Positions 1 through 64,000 of a stretch of 64,000 nt of DNA are shown in pieces. The number at the start of each line of letters is the position of its first letter. Positions within the stretch are counted from its first letter, which is position 1. A model generated the notes under the pieces. That model ran no database searches. It was given only the letters and a program-made list of their open reading frames with translations, and was not told where the DNA came from. Source of the DNA: Gammaproteobacteria bacterium (GTDB lineage Bacteria; Pseudomonadota; Gammaproteobacteria; GCA-002705445; GCA-002716945); the NCBI GenBank assembly GCA_018667355.1, contig JABIVC010000009.1, forward strand, positions 18,665 to 82,664, written 5' to 3'. Made by a program: the position numbers and the translations under genes.

Positions 1-2445
1 GTAGTGAATAAATTCCTCTCATGGAATGGCAGTATTCAAGATCAGACAGAGATTACGTTTTATCCTAGCAGAGTCATTATGCAGGATTTTACAGGAGTAC
101 CTGCAGTTGTTGATTTAGCATCTATGCGCGATGCTGTTAAAGAGTTAGATGGTGACCCTAGCTTGATTAACCCTCAATGTCAGACAGATTTAATCATAGA
201 TCACTCTGTTATGGTTGATCATTATGGAACAGAAGACTCAAAAGATTTAAATACACAGTTAGAGTACAAAAGAAATATCGAAAGATATAGATTATTAAAA
301 TGGGGACAAGGTGCATTCCGTAACTTGAGAATTGTTCCGCCCAATAATGGCATTATTCATCAGATTAACATTGAATATATTTCCCAGGTCATATTCAATA
401 AAGATAAAACACTATATCCAGATACAGTCGTAGGGACGGATTCTCATACCACAATGGTGAATGGTTTAGGTGTTCTCGGATGGGGCGTTGGAGGAATAGA
501 AGCTGAGGCTGCCATGTTAGGACAACCAATACCAATGTTACTACCTGAGGTAATTGGTTTTAACTTAACTGGTAAGTTATCAAAATCAACTACTGCAACA
601 GATTTAGTTTTAACTATAGTTGAACAACTCCGAAAAGCCAATGTTGTAGGAAAATTTGTAGAGTTTTATGGTGATGCTCTAGACCACCTATCTATTGCAG
701 ACCGTTGTACTATTGCTAATATGGCACCTGAGTATGGGGCTACATGTGGTTTTTTCCCAATAGATGATATGACTTTAAGTTATATGGATACAACCGGCAA
801 AGATAAAGCCCATGTTAAAATAATTGAAGAATATTCTAAAAAAGTTGGATTATTTAGAAACGATTCCGATAAAATTATTTATAGCAACAGTTTGAGTCTT
901 GATATCTCTACAGTCCAGTCATGTCTTTCAGGGCCAAAAAGACCTGAAGATAGAGTTAATCTTGGGGATGTTAAAACAGTTGTAACAGATGAAATTAAAA
1001 AACAAAAAAAATCTAAGCATCAAAATGATTCGGGTTTAGCAGATGGTGCGATTATGATTGCAGCTATTACAAGCTGCACTAATACATCAAACCCTAGTGT
1101 AATTATTGGTGCTGGTTTATTAGCTAAAAAAGCCGTTGAGAAAGGTTTGAAAGTAAAAGATTGGGTAAAAACATCTTTAGCACCTGGATCAAGAGTAGTC
1201 AAAAATTATCTAGAAAAGGCTAAATTAAGTGAATACTTCGATAAGCTAGGTTTTAATATAATAGGGTATGGATGTACAACATGTATTGGTAACTCAGGGC
1301 CACTGAAAGACAAGTATACTGATGAGATCACAAATAAGGATCTTATTGTAAGTTCAATACTTTCTGGAAATAGAAATTTTGAAGGTAGAATTCACCCAGA
1401 AATTAAGATGAATTTTTTGGCATCACCAATGCTAGTAATCGCTTACTCTTTAGTGGGTCAAATTGGGCTTGATATCTCGACAGAGAGTCTTGGTAAAGAT
1501 ACAAATGGAAAAGATGTGTACTTAGATGATATCTGGCCATCTTCTGAAGAAATTGCTTCTGTTGTACATGATAATATAGATAGAAAAATGTTTACAGATT
1601 CATATTCTGATTTATTTGAAGGAGATTCAAACTGGAAGGATATTAGCACAGCAGATTCTGAATATTTTGATTGGCAAGATGACTCCACTTATATCCAACC
1701 GTCACCTTTCTTTGAAAACATTAATGAGGAATTACATAAGCTTGAATCAATAACTAATGCATACCCATTGTTAATACTTGGAGATAGCGTAACAACAGAT
1801 CATATTTCACCTGCAGGATCTTTCAAAGATACAACTCCTGCGGGAAAATTTTTAGTTAAAAATGGAACTCAAGTAGCAGATTTTAATTCCTATGGCTCCA
1901 GAAGAGGTAACTATAGGATTATGCAGAGGGGAACTTTTGCAAATATTAGAATTGCTAATAAGCTTGTGCCAGAAACAACTGGCGGATTTACATTACATCT
2001 GCCTTCTAACGAGCAAATGCCTATATTTGATGCCGCAGAAAAGTATCGTCAATCCAATGATAATCTTATTGTTTTCGCTGGTAAAAACTATGGGTGCGGA
2101 TCTTCAAGAGACTGGGCAGCAAAAGGAACTAAGTTATTAGGTGTTAAGGCTGTAATAGCTGAGAGTTTTGAACGTATTCATCGTTCTAATCTTGTAGGAA
2201 TGGGAGTTTTGCCACTTGAGTATATGGAGAATGAAACATTTGAGTCTTTAGGTTTAGATAAATTATCACAATTTACGATAAATAAGATAAACATAAATGA
2301 TAAAGTTGTAAAAGTTACAACTTCTAAAAATAATAGTCCGTTTGAGTTTAATCTTAAAATTAGAATAGATACAGCAATGGAATGGAATTATTTTATGAAT
2401 GATGGAATTCTAAATTATGTATTAAAAAATATAGCTAGCTCTTAG
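1..2445 (+). CDS. acnA: Aconitate hydratase AcnA, 5' end outside the window
   Basis: Motifs RVIMQDFTGVP, GTDSHTTM, AITSCTNTSN, GYGCTTCIGNSG, SGNRNFEGR and GSSRDWAAKG. The reading frame is open from base 1, so the track's GTG at 4 is probably not the true start. Confidence 0.97.
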   Translation, partial: VVNKFLSWNGSIQDQTEITFYPSRVIMQDFTGVPAVVDLASMRDAVKELDGDPSLINPQCQTDLIIDHSVMVDHYGTEDSKDLNTQLEYKRNIERYRLLKWGQGAFRNLRIVPPNNGIIHQINIEYISQVIFNKDKTLYPDTVVGTDSHTTMVNGLGVLGWGVGGIEAEAAMLGQPIPMLLPEVIGFNLTGKLSKSTTATDLVLTIVEQLRKANVVGKFVEFYGDALDHLSIADRCTIANMAPEYGATCGFFPIDDMTLSYMDTTGKDKAHVKIIEEYSKKVGLFRNDSDKIIYSNSLSLDISTVQSCLSGPKRPEDRVNLGDVKTVVTDEIKKQKKSKHQNDSGLADGAIMIAAITSCTNTSNPSVIIGAGLLAKKAVEKGLKVKDWVKTSLAPGSRVVKNYLEKAKLSEYFDKLGFNIIGYGCTTCIGNSGPLKDKYTDEITNKDLIVSSILSGNRNFEGRIHPEIKMNFLASPMLVIAYSLVGQIGLDISTESLGKDTNGKDVYLDDIWPSSEEIASVVHDNIDRKMFTDSYSDLFEGDSNWKDISTADSEYFDWQDDSTYIQPSPFFENINEELHKLESITNAYPLLILGDSVTTDHISPAGSFKDTTPAGKFLVKNGTQVADFNSYGSRRGNYRIMQRGTFANIRIANKLVPETTGGFTLHLPSNEQMPIFDAAEKYRQSNDNLIVFAGKNYGCGSSRDWAAKGTKLLGVKAVIAESFERIHRSNLVGMGVLPLEYMENETFESLGLDKLSQFTINKININDKVVKVTTSKNNSPFEFNLKIRIDTAMEWNYFMNDGILNYVLKNIASS

Positions 2446-3061
2446 TAATTTCTAGATACTTATCTATTGATTTAGAAAATGAGGACTTAAATACAACTAA
2501 CTTCCATTTAGTTCCGCCAAGCTGCTGCCATAAAAGTGTTGCTCTTACCCCAGCGAATAATGCGGTTCTGATTCTAGATGCTTGAAGAGGATTTGTAAGA
2601 TGGGTATTATCTCCATTTACAATAATTCTTGGCTCAAATTTACTTAATGTCTGTTGATATATTTCTGATAACCTATTCGTTTTTTGATCAGTATCTAGAT
2701 TATCGCCATCATCTTTTAATTCTTTCAACAGCTTTTGCATTAGAATTATAATTTCAGAATTCTTCATAAGATTATTTGCTAGCAATCGTAGTGATACAAT
2801 GTATCTCCTTGTCTCGCTACTTCTCGTGAATATATCACCGATCATTTGTTTTCTTAAATATTCCAAACCTGGCTTCATTTCATTAATATCAAGGTATATA
2901 TCAGTGAGATTTGCAGAATTCATTTCTAATATACTATTAATCAATGGAAGAAAGTTTCCTTCATTGTATTCACCATTCCATGCAATATCTGAGACTGCTT
3001 GGCAGCATTGATACAATCCTGCTAAAGCAATAGTTTGATCATCTATATTTTTTATCAACAT
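2435..3061 (-). CDS. hflD: High frequency lysogenization protein HflD
   Basis: Motifs TIALAG, PRIIVNG and RTALFAGVRATLLWQQLGG; canonical position downstream of mnmA. Confidence 0.93.
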   Translation of the reverse strand: MLIKNIDDQTIALAGLYQCCQAVSDIAWNGEYNEGNFLPLINSILEMNSANLTDIYLDINEMKPGLEYLRKQMIGDIFTRSSETRRYIVSLRLLANNLMKNSEIIILMQKLLKELKDDGDNLDTDQKTNRLSEIYQQTLSKFEPRIIVNGDNTHLTNPLQASRIRTALFAGVRATLLWQQLGGTKWKLVVFKSSFSKSIDKYLEITKS

Positions 3062-4134
3062 ACGTAGCTAATTATTGCTCCTCCAACACATTCTTCTTCA
3101 TCATATAATACAGCTGACTGCCCAGGCGTTATAGCTCTTTCTCTTTCAGATAAATTCAAATAATACTTGTTATCACTTTGCATAATAGTTACAGGGATTA
3201 ACTTTCCTCCATGCCTAAATCTTGCCTTAAGAACTTTTTCTAAAGCAGGGCAACCTTGAATCCAGTTAATATTTTCTAGGCCTACTTTACCAGTGGAAAA
3301 TAGTCTGTCATGATCTTGACTTATAATTAATATATTTTTATCAACATCTTTTTTCAGAACAAACCATGGCTTCTCGCTATAATTTTTCTGGCCACCAATT
3401 TTAATCCCTTTGCGTTGACCTATAGTATAGTTAAATAATCCGGCATGTTCACCTAGCATATAACCATCCTCATCACATATTTTTCCAGGCTTAGTGTCTA
3501 TATATTTTTTAATAAAACTTGAGAAATCTCTTTTCCCTATAAAACATATACCCATGCTTTCTTTTTTTTCGTAAATAGATAAATCAAAATCTTTGGCAAT
3601 ATTTTTAACTTGATCTTTATCAATATTTTCAAGTGGAAACATTAAGTTCTCCATAATTTTTTGATTAAGCATATATAGGAAATATGTTTGATCCTTTGTT
3701 TTATCTTTAGGCATATTCAAAGTAAGACCGGCTTTATTCTCTTTAAGCATCGCATAGTGCCCAGTCGCAACTTTGTCACATCCAAGTGATAATGCATATT
3801 TCATAAAGTAGTTAAATTTAATTTCCTGATTACAAAAGATGTCAGGGTTTGGAGTCAAACCCAAGTTCAATTCATCAATAAATCTCTTGAAGACTAAGTC
3901 CCAATACTTATCTGAAAAATTTACAGTAGTGAGAGTTATACCTAGTTTTTTGGATACTCGTAGAGCATCTTCATAGTCTTTTTTTGAATTACAAGCATCG
4001 TTTTTATCATCCTCTTCCCAGTTTTTCATGAATATACCAGATATGTCATAACCTGATTCTTTTAATAATACAGCTGATATTGAAGAATCTACACCACCTG
4101 ACATACCAACTATGATTTTTTTATTAGAATTCAT
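3055..4134 (-). CDS. mnmA: tRNA 2-thiouridine(34) synthase MnmA
   Basis: Motifs GMSGGVDSS, PNPDIFCNQEIKF, ATGHYA, KDQTYFL, GICFIG and GQRKG. Confidence 0.97.
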   Translation of the reverse strand: MNSNKKIIVGMSGGVDSSISAVLLKESGYDISGIFMKNWEEDDKNDACNSKKDYEDALRVSKKLGITLTTVNFSDKYWDLVFKRFIDELNLGLTPNPDIFCNQEIKFNYFMKYALSLGCDKVATGHYAMLKENKAGLTLNMPKDKTKDQTYFLYMLNQKIMENLMFPLENIDKDQVKNIAKDFDLSIYEKKESMGICFIGKRDFSSFIKKYIDTKPGKICDEDGYMLGEHAGLFNYTIGQRKGIKIGGQKNYSEKPWFVLKKDVDKNILIISQDHDRLFSTGKVGLENINWIQGCPALEKVLKARFRHGGKLIPVTIMQSDNKYYLNLSERERAITPGQSAVLYDEEECVGGAIISYVC

Positions 4135-4212
4135 TATTTATATTTGTTAATTGCACTACTTAATAGTATCATCTACGCTAAATTATAATATATCGATGTT
4201 CAAGAGGTAACA

Positions 4213-5496
4213 ATGAATAAACTTAGATCTGCAAATGAAATCCAAAAAGACTGGGATACTAATCCTAGATGGAAAAATGTAAAACGAGACTATACAGCTG
4301 AAGAAGTCGTAAGATGTAGTGGTAGTGTGAGAATAGAGCATACTTTAGCTAAAAATGGCGCTGAAAAACTATGGAATCTGATTAATACTGAAGATTTTGT
4401 GAATGCTTTAGGAGCTTTAACCGGTAATCAAGCAATGCAACAAGCAAAAGCAGGTTTAAAAGCAGTTTATTTATCAGGTTGGCAAGTTGCTGGTGATGCT
4501 AATACTGGAATGCAGATGTATCCAGATCAATCACTATATCCAGTAGATAGTGTACCAAGTGTTGTTAAAAGAATTAATAACTCTCTAAGAAGAGCGGATC
4601 AATTAAATATTGCTGAAGGTAATGAGATAATTGACTATATGTTGCCTATAGTTGCTGACGCAGAAGCTGGCTTTGGTGGCGTTCTAAATGCTTTCGAGCT
4701 TATGAAGGCGATGATCGAAGCAGGTGCAGCAGGTGTTCATTTTGAAGACCAACTTGCATCAGCTAAAAAATGTGGTCATATGGGTGGAAAAGTTCTTGTT
4801 CCAACTCAAGAAGCAGTTCAAAAACTTGCTGCTGCAAGATTAGCAGCAGATGTTTCTGATGTCCCAACTGTTCTTCTAGCAAGAACCGATGCTGAAGCTG
4901 CAAACCTAATTACTAGTGACATTGACCCAAGAGACAAAGAGTTTTGTACGGGTGATAGGACTGCAGAAGGTTTTTATAGAGTTAATAATGGAATAGAGCA
5001 AGCTATATCCCGTGGGTTAGCGTATGCTCCATATGCTGATTTAGTTTGGTGTGAAACTGGAGTTCCAGATCTAGCATTTGCTAAACAATTTGCTGAAGCT
5101 TTGAAAAAAGAACATCCAGAGCAATTGTTAGCTTATAATTGTTCTCCTTCGTTTAATTGGAAGAAAAAACTTGATGACTCTCAAATAGCTAAATTCCAAA
5201 AAGAATTAGGCGCTATGGGATATAAATTCCAGTTTATTACTTTGGCTGGTTTTCATGCTTTGAATCATAGCATGTTTGAATTAGCAAAAGGTTATAATGA
5301 AAGTCAAATGACAGCTTATGTTAAATTACAAGAAGCAGAATTTGCATCAGAAAAAGATGGATATACTGCTACTAAACATCAAAGAGAAGTAGGAACTGGT
5401 TATTTCGACACAGTAACACAAGTTATTCAAGGCGGAACTTCTTCAACTACAGCTCTTACAGGTTCTACAGAAGAAGAGCAGTTTGACGAAAAATAA
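4213..5496 (+). CDS. aceA: Isocitrate lyase
   Basis: Catalytic signature KKCGHMGGK, plus [16 protein letters not shown] and [12 protein letters not shown]; GAGG SD upstream. Confidence 0.98.
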
Positions 5497-5529
5497 TAAA
5501 TATTTTTCTCCCTCAAACTGAAAAGTTAT

Positions 5530-6849
5530 ATGATTAAATATAATATACCGAATGGTGGAGAGGTAATATCGTTTCAGGGTGGAGCGATAAACACCCCTGA
5601 CAAACCCATCATACCTTATATAATTGGTGATGGCATTGGAATGGATGTCACGCCAGTTATGAAGAGGGTTCTTAATTATGCAATTGGAAAAGCATACGGT
5701 GTCTCCAGAGAAATTAAATGGATGGAGATATATGCTGGTCAGCAAGCAAAAGAAAGTAGTAACGAATTACTCCCTCAAGAAACAATTGATGCAATGAAGA
5801 AATATAGAGTTTCAATTAAAGGGCCGTTAACTACACCTGTAGGGAATGGATTTAAATCTCTAAATGTGACTATAAGACAAAAACTTGATTTGTATGCATG
5901 CGTTAGACCGATTAGATATTTTCCGGGCACAAGCAGCCCTATGGTTGAGTCAAATTTAACTGATATGACGGTTTTTAGGGAAAATACCGAAGATCTTTAT
6001 ACTGGAATTGAATGGAAGGCTAACTCAGAGGGAGCAAAAAAAATAATTAATTTTATTAAAGAAGAGTTAGGTGAATCCCCGTTTCGTTTTGAGAATAATT
6101 GTGGAATCGGAATTAAACCCGTGTCTCGAGAAGGGTCAGAAAGGCTTATTAACATGGCTATTGAATATGCATTAAATGAAAAAAAGGATTTTTTAACCAT
6201 TGTTCATAAGGGCAACATAATGAAATATACAGAAGGTGCATTTAGGGATTGGGCGTATGGTTTAGTGAAAGACAAATATAATGGAACCATGAACGATGAT
6301 GGGACATTTTCAATATCAAATATTGGAGCAAAACATATTTTAACAGTCAAAGATTGTATAGCTGATAATTTTTTACAACAAATAATTTTAGTACCTGAGC
6401 AACATGAGGTTATCGCTACTCTTAATTTGAATGGTGACTATATATCAGATGCTTTGGCTGCACAGGTAGGAGGAATAGGAATAGCTCCTGGTGCTAATAT
6501 TGGTGAAGGTGTAGCTGTTTTTGAAGCGACACATGGTTCGGCAGAATCATTTGCTGGTAAAAATAGAGTTAATCCGAGTTCAATTATATTATCTGGTGAA
6601 ATGATGCTTAGATATATGGGGTGGGATGAGGCAGCAGATTTTGTACTCAAAGGTGTCAAGGGAGCAATACAGAAAAAACAACTTACTTTTGATTTAGCTC
6701 GGGCAAGAGCTGGTAGAAAATTTATTAGACCAAAATCTAAAGAAAAACATACTGCTGAAGAAATTCAAAAAGAGTTGATTACATTAGTTCCAGGAGCAAC
6801 TTTAGTTAGCACAGAAGGATTTGGTGATGCAGTTATAGATAATATGTAA
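5530..6849 (+). CDS. icd: Dimeric isocitrate dehydrogenase with an atypical cofactor pocket and a C-terminal insertion
   Basis: Motifs GDGIG, KGPLTTPVG, FRENTEDLY, VHKGNIMK, NLNGDYISD and FEATHG, collinear with E. coli Icd. Confidence 0.95.
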   Translation: MIKYNIPNGGEVISFQGGAINTPDKPIIPYIIGDGIGMDVTPVMKRVLNYAIGKAYGVSREIKWMEIYAGQQAKESSNELLPQETIDAMKKYRVSIKGPLTTPVGNGFKSLNVTIRQKLDLYACVRPIRYFPGTSSPMVESNLTDMTVFRENTEDLYTGIEWKANSEGAKKIINFIKEELGESPFRFENNCGIGIKPVSREGSERLINMAIEYALNEKKDFLTIVHKGNIMKYTEGAFRDWAYGLVKDKYNGTMNDDGTFSISNIGAKHILTVKDCIADNFLQQIILVPEQHEVIATLNLNGDYISDALAAQVGGIGIAPGANIGEGVAVFEATHGSAESFAGKNRVNPSSIILSGEMMLRYMGWDEAADFVLKGVKGAIQKKQLTFDLARARAGRKFIRPKSKEKHTAEEIQKELITLVPGATLVSTEGFGDAVIDNM

Positions 6850-6854
6850 TCGTT

Positions 6855-7073
6855 TTATTTATCTCTGAATATTATTCTGCCTTTAGACAAGTCATATGGA
6901 GTTAGCGCTACCATAACTTTGTCACCTCTAAGAATTCGTATATAATGCTTTCTTATCTTTCCAGATATATGAGCAGTAACAACATGTCCGTTTTCTAGCT
7001 CAACCTTGAACATGGTATTCGGCAAAGTTTCAATTACTTTCCCAGACATTTCTATTTGTTCATCTTTTGACAT
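6855..7073 (-). CDS. infA: Translation initiation factor IF-1
   Basis: 72 aa, [30 protein letters not shown]...RIIFR. Confidence 0.98.
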
Positions 7074-7135
7074 AATTTATTTTAAACTGTAAATTAGAAG
7101 TTGTTCTATTATAACAAAATTTGAGTTAATAGTGT

Positions 7136-7564
7136 ATGAATATAAATATTGGTTCTAGGCAGACAGATGATTTTAAAATTATGAATTTTGATCATCTTAT
7201 GAAGATCTATGAAAATAATTATTATCTTTTTAAAAAGGTAATTACTTCACTTAGGGATAATAGTTCGATGTCAACAATCGTGTTTAATAATAATGTCATG
7301 CAATATGAGCCTATTACGATTACCAAATATACAGATATATTTAAATTTTATTATAAATATAAGTCTCCCTTTTATCCTGGAAATAGTTACTCAATTAAAC
7401 CTCACCTATTATTCACGCTCTATAAAGACGCAAGGTTGCTTGAAGTTAAGTCATTAGGTCAAAACAAGGATTTTGACGAAAATATCAGAAACAAAATAAA
7501 AGTTAATTTAAATATTTATTTCTGGTTAAAGAGTATTTTGAAAAATAATCATACATATCAATAA
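7136..7564 (+). CDS. DUF1249 (YqiB-like) protein
   Basis: YENNY, TKYT, LYKDARLLEV and a terminal N-x-x-x-x-x-WL pattern resemble DUF1249; recognised by eye. Confidence 0.6.
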   Translation: MNINIGSRQTDDFKIMNFDHLMKIYENNYYLFKKVITSLRDNSSMSTIVFNNNVMQYEPITITKYTDIFKFYYKYKSPFYPGNSYSIKPHLLFTLYKDARLLEVKSLGQNKDFDENIRNKIKVNLNIYFWLKSILKNNHTYQ

Positions 7565-7695
7565 TATATAAGGTATATCGATAATATATATAAATATTTA
7601 TGTTTTTAACTGATTGCTCGAGAGTCTTGTAAATCACATATTTATCCCATAACATATATACAAAGGGGTAATTGAAACTTATAAGGAGAGTTAAG

Positions 7696-8139
7696 ATGAA
7701 ATTATCAGCAAAAGGACGATATGCGATTAAGGCTATGATCAATATCGCTTTAAACACATCAAAAGAGCCAAAAACCTTGCTTCAAATAGCAAAACATCAG
7801 GGTATTTCTTTATCATACTTGGAACAATTGTTTGCTCTGTTGAGGAAACATAACCTAGTATCTGGTATACGAGGACCTGGAGGAGGGTATAAGCTTTCAG
7901 ATTTGCCCGAAAATATCACAATAGCACAGATTATCAATGCAATTAACAGTGATACTGTGGTTAACGATGCTTCCGAGAGGAAAGATGAGGTGATTTGGTC
8001 AAAATTCAGTGCTAAACTATGTAACTACTTGGAAACTGTTACACTGGGTAGCTTGATATCGGAGAATAACTCTGTGAATATCACTGATTCAGCTGCAACT
8101 GAAACTGTAGTAGATAAAATTATGGTAAATGGGATTTAG
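7696..8139 (+). CDS. Rrf2-family, IscR-like transcriptional regulator lacking the Fe-S cluster ligand loop
   Basis: MKLSAKGRYA, ISLSYLEQLF and RGPGGGY. Start moved to ATG 7696, which follows an AGGAG SD. Confidence 0.9.
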   Translation: MKLSAKGRYAIKAMINIALNTSKEPKTLLQIAKHQGISLSYLEQLFALLRKHNLVSGIRGPGGGYKLSDLPENITIAQIINAINSDTVVNDASERKDEVIWSKFSAKLCNYLETVTLGSLISENNSVNITDSAATETVVDKIMVNGI

Positions 8140-8158
8140 CTTAAACCGGAGAAAATAG

Positions 8159-8539
8159 ATGGCTTATAGCGATAAAGTGTTAGATCATTACGAAAATCCT
8201 CGTAATGTCGGAAAGTTTGACAATGATGATACAACTGTAGGCACAGGTATGGTCGGTGCACCAGCATGTGGTGACGTCATGAGGCTACAGATTAAAGTAA
8301 ATGATGATGGTGTTATTGAGGATGCAAAGTTTAAGACATACGGATGTGGCTCTGCAATAGCCTCTAGCTCATTACTTACTGAATGGGTCAAAGGGAAATC
8401 GTTGACCGAAGCATCTTTGATAAAGAACTCTGACATTGCCGAAGAACTAGCTCTTCCACCTGTAAAAATCCATTGCTCAGTGCTTGCTGAAGATGCAATT
8501 ACGGCTGCAATCGAAGATTACAAAAATAAAGCTAAATAA
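8159..8539 (+). CDS. iscU: Fe-S cluster scaffold IscU
   Basis: MAYSDKVLDHYENPRNVG, APACGD, YGCGSAIAS and LPPVKIHC. Confidence 0.98.
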   Translation: MAYSDKVLDHYENPRNVGKFDNDDTTVGTGMVGAPACGDVMRLQIKVNDDGVIEDAKFKTYGCGSAIASSSLLTEWVKGKSLTEASLIKNSDIAEELALPPVKIHCSVLAEDAITAAIEDYKNKAK

Positions 8540-8550
8540 GTAGTTAAATA

Positions 8551-8580
8551 TTGAAAAGTTAGTTATTTATTGCTTATAAT
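8551..8580 (+). promoter_or_regulatory. Putative sigma70 promoter of the DUF2892 gene
   Basis: TTGAAA (8551-8556), 18-nt spacer, TATAAT (8575-8580); GAGGAG SD downstream. Confidence 0.55.
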
Positions 8581-8610
8581 GTTATTTAAGTAACAGAGGA
8601 GATTGACGTT

Positions 8611-8823
8611 ATGGGAACAACTCTTAAAACAATGAGTACAAATGTTGGTGGTATGGAACGTATGCTAAGAATTGTAGCCGGTATAGCAATACTATACTTT
8701 ACAATGGCCGGTATGATTCCAATGCCTTGGGGATTAATTGGTATAGTCCCAATTCTAACTGGATCTTTGGGTTGGTGCCCATTGTATATTCCTTTTGGAA
8801 TCAGCACGATGAAAAATCAGTAA
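8611..8823 (+). CDS. DUF2892 (YgaP-like) small membrane protein
   Basis: NVGGMER-x-LR, two hydrophobic segments and GWCPLY-x-x-FGIST. Confidence 0.9.
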   Translation: MGTTLKTMSTNVGGMERMLRIVAGIAILYFTMAGMIPMPWGLIGIVPILTGSLGWCPLYIPFGISTMKNQ

Positions 8824-8845
8824 ATACTAAGTATTTATAAAATTT

Positions 8846-8872
8846 AGAGACGCTTCTGGCGTCTCTTTTTTT
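8846..8872 (+). terminator. Intrinsic terminator
   Basis: Perfect 8-bp stem AGAGACGC-ttctg-GCGTCTCT followed by a T tract. Confidence 0.88.
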
Positions 8873-8889
8873 ATAAGTAATTTTCTATT

Positions 8890-9522
8890 ATGAACAATTA
8901 TAATACTAAGCCAGTCTATTGGGAAAAAGCCAAAAATTATTTATCTAATAATGATAATATTATAAAGAAAATTATACAAAGTGTTGATAATAAACATTTT
9001 TTGACTAGGAACTCAACACCTTTTCAAACATTAGCTAACGCGATTATCGGTCAACAGATATCTGTGGCAGCAGCCTCAAGTGTTCTAAATAAGCTCAAAT
9101 CAAATATTGGCGGCTTGAGTCCTAAGAAATTATACTCAGCTAATAACTCAATGCTAACAAATTCTGGCTTATCTAGGCAAAAAATTGAATATTTAAGCAT
9201 TCTAGCCTCTAAATTTGTTACAAATCCTGATTATTTTTACGGTTTTAAGAATATGTCAGATAAAGACATAATAGATAAATTATGTGAATTAAAGGGGATA
9301 GGCGAATGGACGGCACAAATGTATCTAATCTTTCAGTTGAATAGACCAGATATTTTGCCATTAGCTGATATCGGCTTTGTGAATAGTGCAGTCAAGATAT
9401 ATGATATAAAAGAACCAAAATTACAGAATCTTTTGGAGGTTTCTAAGAAATGGGGTCATTATAAAACAGTCGCTGTATGGTATATTTGGAGAATAATTGA
9501 TCCTGAAGTTGTACAGTATTGA
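8890..9522 (+). CDS. alkA: DNA-3-methyladenine glycosylase II (AlkA-like, HhH-GPD)
   Basis: IIGQQISV, GLSRQKIEY, HhH motif LKGIGEWTAQM and catalytic Asp in LPLADIG. Confidence 0.85.
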   Translation: MNNYNTKPVYWEKAKNYLSNNDNIIKKIIQSVDNKHFLTRNSTPFQTLANAIIGQQISVAAASSVLNKLKSNIGGLSPKKLYSANNSMLTNSGLSRQKIEYLSILASKFVTNPDYFYGFKNMSDKDIIDKLCELKGIGEWTAQMYLIFQLNRPDILPLADIGFVNSAVKIYDIKEPKLQNLLEVSKKWGHYKTVAVWYIWRIIDPEVVQY

Positions 9523-9547
9523 CAAAATATTTTATGAAAAAAATAAT
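9519..9547 (+). promoter_or_regulatory. Possible sigma70 promoter upstream of the sigma-1.1 gene
   Basis: Perfect TTGACA (9519-9524), 17-nt spacer, AATAAT (9542-9547). It overlaps the start of the 46-codon ORF. Confidence 0.4.
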
Positions 9548-9674
9548 TAAAAATATAAAAGTAGCCAAAGAAATTAAGAAAAAAAACAAGAATAAGAAAA
9601 CAATTTTTGATAAATATGGCGATAAGATAGAAGATGGTATTGATTATAAAAAAGATAAACCACCTCATTGGTAA
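9534..9674 (+). CDS. Putative 46-aa Lys-rich small protein, below the ORF-track cutoff
   Basis: Hand translation gives MKKIIKNIKVAKEIKKKNKNKKTIFDKYGDKIEDGIDYKKDKPPHW*. It fills most of the alkA to sigma-1.1 gap; no SD. Confidence 0.45.
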   Translation: MKKIIKNIKVAKEIKKKNKNKKTIFDKYGDKIEDGIDYKKDKPPHW

Positions 9675-9709
9675 TGCCGCTATATAATCTTAGTTTGATG
9701 GACAATATT

Positions 9710-9994
9710 ATGAATAATCAGGAAGAGCTAAAGACATTAATTCGCCAAGGCAAAGAGATTGGTTATATTCTTAACGAAACTCTAGATAAATGTCTTTTAA
9801 GCTTCTCAGCAATTGATAGGAAATATATTATTGAGACATTGGAAGAAATGGAAATACAGATTGTTGACTCTCCAAAAGAATATGATGAGTATAAATACTT
9901 ATCTGGTGAAGAAGCTATAAAGATTTTACAAAGTTTGAGTGATGGGACTCATGAAGCATTTATCAAGCCTCCTAACAAAGACAAAGATGAGTAA
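9710..9994 (+). CDS. Stand-alone RNA polymerase sigma70 region 1.1 domain protein
   Basis: QEELKTLIRQGKEIGYI and IIETLEEMEIQIVDS align with E. coli RpoD QSQLKLLVTRGKEQGYL and IIQMINDMGIQVMEE. No sigma regions 1.2-4 follow. Likely start is ATG 9710. Confidence 0.8.
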   Translation: MNNQEELKTLIRQGKEIGYILNETLDKCLLSFSAIDRKYIIETLEEMEIQIVDSPKEYDEYKYLSGEEAIKILQSLSDGTHEAFIKPPNKDKDE

Positions 9995-10038
9995 TTTAAA
10001 AAACTTATGAAACATGTTAACATACGAAAAAACTTATT

Positions 10039-10350
10039 ATGTTTAAGAAATATTATAATTTAATTGTTCTGTTAATATGCACTGGAGCATTTCCGGTTCA
10101 AGTCGTGTCATCGAGTAATACAGCATTCACTGATCCTGCTATATGCTACTTCCATGATGCTGACTCCAATGATGATAGACAAATTATCAAATGTGATCAT
10201 TGTGATTACTACTATGATATTGATTCTAATCAAAATTCTAAATATATTTTCCCGATTAATGAAGATATCTTGGTCGATAACCTTACACTCAAAAAAAATT
10301 TTTTAAGTTACATACTTTCTCTTAACCCTAGATCCCCTCCATTAGTTTAA
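10039..10350 (+). CDS. DUF2946-like (CruR/CutF-like) leader protein with CxxC and a C-terminal RSPP
   Basis: N-terminal hydrophobic segment, C36-x-x-H39, C52-D-H-C55 and terminal NPRSPPLV*; lies 46 nt upstream of a copper-type TonB receptor. Confidence 0.75.
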   Translation: MFKKYYNLIVLLICTGAFPVQVVSSSNTAFTDPAICYFHDADSNDDRQIIKCDHCDYYYDIDSNQNSKYIFPINEDILVDNLTLKKNFLSYILSLNPRSPPLV

Positions 10351-10396
10351 TTTTATTATCATTAATTAATTTAACTAATATATAGCGGAGGATGCT

Positions 10397-12466
10397 ATGA
10401 AAAATATTTATATTTTCTGTCTAATGACATTAATTATTTCGACAAATATATATGCTGAAGATCTTACTGATATTCAGATAACTGCACCTGAACTTAGTTC
10501 ACAAGATTTAACTAACCAAGCTATTGAGGATATCAATACTAAAAATGCCATTGATGGCGGTGATCTTTTAAGATCTATTAACGGTATAAGTACAATCAGA
10601 AGAGGAGGGCATGGCTTAGATCCTGTTGTAAGAGGACAAAGTGATCAACGTCTTAATTCATTTTTGGATGGCGCTGTAGTTTATGGTGCTTGCTCATCTA
10701 AAATGGACCCTGCCTCTACATATGTGAATATAGAAAACTATGACTCAATAAGTGTCATTAAAGGTTCACAGTCAGTATTATATGGTCCGGGCGGACCGGG
10801 TGGAGTAGTAAGGTATGAAAGAATTACTGAACCTCTAACTCAATATACAAAAGATAGCAACACTAAGTCACAGCCATATAAGCTTAAAATAGGTCAGACA
10901 TTTGACTCTAATGCGGAAGCTAAAACTACAATTGGTGATTTTACATTAGGTTTAGGTCAAGCATATTTTAGAGTTAATGCTTCTTATTCTGAGGCCGGGA
11001 ATTATGAAACAGGTACAGGCTTGAAACCACTTACAGAATATGAAACTAGTAATTATTCAACCATATTAGGAAAAAGACTTGATGATGGTTCTAAATTAGA
11101 ATTTTCATATACTGATAACTCTCAAGAAAATATTGGCTTTGCTGGTTTAGCAATGGATATCGTATACAGTTATACAGATATTTATAATTTAAAATACCAT
11201 CGAGTTACACCGCTTGGCCCTTTTTCTTCAATGAAAGTTGAACTTTTTAATTCTGACATGGATCATTTAATGGATAACTATAAAATGAGAAATGTTAATA
11301 CTATGAGAACACCAGCTGCTTCTGATACATATGGTGGAAGAATCATAGGAGCTACAGATAGGGGGATGAAAATTGGTGTTGATTATGAACATAATACTAG
11401 AGATGCCGAGCAAAATATGGTTATTTCTGGAACAGAAAGACATCTTGCATACCTGTGGCCTGGAGCAGAAATTTCTAAGCTGGGTTTCTTTATAGAAAAA
11501 GATAATAAAATGTCAGATCTAACTACAATGTCATATGGTTTAAGATTTGATAGGGTAGAGACAGATGCAACTAGGGCTGCTGTTGATCCTGGTACTGCAC
11601 ATATGGCTCAAGTAACAGCCAATAGTTTGTATACAGCTCATTATGCTGGAACTGTCACAGCAGGTAAAAGAGATTTTAACAATTTTAGTGGGTTCTTGAG
11701 ATTTAAAAAAGATTATGGCCCAATGTCTAGTGCTTATATCTCTCTAAGCAGGAATGAAAGAACGCCTGATGCAACAGAGCTATTCAATGCTAAAACTTCT
11801 ATGGCAATGGGTGGAAAATATAGACTCAGACATATTGGTAATCCAAATATCAATTCTGAGGTACACACTACATTAGAGTTAGGTTTTGAAAATATGATTA
11901 TGGGTAGTCATGTCAATGGATCTTTATATCTTAATGATGTTAGTGATTATATTACAACATACAGAGCTTCTGATGGAACATATGATAATACCGTTAACGA
12001 TGCAAGAATTTATAAGAATGTAGATGCTACTATTTGGGGGTATGAACTTACTGTTAAAAAAGATCTTACCTCTAATGTAAAAACCATATTTAATATAAAT
12101 TATACTCATGGAGATGACGATACACAAAATAGACCATTAGCTCAAATAATGCCTTTATCTGGTGATATTTCATTAGAATATCAGACAAGTTCCGTCAACT
12201 ATGGTTTAAGAGCTAATTTTGCCGATACTCAAGACCGTTTTGATTCAAGAGTCCTTGATAGCGGTAGAACTGGGGGTTATACCGTTTATGATCTATATGC
12301 AGGTTTTGAACCAACTCCAAATATTAGATTTACAATGGGTATAAGTAATTTAACTGATAAAAGATATGCTACTCATTTGAATAGTTCTAACTCTCTAGAT
12401 GCAACAGCTGACCGTGTTGATGAACCAGGAAGAAGTTTCTGGGGATCATTAATTTATGATTTCTAG
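10397..12466 (+). CDS. oprC: TonB-dependent copper receptor (OprC-like)
   Basis: Signal peptide, RRGGHGLDPVVRG, CxxxM (GACSSKMDP), HxM (DHLMDNY), EPGRSFW and terminal Phe. Confidence 0.85.
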   Translation: MKNIYIFCLMTLIISTNIYAEDLTDIQITAPELSSQDLTNQAIEDINTKNAIDGGDLLRSINGISTIRRGGHGLDPVVRGQSDQRLNSFLDGAVVYGACSSKMDPASTYVNIENYDSISVIKGSQSVLYGPGGPGGVVRYERITEPLTQYTKDSNTKSQPYKLKIGQTFDSNAEAKTTIGDFTLGLGQAYFRVNASYSEAGNYETGTGLKPLTEYETSNYSTILGKRLDDGSKLEFSYTDNSQENIGFAGLAMDIVYSYTDIYNLKYHRVTPLGPFSSMKVELFNSDMDHLMDNYKMRNVNTMRTPAASDTYGGRIIGATDRGMKIGVDYEHNTRDAEQNMVISGTERHLAYLWPGAEISKLGFFIEKDNKMSDLTTMSYGLRFDRVETDATRAAVDPGTAHMAQVTANSLYTAHYAGTVTAGKRDFNNFSGFLRFKKDYGPMSSAYISLSRNERTPDATELFNAKTSMAMGGKYRLRHIGNPNINSEVHTTLELGFENMIMGSHVNGSLYLNDVSDYITTYRASDGTYDNTVNDARIYKNVDATIWGYELTVKKDLTSNVKTIFNINYTHGDDDTQNRPLAQIMPLSGDISLEYQTSSVNYGLRANFADTQDRFDSRVLDSGRTGGYTVYDLYAGFEPTPNIRFTMGISNLTDKRYATHLNSSNSLDATADRVDEPGRSFWGSLIYDF

Positions 12467-12476
12467 TTGACATATT

Positions 12477-12521
12477 ACCCGTCCCTACAGCACTCCATTA
12501 AAGGGGCGGGTGATTTATTTT
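12477..12521 (+). terminator. Probable intrinsic terminator after the TonB receptor
   Basis: 10-bp GC-rich stem ACCCGTCCCT/AGGGGCGGGT with one G-U pair and a 15-nt loop, then GATTTATTTT. Confidence 0.55.
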
Positions 12522-12656
12522 CCTAAGATTAGAAATTTTTTCATTTATTTATTTGAACACTATAATGACTCAAAATATTTGAATATTAACTATCTCTAAC
12601 TTGTTTTCAATAATATATGTATATAAAATAATTTATTACTTATTAGGAGTATAGGG

Positions 12657-13655
12657 ATGGATCCATTATCACAAGGTGTTGTTGGCGTAGTTGCTGCTCA
12701 GCAAACTGCAGATCGCAAACATCTCTTAATTGCTAGTCTTTTAGGATTCTTTGCAGGGATGTCTGCTGATTTAGATATATTCATTAAGTCTTCTCAAGAC
12801 CCATTATTCTCGTTAGAGTTTCATAGGCAATTTACGCATTCAATATTTTTTATGCCATTTGGCGGATTAATATGTGCATTATTTTTTTATAATCTCTTTT
12901 TAAAAAATAAAGATATATCATTTAAACAAACTTATATTTACTCAACACTGGGTTATGCTACTCATGGCCTACTTGATGCATGTACAACTTATGGCACTCA
13001 GTTATTTTGGCCATTCACCAATGATAGGATTGCCTGGAATACAATTTCTATTATTGATCCATTATTTACTTTACCTATCCTTTTCTTAGTTGTATTTTCA
13101 GTTTATAAAAATAGCAAAAAATATTCATATATTGCTTTGTCATGGATAATAATATATACATCTTTAGGTTTTATTCAAAATTACAGGGCTGAAGAGATAG
13201 GGAGAGAGCTTGCAGAATCACGTGGGCATAAAATAATAAATATTGAAGCAAAACCAAGTTTTGCAAATATAATTGTTTGGAAGACTATATATACAACTCA
13301 AACACATTATCATATAGATGCAGCTAGAGTAGGATTTAATACTAGAATAATAGAAGGAGTGAAGATAGAAAAATTTAACATAAAAAAATCATTCCCCTGG
13401 CTCGACTTAGAATCTCAACAAGCGAAAGACATAGAAAGGTTTAGATGGTTTTCAAATGGATATATTGCTACTTCTAGTATTAATCCAAATCAAATAATTG
13501 ATATTCGTTATTCAATGTTGCCGAATGAAGGACATGGTTTATGGGGTATACAACTAAATCCAGAAGCAGAAAAAGATGCTTATATAAAAAGAATTTCTAA
13601 TAGACGTAGTGATATGTCCACATATATTAAATTATGGAAGATGATAGTAGACTAA
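12657..13655 (+). CDS. Membrane-bound metal-dependent hydrolase (YdjM/DUF457-like)
   Basis: MDPLSQ, DLD, HRQFTHS, HGLLDACT and IIDP motifs with hydrophobic segments. Confidence 0.85.
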   Translation: MDPLSQGVVGVVAAQQTADRKHLLIASLLGFFAGMSADLDIFIKSSQDPLFSLEFHRQFTHSIFFMPFGGLICALFFYNLFLKNKDISFKQTYIYSTLGYATHGLLDACTTYGTQLFWPFTNDRIAWNTISIIDPLFTLPILFLVVFSVYKNSKKYSYIALSWIIIYTSLGFIQNYRAEEIGRELAESRGHKIINIEAKPSFANIIVWKTIYTTQTHYHIDAARVGFNTRIIEGVKIEKFNIKKSFPWLDLESQQAKDIERFRWFSNGYIATSSINPNQIIDIRYSMLPNEGHGLWGIQLNPEAEKDAYIKRISNRRSDMSTYIKLWKMIVD

Positions 13656-13781
13656 TATATCTATGATTTAATTATCTCCTATGGAGAAACTGAATTAATT
13701 ACTTCAGGATTCAACTTTATAATGTTATACCTATTGATATAAATCATTTAAATCATATAGTTAAGATGATAGATTGCATAT

Positions 13782-14471
13782 ATGCGTTATAAAATTTTAT
13801 TTCTTTTAACCATCTGCTGTTTTAACCCATCCTATTTATATTCTGGTGGTAAGACTACTGCGGAATCAGTTAATTCAAAAAACATTCAATATACTATTGG
13901 TTATATGTCAGAGTATTGGATAAGAGGGTCTTTTCAAGCTGCTTCTGTTCTACATGCCAATGTTTCTTATACTACTGGCCCAGTTTATTTGAGTGCTGGT
14001 TATGCAGATTTAAGAGATAGAAAGGGCGGAGCATCTTATAATGAAGGAGAGGCATTCGTAAGTCTATATGGAAGTTATAATTTTAAATTATATGAAATAC
14101 CATCATACATAGGACTTGCAGCATATAGATATACCGATGGAATTGATCAGCATTATAATGAGGTCAGTATTGGTGCTGATCTAAGTCTATTTTCTGTTGA
14201 TGCTGTTATTCTAGGTGATTATGATACGTCTCCAAGCTCAGATTATTGGCATTTTCAGGTCACAGTACCCTTGGGTCCAGTCAATTATACTTATGGTACA
14301 TATTCTGGTGCATGGCAATATGTTGTTCATGAAGTATCAACAGGGTTTGATATCAATGATATAAATTTTGGTGTAAAACTAGGCATGAATAATGACAATG
14401 CGATGGGTACATCTGCCAATTCAAATCAGGATACAACATACGGTGTACTCTCTATTAGCTATAGCTTTTAG
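13782..14471 (+). CDS. Putative outer-membrane beta-barrel, TorF/Gcw_chp-like porin
   Basis: Signal peptide, SEYWIRG resembling the SDY-x-FRG TorF motif, alternating aromatic strands and terminal ISYSF. Confidence 0.6.
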   Translation: MRYKILFLLTICCFNPSYLYSGGKTTAESVNSKNIQYTIGYMSEYWIRGSFQAASVLHANVSYTTGPVYLSAGYADLRDRKGGASYNEGEAFVSLYGSYNFKLYEIPSYIGLAAYRYTDGIDQHYNEVSIGADLSLFSVDAVILGDYDTSPSSDYWHFQVTVPLGPVNYTYGTYSGAWQYVVHEVSTGFDINDINFGVKLGMNNDNAMGTSANSNQDTTYGVLSISYSF

Positions 14472-14478
14472 AGATAGT

Positions 14479-14598
14479 ATGATTGAAAAGTATAAATCAA
14501 TTAAAACTTTGGCTTTAGAAACAATTAAATTAATATTAATAGGAATATCCATGATTTCTTTTGCCATTTATATATTATTTAATATATTTTATGATTGA
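14479..14598 (+). CDS. Possible 39-aa single-pass membrane peptide
   Basis: MIEKYKSIKTLALETIKLILIGISMISFAIYILFNIFYD*, starting 7 nt after the porin stop; could be a chance ORF in AT-rich DNA. Confidence 0.3.
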   Translation: MIEKYKSIKTLALETIKLILIGISMISFAIYILFNIFYD

Positions 14599-14741
14599 AA
14601 AATTTATTAAGACTGAGTGTGGTTTATCTGAGTATAAAAGATTAAAAATACTCTCTGAAGATAGAGTACTTTTTAAAATCAGACTATACGTTTTCGTTAT
14701 AATAGCGATTATGAGAGATTTATTTAAATAGTTAGATAGAT

Positions 14742-15323
14742 CTAATTATTTTTTTTCTGCATCTTCTTAAACTTTTCTATAGCTGCTTTTCTTTTTATAT
14801 CACCATTTTTATCAAGCATGCTGCTAATATCTGAATTATTATCTACCACTGATTTGAGGTTAGAACATACAAGACCTATTTCAAATGGAGATAGAGATTT
14901 CATGTTCAAGACTAAATAATAATTTAGACCATGCTCCCAATGCTTTAGAAATCCATTTTCTATATATTTTATTTCAACATCATATTTTTCGGCTATAATC
15001 TTAAATGCATTTCTTTTAGTCTTTTCATCAAATATTTCTGTCCATACATTATTGATTACCATTGACATGACAAGATTATCAGTCACTCTTACATCTTTAG
15101 TTAATCCAAAAGCTTTATCTAAAGATCTAGATTTATTTCTAAGCATAATAGATGCATTGTTACACCATTCACTTAATTCTTCTGGAATAAGTTTAGGGAC
15201 AGCATTATAAACATGCATAATTTCAAAAAGTTCTATAATATCCTCGTTTCTTATTTGAGTACGAGATAATATTTTTTTAATTCGTAGTTCATGTAATTGC
15301 CATGAAATATTTTCTGTTGTCAT
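14742..15323 (-). CDS. Hypothetical protein, possibly a mobile-element-derived DNA-binding protein
   Basis: 193-aa ORF with no competing long ORF. The SLDKAFGL and AFKIIAEKYDV segments are reminiscent of phage/island HTH proteins. Confidence 0.6.
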   Translation of the reverse strand: MTTENISWQLHELRIKKILSRTQIRNEDIIELFEIMHVYNAVPKLIPEELSEWCNNASIMLRNKSRSLDKAFGLTKDVRVTDNLVMSMVINNVWTEIFDEKTKRNAFKIIAEKYDVEIKYIENGFLKHWEHGLNYYLVLNMKSLSPFEIGLVCSNLKSVVDNNSDISSMLDKNGDIKRKAAIEKFKKMQKKNN

Positions 15324-15437
15324 TATTACTCTCTTATTTATGGGTTAACTTTACCATCAGATACTCATTAAATACTACATATTTATCGCTAGTTATGTTA
15401 ATTTTAGGTTATAGAAATAAAGAGGGGAGTGAAGATA

Positions 15438-16076
15438 ATGAGAAATATACTTTTATTTTTGACGCTAGGGTTTACTTCGATTGCATTCGCAGGTGGCCAT
15501 GGTAAAGGTCTGCCGAATGATTCAACTCATGGATCACATGGCAAATATAGTTTAACTTATGAAATTCTAGATAATGATTATGATAGCGGTGTGAACACGA
15601 TAGTAGGAGCAACCATAGATGAAGATGATAATGGCTATGGTATAGTCTTGGGTTATGACCTGGGAAATAATCTTACGCTAGAAGCAGCATATAGAGATTT
15701 TGGCCAAGCTTCATTAAGCGGAGCATCTGGAAATACTTTCAAATATGGAGGCGTTTCTTACACATTTGATGCAACAGCTGTTGTTTCGGTTGAGGCAGAT
15801 ACTCTAGCATTAGGTCTGAAAAAATCGTTTAATCTTGGGGACAATCTTTCTGTTTTTGCTAGAGCAGGTATTCATCGCTATGAATCTACTCTTGGAGTAA
15901 CAGCGGCGACAGCATCTGCTGACACTAGCAACAAGGACGAAGAAATTTATTATGGAGTAGGAGCATCATATTCAATGGGTAATATACATCTTAATATAGC
16001 TCATGATACTTATGACATTGATTATGGAGATATAGATGCTACAGGTATATCTTTAAGTTATAACTTAGCTTTTTAA
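15438..16076 (+). CDS. Small outer-membrane beta-barrel protein (OmpA transmembrane-domain-like)
   Basis: Signal MRNILLFLTLGFTSIAFA, LGYD-x-x-x-x-LTLEAAYRDFG, YYGVGASY and terminal SYNLAF; GGGGAG SD upstream. Confidence 0.8.
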   Translation: MRNILLFLTLGFTSIAFAGGHGKGLPNDSTHGSHGKYSLTYEILDNDYDSGVNTIVGATIDEDDNGYGIVLGYDLGNNLTLEAAYRDFGQASLSGASGNTFKYGGVSYTFDATAVVSVEADTLALGLKKSFNLGDNLSVFARAGIHRYESTLGVTAATASADTSNKDEEIYYGVGASYSMGNIHLNIAHDTYDIDYGDIDATGISLSYNLAF

Positions 16077-16097
16077 ATAGTTAAGATTTATTAATAT

Positions 16098-16120
16098 ATG
16101 GCCTAGATTTTCTGGGCCAT
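16098..16120. terminator. Hairpin between the convergent OMP gene and ssrA, possibly a bidirectional terminator
   Basis: ATGGCCTAGA-ttt-TCTGGGCCAT, a 10-bp stem with one G-U pair; no clear U tract. Confidence 0.4.
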
Positions 16121-16150
16121 GTTCATGAGGTAGGTATCAATTTTACTTCA

Positions 16151-16495
16151 GTGGAGACGGCGGGAATCGAACCCGCGTCCGAGAGCACTCAGCCCTTAGT
16201 ACTACATGTTTAGTTTATCTTTAATTTAATCATTAAGCTGACGATAAACAATCTACTTAATAACTGTCTTGTTTAATTTAACAGTACAATAACAAGCACA
16301 TGTACTGCGGTCTTATCATTATGACTTCAGTAAAGAGCATATAAGCCTACTCTTAGTGAAGCTAGCGGCAGTTAGGCTGCTAGGGCTAAAGGTTTATTTT
16401 CAGCGTTTATAGTTTATCAGCAGTTTAACGAGTTACCGAAAAGCTCGACATGCACTTCAGGAATTGCAACCCCACGTCGAAGCCAGGTCGTCCCC
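16151..16495 (-). ncRNA. ssrA: tmRNA, one-piece; predicted tag (A)AENKPLALAA
   Basis: The minus strand starts GGGGACG and ends with GGGTTCGATTCCC T-arm and CGTCTCC-A, with a G3-U70 pair. Tag ORF GCT GAA AAT AAA CCT TTA GCC CTA GCA GCC TAA lies at 16404-16372 after ATAAAC. CCA is not fully encoded. Confidence 0.96.
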
Positions 16496-16560
16496 TAAAA
16501 TTAGCTTTATATCCTATATCTTATAATACACTCACGCAATCACTATTGACCATATTTAAT

Positions 16561-17226
16561 TTATTTTTTTAAATAAGTTTTAAAATAATATCTGGATACT
16601 ATTGGTAGGATTCCAAGCACTGTGAGTAAAAGTATTGTCTGTAAATCAATATTTACCCCTGTTGTAAAAGCCTCTCCAAGTTTACTGCCTATAATAATAA
16701 TTATAATCGTCCCAGGCAGCATACCAATTTGTGAAACGATATAATAAAGCCAAGACTTTATTGTCGTAAGACCCACAAGGGAATTAACTATAAAATATGG
16801 AAAAATCATACACATTCTCAGTGCAAACAAGTAAGATCCTCCATTTTTTATAAATCCCTTATTAATTTGTAAATAATGCTCACTATATTTCTTCCTAAGA
16901 TAATCTCTAAGTAAATATCGTGATAACCAAAATGAGAGAAGCCCTCCTATAGATGACGCGAAAGACACTAAAATTATTGCATCAATAACATTAAATATCA
17001 TCCCAGCAAGCAAACCCATGAGTCCTGCAACTGGTAATGATAATGAGGTAAAGAGAATATAAAACAGGAAATAGTATAATTTAGATAGTTGTGGCGATTG
17101 AGTTATAAAAATTTTGATATTTTCTAAGTTAGCATTGAAGATATCAGCTATATTACTTTCCATATTCATCACAAAGATGGAAGAAATGACGATTATTAAG
17201 AACAATATAAATTTAAATTTATTCAT
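16561..17226 (-). CDS. TVP38/TMEM64 (DedA/VTT-domain) membrane protein
   Basis: SLSLP, SSIGG, YLFALR-x-x-x-x-FPYFIVN and SQIGMLPGT motifs. Confidence 0.88.
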   Translation of the reverse strand: MNKFKFILFLIIVISSIFVMNMESNIADIFNANLENIKIFITQSPQLSKLYYFLFYILFTSLSLPVAGLMGLLAGMIFNVIDAIILVSFASSIGGLLSFWLSRYLLRDYLRKKYSEHYLQINKGFIKNGGSYLFALRMCMIFPYFIVNSLVGLTTIKSWLYYIVSQIGMLPGTIIIIIIGSKLGEAFTTGVNIDLQTILLLTVLGILPIVSRYYFKTYLKK

Positions 17227-17338
17227 AATTATCTAATACTACTATGTACAGTCTACTTTGTATTATGCCATCAATATATTTTATTATAACTAAGCAATAC
17301 CAATACTCCTAAAACTGTATTAAAATATAGGCTCTATT

Positions 17339-20300
17339 ATGCTTCAAAATACAAATATACTTATAGATGTAACCAAAAGAAAGGGTAATACCAAAGATTC
17401 ATTTCATTACTTCCTTGTTTATAAAATCAAGTATGATAAAAAGATTAGCTCATCAGAGCTAGAGACTCTAAACCATCTACTGAATACTAGTAGGGTTCTT
17501 AGAACAAATGACATAAAAAGCAATAGTATATTAATTACAAATAGATCGGGTATTTTATCTCCATGGGCAGAGAAAGCTAAACAGGTTATTAATAATTGTG
17601 GATATAATAATAGTTTGAGCATAGAACAGACAAAGCTATATTCTTTTGATAGTAACATTATATTTAAACAGATGAGTGCTAACCTTGATACATTATACGA
17701 TAAAATGACACAGAATTGTTTTGCAAAAAAAAATGATATACAAAAATATTTGAATAATGACAAAATTTCTAAGAGTGATAAGAAAACAGAAACAATATCA
17801 TTAACACAATTAAATAAATATAATATAAAAATGGGTCTAGCTCTTAGCGACCTGGAAATCCTTTATTTAAAAAAAATATATACAAAGCTTAAGAGGCCAC
17901 CCAAGGATATAGAACTGATGATGTTTGCACAGATTAATTCTGAACACTGCAGACATAAAATATTTAATTCTAAAATAATAGAAAAGAATTCTAAGAAAAA
18001 CATATCTCTATTTGCATTAATCAAAAAAACTTTCAAGAAAAGAAATAAAGATGTAGTTTCAGCTTATACTGATAACTGTTCTATCATTAAATCAAATAAG
18101 ATAAACTTTTTATATACTGATTATATCAAAAAGAAGTATAGATATAAAAAAGAAGATGGCTTATATATAGTGAAGGCAGAAACACATAATCATCCAACTG
18201 CCATAGCACCGCATGCTGGAGCAGCCACAGGGTCAGGTGGAGAATTACGAGATGAAGGAGCGACTGGAAGAGGGTCAATACCAAAGGTAGGTTTTACAGG
18301 TTATACATTATCAAACCTATGTATACCTAAAGATAACAATAGGTGGGAAAATAATAATATAGGTACCCCCGCAAGAATAAAATCACCGTTAGATATTATT
18401 ATTGAGGCACCCATAGGAGCTGCTTCCTATAATAATGAGTTTGGTAGACCTAATATTTTTGGTTATTTTAGAACCTGTGAATTTAGTCCGATCATAAATA
18501 AATCTAATATAAAAAGTATTGGGTACCATAAACCAATAATGATTGCTGGTGGTGTTGGAGTCATAAGGAATAGTCATGTAAATAAAAATAAGTTGGATCA
18601 TGGTGACCTAATTATTGTCTTGGGTGGACCATCTTATCTCATAGGTCTTGGCGGTGGAGCAGCATCATCATTATCATCCGGAACTAGCAGTGAAAACTTA
18701 GATTTTGCATCAGTGCAAAGAGATAATCCAGAAATTGAAAGAAGATGTCAGGAAGTAATTAATCAATGTGTATATTTAGATAAAAAGTCACCTATTAAAA
18801 GTATTCATGATATTGGAGCAGGAGGACTGTGCAATGCTGTCCCAGAAATAGTTAATGATTCCGATAGAGGTGCAGATATTATGATGTCTAAAATACCTCT
18901 AGGTGAAGAATCTATGAAGCCTTTGGAAATCTGGTGCAATGAATCTCAAGAAAGATATATCATAGTGATTAATAAAGAAGATTTAAGTATATTTGATTCT
19001 ATTAGTATCAGAGAAAACTGCCCATATGCCGTGATTGGTAAAGTAACACGAAAAAGAAGTCTTGTTGTATATGACCTAGATAATGTAACAAAAATAATTG
19101 ATTTACCAATGAATTATCTTTTAGGAAAACCCCCTATAAAACCAATTAATATTATTGGTTATGATGAAAAAAATTATAGCAATAATCACAGTTATATAAA
19201 TTTTGAAAAATGCGTGAAAAGTGTTTTATCACTACCATCAGTATCTGATAAAGGATTCCTTATCACGATAGGTGATAGATCTGTTACTGGTCTTGTTGCA
19301 CGCGATCAAATGGTAGGAGCAAACCAAGTACCTGTTTCTAATGTAGGCATAACAATGTCCAACATAGGTTCTACAAGTGGGCAAGTGATAACAATGGGAG
19401 AACGTCCATCTATAGCAATTACCAATCCTGAAGCATCCGCAGAGATTGCTTTTGGAGAGGTCATAACAAATATTGCATGCTCACATATCAAAGATATTTC
19501 TAAAATAAAATTGTCAGCAAATTGGATGGCATCATCAAAAAATGACAATGAGATTGAAAGCCTATATCAAGCTGTGAAAAAAATATCAGAACTATGTCAA
19601 TTTAATAATATTACAATTCCTGTTGGCAAAGACTCCTTGTCTATGAGCACTTCATGGAAGAAAAATAAAAAATCATATGATGTTGAAAGTCCTGTAAGTC
19701 TCATATTATCTGGATTTTGTTCTATTGATAATGTTGAGGATGTAATAACTCCTGACTTAAAAGGTGATGGTGAAATATTTCTTATCGATATTTCTGAAGG
19801 TAAGGAACGATTAGGAGGTTCATCTTTACATCAAGTACATAATATAATTGACAACGATGTCCCAAGGATAGATAAATCGGAAAATATCCCTTTATTTTTT
19901 AACTTAGTCCAAAATCTTGTGAAATCTAAAATTATCTCTGCGTATCATGATAAATCAGACGGGGGTTTATTTACGACATTAAGTGAAATGGCATTTTCAG
20001 GAAATATATCACTTGATATTTTCAATAGCCTAGAGAGATACTTCGATATACAGCATATGATTAAATTTTTCTTTAATGAAGAGTTAGGCGCAGTGATTGA
20101 AGTACCTAAAAGAAATATTAAGGACTTTAATACTTTAGTTCAAAAAAATAAAGCTGATAAATTTATAGTTCCACTAGGAAAGTCAATAAAATCATCTAAT
20201 CCGGAAATACTAATCAGGTCTTATGAGGATATATCCTTTACTCTATCAGTATTAAGGAAATATTGGAGCAAACTAGCATACAATATTCAAAAGATTCGTG

Positions 20301-21181
20301 ATAATTCTTCAACTGCAAAAGATGAATATTATAGCAAAATAACCTCACATCAGGATATAAAGCCACTAAATAGTAAGGTCACTTTTTCAGCCAATAAAAT
20401 GAGGATTAAAAAGACCAAATTAAATAGGAAACCAAAAGTCGCAATTTTAAGAGAACAAGGTGTTAATGGGCATAAAGAAATGGCACATGCATTTATGATG
20501 TCTGGTTTTGAGTCTCACGATATACATATTAATGACATTTTAAAAGGTGATGTAAACTTAAGATCTTATGAAGGTATAATTGCATGTGGTGGTTTTTCAT
20601 ATGGCGATGTACTAGGGGCCGGAAAAGGTTGGGCAAGTAAAATACTATATAATGATAAGGCTAAGAATGAACTTGAGCTATTCTTTAATGATAAAGCTAA
20701 GTTTGCTCTAGGTGTTTGTAATGGTTGCCAAATGTTGTCACAACTTCAAACAATCATACCAGGAACAAAATATTGGCCTGTTTTCAGTCAAAATAAATCT
20801 CAACAATTTGAAGCAAGGTTATCAAGAGTTAAAATTAATAAATCACAATCTTTGTTTATGTCAGACATGGAAGGATCCATATTACCCATTATAGTCTCTC
20901 ATGGAGAAGGTCGGGTTGTATTTAAAGATAAATCATATACAAGTAATGGTATAATAAGCTATGTGGACAATGATAATAAAAAAACAATGAAATATCCATA
21001 TAACCCAAATGGATCTTGCAACGGAGTAAATGGTTTTACGAACAAAGACGGAAGAATAACTATCATGATGCCTCACCCAGAAAGATTATTCGACTTAAAA
21101 CAATATTCTTATCGACCTGCTGAATGGAAAAAGTCTCCATGGTCTAAAATATTCATTAATGCAAGAAATTGGTTAAAGTGA
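17339..21181 (+). CDS. purL: Phosphoribosylformylglycinamidine synthase, large single-chain PurL
   Basis: [35 protein letters not shown] and MMPHPER; 1280 aa. Confidence 0.97.
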
Positions 21182-22113
21182 AAATATTTAATAAATATAA
21201 CTTAGATAAAGAGAATGAAATTACTGATGAGAAATATTTTCTCAATCGTAGGAAAATTATGGCTTCAGCATTTGCTTTCCCATTCTTAATAAATTCTAAC
21301 AGTTTAGTCGCATCACAAAAAAAACTCTCCTTCAATAAAGATTTAGAATACAGCACAAATGAAAAAACAAATACTATTAAACAAATTACTTCTTACAATA
21401 ATTTTTATGAATTGGGAACTGGCAAAAGAGACCCTATGTTGAATGCAGATAAGTTAAAATCTCATGAATGGAAATTAACAATAGATGGGCTGGTAGAGAA
21501 TTCATTAATTCTTGATTCTGATGATTTGATAAAAAAGTTCCAGCTTGAAGAGAGAATATATAGACTAAGATGTGTTGAGGCATGGTCGATGGTAGTTCCC
21601 TGGATTGGTTTCGAGTTAAGAAGTTTAATTAATCTTGCCAAGCCATTATATAATGCAAAATATGTATCTTTTGAATCTATCTTAGATAAAGAAAATCTAC
21701 CTGGCCAAAAAAGAAATATTTTAAATTGGCCTTATAAAGAGGGATTAAGAATGGACGAGGCAATCAATCCATTAACAATGATAGCGGTAGGACTTTACGG
21801 AAAGACTCTCCCCAATCAAAATGGCTCCCCTGTAAGACTTATTGTTCCATGGAAATATGGGTTTAAAAGTATTAAGTCAATTGTTAAAATTTCATTTGTT
21901 GATCAAAAACCAACATGCACATGGAATGAACAAGCCCCAAATGAGTATGGTTTTTATTCTAATGTCAATCCATATGTAGATCACCCAAGATGGACTCAGA
22001 AAAGAGAACGAAGGATAGGTGAGTTTGGCAAAAGGGATACTTTGCTATTCAACGGATATAGTAAATTTGTAGATAATTTATATACAAACATGGATCTTAA
22101 AAAAAACTTTTAA
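21178..22113 (+). CDS. msrP: Protein-methionine-sulfoxide reductase catalytic subunit MsrP
   Basis: EITDE-x-x-x-LNRR Tat signal, YNNFYELG, Mo-ligating RCVEAWS and [11 protein letters not shown]. Likely GTG start overlapping the purL TGA (GTGA). Confidence 0.95.
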
Positions 22114-22127
22114 TATAATTTTTTATT

Positions 22128-22673
22128 TTGAATAGAATCATTACATATACATTTTCATTGATTCCAGTATTTTACATTTTTTATCAATCCTTATTCAATG
22201 ATGAAATTATTAATCCATATTCATATTTAATAATTTCATCAGGATATATTGCCATGAGCATGATAATAATTATATTATCAGTTCCTCTTCTATATTTTGT
22301 CAAAAACTTTATAGATAGAAGATCTCTGGGGTTAATCACGTTTGTTGTTACATTATTTCATTTCTTTTTATATCTTTTAGATAATAGTTTTAACTTTAAA
22401 TATATAATGTCTGATCTTATCTCTTTATGGTTTATACAGGCAGGGTATCTGGCTTTACTATTATTTATTCCTTTGGTATTAACATCAACAGACAAACTTA
22501 GGAATAAATTAGGTAATAAGTGGTTTACACTGCATAGATTAATTTATTTGATTCTAGTATTATCATTATTACATTATTATTTAATCATTAAGGCAGATTA
22601 TTTTTTATTTAATCTTTATTTGGCCATTTTATTAGCTATATTGATAATAAAAAGAAGGGTTTATAGTTCATGA
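22128..22673 (+). CDS. msrQ: Heme-binding membrane subunit MsrQ
   Basis: RRSLG, LFH, LVLTS, W-x-x-LHRLIY and LLHYY; directly follows msrP. Confidence 0.9.
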   Translation: MNRIITYTFSLIPVFYIFYQSLFNDEIINPYSYLIISSGYIAMSMIIIILSVPLLYFVKNFIDRRSLGLITFVVTLFHFFLYLLDNSFNFKYIMSDLISLWFIQAGYLALLLFIPLVLTSTDKLRNKLGNKWFTLHRLIYLILVLSLLHYYLIIKADYFLFNLYLAILLAILIIKRRVYSS

Positions 22674-24394
22674 ATAGAAGAGAGTTCATTCAATTTTTAC
22701 TAGCTGGATATGCTGCAGGCATAGTAAAGCCCTCTATGAGCTCGTCAACAATTAATTATAATATCAAACCTTTTGGTGATTTGAGACTTATTCATATCAC
22801 AGACACTCATGCGCAATTAGACCCCATGCATTTTAGAGAGCCAAACTACAATCTTGGTGTTGGTATTAATAGAAACACCCCTCCTCATCTAGTAGGAAAA
22901 AGATTATTAGATTATTATTCTATTAATTCATCTATTATGAAACATGCTTTTACTCATCTTGATTTTAATAGTCATGCAAAAGAGTTTGGTAAATTTGGTG
23001 GTTATGCTCACCTTAAAACTGTTATAGATCAATTACGCTCTGATGCTAGTCAAAATTCATTGTTGCTTGATGGTGGAGATACTTGGCAAGGAAGTGGCCT
23101 TTCTTTGTTAACAAATGGAAAAGATATGGTTGAAGCATCGAATATTTTAGGTGTAGACGTTATGACTGGGCATTGGGAGTTTACCTATGGCGAAAAAATA
23201 TTCTTGGAGAATTTAAAGAATTTTAATGGTGATTTTGTTGCTCAAAATATTTCACTTACTGAAGAAGCTCTATTTGATGGAATAGAACCAGTAGATGATG
23301 ATAATCATTTTCAGAAACCATATGTTATCAAAACTATAAATAATCAGAGAGTCGCTGTCATTGGCCAGGCATTTCCATATACTCCTATTGCTAACCCTAG
23401 CCGAATGATTCCTAATCTTACTTTTGGAATTCGTGATAATGAACTTCAGGATTTAATTGATAAAATTAAAGAAACTGAAAAACCTTCCTTAATAGTGCTT
23501 TTATCTCATAATGGTGTAGATGTAGATAAAAAAATGGCATCAAAAGTTCGTGGGATAGATATTATATTTGGTGGACATACCCATGATGTTTTACCTAAAC
23601 CTATTGAGGTAATTAATAATAATGTAAAGACAGTAATATTAAATTCAGGATGTAATGGTAAATTTGTTTCGATGATCGATATAAAAGTTAAACATTCATC
23701 TTTTGAATACAGATACAAGTTATTACCAATTTTTTCAAATCAAATAGAACCATCAACTGTTATGAATAATCATATTTCCAATATGAAAAGTCCTTTCAAA
23801 AATCATTTGAATCAAGTTATCGGAAAATCTAATCATGATTTGTATAGACGAGGAAATTTTAATGGCTCTTTTGATAACCTTATCTGTGACTCAATGTCTA
23901 ATGTTCTTGATAGTGAAATATGTTTGTCCCCAGGTTTTAGATGGGGAGCCACTGTTCTTGCAGGAGAAGATATTACCATGTCCGACATCTATAATCATAC
24001 CGCCATTACCTACCCAAATGTTTATAGAAGGGAAATGACGGGGCTCACTATAAAGAATATCCTTGAAGATGTAGCTGATAATATTTTTAATCCTGACCCT
24101 TATCTCCAGCAAGGGGGCGATATGGTGAGAACTACTGGCATTAGTTATGAAATTGAACCAAAGAATTCAATTAATAAAAGAATCAAAAATATAACATTAA
24201 ATAATGGTAAACTACTGAAAAATAACAAAAAATATATTGTCAGTGGATGGGCTAGTGTAAACTCAGAAGAATCGGGAGCCCCGATTTGGGAAGTAACTAA
24301 AGAATATCTTGGTTCTATCAAACACTATGACTTAAGTAAGGTTAAACAACCCATTTTAGTCTCTGAAGATGACAATTTTGGAATAGAAATTTAG
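22670..24394 (+). CDS. soxB: Thiosulfohydrolase SoxB
   Basis: Tat signal MNRREF, TDTHAQL, HFREP-x-x-NLGVG, [28 protein letters not shown] and QQGGDMVR. Confidence 0.93.
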
Positions 24395-24462
24395 TTACAA
24401 AAAATACTTTAAATGTTAATATTTCATTTGAATTTATACACTATATTGTGAAAGGAGAGCAT

Positions 24463-25734
24463 ATGTTTGATGTAGATATGAAAATTGCAGGATTTGATGA
24501 CGAGCTTAATGATGCTATAAAAAAAGAGATTATTCGCCAAGAAGAGCATGTAGAGCTTATAGCTTCAGAAAACTATGCAAGTCCTAGGGTTTTAGAGGCA
24601 CAAGGATCAGTTTTAACGAATAAATATGCAGAAGGATATCCTTACAAACGATATTATGGTGGGTGCGAAAATGTTGATGTAGCTGAACAGTTAGCTATTG
24701 ATAGGCTAAAAGAAATATATGGTGCAGATTATGCAAATGTTCAACCTCACTCTGGCTCTCAAGCAAATGCTGCTGTTTATCTTGCTTTACTTAACGCTGG
24801 TGACACTATACTTGGTATGAGCTTAGATGCTGGCGGCCATTTAACGCATGGTTCAAAAGTAAATTTCTCAGGAAAATTATTCAATGCTATCCAATATGGT
24901 ATAGATGAGAATGGAATGCTTGATTATGATGAAATAGAAAAATTAGCAGTAGAACATAAGCCAAAAATGTTAGTTGGTGGGTTCTCAGCTTATTCACAAG
25001 TTATCGACTGGGAAAGAATGTCTAAAATTGCTAAAAAAGTAAACGCTTACTTTTTAGTTGATATGGCTCATGTTTCAGGCTTAGTTGCCGGAGGTGTTTA
25101 CCCATCTCCTGTACCTTTTGCTGATGTGGTTACATCAACTACACATAAAACATTAAGAGGGCCTAGAGGTGGAATAATAATTTGTAAATCAAATCCAGAG
25201 CTTGAGAAGAAATTTAACTCATTAGTTTTTCCTGGAACACAGGGTGGACCCCTAATGCATGTAATTGCAGCTAAAGCCGTTGCATTTAAAGAGGCATTAG
25301 AACCTGAGTTTAAAGAATATATGAAGCAGGTTGTGTTGAATGCAGACTTATTAGCTAAAACAATAATCTCTAGAGGTTATGAGATTGTGTCGGGTGGAAC
25401 AAAGAACCATTTAATGCTGGTTAGTTTGGTCAAACAAGGCTTAACTGGAAAAGCAGCTGATGCTGCCTTGCATAAAGCAAATATTACTGTAAATAAAAAC
25501 TCTGTGCCAAATGATCCGCAAAGTCCTTTTGTCACAAGTGGAATTAGACTTGGTACTGCGGCTATCACAACAAGAGGTTTTAAAGAGGCTGAGACTACCA
25601 TTCTAGGTAATCTTATATGCGATGTACTTGATGATATAGATGACGAGTCTAAAATAGCATCTGTTAAAGAAAAAATATTAAATTTAACATCTCAATTCCC
25701 AGTTTATTCTACGAATAAAAAAGCTGTGGCTTAG
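24463..25734 (+). CDS. glyA: Serine hydroxymethyltransferase
   Basis: [26 protein letters not shown] and [11 protein letters not shown]. Start ATG 24463 follows AAGGAG. Confidence 0.98.
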
Positions 25735-25745
25735 AGGTATTTGAT

Positions 25746-26246
25746 ATGCGCTGTCCTTTTTGCGGGGAGCCCGAAACAAAGGTAATTGATTCTCGCCTGG
25801 CAGGAGAAGTAAATGCTATTAAAAGGAGACGTGAGTGCGTCTCATGCGGTATACGATTCAATACTTCTGAACAGTCTGAACTATCATATCCGCGTGTCAT
25901 AAAAACCGACAATTCATCAGAACTATTTTCTGAAGATAAAATTAAAAAAGGCGTCTACATAGCTCTCGAGAAAAGAGAAAATACCGTAGTTGACATAGAC
26001 ATTACCTTTAATTGTATTTTCAAAAAATGCAGGACTCATATTGATAAAGAGATTTCATCGAATCAAATTGGTAAAATCGTGATGGAAGAATTATTAAAGT
26101 TAGATCATGTGGCATATCTGAGGTTTGCATCTGTCTATTTAAAATTCGAAGATATAGAGGCGTTTACTAAAGTAATAAAAGGTCTAGAAAAAGATTTATC
26201 ACCAGAAATGAAAAAACTTCAAAAGAATTTATTGCAAGATGAATAA
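25746..26246 (+). CDS. nrdR: Transcriptional repressor NrdR
   Basis: CPFC, DSR, RRRREC-type zinc ribbon and VAYLRFASVY. Confidence 0.96.
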   Translation: MRCPFCGEPETKVIDSRLAGEVNAIKRRRECVSCGIRFNTSEQSELSYPRVIKTDNSSELFSEDKIKKGVYIALEKRENTVVDIDITFNCIFKKCRTHIDKEISSNQIGKIVMEELLKLDHVAYLRFASVYLKFEDIEAFTKVIKGLEKDLSPEMKKLQKNLLQDE

Positions 26247-27333
26247 AGAAAAGTTTGATGAATACTATATCCGAGAAACCTTTAAATTAGCTCTTAATGG
26301 AAAATTTACTGCTCATCCAAACCCGATGGTTGGTGCGGTCGTAGTTAAAAATAATAAAATTATTGGAAAAGGGTTTCATTTAAAACCTGGGTCACCTCAT
26401 GCTGAACAGGTTGCTATAAAAAATGCTGGAATATCTGCTCTTAACTCGACACTCTATATTAATTTGGAACCGTGTTGTCATTATGGCAGAACACCACCAT
26501 GTTCTGATTTAATCATTAATAAAAAAATAAAGAGAGTAGTTATCTCATCTCTTGACCCTAATCCTCTCGTAAATGGAAAAAGCGTCAAACAGCTAAGAAG
26601 TGCAGGCATTGAAGTCAAGATTGGAATTTTAAAAGATGAAGCAATTAAACTAAATAATGGATTTTTTAAGAAGTTTGTATTGAAAAGACCAATCATTATT
26701 TGTAAATCAGGCATATCTTTAGATGGAAAAATTTCTTTAAATAACGGTGTAAGTAAGTGGATTACATCAATTGATTCGAGGAAAGATGTCCAGATGGAAA
26801 GAGCAGTTTCATCACTAATATTTTCTTCATCAAAAACAGTTATAATGGATAATCCAAACTTTAATGTCAGAAATCCAGAACTATTGAAAAAAATAATAAA
26901 GCAACCATGCCTCGGGATAGTAGATAGAGCTTTGAAGATACCTTTGGAAAATAAAATATTTAAAAATATATCTAGAAAAATATATTTATTCACATCAGTT
27001 AAAAATACTGCTAAGAAATATAAAAAAAATGTAACCATCGTATATATAAAAGCTGAGAAAGGCAAAATGAATATCGCTAAATGCATGAGTTATCTTGCTA
27101 CTCAAGATATTAATAGCGTTTTTATAGAAGCAGGACCTACTTTAATAGAGTCTTTTTTAAAAAAATCATTAATAGATGAGATGATATTGTATATAGCTCC
27201 AAAGATAATTGGTCACACAGGTAAATCTTTTTCAGGCGTAACGTATATAAAAGAACTTTCAAAAAAGATAAATTATAGAATTAGTGATATGATTGCAATT
27301 GGAAACAATTTAAAAGTAAGGCTTGAGAAGTAA
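26239..27333 (+). CDS. ribD: Bifunctional deaminase/reductase RibD
   Basis: PNPMVG, PHAE, LEPCCHYGRTPPC, SLDGK and SKWIT. Confidence 0.96.
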   Translation: MNKEKFDEYYIRETFKLALNGKFTAHPNPMVGAVVVKNNKIIGKGFHLKPGSPHAEQVAIKNAGISALNSTLYINLEPCCHYGRTPPCSDLIINKKIKRVVISSLDPNPLVNGKSVKQLRSAGIEVKIGILKDEAIKLNNGFFKKFVLKRPIIICKSGISLDGKISLNNGVSKWITSIDSRKDVQMERAVSSLIFSSSKTVIMDNPNFNVRNPELLKKIIKQPCLGIVDRALKIPLENKIFKNISRKIYLFTSVKNTAKKYKKNVTIVYIKAEKGKMNIAKCMSYLATQDINSVFIEAGPTLIESFLKKSLIDEMILYIAPKIIGHTGKSFSGVTYIKELSKKINYRISDMIAIGNNLKVRLEK

Positions 27334-27334
27334 A

Positions 27335-27922
27335 ATGTTTACAGGAATTATAGAAAATTTAGGTAAAGTTATTTCTATAAATAAGATTAGTAATAATCAT
27401 GTTATTGAAATAGAGATTTTAAATTTACCTGTGAGCATAGCTAATGGTGATAGCATTGCTATTAATGGTGCATGCTTAACAGTTAGTGGGATTAATGATA
27501 ATACTTATAGTTTTCATTTATCACCAGAGACTATGAATAAGACTTCATTCAATCATTTAGAAAAAAATAACTTTGTTAATACAGAATTACCTTTGACTCT
27601 AAATAAATTTATAAGTGGACATATTACTACTGGACATATTGATACTACCGGTAAAATTGAGAAAATTTTAAAAAATAAAGAATCATGGTTTGTGCAATTA
27701 AGCATTGATAGTAAATTTTTAAAATATGTAGTTCATAAAGGATCAATCTGCATTGATGGTGTTAGTCTAACAATTAACGATATGAATGAAAATATGTTAG
27801 ACTTGATGATAATTCCTCATACATATGAAAATACAATTATTAAAAATTATAAAATAAATGACAATGTAAATATAGAAGTAGATTATATAGCAAAACATTT
27901 AGAGAAACTTAAAAATGATTAA
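27335..27922 (+). CDS. ribE: Riboflavin synthase (alpha chain)
   Basis: Canonical N-terminus MFTGIIE, GDSIAINGACLT, GHITTGHID and GSICIDGVSLT. Confidence 0.96.
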   Translation: MFTGIIENLGKVISINKISNNHVIEIEILNLPVSIANGDSIAINGACLTVSGINDNTYSFHLSPETMNKTSFNHLEKNNFVNTELPLTLNKFISGHITTGHIDTTGKIEKILKNKESWFVQLSIDSKFLKYVVHKGSICIDGVSLTINDMNENMLDLMIIPHTYENTIIKNYKINDNVNIEVDYIAKHLEKLKND

Positions 27923-29003
27923 TACAACTCAAGAAATTATCGACTCTCTTAAAAAAGGAAAAATGGTCATTATAATGGATGATGAAAATAGAGAGAACGA
28001 GGGTGATCTTGTAATGGCGTCTGAATTTGTAAAAGCTAATGATATTAATTTCATGGCTTCCAAAGGTAGAGGTTTAATATGTTTAACTTTAACTGCCTCA
28101 AAATGCAAAAAACTTGGTTTGCAGTTAATCAAAAAAACTGGTGAAACTTCTAAAGAAACTAATTTTACTGTCTCTATAGAGGCTGCCAGAGGTGTTACAA
28201 CCGGAATATCTGCTGCCGATAGAGCTAAGACTATACAGGCAGCTGTAGCAAAAAAATCTAAATCGTCTGATCTTGTTCAGCCTGGACATATATTCCCATT
28301 GATGGCAAAAGATGGTGGAGTTTTAGTTAGGGCAGGACATACGGAGGCAGGTTGTGACTTAGCTAAACTAGCTGGGCTTGAAGCATCATCCGTCATTGTA
28401 GAAATTTTGAATGAAGATGGGACAATGGCGCGTAAAAAAGACTTACTAGCATTCGCAAAGAAGTATAAATTAAAAATTGGAACGATTGAAGATCTTATAA
28501 AATATAAGATATCAAATGAAAAAACAATTAAAAGAATTCATGAGGAGATAATAAAAACAGATTATGGTGTTTTTAATAGTATTTTCTACAAAGACACTTT
28601 AACTTCTATGACTCATTTTGCTCTAATTAAAGGGAAAATTAAGCCTGATCTCCCAACAACAGTTAGAGTTCATGTGCAGAATGTTTTAATTGATACTATT
28701 AAAGCTACAAATCTTTCAACATGGTCGCTTGATAATGCATTAAAGAAAATATCTAAATCTAAACAAGGTGCTGCAGTTTTCATCACTGAAAATTTATCTA
28801 TTAATCAGGTCCTTAATTTAAAAAGTTCTAAAAAAGAACTAGCAAATAAATCAAGTAAAACAGAAGATTTCAGGACAGTGGGTATAGGCGCCCAAATATT
28901 GAGTGATATAGGTGTAAAAGACATGGTTCTGCTAAGTTCACCTATAAAGTATCATGGTATTAATGCATTTGGGTTAAATGTAACTAAATATGTGGGCAAA
29001 TAA
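27915..29003 (+). CDS. ribB: DHBP synthase fused to a degenerate GTP cyclohydrolase II-like domain (RibBX type)
   Basis: DDENRENEGD, GVTTGISAADR, PGHIFPL and RAGHTE. The C-terminal domain lacks the RibA zinc-binding cysteines. Confidence 0.92.
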   Translation: MINTTQEIIDSLKKGKMVIIMDDENRENEGDLVMASEFVKANDINFMASKGRGLICLTLTASKCKKLGLQLIKKTGETSKETNFTVSIEAARGVTTGISAADRAKTIQAAVAKKSKSSDLVQPGHIFPLMAKDGGVLVRAGHTEAGCDLAKLAGLEASSVIVEILNEDGTMARKKDLLAFAKKYKLKIGTIEDLIKYKISNEKTIKRIHEEIIKTDYGVFNSIFYKDTLTSMTHFALIKGKIKPDLPTTVRVHVQNVLIDTIKATNLSTWSLDNALKKISKSKQGAAVFITENLSINQVLNLKSSKKELANKSSKTEDFRTVGIGAQILSDIGVKDMVLLSSPIKYHGINAFGLNVTKYVGK

Positions 29004-29507
29004 ATGAAAAATTCCAACGTTCAATCTACTGGTTTATATCCCGATATAGATAATAATGGAGATTTGTGTAAAAGCAATATCAAAGATTGTGACATAATTA
29101 TTGTGTCAACACTATATCATAAAGAGATAGTCCGTAGCATGATGTATAGCTTCATAAGCACTATCAATAAATCAACCAAGGTATCAATCGGTTTTGTTGA
29201 ATCACCTGGGTCTTTTGAGTTACCAATAACAATTCAAATAATTGCCGAAAAATATCAACCTAAATTATTTCTTGCAGTAGGCTGTATTATCAAAGGTGAA
29301 ACGAATCATGATAGTTATCTATCATCATCTGTTACCGAGGGGTTGATGAATTTATCACTAAAATTTAGTACACCTATATTAAATGGTGTCTTAACTACCA
29401 ATACTTTACAACAAGCGATTGATAGGGCAGGTAAAAATCTTGATAAAGGAAAAGACCTTGCAGAAGCTGCAATAGAGATGCTTGCATTTACAAGTAACTT
29501 TAAATAA
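29004..29507 (+). CDS. ribH: 6,7-dimethyl-8-ribityllumazine synthase
   Basis: PGSFELP, GCIIKGETNH, GVLTT and AIDRAG; canonical position before nusB. Confidence 0.92.
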   Translation: MKNSNVQSTGLYPDIDNNGDLCKSNIKDCDIIIVSTLYHKEIVRSMMYSFISTINKSTKVSIGFVESPGSFELPITIQIIAEKYQPKLFLAVGCIIKGETNHDSYLSSSVTEGLMNLSLKFSTPILNGVLTTNTLQQAIDRAGKNLDKGKDLAEAAIEMLAFTSNFK

Positions 29508-29923
29508 TGAAAGATTTTAATGCGAAAGAAAGAACTCTCGCAAGAGAAAACATTGTCAAAGTTCTATATCAGCAAGACCTAAATCAGTACTCTTTTTCTG
29601 ATATTTTAAAAACATTTGTTGAAAAAAGAAGTTATGATAAAAGTTATTTTGAAAATATTATTTTATTGATTGGCCAGAATAATGAAAAAATTATTGACTT
29701 TATAGAGAAAAATACAGATTTACATATTGATAAGTTAATACCGATAGATAGATCCATTCTAAGACTATCAGTTTGTGAGTTTATATATAGAGCTGATGTT
29801 CCTAAAAAAGTAATCTTGAATGAAAGCATAGATATTGCTAAAAAATATTCTACAGATGAATCTTATAGATTCATTAACAATATTCTTGATCAACTACTAA
29901 AATGTTTTGATAAAAATGATTAA
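29507..29923 (+). CDS. nusB: Transcription antitermination factor NusB
   Basis: ARE-x-x-x-x-x-LYQ, IDRSILRL, VILNESIDIAKKY and FINNILD. Confidence 0.94.
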   Translation: MKDFNAKERTLARENIVKVLYQQDLNQYSFSDILKTFVEKRSYDKSYFENIILLIGQNNEKIIDFIEKNTDLHIDKLIPIDRSILRLSVCEFIYRADVPKKVILNESIDIAKKYSTDESYRFINNILDQLLKCFDKND

Positions 29924-30872
29924 AAATGAAGAAGACATTATTGATTATATTAAATCAAATATTAATACAACCTCGAAGAATGTTGTAAGGAGTATAGGTG
30001 ATGATTGTGCAGTAATAAAGATATCTGCGCAAAAGTACCATGTTATTACAACAGATACATCATTGTTAGGACCTCATTTTACAAAAGATTACACAGCTTA
30101 CGAGATAGGATATAAATCTTTAGCTACCAATATAAGCGATATAGCTGCGATGGGTTGTATACCTAAGTATATATTCATGGCTATTACTTTACCAAAACTT
30201 GAATCTAACTGGATTAAATCTTTCTATAGAGGTATTAAGGACCTCACAGATAAGTATGATATTTCATTAATAGGTGGTGATACTAATCGGGGCCCTCTTA
30301 GTGTTTCTATCCAGGTGATAGGGGAAAATAAATCAAAGGTACTTTATAGAGATGGTGCGAAAAATGGTGATTATATTTATATAACTGGAAAGGTAGGATG
30401 CGCTAGAGCAGCCTTAATGATTTCTAATAAAAAAAAGTATAAGAGTGAGTTTAAGGTATTAAAGAAATATTTATATATGCCCGAACCAAGAATAAATATT
30501 GGAACTAATATATCAAATTTTGCCACTAGCTGCATTGATATATCTGATGGGATTTCAAAAGATTTAAACAATATAATCAAGAGTAGTAAATGTGGAGCTG
30601 ATATATTTCTTGATAAGATTCCTACTCATAAATTAGTTAAAAAAGTTATATCATCAAAAAACTATTATGAGGCACTTATTGGAGGAGGAGAGGACTACGA
30701 ACTTTGTTTTACTGCAAATAAAAAATATACCAAGCATATTGATAGGATATCAAAGAAATTATCAGTTCCTATCACTAAAATAGGAGTGATTACAAAAAAT
30801 AAATTAAATTATTTTGATAATGGCGTCAATGTTGATGTTAATTTGAAAGGGTTTGATCATTTTTCAGACTAG
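29916..30872 (+). CDS. thiL: Thiamine-phosphate kinase
   Basis: IGDDCA, NISDIAAMG, GGDT, DISDG and GGEDYELCFT. Confidence 0.96.
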   Translation: MIKNEEDIIDYIKSNINTTSKNVVRSIGDDCAVIKISAQKYHVITTDTSLLGPHFTKDYTAYEIGYKSLATNISDIAAMGCIPKYIFMAITLPKLESNWIKSFYRGIKDLTDKYDISLIGGDTNRGPLSVSIQVIGENKSKVLYRDGAKNGDYIYITGKVGCARAALMISNKKKYKSEFKVLKKYLYMPEPRINIGTNISNFATSCIDISDGISKDLNNIIKSSKCGADIFLDKIPTHKLVKKVISSKNYYEALIGGGEDYELCFTANKKYTKHIDRISKKLSVPITKIGVITKNKLNYFDNGVNVDVNLKGFDHFSD

Positions 30873-30876
30873 TCTT

Positions 30877-31452
30877 TTATATTTCATAATTAAGCTTTTC
30901 TAGATATCTTAGAAGCCTTATAAGTGGTAGGCCAACTATTGATGTTGGATCCTCACCTGATGTTTTTTCTACTAAACTTATTGCTAAGCCTTCAATACGT
31001 ATACTAGCGGCACAATTCAGCATGTCTTCTTTCTTTATATAATTATCTATAATCTTTTTAGATAATTTTTTCATTTTTATATCATAATTTACTACAGATG
31101 CAAATTTTTTCATTGTATTTGTATCAATGACACATATTCCTGTCTTGAATACTATTTTTTTCCCTGAAATGAATTTAAGTTGTTCTTGCGCAACTTTCTT
31201 GCTCAACGGTTTCCCTAGTATTTTATTATCAACAACAGCAATTTCATCAGACCCTATTACTATCGAATTTTTCTTTAATACTGCTATTTTCATAGCCTTT
31301 TCAATAGATAATCTTCTAACAAATTTATTAACGGGTTCATTCTTGATTCTTGATTCATCAATATCTGGAGAAATAGCTGTGAATTTTAATTTTATCTGCT
31401 TTAATAGCTTTTTTCGATGGATTGAACTTGATGCTAGTATTATTTTTCTCAT
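30877..31452 (-). CDS. maf: Maf-family nucleotide pyrophosphatase (YceF-like by position)
   Basis: IILASSS, PDIDES, GSD, ILGKP and GLPL; divergent from rpmF. Confidence 0.92.
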   Translation of the reverse strand: MRKIILASSSIHRKKLLKQIKLKFTAISPDIDESRIKNEPVNKFVRRLSIEKAMKIAVLKKNSIVIGSDEIAVVDNKILGKPLSKKVAQEQLKFISGKKIVFKTGICVIDTNTMKKFASVVNYDIKMKKLSKKIIDNYIKKEDMLNCAASIRIEGLAISLVEKTSGEDPTSIVGLPLIRLLRYLEKLNYEI

Positions 31453-31565
31453 ATAGTTAAATTATATATTAGATTTTTGACACATTGATATTATCAGAAA
31501 GATTAGTAATTTTAAATTATATATGTCTATTTTGTAAAAAAGTAAGCAAATAAAGCAGATATAAA

Positions 31566-31594
31566 TTGCTTGCTAGGGATTTATTGCTTAGAAT
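31566..31594 (+). promoter_or_regulatory. Putative sigma70 promoter of rpmF-plsX-fabH
   Basis: TTGCTT (31566-31571), 17-nt spacer, TAGAAT (31589-31594). Confidence 0.55.
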
Positions 31595-31630
31595 AGCGTA
31601 TATTTTATAACAAACAGACGGTATTAAGTC

Positions 31631-31837
31631 ATGGCAGTTCAAAAAAGTAGAAAATCTAAATCTAAAAAAGGTATGAGGAGATCTCATCATGGTTTATCGG
31701 GACCATCTATGTCTGTAGATAAAACTACTGGTGTTAGGCATTTAAGACATCATATTGCTAAAGATGGTTACTATATGGGTAAAGAAATTATTACCCCTAA
31801 GGTAAAGAAAGAGAAGCAAGAAGAGTCGCAAACATAG
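31631..31837 (+). CDS. rpmF: 50S ribosomal protein L32, zinc-free type
   Basis: [24 protein letters not shown] and GYY; no cysteines. Confidence 0.96.
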
Positions 31838-31862
31838 TAAAATCTTAGTAAACTAAACCATA

Positions 31863-32885
31863 ATGCAACAAAAAATTACCATAGCATTGGACATGATGAG
31901 TGGAGATCATGGCTTATCTGCCTCTGTACCAGCAGCAATAGAATCGTTAAAGAATCATAATGACTTGTTCCTTATACTCGTAGGTGATGCGCAACTAATT
32001 CAACCTTTAATCCCCAAAGATTTTAAAGATTTACAGAATCAAAGGTACAGTATAATTCATACAGATCAATTCATTGCCATGGATGATGAAGTAATTACAG
32101 CAATAAGATCTAAAAAAAAATCATCGATGAGACTTGGAATTAATGCTGTTAAAAACAAAGAAGCGGAAGCATGTGTGAGCGCAGGAAATACCGGTGCACT
32201 TATGGCATTATCAAAAATAATTTTAAAAATGATTCCTGGTATCGATAGGCCTGCCATATGCGGCTCTTTGCCAACTAAAAATGGACAATGCTATATTTTA
32301 GATCTTGGCGCAAATATTGAATGTGATGCAAAACATCTATATCAGTTTTCTATTCTTGGATCTGCTCTAGTCCAGTCGCTAGAGATTAGTGAAAAACCAA
32401 TTATTGGTTTATTGAATGTAGGGTCTGAAGAGTTCAAGGGTAATAATACAATAAAAGAAGCTGGACAAATCTTGCAAGAATCAAATCTGAACTATGCTGG
32501 TTTTATCGAAGGTGATGAAATGTTTAATGGTAACCATGATGTTATTGTTTCAGATGGGTTTGCTGGAAATATAGCTTTAAAAAGTATTGAGGGTGTCGCA
32601 CAACTAATTAGTCATTTTATACGAACTGAATTTAATAAATCATTGCTAACTAAAATTTCAGCAATTTTGAGCTATCCTGTTATGAAAGCGGTTAAAAAGA
32701 AAGTCGATCCTAGGAAATATAATGGAGCAAGTCTTTTGGGACTCCAAGGTGTGGTCGTCAAAAGTCATGGTGGAGCAGATGCATATGCATTTAGCCAGGC
32801 TATAGATACTGCATATTTTGAAGTGAAAAATCAAATACTTGATAAAATTGAATCATTAGTTCAATCTGAGGGTTCTTATGAGTGA
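31863..32885 (+). CDS. plsX: Phosphate acyltransferase PlsX
   Basis: ALDMMSGD, SAGNTGA, IDRPA, DLGAN, DGFAGN and KSHG. Confidence 0.97.
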   Translation: MQQKITIALDMMSGDHGLSASVPAAIESLKNHNDLFLILVGDAQLIQPLIPKDFKDLQNQRYSIIHTDQFIAMDDEVITAIRSKKKSSMRLGINAVKNKEAEACVSAGNTGALMALSKIILKMIPGIDRPAICGSLPTKNGQCYILDLGANIECDAKHLYQFSILGSALVQSLEISEKPIIGLLNVGSEEFKGNNTIKEAGQILQESNLNYAGFIEGDEMFNGNHDVIVSDGFAGNIALKSIEGVAQLISHFIRTEFNKSLLTKISAILSYPVMKAVKKKVDPRKYNGASLLGLQGVVVKSHGGADAYAFSQAIDTAYFEVKNQILDKIESLVQSEGSYE

Positions 32886-33819
32886 TCTATATTCAAAAAT
32901 TATTAGCTGTGGTAGTTATCTACCAGAAAAAGTATTAACTAATCATGATTTAGCAGAAATAGTTGATACTAGTCATGATTGGATTTATGAAAGAACAGGA
33001 ATCGTCCAAAGACATATTGCAGCTGAAAATGAATCATCTGTTGATATGGCCTATAATGCATCTTTGAAAGCAATGTCTTTGGCAGAATTAAGACCAGATG
33101 ATATTGATATGATTATTGTTGCAACAGCTACACCAGAAAGAAAGTTTCCGAGCACAGCTGTTCTTTTACAAAACAGTTTGAAAATTGAAAAAGCATTTGC
33201 CTTTGATGTCAATGCTGCATGCACTGGTTTTGTATATGCTCTAGATGTTGCTGATAAATATATACAGACAAAAATAGCCAAAAATATATTAATAGTAGGC
33301 ACAGAAAAAATGAGTTCCTTGTTAGATTGGAAAGATAGAAATACCTGTGTATTATTTGGCGATGGTGCTGGAGCAATTATATTGTCTGAATCAAATAAAC
33401 AAGGAATCTTATCAACTAGTATTGGCTCTAATGGTGCATATAAAGATTTATTAACGGTTAATATTGATTCTGAATTTATTGAAATGAAAGGTAATGATGT
33501 ATTTAAAATTGCTGTAAAAACAATGGGTAAGTTAGCTATGTCAACATTACAAAAAAATAATATTGATATTGATGAAATTGATTGGTTAATACCACATCAA
33601 GCTAATAGTAGAATTATAAATGCTATTGCTAAAAAAATATCTTTGCCAAGGGAAAAAATTGTATTAACAGTAGACAGGCATGGTAACACATCCGCGGCAT
33701 CAATCCCGTTAGCGTTTGATGATGCATATCATAATGGTTCTTTAAGAGAAGGTGATTTAATAATGCTGGAAGCGTTTGGAGCTGGGTTTACTTGGGGTTC
33801 GGCTTTACTTAAATTTTAA
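32878..33819 (+). CDS. fabH: Beta-ketoacyl-ACP synthase III
   Basis: Catalytic triad motifs AAC(T)GF, PHQAN and GNTSAAS; GAGFTWG. Confidence 0.97.
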   Translation: MSDLYSKIISCGSYLPEKVLTNHDLAEIVDTSHDWIYERTGIVQRHIAAENESSVDMAYNASLKAMSLAELRPDDIDMIIVATATPERKFPSTAVLLQNSLKIEKAFAFDVNAACTGFVYALDVADKYIQTKIAKNILIVGTEKMSSLLDWKDRNTCVLFGDGAGAIILSESNKQGILSTSIGSNGAYKDLLTVNIDSEFIEMKGNDVFKIAVKTMGKLAMSTLQKNNIDIDEIDWLIPHQANSRIINAIAKKISLPREKIVLTVDRHGNTSAASIPLAFDDAYHNGSLREGDLIMLEAFGAGFTWGSALLKF

Positions 33820-33820
33820 A

Positions 33821-34420
33821 ATGTTAGACCTACTAAATTCATGCAAAAAATGCTGTAGAATTTCAGAATACCTTTTTGATTTAAAAAAAAAATATAAAGA
33901 TTATTATAATAAACCTGTTAAAGGTTCTGGGTCTATAGATTCTACCATATGTATTGTTGGTCTAGCACCAGGCTTACATGGAGCAAATAAGACTGGCAAA
34001 GTTTTCACAGGAGATTTTTCCGGAGATATTTTAAATAGTTGTCTTAGGTCAATTGGTTTTAAAGATCCAACAAGCAAAGATTTCCCATATATTACTAATG
34101 CAGTTAAATGTTGCCCACCTGATAATAAGCCAAAATATTATGAAATAAAGAATTGTTTGGGATATTTAAAAAGTGAAATTTTAAGCATGAAAAAATTAAA
34201 AGTTATCATAGCACTTGGTAAAATATCACATCTATCCATTTTAAAATCTTTCGACATGGCATCTTCTAAATATGTGTTTGAGCATGGTAAAATACATGAC
34301 CTATTAAATGATGTAATCTTAATTGATTCTTACCACTGCAGTAAACTTAACATAAACACCAAAAGAGTAACTCGTAAAATGATAAAAGATATTCTATTTA
34401 GAGCAAAAAATGTCAATTAA
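33821..34420 (+). CDS. Uracil-DNA glycosylase, family 5 (UdgB-like, Fe-S type)
   Basis: C-x-x-C, GLAPGLHGANKTGKVFTGD and NAVKCCPPDNKP. Start moved to ATG 33821, just after the fabH stop. Confidence 0.85.
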   Translation: MLDLLNSCKKCCRISEYLFDLKKKYKDYYNKPVKGSGSIDSTICIVGLAPGLHGANKTGKVFTGDFSGDILNSCLRSIGFKDPTSKDFPYITNAVKCCPPDNKPKYYEIKNCLGYLKSEILSMKKLKVIIALGKISHLSILKSFDMASSKYVFEHGKIHDLLNDVILIDSYHCSKLNINTKRVTRKMIKDILFRAKNVN

Positions 34421-36224
34421 AATAATGATTGCTGATTTAGTTAAAAACTTAACAAGTAGACCTGGAATATATAAATTTTTGGATACTAACTCTAAAATTA
34501 TATATATTGGTAAAGCTTTAAATCTAAAAAAACGAGTTTCATCTTATTTTAATAAATCAGTCAATAATATCAAAACTACAAAACTAGTTGAACATATAGC
34601 TAATATTGAAGTCATAATTACCGAAAATGAAGAAGAAGCGCTAATACTTGAAAATACACTTATCAAAGAGTACAAACCTAAGTACAATATTCTTTTGAGA
34701 GATGACAAAACATATCCTTATATATATATTGATAAAACTCATGACTACCCATCTATAAAGTTTTTTAGAGGACAGAAAAATAAAAACAAAGGTTTTTTTT
34801 TCGGTCCATATACTCAAGTTGCCCATGTTAGATATATGTTAAATCTCACACAAAAAATATTTAAAATTAGGGCTTGTGAAGATGCATATTTCAAAAATCG
34901 TACCAAACCTTGTCTCCAACATCAGATTAATCGTTGTGATGCACCTTGTGTAGATTTAATTAGTAAAGAAAATTATGCGCAGGCTATTAAGAACACTATT
35001 CTTTTTTTACAAGGTAAGAATGATTCACTTTTAAATAGCTACAATGAAAAAATGTTAGAATATTCATCTAACCAAGAATTTGAGGAAGCATCATCTATGC
35101 GAGATAAAATATCTATGATTAGAAGTTTAACTAAATCAAAGAATATTATTAATAATCAAAATGAATTAGATATTATTACTATCAGTAATTCTGGAGAATA
35201 TCATTGTATCGATGTATTTCTTGTAAGAGATGGAGTTAATCTTGGTAACAAGAAATTTGAGTTTAAAAATATTAATGATACCTCCGAATCCATCTTAAAC
35301 TCATTCTTTAAACAATATTATTTTAATAATATTCCACCAGGGAAAATTATAATACCAAGTAAAATAAATGATTCTGCTTTATTATTAAAGATATTATCTA
35401 AAAAATATAACAAGATGGTTAATTTAATCAGTAATAAAAGAAAACCATATTCAATATGGTCTAGAATATGTCAAACAAATACCGATGATCGATTAAAACT
35501 CTTATTAAGATCTAAATCAAAAGATGACATATTGGCTTCAATAAATACTGATTTAAATAATACAGTACTTATTGAAAATGCAATTTGTTTTGATGTAAGT
35601 CATCTAGGGGGCTCTAATACCCAAGGTTCATGTGTATGGTTTACAAAAAATGGTCCAGAAAAAAATCTTTACAGAAGATATAATATTACTGATGTTAAAA
35701 AATCTGATGACTATGGAGCAATGAGATTTATTTTACAAAAACGTTTAAAAAAGCTAAAGGAAGAAAGAATATTGCCCGAGTTAATTATTGTTGATGGCGG
35801 GAAAGGGCAAATAAGTCAGGCTAAAGATATATTGAAAGAGCTTGATATATCAACAACCATAATTCTGGGTGTAGTCAAAGGTCATAAACGTAGGACAGAT
35901 AATGATAGAATATTAGATATAAACTTTAATGATATTACTTTAACTTTATCTGCTGATACAATTATGCGCATACAGCAGATGCGAGATGAAGCTCATAGAT
36001 TTGCGATTATGGGGCAAAGAAAGAAATCTAATAATAAACAATATAATTCTAAGCTAGACTCTATTCCAGGAATAGGTAAAATTAAAAAAATAGAGTTATT
36101 GAAATATTTTGGAGGGATACAGGGGGTTATGAAATCATCTATTGAAGATTTAACAAAGGTACCAGGAATAAGCACACACTTAGCTGATATAATTTATAAT
36201 CACTTGCATAGTAATGAAGTTTAA
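34410..36224 (+). CDS. uvrC: Excinuclease ABC subunit C
   Basis: GIY-YIG (PGIY...YIGKA), LRDDKTYP, FDVSH, DGGKGQ, RDEAHRFA and C-terminal HhH repeats. Confidence 0.97.
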   Translation: MSIKIMIADLVKNLTSRPGIYKFLDTNSKIIYIGKALNLKKRVSSYFNKSVNNIKTTKLVEHIANIEVIITENEEEALILENTLIKEYKPKYNILLRDDKTYPYIYIDKTHDYPSIKFFRGQKNKNKGFFFGPYTQVAHVRYMLNLTQKIFKIRACEDAYFKNRTKPCLQHQINRCDAPCVDLISKENYAQAIKNTILFLQGKNDSLLNSYNEKMLEYSSNQEFEEASSMRDKISMIRSLTKSKNIINNQNELDIITISNSGEYHCIDVFLVRDGVNLGNKKFEFKNINDTSESILNSFFKQYYFNNIPPGKIIIPSKINDSALLLKILSKKYNKMVNLISNKRKPYSIWSRICQTNTDDRLKLLLRSKSKDDILASINTDLNNTVLIENAICFDVSHLGGSNTQGSCVWFTKNGPEKNLYRRYNITDVKKSDDYGAMRFILQKRLKKLKEERILPELIIVDGGKGQISQAKDILKELDISTTIILGVVKGHKRRTDNDRILDINFNDITLTLSADTIMRIQQMRDEAHRFAIMGQRKKSNNKQYNSKLDSIPGIGKIKKIELLKYFGGIQGVMKSSIEDLTKVPGISTHLADIIYNHLHSNEV

Positions 36225-36768
36225 TATACCAAATTCTTTGACTTTAGTAAGAATATTACTCATCCCAATAATAGTATGCTTATTTCTTTTAAGCCCTCAA
36301 GGATATCGGACTATAATATTTTCTCTATTTCTTTTAGCAACGATTACAGATTATTTAGATGGATTTTTTGCAAGATATATGAAACAAGTTACTAATTTCG
36401 GTACATTTTTAGACCCTGTTGCAGACAAACTTCTGGTAATAATTACCTTGATACTTTTAATCACAGAAAACCAAGATATTTTTTTCCTTGTACCTGTTTT
36501 GATTATTATTACTCGTGAGTTCCTGGTTATAGCTATAAGGCAAAGATTAGCTGAAGCAGGTGATAATATAAAACTAAGTGTTTTATTTATCTCTAAGATT
36601 AAGACTGCAATTCAATTAATATCTTTGTTACTCTTATTATATAAATTTCCTCTGCTTGGAATTGATATTTATCAGTTAGGTATACATTTATTGCAGATCG
36701 CATCTTTATTAACATTGATATCTTTTTTTTATTATGTTAAAAAGTCCTGGAATGTTATTATTAAGTAA
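36214..36768 (+). CDS. pgsA: CDP-diacylglycerol--glycerol-3-phosphate 3-phosphatidyltransferase
   Basis: NIPNSLT-x-x-R and D-x-LDG-x-x-AR...G-x-FLDPVADK. Confidence 0.96.
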   Translation: MKFNIPNSLTLVRILLIPIIVCLFLLSPQGYRTIIFSLFLLATITDYLDGFFARYMKQVTNFGTFLDPVADKLLVIITLILLITENQDIFFLVPVLIIITREFLVIAIRQRLAEAGDNIKLSVLFISKIKTAIQLISLLLLLYKFPLLGIDIYQLGIHLLQIASLLTLISFFYYVKKSWNVIIK

Positions 36769-36788
36769 GTCGTAACGTTTTGAATTAA

Positions 36789-36861
36789 GCGAGAATAGCT
36801 CAGTTGATAGAGCGCAACCTTGCCAAGGTTGAGGTCGCGGGTTTGAGCCCCGTTTCTCGCT
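36789..36861 (+). tRNA. tRNA-Gly(GCC) with A19/U56
   Basis: Cloverleaf GCGAGAA/TTCTCGC, anticodon loop TTGCCAA, U73; no encoded CCA. Confidence 0.96.
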
Positions 36862-36868
36862 CATTAAT

Positions 36869-36939
36869 GGCTAAGTGGCAGAGTGGTCATGCAGCGGCCT
36901 GCAAAGCCGTCAACGCCGGTTCGATTCCGACCTTAGCCT
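36869..36939 (+). tRNA. tRNA-Cys(GCA)
   Basis: GGCTAAG/CTTAGCC acceptor, anticodon loop CTGCAAA, GGTTCGATTCC T-arm, U73. Confidence 0.96.
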
Positions 36940-37021
36940 TAAATTACTACAGTACTCATATTCGGTGACAACCACCTAACAATATGGTACATTCTAATCT
37001 TCGAAATCTATGATTACCATA

Positions 37022-37105
37022 GCCCGGGTGGCGGAATTGGTAGACGCAAGGGACTTAAAATCCCTCGAGGGCAACCTCGTGCCGGTTCGACTCCGGCCCT
37101 GGGCA
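37022..37105 (+). tRNA. tRNA-Leu(TAA)
   Basis: GCCCGGG/CCTGGGC acceptor, anticodon loop CTTAAAA, long variable arm, A73. Confidence 0.96.
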
Positions 37106-37110
37106 AAATT

Positions 37111-37908
37111 ATGAATAAAATAATATTTATATCATTAACATTAATTATTACAGGATGTGCTAAAAGTATAGTAAACCCTTTAACAGGATTAATTATGCCC
37201 GAGTATAATGCGGATTCGGTCAATGCAAATGATTATGGTGCTTACCCAAAAGATTATCAGAAAATTCTAAAAGATTACTTGCAGAATAAGTTAATTAACC
37301 ATGAAGACGCTAAAGTAGAATTTATTAACAAACCAGTTAAGAAGTCAATATCCCAAGCTAGTAATATTTATACAGGATACAGATTATGTTTGTCAATTAA
37401 TTCGAAAAATAGAAAATCAGTTTATACTGGTTTCAAAACACATTTATTTGTCATAAATGATTCCAAAATAATCTTACACCTTTATGATAGTGGCTTATTA
37501 AAGATACCTTTCAACCTTTGTGTGGATAGAAAAGAATCAGATGGTATGTATCTAAATGAAATACCTGATAAAATAGAAGATATTCTTCTTGAGGAAATGG
37601 ATGAAATTGATCTAAATAAAAGATCTAATCAGTCTATCAAAAGTAAAACGAACACATATATACTCTGCAAGGTTAATGGAGTAGAGCGGACTCTATATTT
37701 CAATGAATACAATAAGTTATTCGTAGAATCATCTGGCATCAATGAAATTGAATTAAGTGATGTTGAGTTTTCAACTACACATATACTTGGGTCTAATGGC
37801 ACCGAGGAAATTCTAATCAATAGAGTTTCAGGGTCAATTATAATTACTCAATCTAATACAAAGCCTTCAGAAGGAATGTGTGAATTATTTGATAATAAAA
37901 AATTCTAA
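37111..37908 (+). CDS. Putative lipoprotein
   Basis: Signal peptide with lipobox IITGC. YG-x-YP-x-DY and N-x-KN-x-x-x-x-YTG resemble a widespread uncharacterised lipoprotein family. Confidence 0.75.
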   Translation: MNKIIFISLTLIITGCAKSIVNPLTGLIMPEYNADSVNANDYGAYPKDYQKILKDYLQNKLINHEDAKVEFINKPVKKSISQASNIYTGYRLCLSINSKNRKSVYTGFKTHLFVINDSKIILHLYDSGLLKIPFNLCVDRKESDGMYLNEIPDKIEDILLEEMDEIDLNKRSNQSIKSKTNTYILCKVNGVERTLYFNEYNKLFVESSGINEIELSDVEFSTTHILGSNGTEEILINRVSGSIIITQSNTKPSEGMCELFDNKKF

Positions 37909-37977
37909 CTTGATATTCGACTTTTCTTGAATATCAAATGAATACAGATTATAGTAATTATTCATTCGGGGTTAATT

Positions 37978-39651
37978 ATGAAAAGTGATATTGAAATAGC
38001 TCAAGCAGCAGAATTAGAAAAAATATCGTCTATAGCTAAAAAGTTAGATATTCCAGAAGATTCATTGGAGCCATATGGTCATTACAAAGCTAAAATCTCA
38101 TTAGATTTTCTAAAATCACTAGATGATAAAAGAGATGGGAAGTTAATTCTAGTAACTGCTATTAGCCCTACGCCAGCAGGAGAGGGTAAGACGACCACAT
38201 CTGTTGGACTTGGCGATGCGCTTAATCAAATTGGGAAAAAAGCACTTATAACGATTAGAGAGCCTTCTTTAGGTCCTGTATTTGGTATGAAAGGTGGAGC
38301 GGCTGGTGGAGGAATGGCTCAGGTTATTCCTATGGAAGACATCAATCTTCATTTCACTGGTGATTTTAATGCAATACAGTTAGCTAATAATTTATTGTCA
38401 GCAATGCTTGATAATCACATACATCATGGGAATAAACTAAATATTGATGTTAGAAGAGTAACCTGGAAAAGAGTGCTCGATATGAATGATAGGGCCTTAA
38501 GAAAAACTGTCTGTTCGCTAGGTTCCATCGGAAATGGTTACCCTAGGGAAGATGGGTTTGATATTGTTGTTGCATCAGAAGTTATGGCAATCTTCTGTTT
38601 GGCAACATCACTAGCAGATTTAAAGGAAAGACTGGGTGATATTGTGATCGCTTATACAAGAGATAGAGAACCTATTCTAGCAAGACAGATAAATGCTCAT
38701 GGAGCAATGACGGTATTACTTAAAGATGCTGTAATGCCGAATCTGGTTCAAACACTTGAAAATAATCCTGCAATAATTCATGGAGGACCATTTGCAAATA
38801 TTGCACACGGTTGTAATTCCGTTATTGCAACAAAAGCATCTCTTAAGTTAGCAGATTATGTTGTAACAGAAGCAGGTTTTGGAGCAGATTTAGGTGCTGA
38901 GAAATTTTTGGATATAAAATGTAGAAAAGCAGGCTTGACACCTTCAGTTGTTGTATTAGTTGCAACTATTAGAGCATTAAAATATCATGGCGGTTGCTCT
39001 AAAGAAGAGTTTTCAGTTGAAGGCTGTGATTATCTAAAAAAAGGTCTTGTTAATCTAGAACGACATGTCAAAAATTTAAAAAAACATTACGGCTTACCAG
39101 TGGTTGTGGGTATAAATGGTTTTGCTAGTGATACAGATGCTGAAAGAAAAATATTGCAAGATAAATCAGACGAACTTGATGTTCCAATAGTTTCATCAAC
39201 ACATCACGCAAATGGTGGAGACGGAGCAAAAGAACTAGCAGAAACTGTTGTCAAAGTGATAGATGAGGTAGAAAATAAATTTAAATTTTTATATGAAGAT
39301 GACTTAGATTTATGGTCTAAAATGGAAACAATTGCACAAAAGATTTATGGTGCATCAGGAATATCTGCTCCTGCAAATATTAAGAAACAGATTGATGATT
39401 TACAGAAGAATGGTTATGGAAAATATCCTGTCTGTGTCGCAAAAACACAATATTCTTTCTCAACAGACCCTACTCTCAGAGGTGCTCCATCAGGGCATGA
39501 AATCACCATAAGGGAAGTCAGATTAGCTGCTGGTGCTGAATTTATTGTTATGGTGTGTGGTGATATTATGACAATGCCAGGTCTCCCAAAAATACCGGCT
39601 GCAGAAAAGATTGATCTTGATGATGACGGGAATATAATCGGTCTGTTTTAA
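37978..39651 (+). CDS. fhs: Formate--tetrahydrofolate ligase
   Basis: [42 protein letters not shown] and MTMPGLP. Confidence 0.98.
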
Positions 39652-39657
39652 ACGGCG

Positions 39658-41172
39658 ATGTTTTTCCGTCACTTGTTTACAAACAAAAGATTTTTGTTAC
39701 TAATTTCATCCATACTTCTATTATTTGCTTCAGTTCTAGGCTCAAGTGAATCAAAAATATATCACCTCATAATACATTTCGATATAACTACTATTATGGA
39801 ACACTATTCAGAATCTGATACATTCTTCAGAACACCAAGCACTCCATTAAGAATATTCTTATTCTCTATTTCTGCCAGTATGTTAATCTTAATTCCATTA
39901 TTAAAATTACCTACGATCTCGTATGAAAGTAAACATTTCAAGATTATTACAAAATATCTAATCGTCGTGTTTATGTTATCTATCTTATCTACTGAAAATT
40001 TATATAATATCGCCGCTTTAATCCTATTATTTATATCAATAATTTATTTAATATTTTTTTCATCAAAGAAATTTAGTCTCTTAGAAAAATATTTTCTTTC
40101 ATCGTATTTTTTAATATTTTATTATCCTTTTTTACATTCTTTTTTTATAGAAACTAATTTAGCAGAAATGGATAATTCAATACGATTCTTATTTGCTATA
40201 CCCGTATATTGCTTAATTAGAGAGATGAAGATAAATGAAGAGTATTTTAAGTTTATTGTGAATCATACTTCGCTAACAATAGGTCTTTTTGCAATATATT
40301 TTTCTTTTTCTCATGAATCTCTTAGAGTTAGTGGTTATACAAGTACTGCAACAATTTTTGGCAATATTGCACTGTTATTTTCATGCTTGTCCTTGTTATC
40401 CATGAAGTCTTTTAATCATAAATTTTTTAAGTATTATCCATTAATTTCTGGAATAATTGCTTTTTACGCTTGGAGCTTAACTGGCTCTAGAAGTTCATTA
40501 CTAATTTTACCTGTTTTTTTAACTATTTTTCTCTTTTCTAAAGACATAAGGAGTAATTTTTTATTTAAAGTCGATTTAAAATCATTAACCATGTTCTTTG
40601 TGGTTATGGCTATAATATTCTCTCAATCAACTGTATTTAATAGAATGGTTAATTCTTATGAATCATCTTATTCATATTTGTTTGAAAATGGAGAATATAA
40701 TTGGAGACATAAAGATAGCTTAGTACCAAGATTGACAATATGGAAAGGTTCTACAAATATAATATCTGAATACCCCCTTTTAGGTATAGGCCAAAGTAAT
40801 TTTAACAATCATTTAGTTCTTCAGATAAAAGATAAAAAAATTAATCCAATACGAAATAGTCCTGAAATGTTGGCAGCAGGGTTAAATCATGCGCACAACC
40901 AATATTTAGATACCTTTGCTAAGACAGGTATAATTGGTTTTATTATTCTAATATTCTTTATTTACATGAATTTATTATTCTTCTCGAAAAAGTATGTTAA
41001 TAATAGAAACTGTTTTTATTCTAAAGCGGGTTTATTTACTATTATCTCATATTCGACATATATGCTTAATCACACTATACTTTCACATCAGCAATCATCA
41101 TTGTTTTTATCATTTTTTTTGATAATTGTGGCTGCTTTAGCTAATAATAATATTTTAAAGGAAAAAGTATGA
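39658..41172 (+). CDS. waaL: O-antigen ligase family protein (Wzy_C/WaaL)
   Basis: Multiple TM segments, TGSRSS, R-x-x-IW, PLLGIG and HAHNQYLD. Confidence 0.85.
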   Translation: MFFRHLFTNKRFLLLISSILLLFASVLGSSESKIYHLIIHFDITTIMEHYSESDTFFRTPSTPLRIFLFSISASMLILIPLLKLPTISYESKHFKIITKYLIVVFMLSILSTENLYNIAALILLFISIIYLIFFSSKKFSLLEKYFLSSYFLIFYYPFLHSFFIETNLAEMDNSIRFLFAIPVYCLIREMKINEEYFKFIVNHTSLTIGLFAIYFSFSHESLRVSGYTSTATIFGNIALLFSCLSLLSMKSFNHKFFKYYPLISGIIAFYAWSLTGSRSSLLILPVFLTIFLFSKDIRSNFLFKVDLKSLTMFFVVMAIIFSQSTVFNRMVNSYESSYSYLFENGEYNWRHKDSLVPRLTIWKGSTNIISEYPLLGIGQSNFNNHLVLQIKDKKINPIRNSPEMLAAGLNHAHNQYLDTFAKTGIIGFIILIFFIYMNLLFFSKKYVNNRNCFYSKAGLFTIISYSTYMLNHTILSHQQSSLFLSFFLIIVAALANNNILKEKV

Positions 41173-42500
41173 AAATAACTATTATAGGGTGCGGTTATGT
41201 TGGGCTAGTGACTGGGGCATGTATGTCAGATATTGGACATGATGTTCTTTGTCTTGATATTGATGCTGCAAAAATTAAAAAATTAAACAAAGGTGTTATA
41301 CCAATTTATGAAAAAGGCCTTGATAGCATCGTATCTTTCAATCTAAAGAAGAAGAGATTAAATTTTACCACATCATATAAAAAAGCTGTTACTCATTCTG
41401 ATATCATTTTTATTGCTGTGGATACGCCTTCTAAAAAGAATGGCGATGCAGACTTATCTAGTATAGTGAAAACTTCTCAAAGCATTTCACAACATATGTC
41501 TAGGGATAAAATTATCATTGAAAAATCCACTGTACCAGTTGGGACGTCAGATTATATTCAGACTATCATCATGAAAGGTCTTAAATTAAGAAATAAAAAA
41601 CTAAATATTTCAATGGTATCAAATCCAGAATTTCTTAAAGAAGGCTCTGCCGTGGATGATTTTATGAAACCAGACAGAATAATAATAGGTCTTGATAACC
41701 AAGAATTGCAGCATATTTTTAATGAAATGTATCTCCCATTTAATCGCAAGTATAATAAAATTCATTATATGGATGTTAAGTCAGCTGAGCTAACCAAGTA
41801 TGCTGCAAATGCAATGCTAGCGACAAAGATTAGTTTTATTAACGAAATTGCTATACTTTCAGATAAACTAGGTGTTGATATTGAAAGTATAAGAAAAGGT
41901 ATTGGTGCAGATAAAAGAATAGGCAAAGAATTTCTTTACCCTGGATGTGGTTACGGAGGATCTTGCTTCCCAAAAGATGTGAAGGCGCTGATATCTACCG
42001 CAAAGAAGATATCTGTTGAAACATCACTATTAAAATCAGTGCATCAAGTTAATGATGCTCAGAAGCAATACCTTGTAGAAAAAGTTAAGCATATATTTAA
42101 AAATAAAATTAAAGGTAAAAAATTTGCAATATGGGGCTTAGCATTTAAACCAAATACAGATGATGTACGTGATGCTCCAAGCATTACTATTATCAAATCT
42201 CTTCTTAATGGAGGCGCTCATGTCATTGCTTATGATCCAATAGCATCTCTGGCAGAAATTATTAACTCTAGCCGCTACAATGAAGTATCTACTGCAATCT
42301 CTGCTCTACATGATGTAGATGCGTTAATTATATGCACTGAATGGAAAGAGTTCTGGTCAATAAATACTGATATATTCATTGATAATATGAAAAAACCTAT
42401 TATATTTGATGGTCGTAACATATTTTCACCAGAAAAGATGATGCGAAATTCCATTGAGTACTATGGTGTTGGGAGAGGTTTAAGCCTTTCAAAAAAATAG
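41169..42500 (+). CDS. ugd: UDP-glucose 6-dehydrogenase
   Basis: G-x-GYVG, EKSTVPVG, NPEFLKEG, GYGGSCFPKD and LAFKPNTDD. Confidence 0.95.
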   Translation: MKITIIGCGYVGLVTGACMSDIGHDVLCLDIDAAKIKKLNKGVIPIYEKGLDSIVSFNLKKKRLNFTTSYKKAVTHSDIIFIAVDTPSKKNGDADLSSIVKTSQSISQHMSRDKIIIEKSTVPVGTSDYIQTIIMKGLKLRNKKLNISMVSNPEFLKEGSAVDDFMKPDRIIIGLDNQELQHIFNEMYLPFNRKYNKIHYMDVKSAELTKYAANAMLATKISFINEIAILSDKLGVDIESIRKGIGADKRIGKEFLYPGCGYGGSCFPKDVKALISTAKKISVETSLLKSVHQVNDAQKQYLVEKVKHIFKNKIKGKKFAIWGLAFKPNTDDVRDAPSITIIKSLLNGGAHVIAYDPIASLAEIINSSRYNEVSTAISALHDVDALIICTEWKEFWSINTDIFIDNMKKPIIFDGRNIFSPEKMMRNSIEYYGVGRGLSLSKK

Positions 42501-42516
42501 CTAAGACCATTATAAT
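42488..42516 (+). promoter_or_regulatory. Putative promoter of rfaH and the glycan operon
   Basis: TTCAAA (42488-42493), 17-nt spacer, TATAAT (42511-42516). Confidence 0.5.
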
Positions 42517-42530
42517 ACGCTGATATTCTC

Positions 42531-42549
42531 ATGTTCATGCCGTGAACAT
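42531..42549. promoter_or_regulatory. Palindrome copy 1, putative operator
   Basis: ATGTTCA-tgccg-TGAACAT. Confidence 0.7.
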
Positions 42550-42586
42550 AAATACCTTGATTTTTGCCTATCATTAAGTTAATTTT

Positions 42587-42609
42587 ATATGTTCATGGGG
42601 TGAACATAT
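42587..42609. promoter_or_regulatory. Palindrome copy 2, putative operator overlapping the rfaH RBS
   Basis: ATATGTTCA-tgggg-TGAACATAT; its 19-bp core is 17/19 identical to copy 1. Confidence 0.7.
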
Positions 42610-42610
42610 T

Positions 42611-43105
42611 GTGTGGATATTAGCTAAAACTAAGTGTAGACAAGAGGTGAGAGCAGAAAAAAACCTTAATAATCAGGGATTTAAATGCTTTTTGCCAACT
42701 ATTAATGTAAAAAAATTTATTAATAATGTCTGGACTGAAAAGAAAGAGGTCATGTTTTCGGGGTATTTATTTATAAATATAGCTAATCTAGCCCACAAAA
42801 TGCATAAAATTAATAATACATATGGTATTTCTAAATTATTAATCGATAAAGGCACAGGTTCTCCATATATAATCAATAATAGCTTAATCGAAGAAGTATC
42901 AGAAGAAGCGTCAAGAGCAAGTGATCGAGATAGTATAGAAAACGGAGATGCTGTAGTTATAACCAATGGTAAACTATCAACTTTTTCGGGTATTTTCCTG
43001 GAAAAATGTAGTAAATACAGAGCAAAATTATTAGTAACTTTTTTGAATAGTGAACAAGAACTAGTGGTAGATATTTCAGATATACAAAAAGTATATTTGA
43101 ATTAG
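42611..43105 (+). CDS. rfaH: RfaH-like NusG paralog (antitermination factor)
   Basis: W-x-x-x-x-TK-x-RQE-x-RA-x-x-NL-x-x-QG, F-x-GYLF, INNTYGI and KOW-like GDAVVITNG; GTG start. Confidence 0.88.
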   Translation: MWILAKTKCRQEVRAEKNLNNQGFKCFLPTINVKKFINNVWTEKKEVMFSGYLFINIANLAHKMHKINNTYGISKLLIDKGTGSPYIINNSLIEEVSEEASRASDRDSIENGDAVVITNGKLSTFSGIFLEKCSKYRAKLLVTFLNSEQELVVDISDIQKVYLN

Positions 43106-43123
43106 TTCTACTTATTGTCAAAC

Positions 43124-43161
43124 CTGATAGACATGTTTATGACTATTAGTGCGGTAGCCTG
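43124..43161 (+). promoter_or_regulatory. JUMPstart/ops-like element
   Basis: Hairpin CTGATAG...CTATTAG followed by GCGGTAGCCTG (ops consensus GGCGGTAGnnTG), ending 13 nt before the GT2 ATG. Confidence 0.7.
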
Positions 43162-43174
43162 TCTAAATAAAAAA

Positions 43175-44092
43175 ATGAGTATATCAGTTATCATTCCTTA
43201 TTATAATGAATCAGAAACTATCCTAAAAACGCTTAGGTCTATAGCATGTCAAAGTTATACACCTGATGAAGTATTACTAATTGATTCCGGTTCAACAGAT
43301 AAGACTTCATTATTAATAGATGAATGGATCAAGACCAATAAAATGAACCAATATAGAAATATATACTCTGGAATGATGTCACCTAGCTCATCTATAAATA
43401 AAGGCATTAAGAATTCAAAAAATAAACTTATAGCATATATGGATTGTGGTCTTGAAATACCCAAGAATTGGTTAATGAGTAATTATAAATTATTAAATAA
43501 AGCTGAGAGTGATATAGTGTCTACAGTCATTTATACAGCTGGAAAAAGTATTATTGATCAATCATTTATATCTCAGACTTATGGATATCAAAATAAAACA
43601 GTATGTCTTCCTGGGTCTTTAATTAATAAAAAAGTATTTAACAAAATAGGATATTTAATTGAATCAGTCAGAGCTGGTTATGATATAGATTTTGTAAATA
43701 AACTCAAAAAGTCAAATATTAAAAGAGTAGTGAATAGAGATATAGCTCTAAAATATTATAATTTTAATTATTGCCAAACATTTTTATCAGGATTTAAAAA
43801 AGTATATTCATATTCTCTTTCTGGATGGAAAACAAAAGGTGATATTAAGCCAGCAATATATATATCAATGTTTTTTTTATTTTTAATTTCAATGTATTTA
43901 GAGTCTTATTACTTATTAATACTATATCTATTAACTAGAGGTTTTATGATTCCATTTTATAAATCAAATTATAATATATTAATGTTATTACCACATAGAG
44001 TTATATTTAACTGTATTACTGGAATGATAATTGAAATATCAAGAGTAATAGCATATTCAAATATATTTAGAATGAAGAGTAGTGAGGGATAA
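43175..44092 (+). CDS. Glycosyltransferase family 2
   Basis: [17 protein letters not shown] and YMDCG. Start moved to ATG 43175. Confidence 0.9.
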
Positions 44093-44099
44093 GCCATTT

Positions 44100-44468
44100 A
44101 TGTCAAAAAAAGAAAATATTGATAATGATTTAAAGGTAATTAGATATTTGCATGATAGGCAAAATACTAATCAACGAGAAATGTCAGAATCATTAAATAT
44201 TAGCCTCGGAAAAGTAAACTATATTTTGAAAGCTTTGATGGAGAAAGGTATAATCAAGGCTAGAAATTTTAAAAGCAATAAGAATAAGCGTGCATATATG
44301 TACTTTTTGACACCTAAAGGTATTGAAGAAAAAGCAAAGCTAACACTCAGCTTTTTTGACAGAAAAAGTCAAGAATATGATAGACTCAAGAAAGAACTTA
44401 TAGAATTAAAAAAAGATATGGAAGACACTGCGGTAAATAACTCAAATAAAGGTAAAGAGAATGACTGA
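44100..44468 (+). CDS. EPS-associated MarR-family transcriptional regulator
   Basis: QRE[23 protein letters not shown], NF[21 protein letters not shown] and EYD-x-LK match the TIGR04176-type pattern. Confidence 0.9.
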
Positions 44469-45501
44469 TGAGATAAATTTAGATAATTTTTTAAAAAAAA
44501 TAGTTGAGAGCAAGAATATTTTATTAGGTATTATAATTATTAGTTTTGTGTCCTCTATATTTATTGCCCTATCTAAAACTGAAACATTTAAAGCAGATGC
44601 ATACCTAATACCTCCAGAAAGTAGATATATTCAACCATTAAATGTTTTTTTATCGGATGGATATAGATTGGATAGAAGTTCGTTTACCAGAGGAGATGTC
44701 TATAGAACATTTGTCCTCAACATGCAATCAAGAAAATTCCAAAGAAGATTTTTCTTTGAAAAAGAAATATATAAAAATTATGAGGAAACCAATCTTGAGA
44801 AGTCATTCGAAGTTAATTTTTATAACAATATGAGATTTTCTTTAGACTCTAAAATTACTGATAGAAGTAATAGGCAAGAACAGTTTCTAAAGGTTAGTTT
44901 TATTGGTTTAAATCCTGAATTATCTGCTAAATGGCTAAATGATTATATTCAAATGGTCAATATCATAACATCCCAGGATTTTGTCGATGGTGTAAATGTT
45001 TTGATTTCAAATACTAAAAATACATTATCCTCAGAAATTAATAGCAAAAAAAATCTAGCTGAACAGATAAAGCAAGACAGAATAGTTTTACTAGAAGAAG
45101 CTTTTTCTATTGCCGAAGATCTTAACATCATTGATAGAGAAAAGAGTTTGTCTAATCAACAAAATGTCATCTTAAGTAAAGATGAAAATATAAGTTCAAA
45201 ATCTCCGCTCTATTTATTAGGTACTAAAGCAATAAGATCAGAGATTAATACATTAAAGAATCGTAATAACTCAGAATCATTCATCCCTGGGTTCAGACAA
45301 CTTCAAGAGAAGGCCAAAGCATTAGATTCAATAAAGGTAGATGCTGTGAATGTAAGATCAGCTCAAATTGACCAAAAAGCTATCACACCTATTTCACGGT
45401 ATGAACCCAAAAGAAAGCTTATAGTTTTATTAGGATTAATCACAGGATTCTTTATATCTTTCTTATATGTTCTCGCGATGTTTATTATTTCTAGAAAATA
45501 A
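44461..45501 (+). CDS. wzz: Chain-length determinant Wzz/FepE
   Basis: Two terminal TM helices, a coiled periplasmic region, and P-x-x-x-x-x-PKRKLI-x-x-LG-x-x-x-G. Confidence 0.9.
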
Positions 45502-45583
45502 TTCATATTATTAAAATACTTCAGATAACATCGTAATTAGCATCACATATTATATTATACTGAATAAAGTCTAAATTCTTGCA

Positions 45584-46930
45584 ATGACTACTTATAACAT
45601 CAACTACTATAATATTCTTAAACTCACCTTATTGTTTTTATTCATAGGGGTTTTTTTAAAAGCTATATCAAAGCCACCGGCTGTACTTATTGAGTTAGTG
45701 CTCATTCTGAGTCTATTAGGCATATCACTAATATACTTATTTGAGAAGTTTCAGATAAATTCACTTCATACTATTGTTCTATACATATTTTTTCTTTACT
45801 TGATAGGACATTTTTTAGTCGCAACTATTATGAGGCCTGATGAGTTAAATTTACCTTTTTATAAAGTTTTACAATATAACTTGCTTGAGTTTAGACTCTC
45901 ATCACTGGGTTATTTCTTGCCACTTATATTTATACCATTGAGTAAGTTTAATACTGAAAAATTTGAAAAATATCTGATTGTATTAATCAAGTTTTCAGTA
46001 ATATACACATTACTTGAACAGTTTATCTCCTTAATAGGATTTCGTTATATTTTTGAAATTGCATATTCAAATACAAGCGTTGTTACTTCTAATTTAGTAG
46101 GAGTTAAAACTCTTGGGTTGTATAGAATATGGGGCTTAATGGGTGCACCACAATTATTAGGTGTATTTCATGTAATAACTTTATTCTATTTTATGGAAAA
46201 AGGAATGAAAGGGTGGTCAATTGCCAGTATATTTGCTGTGATTGCTAGTACTTCCAAGACTGCCTATGTAATTCTTATATTGCTTGGTTTTTTATATTTA
46301 CTCTATAAAAGAAAATATTTTATATTTATATTATTATCAGGGTTTGGTATTTTTGCCATTATCGCTTCTTTCGCTACTTATTTTTATTTAATTAGAGATG
46401 GTATATACACTGACGAGTATCCGAAATTTATACAATTTGTTGGTTCAGTTCACGGTTATTATCTACTTTTGGATCAAGTAAGGTATATAAAAGAAAATGA
46501 AGATGGCACTGGAATGCAAGATTTCTTTAGCCAAGGAGGAATCTTAACCACTTTAGCAACTTATTATCATAACAATCCACTGGATATTTATCTTGGGAAG
46601 GGTATGTCTTATTCTATATTCAAGTATAGTGGTGGAAGCAGTACAGATCCTCTGTTTGCATACAAATACTTAACATCTGAATATTATATCCTGACATATT
46701 TCAATCAATATGGTATTTTAGGTCTTGCGCTTTTCTTGTATTTATTCTTGGTTTACCCTGTGTATAAAATTTTAAAAGGTTGCGAGATATACTACTTCAT
46801 TCCTGTTGCATTCTTTTTAGCAACATTACATTATCCGCCACAAATACCAAAATTAATGATGGTCTTGGTTGGCTATGCTATGTGGAAAATTTATATTGGT
46901 TATATTAGGGAAGAACGTGATGCTAAATAA
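45584..46930 (+). CDS. wzy: Putative O-antigen polymerase Wzy
   Basis: About 10-12 hydrophobic segments with a large periplasmic loop; directly follows wzz. Confidence 0.65.
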   Translation: MTTYNINYYNILKLTLLFLFIGVFLKAISKPPAVLIELVLILSLLGISLIYLFEKFQINSLHTIVLYIFFLYLIGHFLVATIMRPDELNLPFYKVLQYNLLEFRLSSLGYFLPLIFIPLSKFNTEKFEKYLIVLIKFSVIYTLLEQFISLIGFRYIFEIAYSNTSVVTSNLVGVKTLGLYRIWGLMGAPQLLGVFHVITLFYFMEKGMKGWSIASIFAVIASTSKTAYVILILLGFLYLLYKRKYFIFILLSGFGIFAIIASFATYFYLIRDGIYTDEYPKFIQFVGSVHGYYLLLDQVRYIKENEDGTGMQDFFSQGGILTTLATYYHNNPLDIYLGKGMSYSIFKYSGGSSTDPLFAYKYLTSEYYILTYFNQYGILGLALFLYLFLVYPVYKILKGCEIYYFIPVAFFLATLHYPPQIPKLMMVLVGYAMWKIYIGYIREERDAK

Positions 46931-47609
46931 AAAGCCTACAGTTATCATATTATGTGGTGGCAAGGGAATGAGATTAAGGCCTATAACTAATGATTTACCA
47001 AAACCATTAATCCCGATATCTGGAAAACCTGTTTTACATTATATAATTAATCAATGTATGAAATATGATTTAGATAAATTTGTTATTGCAACTGGATATA
47101 AGTCTAAAAAAATCAGTGAGTTCATAGATAGTAATTTTAGAGACTTAGATTGCGCATTAGTTGACTCTGGTGATTCTGATATAATTAATAGGATAAGGGA
47201 TTGTCTTGATCTTATTGATGATGACTTTATCTTATGCTACGGGGACACAATTTCAGATATTAATTTAAATAATTTACAAGAATATCATAAACTACAGTCA
47301 AATATTTCTACAGTGACATCTTTTCCAATCTTAATTCCATTCGGAGTAATGAGTCTTGATGATGATAATTATGTAAAAAGTTTCATAGAGAAGCCAGTAT
47401 TAAAAGACGTAATGAATATTGGTTATTTTTACTTTTCCAAGGTACATCACAATCTCTTTTTTAAACACAACAGCTTCATTGAAGTATTAGATGATTTATG
47501 TAATCAAAAAGAACTAAAGTGCTACAATCATGCTGGTATACATATAACAATAAACACAATTCAGGAACTTGAATATGCAAACGCAAACATCAGCAAAATA
47601 CTTAAATAA
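46920..47609 (+). CDS. Sugar-phosphate nucleotidyltransferase (RfbF/DdhA-like)
   Basis: ILCGGKG-x-RL, PKPL and F-x-L-x-YGD. Start moved to ATG 46920. Confidence 0.85.
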   Translation: MLNKKPTVIILCGGKGMRLRPITNDLPKPLIPISGKPVLHYIINQCMKYDLDKFVIATGYKSKKISEFIDSNFRDLDCALVDSGDSDIINRIRDCLDLIDDDFILCYGDTISDINLNNLQEYHKLQSNISTVTSFPILIPFGVMSLDDDNYVKSFIEKPVLKDVMNIGYFYFSKVHHNLFFKHNSFIEVLDDLCNQKELKCYNHAGIHITINTIQELEYANANISKILK

Positions 47610-48642
47610 GAGTTTTTGGAAAAATAAAAATGTGCTAGTAACCGGAATCAACGGTTTTATTGGTGGTAACTTAGCAAAAGTCTTATTAAGCCTAGGGGCA
47701 ACTGTAATTGGTATCACAAACAAAAACTATAAAAATAAATTTCTTATATTTGAAAAAATTCATAACAAATTAAATTTTCATAAAGTAGATATTAAAAATT
47801 ATTCTGCTCTAGAAAAGGTAGTGAACCTCTATAGTATCGATATGTGTATACACTTAGCTGCACAAGTGGATGTTAATATCGCTAAAACTAATCCTTATGA
47901 AACATTTGAGGCCAATATCAAAGGAACATATAACCTTTTAGAAATTTTGAGAAAAAAAGGAAACATCAAATCAATAGTGATTGCTTCTTCTGACAAAGCA
48001 TATGGCGAATATAAAGTATCAGATTTGCCATATAAAGAAGATTATGACTTAAGACCTTTGTACCCATATGATGTATCAAAGGCCGCAGCAGATATGATTG
48101 CTAAATCATATGCATCGGATTTATTCTCATTACCAGTTATAACAACAAGATTTGCAAATATATATGGACCAGGACAACTTAACTTTACCGCCCTTATACC
48201 TGATTGTATATTAGCTAACCAAGGCAATAGAAAATTTATACCACGTGGAGATGGTACTAATCAAAGAGATTTCTTATATGTAGATGATGTTTGTGATTTA
48301 TATCTATGCCTCTCTTACAATCTCTATAATAATACAAAATATAAAGGTGAAATTTATAATGCTGGTACAGGGCATGGATATACAGTCAGAGAGATAGTCG
48401 AAAATATTTGTCAATTATATGATAACAGCAAGCTATTTAACCAAATTGATAAAAAATTTGTTAATAAAAAACTATCAGGAGAAATTCAACATCAGTTTAT
48501 GACATATGATAAGCTTTACAAAACATTTAAATGGCAACCAAAACATAATATAAAAGATGGGCTCATAGAAACTATAAGATGGTATGATAAATTCTTGAAA
48601 AGATATTCATACAAAAGTTTTACGGATTTAAATAAAAGATGA
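47575..48642 (+). CDS. NDP-hexose 4,6-dehydratase-like extended SDR (RfbG-like)
   Basis: FWKNKNVLVTG-x-x-GFIG, SSDKAYG and YDVSK. The start is uncertain. Confidence 0.8.
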   Translation: MQTQTSAKYLNKSFWKNKNVLVTGINGFIGGNLAKVLLSLGATVIGITNKNYKNKFLIFEKIHNKLNFHKVDIKNYSALEKVVNLYSIDMCIHLAAQVDVNIAKTNPYETFEANIKGTYNLLEILRKKGNIKSIVIASSDKAYGEYKVSDLPYKEDYDLRPLYPYDVSKAAADMIAKSYASDLFSLPVITTRFANIYGPGQLNFTALIPDCILANQGNRKFIPRGDGTNQRDFLYVDDVCDLYLCLSYNLYNNTKYKGEIYNAGTGHGYTVREIVENICQLYDNSKLFNQIDKKFVNKKLSGEIQHQFMTYDKLYKTFKWQPKHNIKDGLIETIRWYDKFLKRYSYKSFTDLNKR

Positions 48643-49784
48643 AAAGAATTTTAATATTAGGTGCTGATGGTTATCTTGGCTGGGCATCAACAGTTGCATT
48701 ACATCAAGATGGACATAAGTTGACAATAGTTGATAATTATTCAAAACGTAAATATATGAAGGAACTAAATCGTGATCCTCTCGTAACCTTACCAAAACTG
48801 AAGACTAGACTTACATCAATTAATAAGACAAGACATAAAATAAATATCTATGATAAAGATTGTACAAATTATGTAGAATTAAAAGCTATAATAAAAAAAC
48901 ATAAGCCAGAAGTTATCATTCATTTTGCAGAATTACCATCTGCTCCATTCTCAATGCTAAATAATATATATGGATGGAAAACATTGCAGAATAACATTCA
49001 AAGTACTTTTAATGTTGCTCATATTATAAAAGAGATAAATCCTGATTGTCATATTATTAAACTTGGTACCATGGGTGAATATGGAACTCCTAATATTGAT
49101 ATTGAGGAAGGATGGCTGAAAGTTAATCACAATGGCAGGAATGATAAGTTTCTCTATCCAAGGCAAGCATCTAGCCTATATCATACATCAAAAATTATGG
49201 ATACAGATTTGCTTTGGTTTTATACAAGGATGAACAATTTAAGGGTTACTGATTTAATGCAAGGACCTGTATATGGTTTATGCGTTAATTCAGCTAATGA
49301 GAAACCCATGGAATCTACTTTTACATATGATGATATATTTGGAACTGTATTAAATAGATTTATTGTCCAGGCTGTTGCAGGGATACCCTTGACAGTTTAT
49401 GGTTCTGGAAATCAGATAAGAGGTTATATCAATATTGCTGATACAATTGATTGTATACGATTAACATTAGCAAATACTCCTCATAGTGGGAAATTAAATA
49501 TTTACAACCAATTTACTCAGCAGTTTTCTGTTAATGAATTAGCAAAGTTAGTTAAAGTCTCACTTAATGAAATAGGTATTAATACTAAAATTACTAAAAT
49601 CTCTAATCCTAGAATTGAAAAAGAGAAACATTATTATAATGCAAAGCATACAAATATTAATAAAATTGGGTTGAAACCAACACTCTTGGATTCGGAAGTC
49701 ATTATAGATATTGCTAAATATGTGTTGAAGCATAAATCTAAAATTAATAAAAAAATAATAAATCCAAAGGTTAAATGGAAATGA
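48639..49784 (+). CDS. sqdB: UDP-sulfoquinovose synthase-like protein (SqdB/SQD1/Agl3 family)
   Basis: G-x-DGYLGW, HFAE-x-x-SAPFSM, KLGTMGEYGTPNIDIEEG, P-x-QASS-x-YH-x-SK and FGT-x-LNRF-x-VQA-x-x-G-x-PLTVYG. Confidence 0.85.
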   Translation: MKRILILGADGYLGWASTVALHQDGHKLTIVDNYSKRKYMKELNRDPLVTLPKLKTRLTSINKTRHKINIYDKDCTNYVELKAIIKKHKPEVIIHFAELPSAPFSMLNNIYGWKTLQNNIQSTFNVAHIIKEINPDCHIIKLGTMGEYGTPNIDIEEGWLKVNHNGRNDKFLYPRQASSLYHTSKIMDTDLLWFYTRMNNLRVTDLMQGPVYGLCVNSANEKPMESTFTYDDIFGTVLNRFIVQAVAGIPLTVYGSGNQIRGYINIADTIDCIRLTLANTPHSGKLNIYNQFTQQFSVNELAKLVKVSLNEIGINTKITKISNPRIEKEKHYYNAKHTNINKIGLKPTLLDSEVIIDIAKYVLKHKSKINKKIINPKVKWK

Positions 49785-50764
49785 AGATTTTGATAACAGG
49801 TGGACTTGGCTTTATAGGGTCAAATCTTGTAGCTTATCTTCTTAAAAAAAAGAAAATATCACAGATATTAATAGTAGATAATTTAAGTAAATCCTCCGTA
49901 AAATATCTAGAATCTATAACTAAATTTAAATTCTTTAATAACATTAAAGACTATAAAAAATCTAAATCTAGAGTTGTTGTTGTCAAGGCTAATGTTATTG
50001 ATTTTAAAATAGCCAATATCCTTACAAAAAATATTGATAGCATAGTTCACTTAGCAGCTGAATCTGGTATAGACATATCTATATCAAATCCTAGAGAATC
50101 TTTTGAAACAAATGTAATTGGAACATTTAACTATTTGGAATCAGCAAGATTAAATAATGTTAAGTCTTTTATATTTGCCTCAAGTGGATCAGTATTTGGT
50201 GATGTTAAGCCACCAATGATAGAGAGTTACCCAAGAATACCTATTGCTCCATACGGATCAAGCAAGCTATCTATTGAATCTTATTGTGAGACATATTCAA
50301 AAGTATTTAATATCAAAACAACTATACTCAGATTTAGTAATGCATATGGCTTATATTCTAGTCATAAAAAAAGTGTTGTAGCGAATTTTATCAAATCAAT
50401 ATTAGATAATCAGCCAATAATTATTAATGGCGATGGCAAGCATACACGTGACTATGTTTTTGCTGAAGATTTAGTTGATGCCATTTATAAGTCAATATTT
50501 AAAAAAGATAAAAATAATATTTTTCATATTTCAACAGGAATAGAAACTACAACTAATAAACTTTTAAGTATATTAAAAAAAATATCCTATAAGTATAAAT
50601 TAAATATCCCTAATATAAAGAATATTTCTAGCAGAGTAGGCGATATGAGATTTAATAGTCTATCCACTAAACATACTGAAAAGAATCTTAGGTGGAAACA
50701 TAAAATATCTATTGATAATGGAGTAGAGCGCACTTTAAAATGGTTTCTAAAGTCATATAATTAA
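49781..50764 (+). CDS. NAD-dependent epimerase/dehydratase (GalE-like)
   Basis: ITGG-x-GFIG, HLAA, ASSGSVFG, PYGSSK, RFSNAYG and TRDYV. Confidence 0.88.
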   Translation: MKILITGGLGFIGSNLVAYLLKKKKISQILIVDNLSKSSVKYLESITKFKFFNNIKDYKKSKSRVVVVKANVIDFKIANILTKNIDSIVHLAAESGIDISISNPRESFETNVIGTFNYLESARLNNVKSFIFASSGSVFGDVKPPMIESYPRIPIAPYGSSKLSIESYCETYSKVFNIKTTILRFSNAYGLYSSHKKSVVANFIKSILDNQPIIINGDGKHTRDYVFAEDLVDAIYKSIFKKDKNNIFHISTGIETTTNKLLSILKKISYKYKLNIPNIKNISSRVGDMRFNSLSTKHTEKNLRWKHKISIDNGVERTLKWFLKSYN

Positions 50765-50776
50765 TTAAATTACTGA

Positions 50777-51886
50777 ATGAAATATACCTTCATGCTCCCT
50801 AGAAAAACTGATCTTATTATTTTTGATAATAATGAGTATGAAATGCTATTGAGTACTGTAATACCTCGAGAATACACAGCGCAATTAATGGATAGTAGCA
50901 TATCTTGCATCTACCTAAATCCTATATTTTTATTTGTATATATTATAACAGTAATCAAGAATCTATTGACGGGTTCTAAAGTAAAGTCAGCTCTTTATAA
51001 ATCATATCTATTATGCATTTTAAAATTTATTAAACCAAAAGTTGTCATTACATTTACAGATAATAGTTTAGTTTATCATTGGCTAGTAAAATATTATAAA
51101 AAAGCAAGATTTATCGCTATACAAAATGGTGTGAGACAGCCGTATCAATTTAAAATAATTAAGTCATCAACGGATATTATGATAAATCATGATATTTTTT
51201 ACTGCTTTGGGCGCTATGATGTAAAAAGACATGGAGAAATGGGTTTTACCATAAATACCCCTATACCAATTGGTTCTTTGAGGTTATCTAATTTTAATGA
51301 CTTAAATAGAAAAATAACTCCTGAATATGATATATGTTTAGTTTCAAAATATGGAAAAACTAATCCTCTAAAAAAACCATTAATAGATGAGTTTATATAT
51401 AATTCAAATAGACTAGATTTAGATGTTGCCAAGCTTGCTAAAAACAAAAAACTTAAAGTAGTTATTGCTTTAAGAGGATCGCCCAAAGAGGAAGCTTATT
51501 ATCGTAAGATTTTTGGAGATTATGCAACATATGTAGAGAATAAAGATAGCGAGAGTAGCTACAGAGCATGTTTTTCAAGCGAGTTAATAATTTCTTATCA
51601 ATCATCGATGCTCATTGAAATGTTAGCAAGCAAGAAAAAGGTCTTGCATGTTGATTACACCTCTAATAAAGATATTTTTGGGTATGAGGGTGCTATTAGA
51701 TTAGATTATGTTGATTATTCAAATTTTGAACACCATGTTATCAATCTTTTATCCATTGATTACAAGATTTATGAAAAACTTGTGAAAGATGATCAGATTA
51801 AATTTATGAACCATAGTAGTAGTAACCCACCAAATGTCATAATAAAAAATCATATTGACAAATTAATGAGGAGCTCTATTGTATAA
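50777..51886 (+). CDS. Uncharacterised glycan-biosynthesis protein, possibly a GT-B-like transferase
   Basis: KPKVVITFTDN, IAIQNGVR, YCFG and SSMLIEML...KKV. Position inside the locus supports a glycan role; family not firmly identified. Confidence 0.5.
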   Translation: MKYTFMLPRKTDLIIFDNNEYEMLLSTVIPREYTAQLMDSSISCIYLNPIFLFVYIITVIKNLLTGSKVKSALYKSYLLCILKFIKPKVVITFTDNSLVYHWLVKYYKKARFIAIQNGVRQPYQFKIIKSSTDIMINHDIFYCFGRYDVKRHGEMGFTINTPIPIGSLRLSNFNDLNRKITPEYDICLVSKYGKTNPLKKPLIDEFIYNSNRLDLDVAKLAKNKKLKVVIALRGSPKEEAYYRKIFGDYATYVENKDSESSYRACFSSELIISYQSSMLIEMLASKKKVLHVDYTSNKDIFGYEGAIRLDYVDYSNFEHHVINLLSIDYKIYEKLVKDDQIKFMNHSSSNPPNVIIKNHIDKLMRSSIV

Positions 51887-53642
51887 ATTACTTAAAAAAT
51901 CTTTCTTATTTTTTGATAGTACTGATAAAAAAAGCTTGACTATATTATTGTTTTTATATGTATTAGTAGGCTTAATTGAAATATTTGGAATAGCTTCTAT
52001 AGTTCCCTTTGTTGGCCTTCTTACTGACCCAGAATATTTTAATAATAATGAATATGTCATGGTATTTAAAAACTATTTCTCTCTACAAAGCAATGAGCTT
52101 CTTATGGTTTCAGGTTTCATACTTATAGGTATATTTGTTTTAAGCAATATACTAAATGCTTTAGTATTATGGAAAACTCTTGAGTTTGGAACAAATCATA
52201 GTTATAAGACGTCACTCATAATTCTAGAAAAATATTTAAAACAACCATATAAATTTTTTGTTAATGCGGATATTTCATCACTTAAGAAAAATATCCTTGA
52301 TGAATCTATTCGCTTAGCTGAATCAATATTTCTACCAATGTTACACATACTATCAAGAGTTATTCTTTTGACTTTCATTAGTATATTATTAATTTCGGTA
52401 AATACACAAGCTTTCATATATTCATTACTAATTATTGGAATAATGTATTTACTTATCTTTGTTGTCATAAAAAATATGCTTAAAAAATATGGAGATATAA
52501 GGCTTTCCGCTAATGATAAAAGGTTCAAAACCGTAAATGATTGTTTAAATAGTATCAAAGATATTAAATTTTATAATGCTGAGAAAAAGTATCTAACAAG
52601 TTATTCACAGTCGTCAAATATTTTTTTATGGCTCACAGCAAAAAAAACATTAATCTCAACACTGCCTAGATATTTTATTGAAATAATTGCGTTTGGTGGG
52701 TTCTTTTCAATAATTCTATATTTAACTTATGGTAGCAATGATATATCTACTTCTTTACCTACAATCGCTTTATTTATACTTGCTGCTTATAGGATACTTC
52801 CATCTATGCAACAAATATTTGCTTACTCAAGTTCAATTAAATTTCACATACCCGCATTAGATCTTATTTCAAAAGTAATCAAACTATCCGATAATGCATC
52901 GACTGGAATTGAACCTATAGATTCAAGAGAAGAAGTAATTATTTTTGATAATGTATCTTTCTCGTATGATTCTAATAAAACAATATTGAATAATGTCTCA
53001 TTTAAATTAAATAATCCTGGCATTACTGCAATTATTGGGTCAACCGGGGCAGGGAAGACAACTTTAATTGATTTGTTGCTTGGACTTTATAAACCTACAA
53101 CGGGATTAATTAAGATTCGAAAACTATTATCAGCGCATAGTCTAGATAAAGAAATTAGTTATGTGCCACAAAATATTTCGTTTGTTGATGATAGTATTAT
53201 TAATAATATAGCATTTGGTATTGATGAAAGCTTGATTGATAACGGTAGGGTTACAGATTCATTAAAGGCTGTAAAACTCGATCATCACATAAGTACTTTG
53301 CCCGATGGACTCTTGTCAGAAATAGGTGAAAATGGTGTTAAGTTTAGTGGTGGCCAGTTACAGAGACTTGGGATAGCAAGGGCACTATATTTCAATCCAC
53401 AGATTTTAGTTCTAGATGAGGCTACAAATGCTTTAGATATAAAAACAGAGGAAGAAATCTTGTTATCTTTGAAAAATAACAATCCTAATCTAATAATAAT
53501 ACTTATTACTCATAGAACTTCAGCTCTCAAGTTATCTGACAATATATTACATTTATCCAAAGGCAGCCTGAAGATGATGGATATCAATAATAAAGATTTA
53601 TCAATAGAGAAGCTATTAAAAGATACAGTTTATAATAATTGA
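51879..53642 (+). CDS. ABC transporter, fused TMD-NBD (PglK/MsbA-like flippase)
   Basis: Six TM segments, Walker A GSTGAGKTT, signature FSGGQ and Walker B LVLDEAT; TTG start. Confidence 0.9.
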   Translation: MYKLLKKSFLFFDSTDKKSLTILLFLYVLVGLIEIFGIASIVPFVGLLTDPEYFNNNEYVMVFKNYFSLQSNELLMVSGFILIGIFVLSNILNALVLWKTLEFGTNHSYKTSLIILEKYLKQPYKFFVNADISSLKKNILDESIRLAESIFLPMLHILSRVILLTFISILLISVNTQAFIYSLLIIGIMYLLIFVVIKNMLKKYGDIRLSANDKRFKTVNDCLNSIKDIKFYNAEKKYLTSYSQSSNIFLWLTAKKTLISTLPRYFIEIIAFGGFFSIILYLTYGSNDISTSLPTIALFILAAYRILPSMQQIFAYSSSIKFHIPALDLISKVIKLSDNASTGIEPIDSREEVIIFDNVSFSYDSNKTILNNVSFKLNNPGITAIIGSTGAGKTTLIDLLLGLYKPTTGLIKIRKLLSAHSLDKEISYVPQNISFVDDSIINNIAFGIDESLIDNGRVTDSLKAVKLDHHISTLPDGLLSEIGENGVKFSGGQLQRLGIARALYFNPQILVLDEATNALDIKTEEEILLSLKNNNPNLIIILITHRTSALKLSDNILHLSKGSLKMMDINNKDLSIEKLLKDTVYNN

Positions 53643-53652
53643 GAAAAATAAT

Positions 53653-54657
53653 ATGAAAAATAAAAAAATACTTATAACAGGTGCAGATGGATTCATAGGA
53701 TCACACCTAACTGAAAAGCTCATACGAATGGGTTGTGATGTTAGAGCTATGTGTTTATATAACTCGTTTAATTCCTGGGGATGGCTTGATAGCATTAATA
53801 AAAAATTATTAGATAAAGCCGATGTTGTCTTGGGTGATGTCCGCGATATCAAATCTGTTAAAAAAGCATGTAAAAATATAGATTATGTTTTCCATCTTGC
53901 ATCATTAATAGCAATACCTCACTCTTATAACTCGCCATATTCTTATTTGCATACTAACGCTGAAGGTACGATGAATATTCTTGAGGCATGTACTGATACT
54001 AATGTTACAAAAATTATTCATACGTCAACAAGTGAGGTATATGGTGATATAAAGAAGATGCCTATATCTGAATCCGACAAAATATTTGCTAAGTCTCCAT
54101 ATTCAGCAACTAAAATTGCTGCAGATCAGATTGCTGAATCATATTACAGTTCTTTTGGTTTACCCGTAACTATAGTAAGACCTTTTAATACTTATGGTCC
54201 AAGACAATCAAATAGAGCCATAATACCAACTATTATCAGTCAAATATTAGATGGTAAAAAAAAGATTAAACTTGGATCACTGTATCCAACTAGAGATTTC
54301 TCATATATTGATGATACAGTAAATGGATTTATATCAGCTGCAATATCAAAAAATAGTATAGGTGAAACTTTTAATATCGGTGCAGGCTATGAAATATCCA
54401 TAGGTGATTTATTTAATGTGATAAATAAACTATGCGGAAGTAATGCTAAAATAAAAACTGACAGTGTACGTATTAGACCAAAATCAGGTGAAGTATATAG
54501 GTTGAAAGCTGATAATAAAAAAGCAAAAAAGATAATTAAGTGGGAACCTAAATATTCTGGTAAGTCAGGACTCATAAGGGGTCTTAAAAATACTATTGAG
54601 TGGTTTAGCAAGGAAGAAAACCTCTGTAAGTATAAAACTGATCATTATATTACTTAA
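53653..54657 (+). CDS. legB: NDP-GlcNAc 4,6-dehydratase LegB
   Basis: TGADGFIGSHL, YNSFNSWGWLD, LIAIPHSY, SPYSATK and RPFNTYGPRQS. Confidence 0.9.
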   Translation: MKNKKILITGADGFIGSHLTEKLIRMGCDVRAMCLYNSFNSWGWLDSINKKLLDKADVVLGDVRDIKSVKKACKNIDYVFHLASLIAIPHSYNSPYSYLHTNAEGTMNILEACTDTNVTKIIHTSTSEVYGDIKKMPISESDKIFAKSPYSATKIAADQIAESYYSSFGLPVTIVRPFNTYGPRQSNRAIIPTIISQILDGKKKIKLGSLYPTRDFSYIDDTVNGFISAAISKNSIGETFNIGAGYEISIGDLFNVINKLCGSNAKIKTDSVRIRPKSGEVYRLKADNKKAKKIIKWEPKYSGKSGLIRGLKNTIEWFSKEENLCKYKTDHYIT

Positions 54658-54658
54658 A

Positions 54659-55807
54659 ATGTACGATAGTATAATTAAAAAAATTAGAAAATGTTTGCCT
54701 ACAAATGTAAAAAAATATGCAGTCCATGAGCCCTCTTTCCCTAAAAAAGTGCTTAGGGAAATAGAAAAATGTATAGACTCAAGTTATGTGTCAACATCAG
54801 GAGAATATTTAGATAAATTCACCAGAGAATTACAGGAGATAACTAATTCTAAATATGTTGTGTTAACATCTAGTGGTACAGCGGCGCTATTCTGTGCGCT
54901 AGAAGAAATTAATATTTCTGGATGTGAAGTGATTATGCCTTCAATGACATTTGTTGCTACTCCAAACGCTGTTATACATGCTAGTGGAATTCCAAATTTT
55001 ATTGATAATAGTAAATACTCTCTAAATATAAATGCTGAAATCCTAGATAAATATTTAAATGAGAATACTATGCAAGTGAAGGGTAGCTGCATTAATAAAA
55101 AATCAATGAGACGTATACGATGTATTATTGTAGTGCATGCATATGGTACAGCAGCTAATGTTACCAATATTTGCAAGGTTGCAAAAAAACATAAAATAGA
55201 AGTTTTGGAAGACGCTGCTGGTGCACTTGGCTCATATGAATATAACAAACATGTCGGGACTATATCACGCATGGGTGCCTTAAGCTTTAATGGAAATAAA
55301 ATCATAACTACAGGAATGGGTGGAGCATTGCTTCTTAAAAGCAAAAAAGACTATGAACGAATATCTCATAAAATAAGTACTGCTAGACTTAAACATGAAT
55401 GGAAAGTAGAGCATGATATGGTTGGATATAATCTTCGAATGGCTAATATAAATGCTACTTTAGGTTATTGTCAAATCACTGATTTCAAAAAAACATTAAA
55501 GATAAAAAGAAAATTATACAATGATTATCGTGAAATCTTTTATAATGATAAATATTGTTATATTAAAGATGAAGAGCCGAATACTACCAATAATAACTGG
55601 GTAACTAATTTATATCTAAGAGATAGTTTTAAAGATAAACATCAAATCTTAATCAAAAGACTGCATAAAAGTAATATTTTGGCACGAGAATTATGGAAAC
55701 CTATGCATTTACTTCCAATGTTTAAGAGTATGCCTCGAACACGTATGAAAAATTCAATAAATAATTGGAAAACAGGGCTCAGTTTACCTAGCAGTTATTA
55801 TAAATGA
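54659..55807 (+). CDS. legC: LegC-family PLP aminotransferase (DegT/DnrJ)
   Basis: HEP, TFVAT-x-NA, EDAAGALGS, SFNGNKIITTG-x-GG and GYNLRM. Start moved to ATG 54659. Confidence 0.88.
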   Translation: MYDSIIKKIRKCLPTNVKKYAVHEPSFPKKVLREIEKCIDSSYVSTSGEYLDKFTRELQEITNSKYVVLTSSGTAALFCALEEINISGCEVIMPSMTFVATPNAVIHASGIPNFIDNSKYSLNINAEILDKYLNENTMQVKGSCINKKSMRRIRCIIVVHAYGTAANVTNICKVAKKHKIEVLEDAAGALGSYEYNKHVGTISRMGALSFNGNKIITTGMGGALLLKSKKDYERISHKISTARLKHEWKVEHDMVGYNLRMANINATLGYCQITDFKKTLKIKRKLYNDYREIFYNDKYCYIKDEEPNTTNNNWVTNLYLRDSFKDKHQILIKRLHKSNILARELWKPMHLLPMFKSMPRTRMKNSINNWKTGLSLPSSYYK

Positions 55808-56949
55808 TTAAAAAAAGAACAATATGCGTCCTTTCTTCTAGTAGAGCAGATTATAATCATCTATATTTACTTATGAAGAGCTTAAAAGAATCACAAATAT
55901 TTGATTTTAAGCTTTTGGTGACAGGGATGCATCTTTTAAAAAAATATGGAGATACATACTCTGAATTAGTTAAAGATGGTTTTAAAATTGATGGTTTCAT
56001 AAAAAATTCTAGTCTGAATAATAATCATAATCAAATTTTAAATTTAATGTCTGATCAGTTATCAAATGCAGGCAAGCAGTTAGATAAAATTAATCCAGAT
56101 ATTTTGGTTATCTTAGGTGATAGATATGATGTATTACCGATAGCAATCGCATCTCATATAAAGGGAATTGCTATTGCACATTTTCATGGTGGTGAAGTTA
56201 CTCATGGAGCTATAGATGATGCAATTAGACATGCAATTACTAAATTCTCTGATATACATTTCGTAAGTAATAAAGAATTTAAGAAAAGAGTGCAACAATT
56301 AGGTGAAAATACAAAAAATGTTCATAATATTGGTTCGTTAGGTGTACAGGCTATTAAATTAACACCAATAATTTCAAAACAAGAAATTCAAGAGCATTTT
56401 GATATTCATGGAGATTATATTTTAATTGCTATTCATCCAGAAACAATCAATGCTGATAATATCAGAATGATTAAATCACTATTCGATGTCTTATCTAAAG
56501 ATATATCTCATCAAATTATATTCACTAGCCCTAATTCGGATCCTGGAAATGAAATAATAATTAAAAATATTAAATCTTTTTTAAAAGATCACCCGAAGAA
56601 AGCAAAGTTTATTGTTTCAGCTGGTAGAGAACTTTTCATTAACTTAATGAGACACTGCAATTTCATTATTGGTAATTCATCATCTTGCGTTATAGAGGCG
56701 CCAGCTCTAGGTATCAAATCTATATTAATTGGTGATAGACAATCAGGTCGACCAATATCATCAAGTGTCAGTCAATCATCTTTTAGTCGTAAATCTATAA
56801 GTAGTCAGATAAAAATAACAGAAAACTTAAGAAAGACTAGTGCTAAAAAGATTCATTATAAAGGTTCAAATACAATTCCAAAAATATTAAAAATACTCGA
56901 AACTGTACCTTTGAAAGAAATAAAATTAAAGAAGTTTAAAGATATATAA
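55804..56949 (+). CDS. legG: Hydrolysing NDP-diacetamido-sugar 2-epimerase (LegG/NeuC)
   Basis: SRADY, GDRYD, HFHGGE, D-x-x-IRHAITK, IHPET and GNSSS. Confidence 0.88.
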   Translation: MIKKRTICVLSSSRADYNHLYLLMKSLKESQIFDFKLLVTGMHLLKKYGDTYSELVKDGFKIDGFIKNSSLNNNHNQILNLMSDQLSNAGKQLDKINPDILVILGDRYDVLPIAIASHIKGIAIAHFHGGEVTHGAIDDAIRHAITKFSDIHFVSNKEFKKRVQQLGENTKNVHNIGSLGVQAIKLTPIISKQEIQEHFDIHGDYILIAIHPETINADNIRMIKSLFDVLSKDISHQIIFTSPNSDPGNEIIIKNIKSFLKDHPKKAKFIVSAGRELFINLMRHCNFIIGNSSSCVIEAPALGIKSILIGDRQSGRPISSSVSQSSFSRKSISSQIKITENLRKTSAKKIHYKGSNTIPKILKILETVPLKEIKLKKFKDI

Positions 56950-58065
56950 ATGACAAAGATTAATAAAAGACCGATTCACATAATTGCTGAAATAGGAGTA
57001 AACCATAATGGAAAACTATCTTTGGCAAAAAAACTGATTAAAGAAGCAAAAAAATCTGGGGCAAACTCTGTTAAATTTCAGACCTTTAATACTGATGAGA
57101 TTATTAAAAGAAATACCTCAAAAGCTAAGTATCAAATCAAGAACACAAATAATAAGGAATCGCAATACGATATGTTGAAGAGATATGAATTAAGTAATGA
57201 AGATTATAAAGCTCTAATAGTTTATTCAAAAAAAGTTGATATTGAATTCTTTTCTACAGCATGTGATATCGATAGTCTTACATACTTATGTAAAAAATTA
57301 AAACTAAAAACAATAAAAATATCGTCGACAGATTTAACAAATATACCTTTACTTTTAAAAGCTGGGGCTACGAGAAAGAAAATTATCATTTCATCTGGAA
57401 TGGCGGATATATATGAAATTGATATAGCCTTGTCAGCCTTATCATATGGTTATGCCCATGCAGACAATTTAGATATTTCTAAATTTAAGCTTATAAAACA
57501 TAAAAAATATTATTTAAAGAACAAACAATATCTTTCAAGGAAAGTTACTTTATTGCATTGTACGACAGAATACCCGGCACCTCTAGATGAACTAAATTTA
57601 AATGTCATAACAGATTTTCAGTCAAGATATCCAACATCAATAGGTTATTCTGATCATTCAAATAATCTCTTAACACCAATTGTGGTAACAGCAAAAAACA
57701 TCACCATGATTGAAGTCCATGTAACATTGAATACAACAATGGATGGCCCTGATCATAAATGCTCTTTAGACATGAAAAAATTTTCTGAGTATGTTGATAA
57801 TATAAGAAAAACTGAGATGATGCTTGGTTCACCTAATAAAGCTCCTACAAAATCTGAAATTCAAAATATTAAAACAGTAAGAAAGAGTCTTGTATTAAAT
57901 AAGTCAATTGTAAAAGGAGAAAAAATTACAGTAGATAACCTAGCAGTTAAAAGACCAGGAAACGGAATACCATCAATACACTATACTGATTATATAAATG
58001 TTGTATCTAAAAAAATATTAAACAAAAATCATTTTCTTAAAAAAGAAGATGTAAAAAAGAAGTAA
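56950..58065 (+). CDS. legI: Nonulosonic acid synthase (LegI/NeuB)
   Basis: IAEIGVNHNG, KFQTF, LLHCTTEYP, GYSDHS, EVHVTL, GPDH and C-terminal SAF domain (KRPG-x-GI). Confidence 0.9.
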   Translation: MTKINKRPIHIIAEIGVNHNGKLSLAKKLIKEAKKSGANSVKFQTFNTDEIIKRNTSKAKYQIKNTNNKESQYDMLKRYELSNEDYKALIVYSKKVDIEFFSTACDIDSLTYLCKKLKLKTIKISSTDLTNIPLLLKAGATRKKIIISSGMADIYEIDIALSALSYGYAHADNLDISKFKLIKHKKYYLKNKQYLSRKVTLLHCTTEYPAPLDELNLNVITDFQSRYPTSIGYSDHSNNLLTPIVVTAKNITMIEVHVTLNTTMDGPDHKCSLDMKKFSEYVDNIRKTEMMLGSPNKAPTKSEIQNIKTVRKSLVLNKSIVKGEKITVDNLAVKRPGNGIPSIHYTDYINVVSKKILNKNHFLKKEDVKKK

Positions 58066-59087
58066 TGGAAATATCAATTAAAAATAATCTTCTCCTGAAA
58101 GACTCTTTGATTACTGATGCAATCAAGCATTTAGAAAAATGTGATATAAAAATTATTGTTATTGTTGATTCTGATAAAAAAATATTGGGTACAATTACAG
58201 ATGGCGACATAAGGCGAGCTTTATTAAAAGAAATATCACTTGATAGCAAATGTGCTCTAATCATGAATAGTAATCCTCATTATTCAAAAATAAATGAGAT
58301 AGATAAAATAAATAGGATAATTCAAGTAAGCAAGAAATCTGTTGTAATTGTAGATAATGAAAATAAAGTTATTGGAATAGAATCTAGTATTAAACCACAT
58401 CTCAATATGCGGAACCAAGTTATTGTGATGGCTGGTGGCAAAGGAACTAGACTTGAACCTTTAACTCTAGATACACCAAAACCTCTTTTAATGATAAAAG
58501 AAAAACCAATTTTACATAGAATAATAGACAGTCTAGTTTCATATGGCTTAATTGATATTTATATATCTGTTTTATATAAGGCTGATCATATAGTTAATTA
58601 TTTTAATAATGGTGAAGGTTTCAACGCAAGAATTGATTATCTAAAAGAATCAAAACCATTAGGAACAGCGGGCTGCTTAAAACTATTTAAGAAATATATG
58701 AACAATGAGCCAATTATTGTTATTAATGGTGATGTTTTAACTTCCATCAATTATGATAGGCTTTTAGATTTTCATAAAAAATCAAAAAAAAGCATAACAA
58801 TTTGTAGTGCAAAATATGAGATACCTCTAGAGTATGGAACTCTTAATATTAAAGATGGGGATCTCATAAGCCTTGAAGAAAAACCAGTTAAAGAATATTT
58901 TGTTAATGCCGGAATATATATAATTAATCCTAGTGTCATTACAAATTTAGAAGAAAAAGAAAGATTTGATATGACAGATTTACTAGAGATTTATATAAAA
59001 ACTAAATCCGTAGCTGTGTTTCCAATGCATGAACAGTGGATAGATATAGGTAATCATAAAGACTATAAAAAAGCTAATGAAGAATAA
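58065..59087 (+). CDS. legX: CBS-domain nucleotidyltransferase (LegX/PtmE)
   Basis: N-terminal CBS pair (TDGDIRR), MAGGKGTRL-x-PLT, PKPLL, PLGTAG and W-x-DIG. Confidence 0.85.
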   Translation: MEISIKNNLLLKDSLITDAIKHLEKCDIKIIVIVDSDKKILGTITDGDIRRALLKEISLDSKCALIMNSNPHYSKINEIDKINRIIQVSKKSVVIVDNENKVIGIESSIKPHLNMRNQVIVMAGGKGTRLEPLTLDTPKPLLMIKEKPILHRIIDSLVSYGLIDIYISVLYKADHIVNYFNNGEGFNARIDYLKESKPLGTAGCLKLFKKYMNNEPIIVINGDVLTSINYDRLLDFHKKSKKSITICSAKYEIPLEYGTLNIKDGDLISLEEKPVKEYFVNAGIYIINPSVITNLEEKERFDMTDLLEIYIKTKSVAVFPMHEQWIDIGNHKDYKKANEE

Positions 59088-60078
59088 ATTAATTGCCACT
59101 GAATTTTTAATGGTTGGTAGTGGAAACATTGCATTACAACATATAGATGCAATTATAAGTTATAAAAAAAACAGCAAAGTGCATCTATTAAAGAGAAGTA
59201 GAGGTGTTGCCAATATTAGAGTGCAAAATGCATGTGAAACAGTATCATCAGATATCCATAACTTTATACCATTAACTACAAAATCAGTTGCAATAATCAC
59301 TTCTCCAGCATCAAAACACATCGATGATGCAATAATATTAGCAAAGAAAGGGTTTCACTTATTAATAGAAAAACCACTTATGATATCTCGAAAAGGTTAT
59401 CAGATATTAATTAATATAACTAATAAAAAACTATTGTGCACACATGTTGCTTACAATTTAAGATTTAATAATTTAATAATAAATCTTAAAAAAATTATTG
59501 ATAGCAATAAACATGGAAGAATAATAAATGTCGATATCAGTATTACCAGTAACTTCAAAAAATGGAGGCCAAATAAAAAGTACTATGAAACTGTGAGTTC
59601 TCAGAAAAAATTTGGTGGCGGGGTTATTAACGAACTATCACATGACTTTGATTATATGTTATATTTGTTTGGCAAACCTATTGCGGTTACATCAGAACTT
59701 TCATTTACAAGAGATAAAAGGATTGATGTTGAAACTAAGTCTATTAATCGTTTTAGATATAAAGATTTTGTAATAAATTTATGTCAAAATATGTGTTCTG
59801 ATAAAGAAGAGCGTAAATGTATCGTAGATTTTGAAAAGGCAAAAATAGTTTTAGATTTTAATAAAAGTAAAATATGTATCATTAAAGATCAGAAAAAAAA
59901 ATATATAATAAACAAAGATACCATGGCATCTACATATAAAAATCAGTTTGACTATTTCATGAAATGTATAAAATCTAAAAGTAAATCATCTATGGATATT
60001 CGTGATAATAAATTATTATTCAAAACATTAAATTCGGTTAAACTTTCACATAAAAATAGTAAAGAGATAAGAATATGA
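59077..60078 (+). CDS. Gfo/Idh/MocA-family oxidoreductase (PtmF/ElaA-like)
   Basis: VGSG-x-IA, IEKPL, YNLRF, WRP and GGG-x-x-x-ELSHDFDY. Confidence 0.85.
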   Translation: MKNKLIATEFLMVGSGNIALQHIDAIISYKKNSKVHLLKRSRGVANIRVQNACETVSSDIHNFIPLTTKSVAIITSPASKHIDDAIILAKKGFHLLIEKPLMISRKGYQILINITNKKLLCTHVAYNLRFNNLIINLKKIIDSNKHGRIINVDISITSNFKKWRPNKKYYETVSSQKKFGGGVINELSHDFDYMLYLFGKPIAVTSELSFTRDKRIDVETKSINRFRYKDFVINLCQNMCSDKEERKCIVDFEKAKIVLDFNKSKICIIKDQKKKYIINKDTMASTYKNQFDYFMKCIKSKSKSSMDIRDNKLLFKTLNSVKLSHKNSKEIRI

Positions 60079-60770
60079 ATGAGAAAACAGTAGCGTTTAT
60101 TTTTGCAAGATCAGGTTCCAAGGGAGTAAAAGATAAAAATATTCAATTAATTAACAATATACCTCTCATTGGATATTCAATAAATATTGCGAAGGATTCT
60201 AATCTATTTTCTGACATTGTAGTATCGACTGATTCACAAGAAATAGCTGATATAGCAAATTTATATGGAGCTAGTACACCTTTTAATAGACCGGCTGATT
60301 TGGCAACAGATGAGTCATCTGAGTGGTTATCTTGGCAGCATGCTGTTAAATCATATATGAATATAACTAAGTTTGATTACTTCTTTAGCTTACCAGTCAC
60401 ATCGCCATTAAGGAGTAAGAATGATATACTATCGATGAAGGATTATTTCATGGATAATAGTTTTGATATTGTTCTTGGTATGACAGAATCTCATAGGTCA
60501 CCGTATTTCAATATAGTGAATAAAAAAGATGATGGCTCTGTAGAGAGAGTTATTGATAGGGCGAATACTATTAGCAGAAGGCAAGATGCCCCAAAAACTT
60601 ATGATTTAACAACAACTGGATATATCACAACGCCAGACTATATTTTGAACAATAATAATTTGTTTGATGGTATTGTAGGTGGCTATGAAATACCTATGAA
60701 TAGAAGTTTAGATATTGATAGTGAATATGACTTAATGATTGCGCGAAAAATACTTGAAACTAATGAGTAA
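60075..60770 (+). CDS. legF: Acylneuraminate cytidylyltransferase (LegF/PtmB/ElaB-like)
   Basis: ARSGSKGV-x-x-KN, STDS, RP-x-x-LA-x-D, TSPLR, RRQDAP and DID. Confidence 0.9.
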   Translation: MNEKTVAFIFARSGSKGVKDKNIQLINNIPLIGYSINIAKDSNLFSDIVVSTDSQEIADIANLYGASTPFNRPADLATDESSEWLSWQHAVKSYMNITKFDYFFSLPVTSPLRSKNDILSMKDYFMDNSFDIVLGMTESHRSPYFNIVNKKDDGSVERVIDRANTISRRQDAPKTYDLTTTGYITTPDYILNNNNLFDGIVGGYEIPMNRSLDIDSEYDLMIARKILETNE

Positions 60771-61557
60771 TATATTTGATAATTCAATTAAAGGTAAAGT
60801 AGTCCTAGTAACAGGAGCATCGGGATATATTGGTAGAAACATAGCCCATGCTTTATCTAGTCATGGTGCAAATTTAATTCTAGTAGATACAAATCAAAAG
60901 AAATTAAAAGATCTAAAGATTTCAATTGAGAGAAATAATGCAAGTGTCGATATAATATGCAAGGATCTAACAAGAAAAGGTTCGATCGAACTAATTAAAA
61001 AAATGATTGAGAAGAAATATAAAAAACTAGATATATTGATAAACTCAATTGGGTTTGTAGGCACATCTAAAATGAAAGGTTGGAATACAGGCTTTAAAAA
61101 TCAATCCAAACAAGCATGGGATTGTTCGATAGAGACAAACATGACTTCTGTTTTCTTTCTGATACAGGCTCTTCATGTATTAATGAAAAAATCAGAAAGC
61201 GCATCAATAGTGAATATTTCTTCCATGTATGGTGAGTATGCTCCTGATAAAAAAATATATGAAGGGACAAAGATTAATAATCCAGCTGCATACTCTGTAG
61301 CAAAAGCAGGTTTAAATCATATGACTAAATGGCTTGCTGTTGAATTAGGACCAAAAATAAGAGTCAATGCGATATCCCCAGGTGGATTATTTAGAAATCA
61401 AGATAAAATGTTTGTTAAAAAGTATGCCGAGAAAACTTTATTAAAGAGAATGGCTACAGAAGATGATATTATCGGACCTATAATATTCTTCGCATCGGAT
61501 ATGTCTAAATATATTACAGGACAAAACTTAATTGTTGACGGAGGTTGGGGTACCTAA
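60763..61557 (+). CDS. Classical SDR oxidoreductase (PtmA/ElaC-like)
   Basis: TGASGYIG, NISSMYG, NPAAYSVAKAG, RVNAISPGG and VDGG. Start moved to ATG 60763. Confidence 0.85.
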   Translation: MSNIFDNSIKGKVVLVTGASGYIGRNIAHALSSHGANLILVDTNQKKLKDLKISIERNNASVDIICKDLTRKGSIELIKKMIEKKYKKLDILINSIGFVGTSKMKGWNTGFKNQSKQAWDCSIETNMTSVFFLIQALHVLMKKSESASIVNISSMYGEYAPDKKIYEGTKINNPAAYSVAKAGLNHMTKWLAVELGPKIRVNAISPGGLFRNQDKMFVKKYAEKTLLKRMATEDDIIGPIIFFASDMSKYITGQNLIVDGGWGT

Positions 61558-61561
61558 GAAA

Positions 61562-62878
61562 ATGACTATACAAAAGCTAATAAATTATCCAAGCAAGATA
61601 GATTATACAGAATATAAGAAAGATAGTTCGAGTATAACTAAATATGGATTACCAAAAGACATAAAGTTTTGTAAATCATGTGTAATTTCAAATCAAAGAC
61701 CTAATTCTCAAGTTGAACATGAGCATAATAAGGCTACGCTTAAAACAACTATAAATTTCAATGATGATGGGATTTGTGATGCTTGCGTATTAGCTGAAAA
61801 AAAGAAAAGAGAAATCGATTGGGATAAAAGAGAAGCTGAATTGAAAGCTTTATGTGAAAAATATCGTAGTCGTAATGGCTCATATGACTGTTTAGTGCCT
61901 GGTTCTGGAGGTAAAGATAGTTTTTTTGCATCTCATATACTTAAGAATAAATACAAAATGAATCCACTTACAGTTACGTGGGCGCCGAATATGTATACTA
62001 CATGGGGTTGGAATAACTTTCAAAAATGGATTCATTCAGGTTTAGATAATTATCTAATGACACCTAATGGGAGAACACATAGAATTTTAACAAGACTCGC
62101 TGTAGAAAACTTATTACATCCTTTTCAATCTTTTATAATTGGTCAAAAATCATTTGCACCAAAAATGGCTATTAAATTTAATATCCCTCTTATATTTTAT
62201 GGTGAGTCCGAGTCTGAATATGGAAATCCAATAAGTGAATCAATGTCTTCTAAACGTGACTGGAGTTTTTCATCTATTGATGAGAGAGACAATATCTTTC
62301 TTGGTGGTGTAAGCTATAGTTCATTAAAAAATGATTATAAGTTAACAGATAATGATCTATCAATATATGTTCAAGAAAATATTAATAATATTAAAGATAA
62401 AGAAATTGATTTTAGATATCTTGGTTATTATTTAAAGTGGCATCCACAATCTAATTATTATTATTCTGTAGAAAATGGAAATTTTGAAGCAGCACCTGAG
62501 AGAACTCAAGGGACTTATAGTAAATATAATAGTATTGATGACAAAATAGATGATTTTCATTATTTAACAACGCGTACTAAATTTGGGATTGGAAGAGCAA
62601 CATATGATGCAGCACAAGAAATTAGATCTGGGGATATCACAAGAGAAGAAGGAGTCATGTTGGTTAATAAATTTGACCACGAATTTCCAGATAGGTTCGA
62701 AGATGAGATTTATAAATATTTAAGCATTAACCAAAAAGAGTTCCCATCTTCTTTTGACTTATTTGAAGAGCCAACAATGACAAAAGAGTACTTTTCATTA
62801 TTAAGTGATAATGCACGATCACCTCATATATGGAAATATGAAAATAATAAATGGGTTTTGCGCAGTATTATTAAATAA
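61562..62878 (+). CDS. N-acetyl sugar amidotransferase (WbuX/WbpG/PseA-like)
   Basis: C-x-x-C...C-x-x-C, YDCLVPGSGGKDS, YGE-x-x-x-EYG, DDKIDDFHY and KFGIGRA. Start ATG 61562. Confidence 0.9.
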   Translation: MTIQKLINYPSKIDYTEYKKDSSSITKYGLPKDIKFCKSCVISNQRPNSQVEHEHNKATLKTTINFNDDGICDACVLAEKKKREIDWDKREAELKALCEKYRSRNGSYDCLVPGSGGKDSFFASHILKNKYKMNPLTVTWAPNMYTTWGWNNFQKWIHSGLDNYLMTPNGRTHRILTRLAVENLLHPFQSFIIGQKSFAPKMAIKFNIPLIFYGESESEYGNPISESMSSKRDWSFSSIDERDNIFLGGVSYSSLKNDYKLTDNDLSIYVQENINNIKDKEIDFRYLGYYLKWHPQSNYYYSVENGNFEAAPERTQGTYSKYNSIDDKIDDFHYLTTRTKFGIGRATYDAAQEIRSGDITREEGVMLVNKFDHEFPDRFEDEIYKYLSINQKEFPSSFDLFEEPTMTKEYFSLLSDNARSPHIWKYENNKWVLRSIIK

Positions 62879-62882
62879 ATAT

Positions 62883-63656
62883 ATGTCAAGTAATATCAGA
62901 CTGATATCAAGATTAGATATCAAGGGACCAAATTTAATCAAAGGAGTTCATTTTGAAGGTCTTCGAGTACTTGGTGACCCCAACGACTATGCTAAAAAAT
63001 ATTATATAGATGGTATTGATGAAATACTTTATATAGATAGTGTTGCAAGTTTATATGGACGAAATAATTTATCTGACATTCTTATTAAAACTGTTTCTGA
63101 TACATTTGTGCCAATAACAGCAGGTGGTGGACTTAGAAATATTGAGGATGTGACATTAATTTTACGTTCTGGCGCAGATAAGGTAGCGATTAATACTGCA
63201 GCTGTAAAAAAACCAGCTTTAATATCTGAAGTCGCAAATAAATTTGGTTCACAATGCATGGTCATATCAATCCAGGCAAAAAAAATTTCAAATAATAAGT
63301 GGGAGGTTTATACAGAGAATGGGAGAGAAAAGACAGGCAATTGTGTAATGGAATGGCTTACAAAAGCCATAAAACTAGGTGCAGGGGAAGTTCTTATTAC
63401 ATCTATAGACAAGGATGGGACAAAAAATGGATGTGACAAAGAATTAGTTAAAGCTGTTTCTCAAGTATCACCAATTCCAATTATAGCTAGTGGTGGAATT
63501 GGAAATTTAAATGATATTGAGGAAATTATTCAATATTCAAAAGCTGATGCCGTAGCAATGGGAAGTATCTTGCATTATAAAGATTATACGATAAATGAAA
63601 TAAGAAATTTTCTATCCAAGAAAGATATCAATGTAAGGACATATGAAAACTATTAA
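62883..63656 (+). CDS. HisF-like cyclase-family subunit (WbuZ/HisF2)
   Basis: RLISRLDIKG, ASLYGR, GGG-x-R, TSID-x-DGT and ASGG; adjacent to the amidotransferase. Start ATG 62883. Confidence 0.88.
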   Translation: MSSNIRLISRLDIKGPNLIKGVHFEGLRVLGDPNDYAKKYYIDGIDEILYIDSVASLYGRNNLSDILIKTVSDTFVPITAGGGLRNIEDVTLILRSGADKVAINTAAVKKPALISEVANKFGSQCMVISIQAKKISNNKWEVYTENGREKTGNCVMEWLTKAIKLGAGEVLITSIDKDGTKNGCDKELVKAVSQVSPIPIIASGGIGNLNDIEEIIQYSKADAVAMGSILHYKDYTINEIRNFLSKKDINVRTYENY

Positions 63657-64000
63657 TATTATTGATTATGGTTTGTGTAATATCCATAGTGTCAAAAGTG
63701 CTATCACTAAATTAGGATATAAGCCTAATTTGATAAATAATATAAATGGTTTGCCATCTGATTCAAAAATTATATTACCAGGTGTCGGATCTTTTGCTAA
63801 TGGAATATCAAGATTGGAAGAGATGGGGCTAATAGGCTCAATTAAAAAACATATTGATAATCAAGGACACTTTTTAGGTATATGTCTAGGCATGCAAATG
63901 ATGTTTGAAAAAAGCTCAGAATCTAAAAATACAAAAGGGTTGGGAATTATAAAAGGGGAGATAGACTTGATACCTAATCAATATATGAATAAGACACACA
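63643..64000 (+). CDS. HisH-like glutamine amidotransferase (WbuY/HisH2), 3' truncated
   Basis: Hand translation MKTINIIDYGLCNIHSV...LPGVGSF...LGICLGMQ; the frame is open to the window end, so it is absent from the ORF track. Confidence 0.9.
   Translation, partial: MKTINIIDYGLCNIHSVKSAITKLGYKPNLINNINGLPSDSKIILPGVGSFANGISRLEEMGLIGSIKKHIDNQGHFLGICLGMQMMFEKSSESKNTKGLGIIKGEIDLIPNQYMNKTH

Follow-up and report, generated by a model that had tools for sequence, protein, structure and literature searches.

A Pro101-type relative of UDP-sulfoquinovose synthase in an O-antigen-like gene cluster: a candidate module for a sulfonated surface sugar

SQD1/SqdB is the UDP-sulfoquinovose synthase (EC 3.13.1.1) that makes sulfoquinovose, the sugar of sulfolipid. 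What, then, is the function of an SqdB-like gene embedded in a surface-glycan cluster of a marine gammaproteobacterium? The gene lies in our window – the whole 64-kb stretch of DNA analysed – within a run of four that a first-pass annotation had linked to a sulfonated surface glycan. We lean, with modest confidence, towards a reading in which the run is an NDP-sugar module whose SqdB-like enzyme would make a sulfonated UDP-hexose for the O-antigen-like glycan of this SoxB-carrying organism. The literature searched contained no sulfonated sugar of bacterial LPS or capsule; should the reading be true, the branch to which the enzyme belongs probably puts such a sugar into bacterial surface glycans.

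The four-gene run and its surroundings

According to the ORF calls, positions 46920–50764 of the window are filled by four co-directional genes:

46920–47609, plus strand: sugar-1-phosphate nucleotidyltransferase (PF00483, 80.5 bits)
47575–48642, plus strand: extended SDR of dehydratase type with S-D-K...Y-x3-K (dTDP-/CDP-glucose 4,6-dehydratase models, below cut-off)
48639–49784, plus strand: SQD1/SqdB-like enzyme, Pro101 subfamily (full-length match to PDB 1qrr, E=8e-106)
49781 (or 49775)–50764, plus strand: GalE-like extended SDR (PF01370, 170 bits)

From the preceding gene (45584–46930) through the GalE-like one, the successive junctions overlap by 11, about 35, 4 (ATGA) and 4–10 nt, and the opposite strand of 46920–50764 holds no ORF of at least 80 aa. 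Relatives at 60–70% identity (loci L004, L007–L010, L167 and L169) again show the gene order Wzy-like, NTP-transferase, dehydratase-like, SqdB-like, GalE-like, so the arrangement is conserved rather than a product of chance. The four overlapping genes, as first called, are real, and they stand in a Wzz/Wzy-type surface-glycan cluster that adjoins a legionaminic-acid-type pathway:

39658–41172, plus strand: membrane protein of the Wzy_C (O-antigen ligase/polymerase) family (its identical counterpart in locus L001 carries PF04932; no match among NCBIfam profiles)
41169–42500, plus strand: UDP-glucose/GDP-mannose dehydrogenase family, Ugd-like (PF03721, PF00984, PF03720)
42611–43105, plus strand: RfaH/NusG-like antiterminator (PF02357; 102.5 bits with the RfaH model TIGR01955, cut-off 144.5)
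43115–44092, plus strand: GT2 glycosyltransferase (PF00535)
44461–45501, plus strand: Wzz-like chain-length determinant (PF02706 22.3 bits and PF13807 25.6 bits, both slightly below cut-off; the WzzB and FepE models of NCBIfam match weakly)
45584–46930, plus strand: polytopic membrane protein of 448 aa, putative Wzy-type polymerase (assigned through a relative in L171)
50777–51886, plus strand: LA_1612-like GT-B-fold transferase of 369 aa (TIGR04441 58.9 bits, cut-off 150)
51879–53642, plus strand: PglK/MsbA-like ABC exporter, a candidate flippase for a lipid-linked glycan (PF00664, PF00005; NF050066 PglK 314.8 bits, far below the cut-off of 1000)
53653–61557, plus strand: legionaminic-acid-type nonulosonic acid pathway (profile scores)

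Pfam gave no match for the putative polymerase itself. Along its entire length it shares 42% identity with a PF04932 (Wzy_C) carrier at L171:6691–8004, and its family (cluster C6) lies upstream of the module in marine relatives, co-inherited with the SqdB-like gene. The AlphaFold2 model of the LA_1612-like transferase (pLDDT 86.7) gave as best Foldseek matches, at a TM-score of about 0.55, TagF/TarL CDP-alditol transferases, the GT4 enzyme BshA and UDP-GlcNAc 2-epimerases. In the nonulosonic acid pathway, NeuC exceeds its cut-off (357.3 bits, cut-off 235.9), LegB (463.7, cut-off 475), LegC (378.8, cut-off 420) and NeuB (377, cut-off 399.65) fall below theirs, and a cytidylyltransferase reaches 126.6 bits with the PseF model (below 205.7); a PtmE-like nucleotidyltransferase, a GFO oxidoreductase and a PtmA-like SDR complete the set.

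Wzz, a pair of Wzy_C-family proteins, the PglK-like ABC exporter, the GT2 and the RfaH-like antiterminator, most of them scoring below curated equivalog cut-offs, make the cluster O-antigen-like; by sequence, its product may be LPS, capsule or another glycan. The ops motif GGCGGTAG is absent from the window. The annotation's O-antigen-like setting beside a nonulosonic acid is thereby upheld, as is its description of the organism as a sulfur oxidiser, SoxB being encoded in the window (741 bits, cut-off 550). Its placement of the run between wzy and a flippase is right about the Wzy-like gene directly upstream, but the exporter is not adjacent: the LA_1612-like gene separates it from the GalE-like one.

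The Pro101 subfamily

The SqdB-like protein can be aligned over its full length with SQD1 of Arabidopsis, at 42% identity (1qrr_A, E=8.4e-106, residues 1–381 on 1–383), and the validated SqdB of S. meliloti is equally distant from SQD1 (43%). Against the UDP-sulfoquinovose synthase equivalog NF041015 it scores 419 bits, with a cut-off of 575; as an SqdX-adjoining Nostoc SqdB (478 bits) and an acidobacterial one (497) also fall short, this cut-off does not separate the two types of enzyme described below. The protein keeps H96, T145-M146-G147, E148, Y149, Y182-H183 and K186, and its motifs GTMGEYG and YHTSK match the UDP-sulfoquinovose synthase fingerprint [ST]-M-G...Y-x3-K (PMC8987622, Table 1), with a His following the catalytic Tyr. 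In SQD1 numbering, Arg101 is replaced by Pro, Asn208 by Met and Val211 by Pro. Alanine mutants of Agl3 at His95, Arg101, Met145, Tyr182 and Lys186 are inactive (PMC4388408); of these essential residues the window protein keeps the His, Met, Tyr and Lys, with Pro at 101 in place of the Arg. Comparison with GalE would put position 208 beside the substrate site, so that the enzyme may have lost a polar or cationic pocket.

Every validated lineage checked has Arg101; it is found in SQD1 and Agl3, in the genes of cyanobacteria and acidobacteria, in the sqdBDC genes of alphaproteobacteria, and in all 80 loci retrieved with SQD1. In the 80 genome loci that the window protein retrieved, this position is Pro throughout, as it is in 119 of 120 database matches, and we name this large, hitherto uncharacterised sister subfamily of UDP-sulfoquinovose synthases the Pro101 type. 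The two types share 103 identical conserved positions, including the C-terminal substrate-domain motifs, and His96, Met146, Glu148, Tyr149, Tyr182, His183 and Lys186 are kept in 64–66 of 66 Pro-type sequences. They are divided by 13 subfamily-specific positions – among them Pro101, Met208, Pro211, Thr184, Thr190-Asp191, Arg176 and Trp160 – of which the window protein carries 12 (position 16 is Ala), and by a split in the neighbour-joining tree that 24 of 30 bootstrap replicates reproduced. One locus, L075, holds a gene of each type, which speaks against redundancy between them. Judged by sequence, the window protein is thus no orthologue of validated SqdB, SQD1 or Agl3 and belongs to a sister subfamily without Arg101, so that neither activity nor sugar can simply be transferred from the validated enzymes; the SqdB-like identity first assigned to it stands as homology, not as orthology.

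Might the enzyme nonetheless be an ordinary UDP-sulfoquinovose synthase serving SQDG, with the lipid glycosyltransferase elsewhere in the genome and the glycan-cluster position incidental? Homology to SQD1 is strong, some cyanobacteria do not have sqdB linked to sqdX (PMC13436972), and the genome was inspected over the 64 kb and same-contig flanks only. Yet tblastn with SqdX, SqdD and SqdC across the window found no homologue (the sole match at E≤1 covers 26 residues, E=0.26), which agrees with the earlier annotation and leaves no SQDG synthase beside the gene there. SqdX follows cyanobacterial Arg-type genes, and SqdD and SqdC follow alphaproteobacterial ones; none of the three occurs near any Pro-type gene, Pro-type loci giving only weak generic GT4 matches. 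The phylogeny and neighbourhoods of SqdB homologues, which the annotation had proposed as a check, place the Pro101 branch apart from all sulfolipid-linked lineages and in glycan clusters, with no gene of this type next to SqdX or SqdD. With that position conserved across phyla and the gene overlapping glycan genes, a role in SQDG has a very slim chance of being correct.

Partner genes, sulfite supply and the likely product

The annotation had also suggested a CDP-linked route, in which the nucleotidyltransferase would make CDP-glucose and the SqdB-like enzyme would sulfonate the CDP-linked sugar. The best models for the first two genes are indeed RfbF and RfbG, the enzymes of the CDP-glucose pathway: the nucleotidyltransferase matches glucose-1-phosphate cytidylyltransferase best among NCBIfam models (TIGR02623) and 1tzf among solved structures (E=4e-20, partial match), and the dehydratase-type SDR, which matches PDB 6bi4 (E=8e-41) and 1rkx (E=2e-28), carries the Asp-Lys acid/base pair found in CDP-glucose 4,6-dehydratases and in UDP-GlcNAc inverting and 5,6-dehydratases (PMC8987622). 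The scores, however, lie far below the curated cut-offs (102.3 bits against 300.25 for TIGR02623; 162.8 against 278.45 for the CDP-glucose 4,6-dehydratase TIGR02622), which leaves the Asp-Lys pair as the one point of agreement, the dTDP-glucose 4,6-dehydratase model gives 178.7 bits (cut-off 365), and the SqdB-like protein has the C-terminal substrate-domain motifs of UDP-using SQD1. Both genes are absent from L171/L172 and the dehydratase-like one from L006, yet the SqdB-like/GalE-like pair persists, and in other loci the dehydratase-type partner belongs to the UDP-GlcNAc-dehydratase family (PseB model, 279 bits). The CDP route thus finds no support in these comparisons, and we give it a slim chance.

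The GalE-like gene, in turn, is the invariant partner of the SqdB-like gene in the marine relatives examined, whose glycan clusters contain WbpM-like, WecA-like, DegT, deacetylase, GT2/GT4 and Wzy_C genes. Its product has the motif SSGSVFG...YGSSK, has no Asp/Glu or Asp/Lys acid/base pair, counts PDB 2hun, 4zrm, Pal (6bwl) and WbgU among its structural relatives, and is predicted to be of 4-epimerase or 4-ketoreductase type. Partner SDRs are widespread. Among 66 loci, a 4,6-dehydratase-type SDR is no more than two genes away from the Pro-type gene in 53 (directly upstream in 44, median gap 1.5 nt), a GalE-like SDR from the same protein cluster as the window's adjoins it in 23, and one or both occur within two genes in 58, the window having both. 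Of the Arg-type loci, by contrast, only 5 of 79 contain a further SDR at a distance of up to four genes.

Such a neighbourhood also suits a different, rather unlikely explanation, namely a neofunctionalised paralogue that no longer uses sulfite and would be either a UDP-hexose 5,6-dehydratase or a 4-ketoreductase for what the neighbouring dehydratase makes. Pen and Pal of Bacillus thuringiensis follow a two-SDR route via released UDP-6-deoxy-5,6-ene, and a GalE-like partner could similarly complete a 6-deoxy sugar here, giving an ordinary, non-sulfonated product. Consistent with this are the absence of the Agl3-essential Arg101, the Asn208 to Met substitution, the frequency of dehydratase-type neighbours – in 13 of 30 such loci no further reductase or aminotransferase for the 4-keto product lies nearby – the kinship of the GalE-like partner with Pal, and the release of UDP-Glc-5,6-ene by sulfite-free Agl3 (PMC4388408). 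A simple reductase, however, would have no need of the fully conserved T-M-G, Glu148, Tyr149 and His183 set, and PAPS reductase in the same operons makes little sense unless sulfite is required.

Genes for sulfate activation or reduction occur within 10 kb in 7 of 80 Pro-type loci, from diverse phyla, and in none of the 80 Arg-type loci (Fisher one-sided p=0.007). In 6 of the 80 there is a CysH-type PAPS reductase – in Pseudomonadales, a deltaproteobacterium, Chloroflexi (two loci), Alphaproteobacteria and Bacteroidota – and 5 of these 6 exceed the NF002537 cut-off of 154 bits (205–268 bits). L034 has the order CysH, GalE-like, PseB-like, SqdB-like; in L071, CysH lies immediately 3' of the Pro-type gene; and ATP-sulfurylase or APS-kinase genes accompany L013, L022, L034 and L071. 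The window itself holds no sulfite-supply genes, which only about 9% of Pro-type loci carry. The operon-like runs with sulfate-reduction genes independently support putative sulfite use by the Pro101 type, and with it the annotation's sulfonated surface glycan.

Under the preferred reading of a sulfonating NDP-sugar module, whose steps we infer from SQD1 and Agl3, bound NAD+ would oxidise C4 of a UDP-hexose (of Glc or GlcNAc type), C5–C6 would lose water, the enone C6 would take up sulfite, and re-reduction of C4 would yield UDP-6-deoxy-6-sulfo-hexose. The translationally coupled GalE-like SDR would most likely tailor C4, by epimerisation to a sulfofucose-type sugar or by ketoreduction. One of the cluster's transferases would then add the sugar to a lipid-linked repeat unit, and the flanking ABC exporter, Wzy-like, Wzz and Wzy_C proteins would see to its export, polymerisation and ligation.

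Comparison with known systems

SQD1 and cyanobacterial SqdB (PDB 1QRR) share with the window protein the fold family, GxxGxxG, T-M-G, Glu-Tyr and Y-H-x-x-K, and the SQD1-specific insertion is also present; Pro-type genes, in contrast, lie in glycan clusters with partner SDRs rather than beside the lipid transferase SqdX. In the alphaproteobacterial sqdB-sqdD-sqdC genes (S. meliloti, Marinovum), an SqdB homologue is likewise followed by sugar-pathway genes including the SDR-like SqdC, but these enzymes keep Arg101 and the motifs GTMGVYGY and HQG, and the GT8 lipid transferase SqdD comes next. A haloarchaeal SqdB-like class (Natrinema plasmid, L185) has Pro101, with two SDRs, a methyltransferase and a GT4 following, although it is very divergent (TTTGVYGA, WYHLTK) and its partner SDRs share only about 25% identity with the window's. 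Pen/Pal, which set an Asp-Lys dehydratase-type SDR beside a second SDR acting on an ene/keto intermediate, may offer a model for cooperation between the dehydratase-type SDR and the Pro101 enzyme, though they make a pseudaminic acid precursor without sulfite and the partner here is an SQD1-like SDR. Agl3 of Sulfolobus acidocaldarius is archaeal and dolichol-linked and keeps Arg101 (checked on primer-encoded segments only), its R101A mutant being inactive; like the proposed module, it supplies its product, UDP-sulfoquinovose, to a surface glycan – an N-glycan – rather than a lipid, by a modified dehydratase mechanism (PMC4388408) that by analogy probably applies here too.

A four-gene run within a glycan cluster

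The SqdB-like gene belongs to a genuine run of four co-directional genes, whose ends overlap throughout 46920-50764, as the first-pass annotation had it:

46920-47609, + strand: nucleotidyltransferase (gene 1; PF00483)
47575-48642, + strand: dehydratase-type extended SDR (gene 2), with Ser-Asp-Lys and Tyr-x3-Lys
48639-49784, + strand: SQD1/SqdB-like protein (gene 3), matching Arabidopsis SQD1 (PDB 1qrr) over its full length
49781-50764, + strand: GalE-like SDR (gene 4), without the acid/base pair

Identical copies of the SqdB-like protein, with the same neighbours, recur across numerous metagenome contigs as well as in the MAG GCA_018674415.1. On the 5' side of the run lie genes for a Wzy_C-family protein, Ugd, an RfaH-like protein, a GT2, a MarR-like regulator, Wzz and a 448-aa membrane protein – the last sharing 42% identity with a Wzy_C-positive protein of a related locus – and on the 3' side those for an LA_1612-like protein (50777-51886), a PglK-like ABC exporter and a legionaminic-acid-type pathway. 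The placement originally given to the run, between wzy and the flippase, stands, except that the exporter is not adjacent, being separated by the LA_1612-like gene. This ‘surface carbohydrate biosynthesis protein’ has no match in the local Pfam copy, and its homologues carry PF27908; its structural model (pLDDT 86.7) finds its best folds in TagF and TarL and confidently predicts a GT-B-fold transferase, closest to these teichoic acid polymerases, whose donors are CDP-activated. Scans of the window for the RfaH ops motif, promoters and terminators gave nothing exceeding chance.

The glycan cluster as a whole looks like a variable island. A tRNA-Gly/Cys/Leu cluster (36789-37105) is found about 2.5 kb 5' of its first gene (39658), from which two unrelated genes (37111-39651) separate it, and G+C goes from about 0.31-0.36 upstream to 0.27-0.30 over the cluster (window 40000-64000); a tmRNA gene is located at 16151-16495. 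Past position 62800, the same contig (locus L165) continues after the nonulosonic acid genes with HisF/HisH-like proteins, a protein of 933 aa that combines CTP_transf_like and PEP-utilising domains, a second GATase, another nucleotidyltransferase and a methyltransferase, which suggest an additional unusual glycan modification.

To call the organism a sulfur oxidiser is fair: the window encodes a bona fide, full-length SoxB (741 bits versus a cut-off of 550), the only sox gene seen there. At 21169-24394, soxB adjoins the genes for MsrP (448.8 bits versus a cut-off of 207) and its MsrQ-like partner with a Ferric_reduct domain. The first 12 kb (window 4213-6849 and upstream, L164) hold genes for isocitrate lyase, isocitrate dehydrogenase, aconitase, fumarase and a TonB-dependent receptor; taken with SoxB, these suggest a mixotrophic lifestyle.

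A Pro101 branch of the SQD1 family

The SqdB-like protein can be aligned over its whole length with Arabidopsis SQD1 (E=8e-106, 42% identity) and retains His96, Met146, Glu148, Tyr149, Tyr182, His183 and Lys186, yet SQD1 Arg101 is replaced by Pro. Arg101 and Asn208, another divergent position, presumably align with GalE Lys84 and Asn179, a correspondence that serves as a lead. Also present is the T-M-G...Y-x3-K fingerprint given for UDP-sulfoquinovose synthases (PMC8987622). In the archaeal enzyme Agl3, the R101A mutant is inactive (PMC4388408).

Two sets of loci were compared, 80 found with the window protein and 80 found with SQD1: position 101 is Pro in every locus of the former (Pro type) and Arg in every locus of the latter (Arg type), and Pro recurs in 119 of the best 120 database matches. 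Thirteen positions, including R101P, K176R, L184T, H191D, N208M and V211P, are conserved inside each set yet differ from one set to the other, and 103 are conserved and identical across both types. Arg101 is kept in Sinorhizobium meliloti SqdB (followed by the GT8 SqdD), in the sqdB-sqdD-sqdC genes of Marinovum and in Agl3, where it was checked against the segments encoded by the published mutagenesis primers. Two possible guides to orthology were set aside: the NCBIfam equivalog cut-off, beneath which a true cyanobacterial SqdB also scores, and PGAP product names, which are uninformative (S. meliloti SqdB appears as ‘NAD-dependent epimerase/dehydratase family protein’).

Phylogeny and neighbourhoods of SqdB homologues give the Pro type a branch of its own – one neighbour-joining bipartition, in 24 of 30 bootstraps – and a setting of its own. 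Whereas Arg-type genes are followed by SqdX in cyanobacteria and by SqdD and SqdC in alphaproteobacteria, Pro-type genes lie within glycan clusters, with partner SDRs beside them. A dehydratase-type SDR is at most two genes away in 53 of the 66 analysable Pro-type loci, PseB/CapD-like in 47 (PseB model, 279 bits) and an S-D-K extended SDR in 6, including the window. In 44 loci the PseB-like gene immediately precedes the Pro-type gene (median gap 1.5 nt), and in 23 of the 66 a GalE-like SDR of the kind seen in the window lies nearby. Among 79 Arg-type loci, only 5 have a further SDR of such kinds up to four genes away. All marine relatives (60-70% identity) possess the SqdB-like/GalE-like pair, and most have the nucleotidyltransferase and dehydratase-like genes, both of which are missing from the marine locus L171/L172; locus L006 has no dehydratase-like gene. 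Since the marine relatives' loci carry WbpM-like, WecA-like, DegT, deacetylase, GT2/GT4, AsnB-like and Wzy_C genes, they are surface-glycan clusters.

Within the 64-kb window, tblastn found no homologue of SqdX, SqdD or SqdC, in agreement with the first reading. The SqdB-like gene is not a stray sulfolipid gene, and its product is very probably destined for a glycan rather than for sulfolipid.

Two further observations concern neighbouring genes. At 37-1583 of L171/L172, the glycan cluster starts with genes for an APS kinase and a protein of 339 aa that carries no annotation, which hints at PAPS-dependent sulfation besides the SqdB-like step. In L086-L163, acidobacterial Arg-type SqdB genes do not adjoin SqdX. 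Their recurrent companions are an AsnB-like protein, a multi-pass membrane protein of 631 aa that resembles ArnT by eye, a GT2-like protein of 389 aa and small EamA-like membrane proteins; these loci may be candidates for a polyprenol-linked sulfoquinovose transfer system.

Sulfite supply and predicted chemistry

The loss of Arg101 and Asn208 raises real doubt over sulfite use by the Pro type. The strongest argument for sulfonated sugars from this subfamily comes from PAPS reductase genes linked to it.

Sulfate activation and reduction genes in Pro-type loci
L034 (Chloroflexi): CysH-type reductase, GalE-like, PseB-like and SqdB-like genes in one run; ATP-sulfurylase/APS-kinase fusion upstream
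L082 (Bacteroidota): the same core order as L034
L022 (Pseudomonadales): cluster opening with APS kinase and CysH
L071 (Alphaproteobacteria): CysH directly downstream
L029, L062: additional CysH copies
L013: ATP-sulfurylase/APS-kinase fusion

Five of the six reductases exceed the curated phosphoadenylyl-sulfate reductase cut-off (205-268 bits versus 154). Such genes accompany 7 of 80 Pro-type loci and, within the fetched flanks, none of 80 Arg-type loci (Fisher one-sided p=0.007), against a rough genome-background expectation of less than one locus. APS kinase alone was dropped as evidence, as it serves sulfotransferases equally, and only PAPS reductases were counted: a sulfotransferase would need PAPS itself, not its reduction, and a PAPS reductase in a glycan operon has no obvious role except feeding a sulfite-consuming enzyme. 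The sulfonated surface glycan proposed at the outset thus gains support from the linked reductases and loses some through the missing Arg101 and the separation from the validated synthases; on balance, we lean modestly towards a sulfonated product.

In the best-supported model, an SQD1/Agl3-type cycle would act on a UDP-hexose: C4 would be oxidised, 5,6-elimination would follow, sulfite would add at C6 and C4 would be reduced, after which the GalE-like partner could tailor C4 before transfer into a lipid-linked glycan. The CDP-linked route once suggested for the run finds no such backing, as the pathway models score far beneath their cut-offs, relatives can do without genes 1 and 2, and the substrate-domain motifs agree with those of UDP-using SQD1. 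A GlcNAc-type substrate is another matter: room for it is left by the tight association with proteins of the UDP-GlcNAc-dehydratase family and by the replacement of two polar pocket residues by Pro and Met. The S-layer glycan of Haloarcula hispanica reportedly contains sulfoquinovosamine, a lead according to which Pro101 enzymes might act on 2-amino sugars.

A pathway split with the partner dehydratase-type SDR, like Pen/Pal, is also possible; the partner may supply a 5,6-ene or 4-keto intermediate to which the Pro101 enzyme adds sulfite. Alternatively, the partner may be there for a different sugar in the same repeat unit. Of 30 loci whose partner is PseB-like, 13 showed no further reductase or aminotransferase to take up the 4-keto product, an absence that hints at dehydratase–SqdB cooperation. 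For the GalE-like enzyme, epimerisation towards a sulfofucose-type sugar is an attractive candidate role, because sulfofucose has no known biosynthetic route (PMC12421959). Tentatively, Pro101 enzymes with their tightly linked dehydratase-type and GalE-like SDRs might constitute an undescribed, widespread bacterial pathway to a C–S sugar beyond plain sulfoquinovose, with 6-sulfo-QuiNAc-type or sulfofucose-type sugars as candidates. For the window itself, a product other than plain sulfoquinovose, or a split pathway, seems rather unlikely to us.

Distribution, significance and comparison with known systems

Among GTDB species representatives, the query patterns picked out at least 585 loci. Cultured carriers of a Pro-type gene include Neptuniibacter sp. 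PT8_73, Desulfatibacillum alkenivorans DSM 16219, Rubrobacter marinus and Jezberella montanilacus. The best marine database matches are all of the Pro type, and no Pro-type genes were found in the plasmid collection, through which the alphaproteobacterial SqdB class was reached. The haloarchaeal class (Natrinema) has Pro101 as well and is highly divergent; on the Natrinema versiforme plasmid pNVE414 (L185, 4995-8164), the SqdB-like gene is followed by two SDR genes and genes for a DUF2304 protein, a methyltransferase and a GT4.

The deltaproteobacterial locus L075 (6347-11149; = L173) holds an alphaproteobacterial-type Arg101 SqdB and a Pro101 gene 2.4 kb apart, an arrangement that speaks against redundancy of the two types. 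Genes for a GT2 and a GalE-like SDR lie between them, and GT4, radical SAM, methyltransferase and deacetylase genes upstream. As a query intended to reach Rhodobacter-type genes, its Arg-type copy retrieved no more than a small set from large sulfur bacteria; alphaproteobacterial-type homologues (Arg101, GTMGVYGY) occur in Parabeggiatoa, Thioploca and Thiotrichaceae MAGs (L174-L180).

In the literature searched, direct C–S sugars are confined to sulfolipids (of phototrophs and a few bacteria), some algal glycolipids and archaeal N-glycans; a 2024 review lists two C–S-bonded monosaccharides (PMC11407970), and a 2026 review has aquatic sulfoquinovose produced by phototrophs and consumed by heterotrophs (PMC13436972). 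The open-access literature searched holds no report of bacterial LPS or capsule containing a sulfonated sugar, of sqdB-like genes in O-antigen clusters or of the Pro101 subfamily, an absence that is not proof. If sulfonosugars are indeed made for surface glycans, heterotrophs and chemoautotrophs would also produce them; non-phototrophs of many phyla, including abundant marine clades, would bear sulfonated O-antigens or capsules and form an unrecognised sulfonosugar source. Such glycans would give the cell surface a permanently anionic, phosphorus-free charge, and metagenome surveys in which any sqdB-like gene stands for sulfolipid would in fact be tallying another pathway.

Judged by sequence, the SqdB-like protein would work most like SQD1, SqdB and Agl3, resembling Agl3 further in that its product is predicted to serve a glycan, not a lipid. 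Without Arg101 and on a separate branch, it is set apart as a variant rather than a member of the assayed enzymes – one representative of a branch of the SQD1 family that is widespread, dedicated to glycans and probably sulfite-using.
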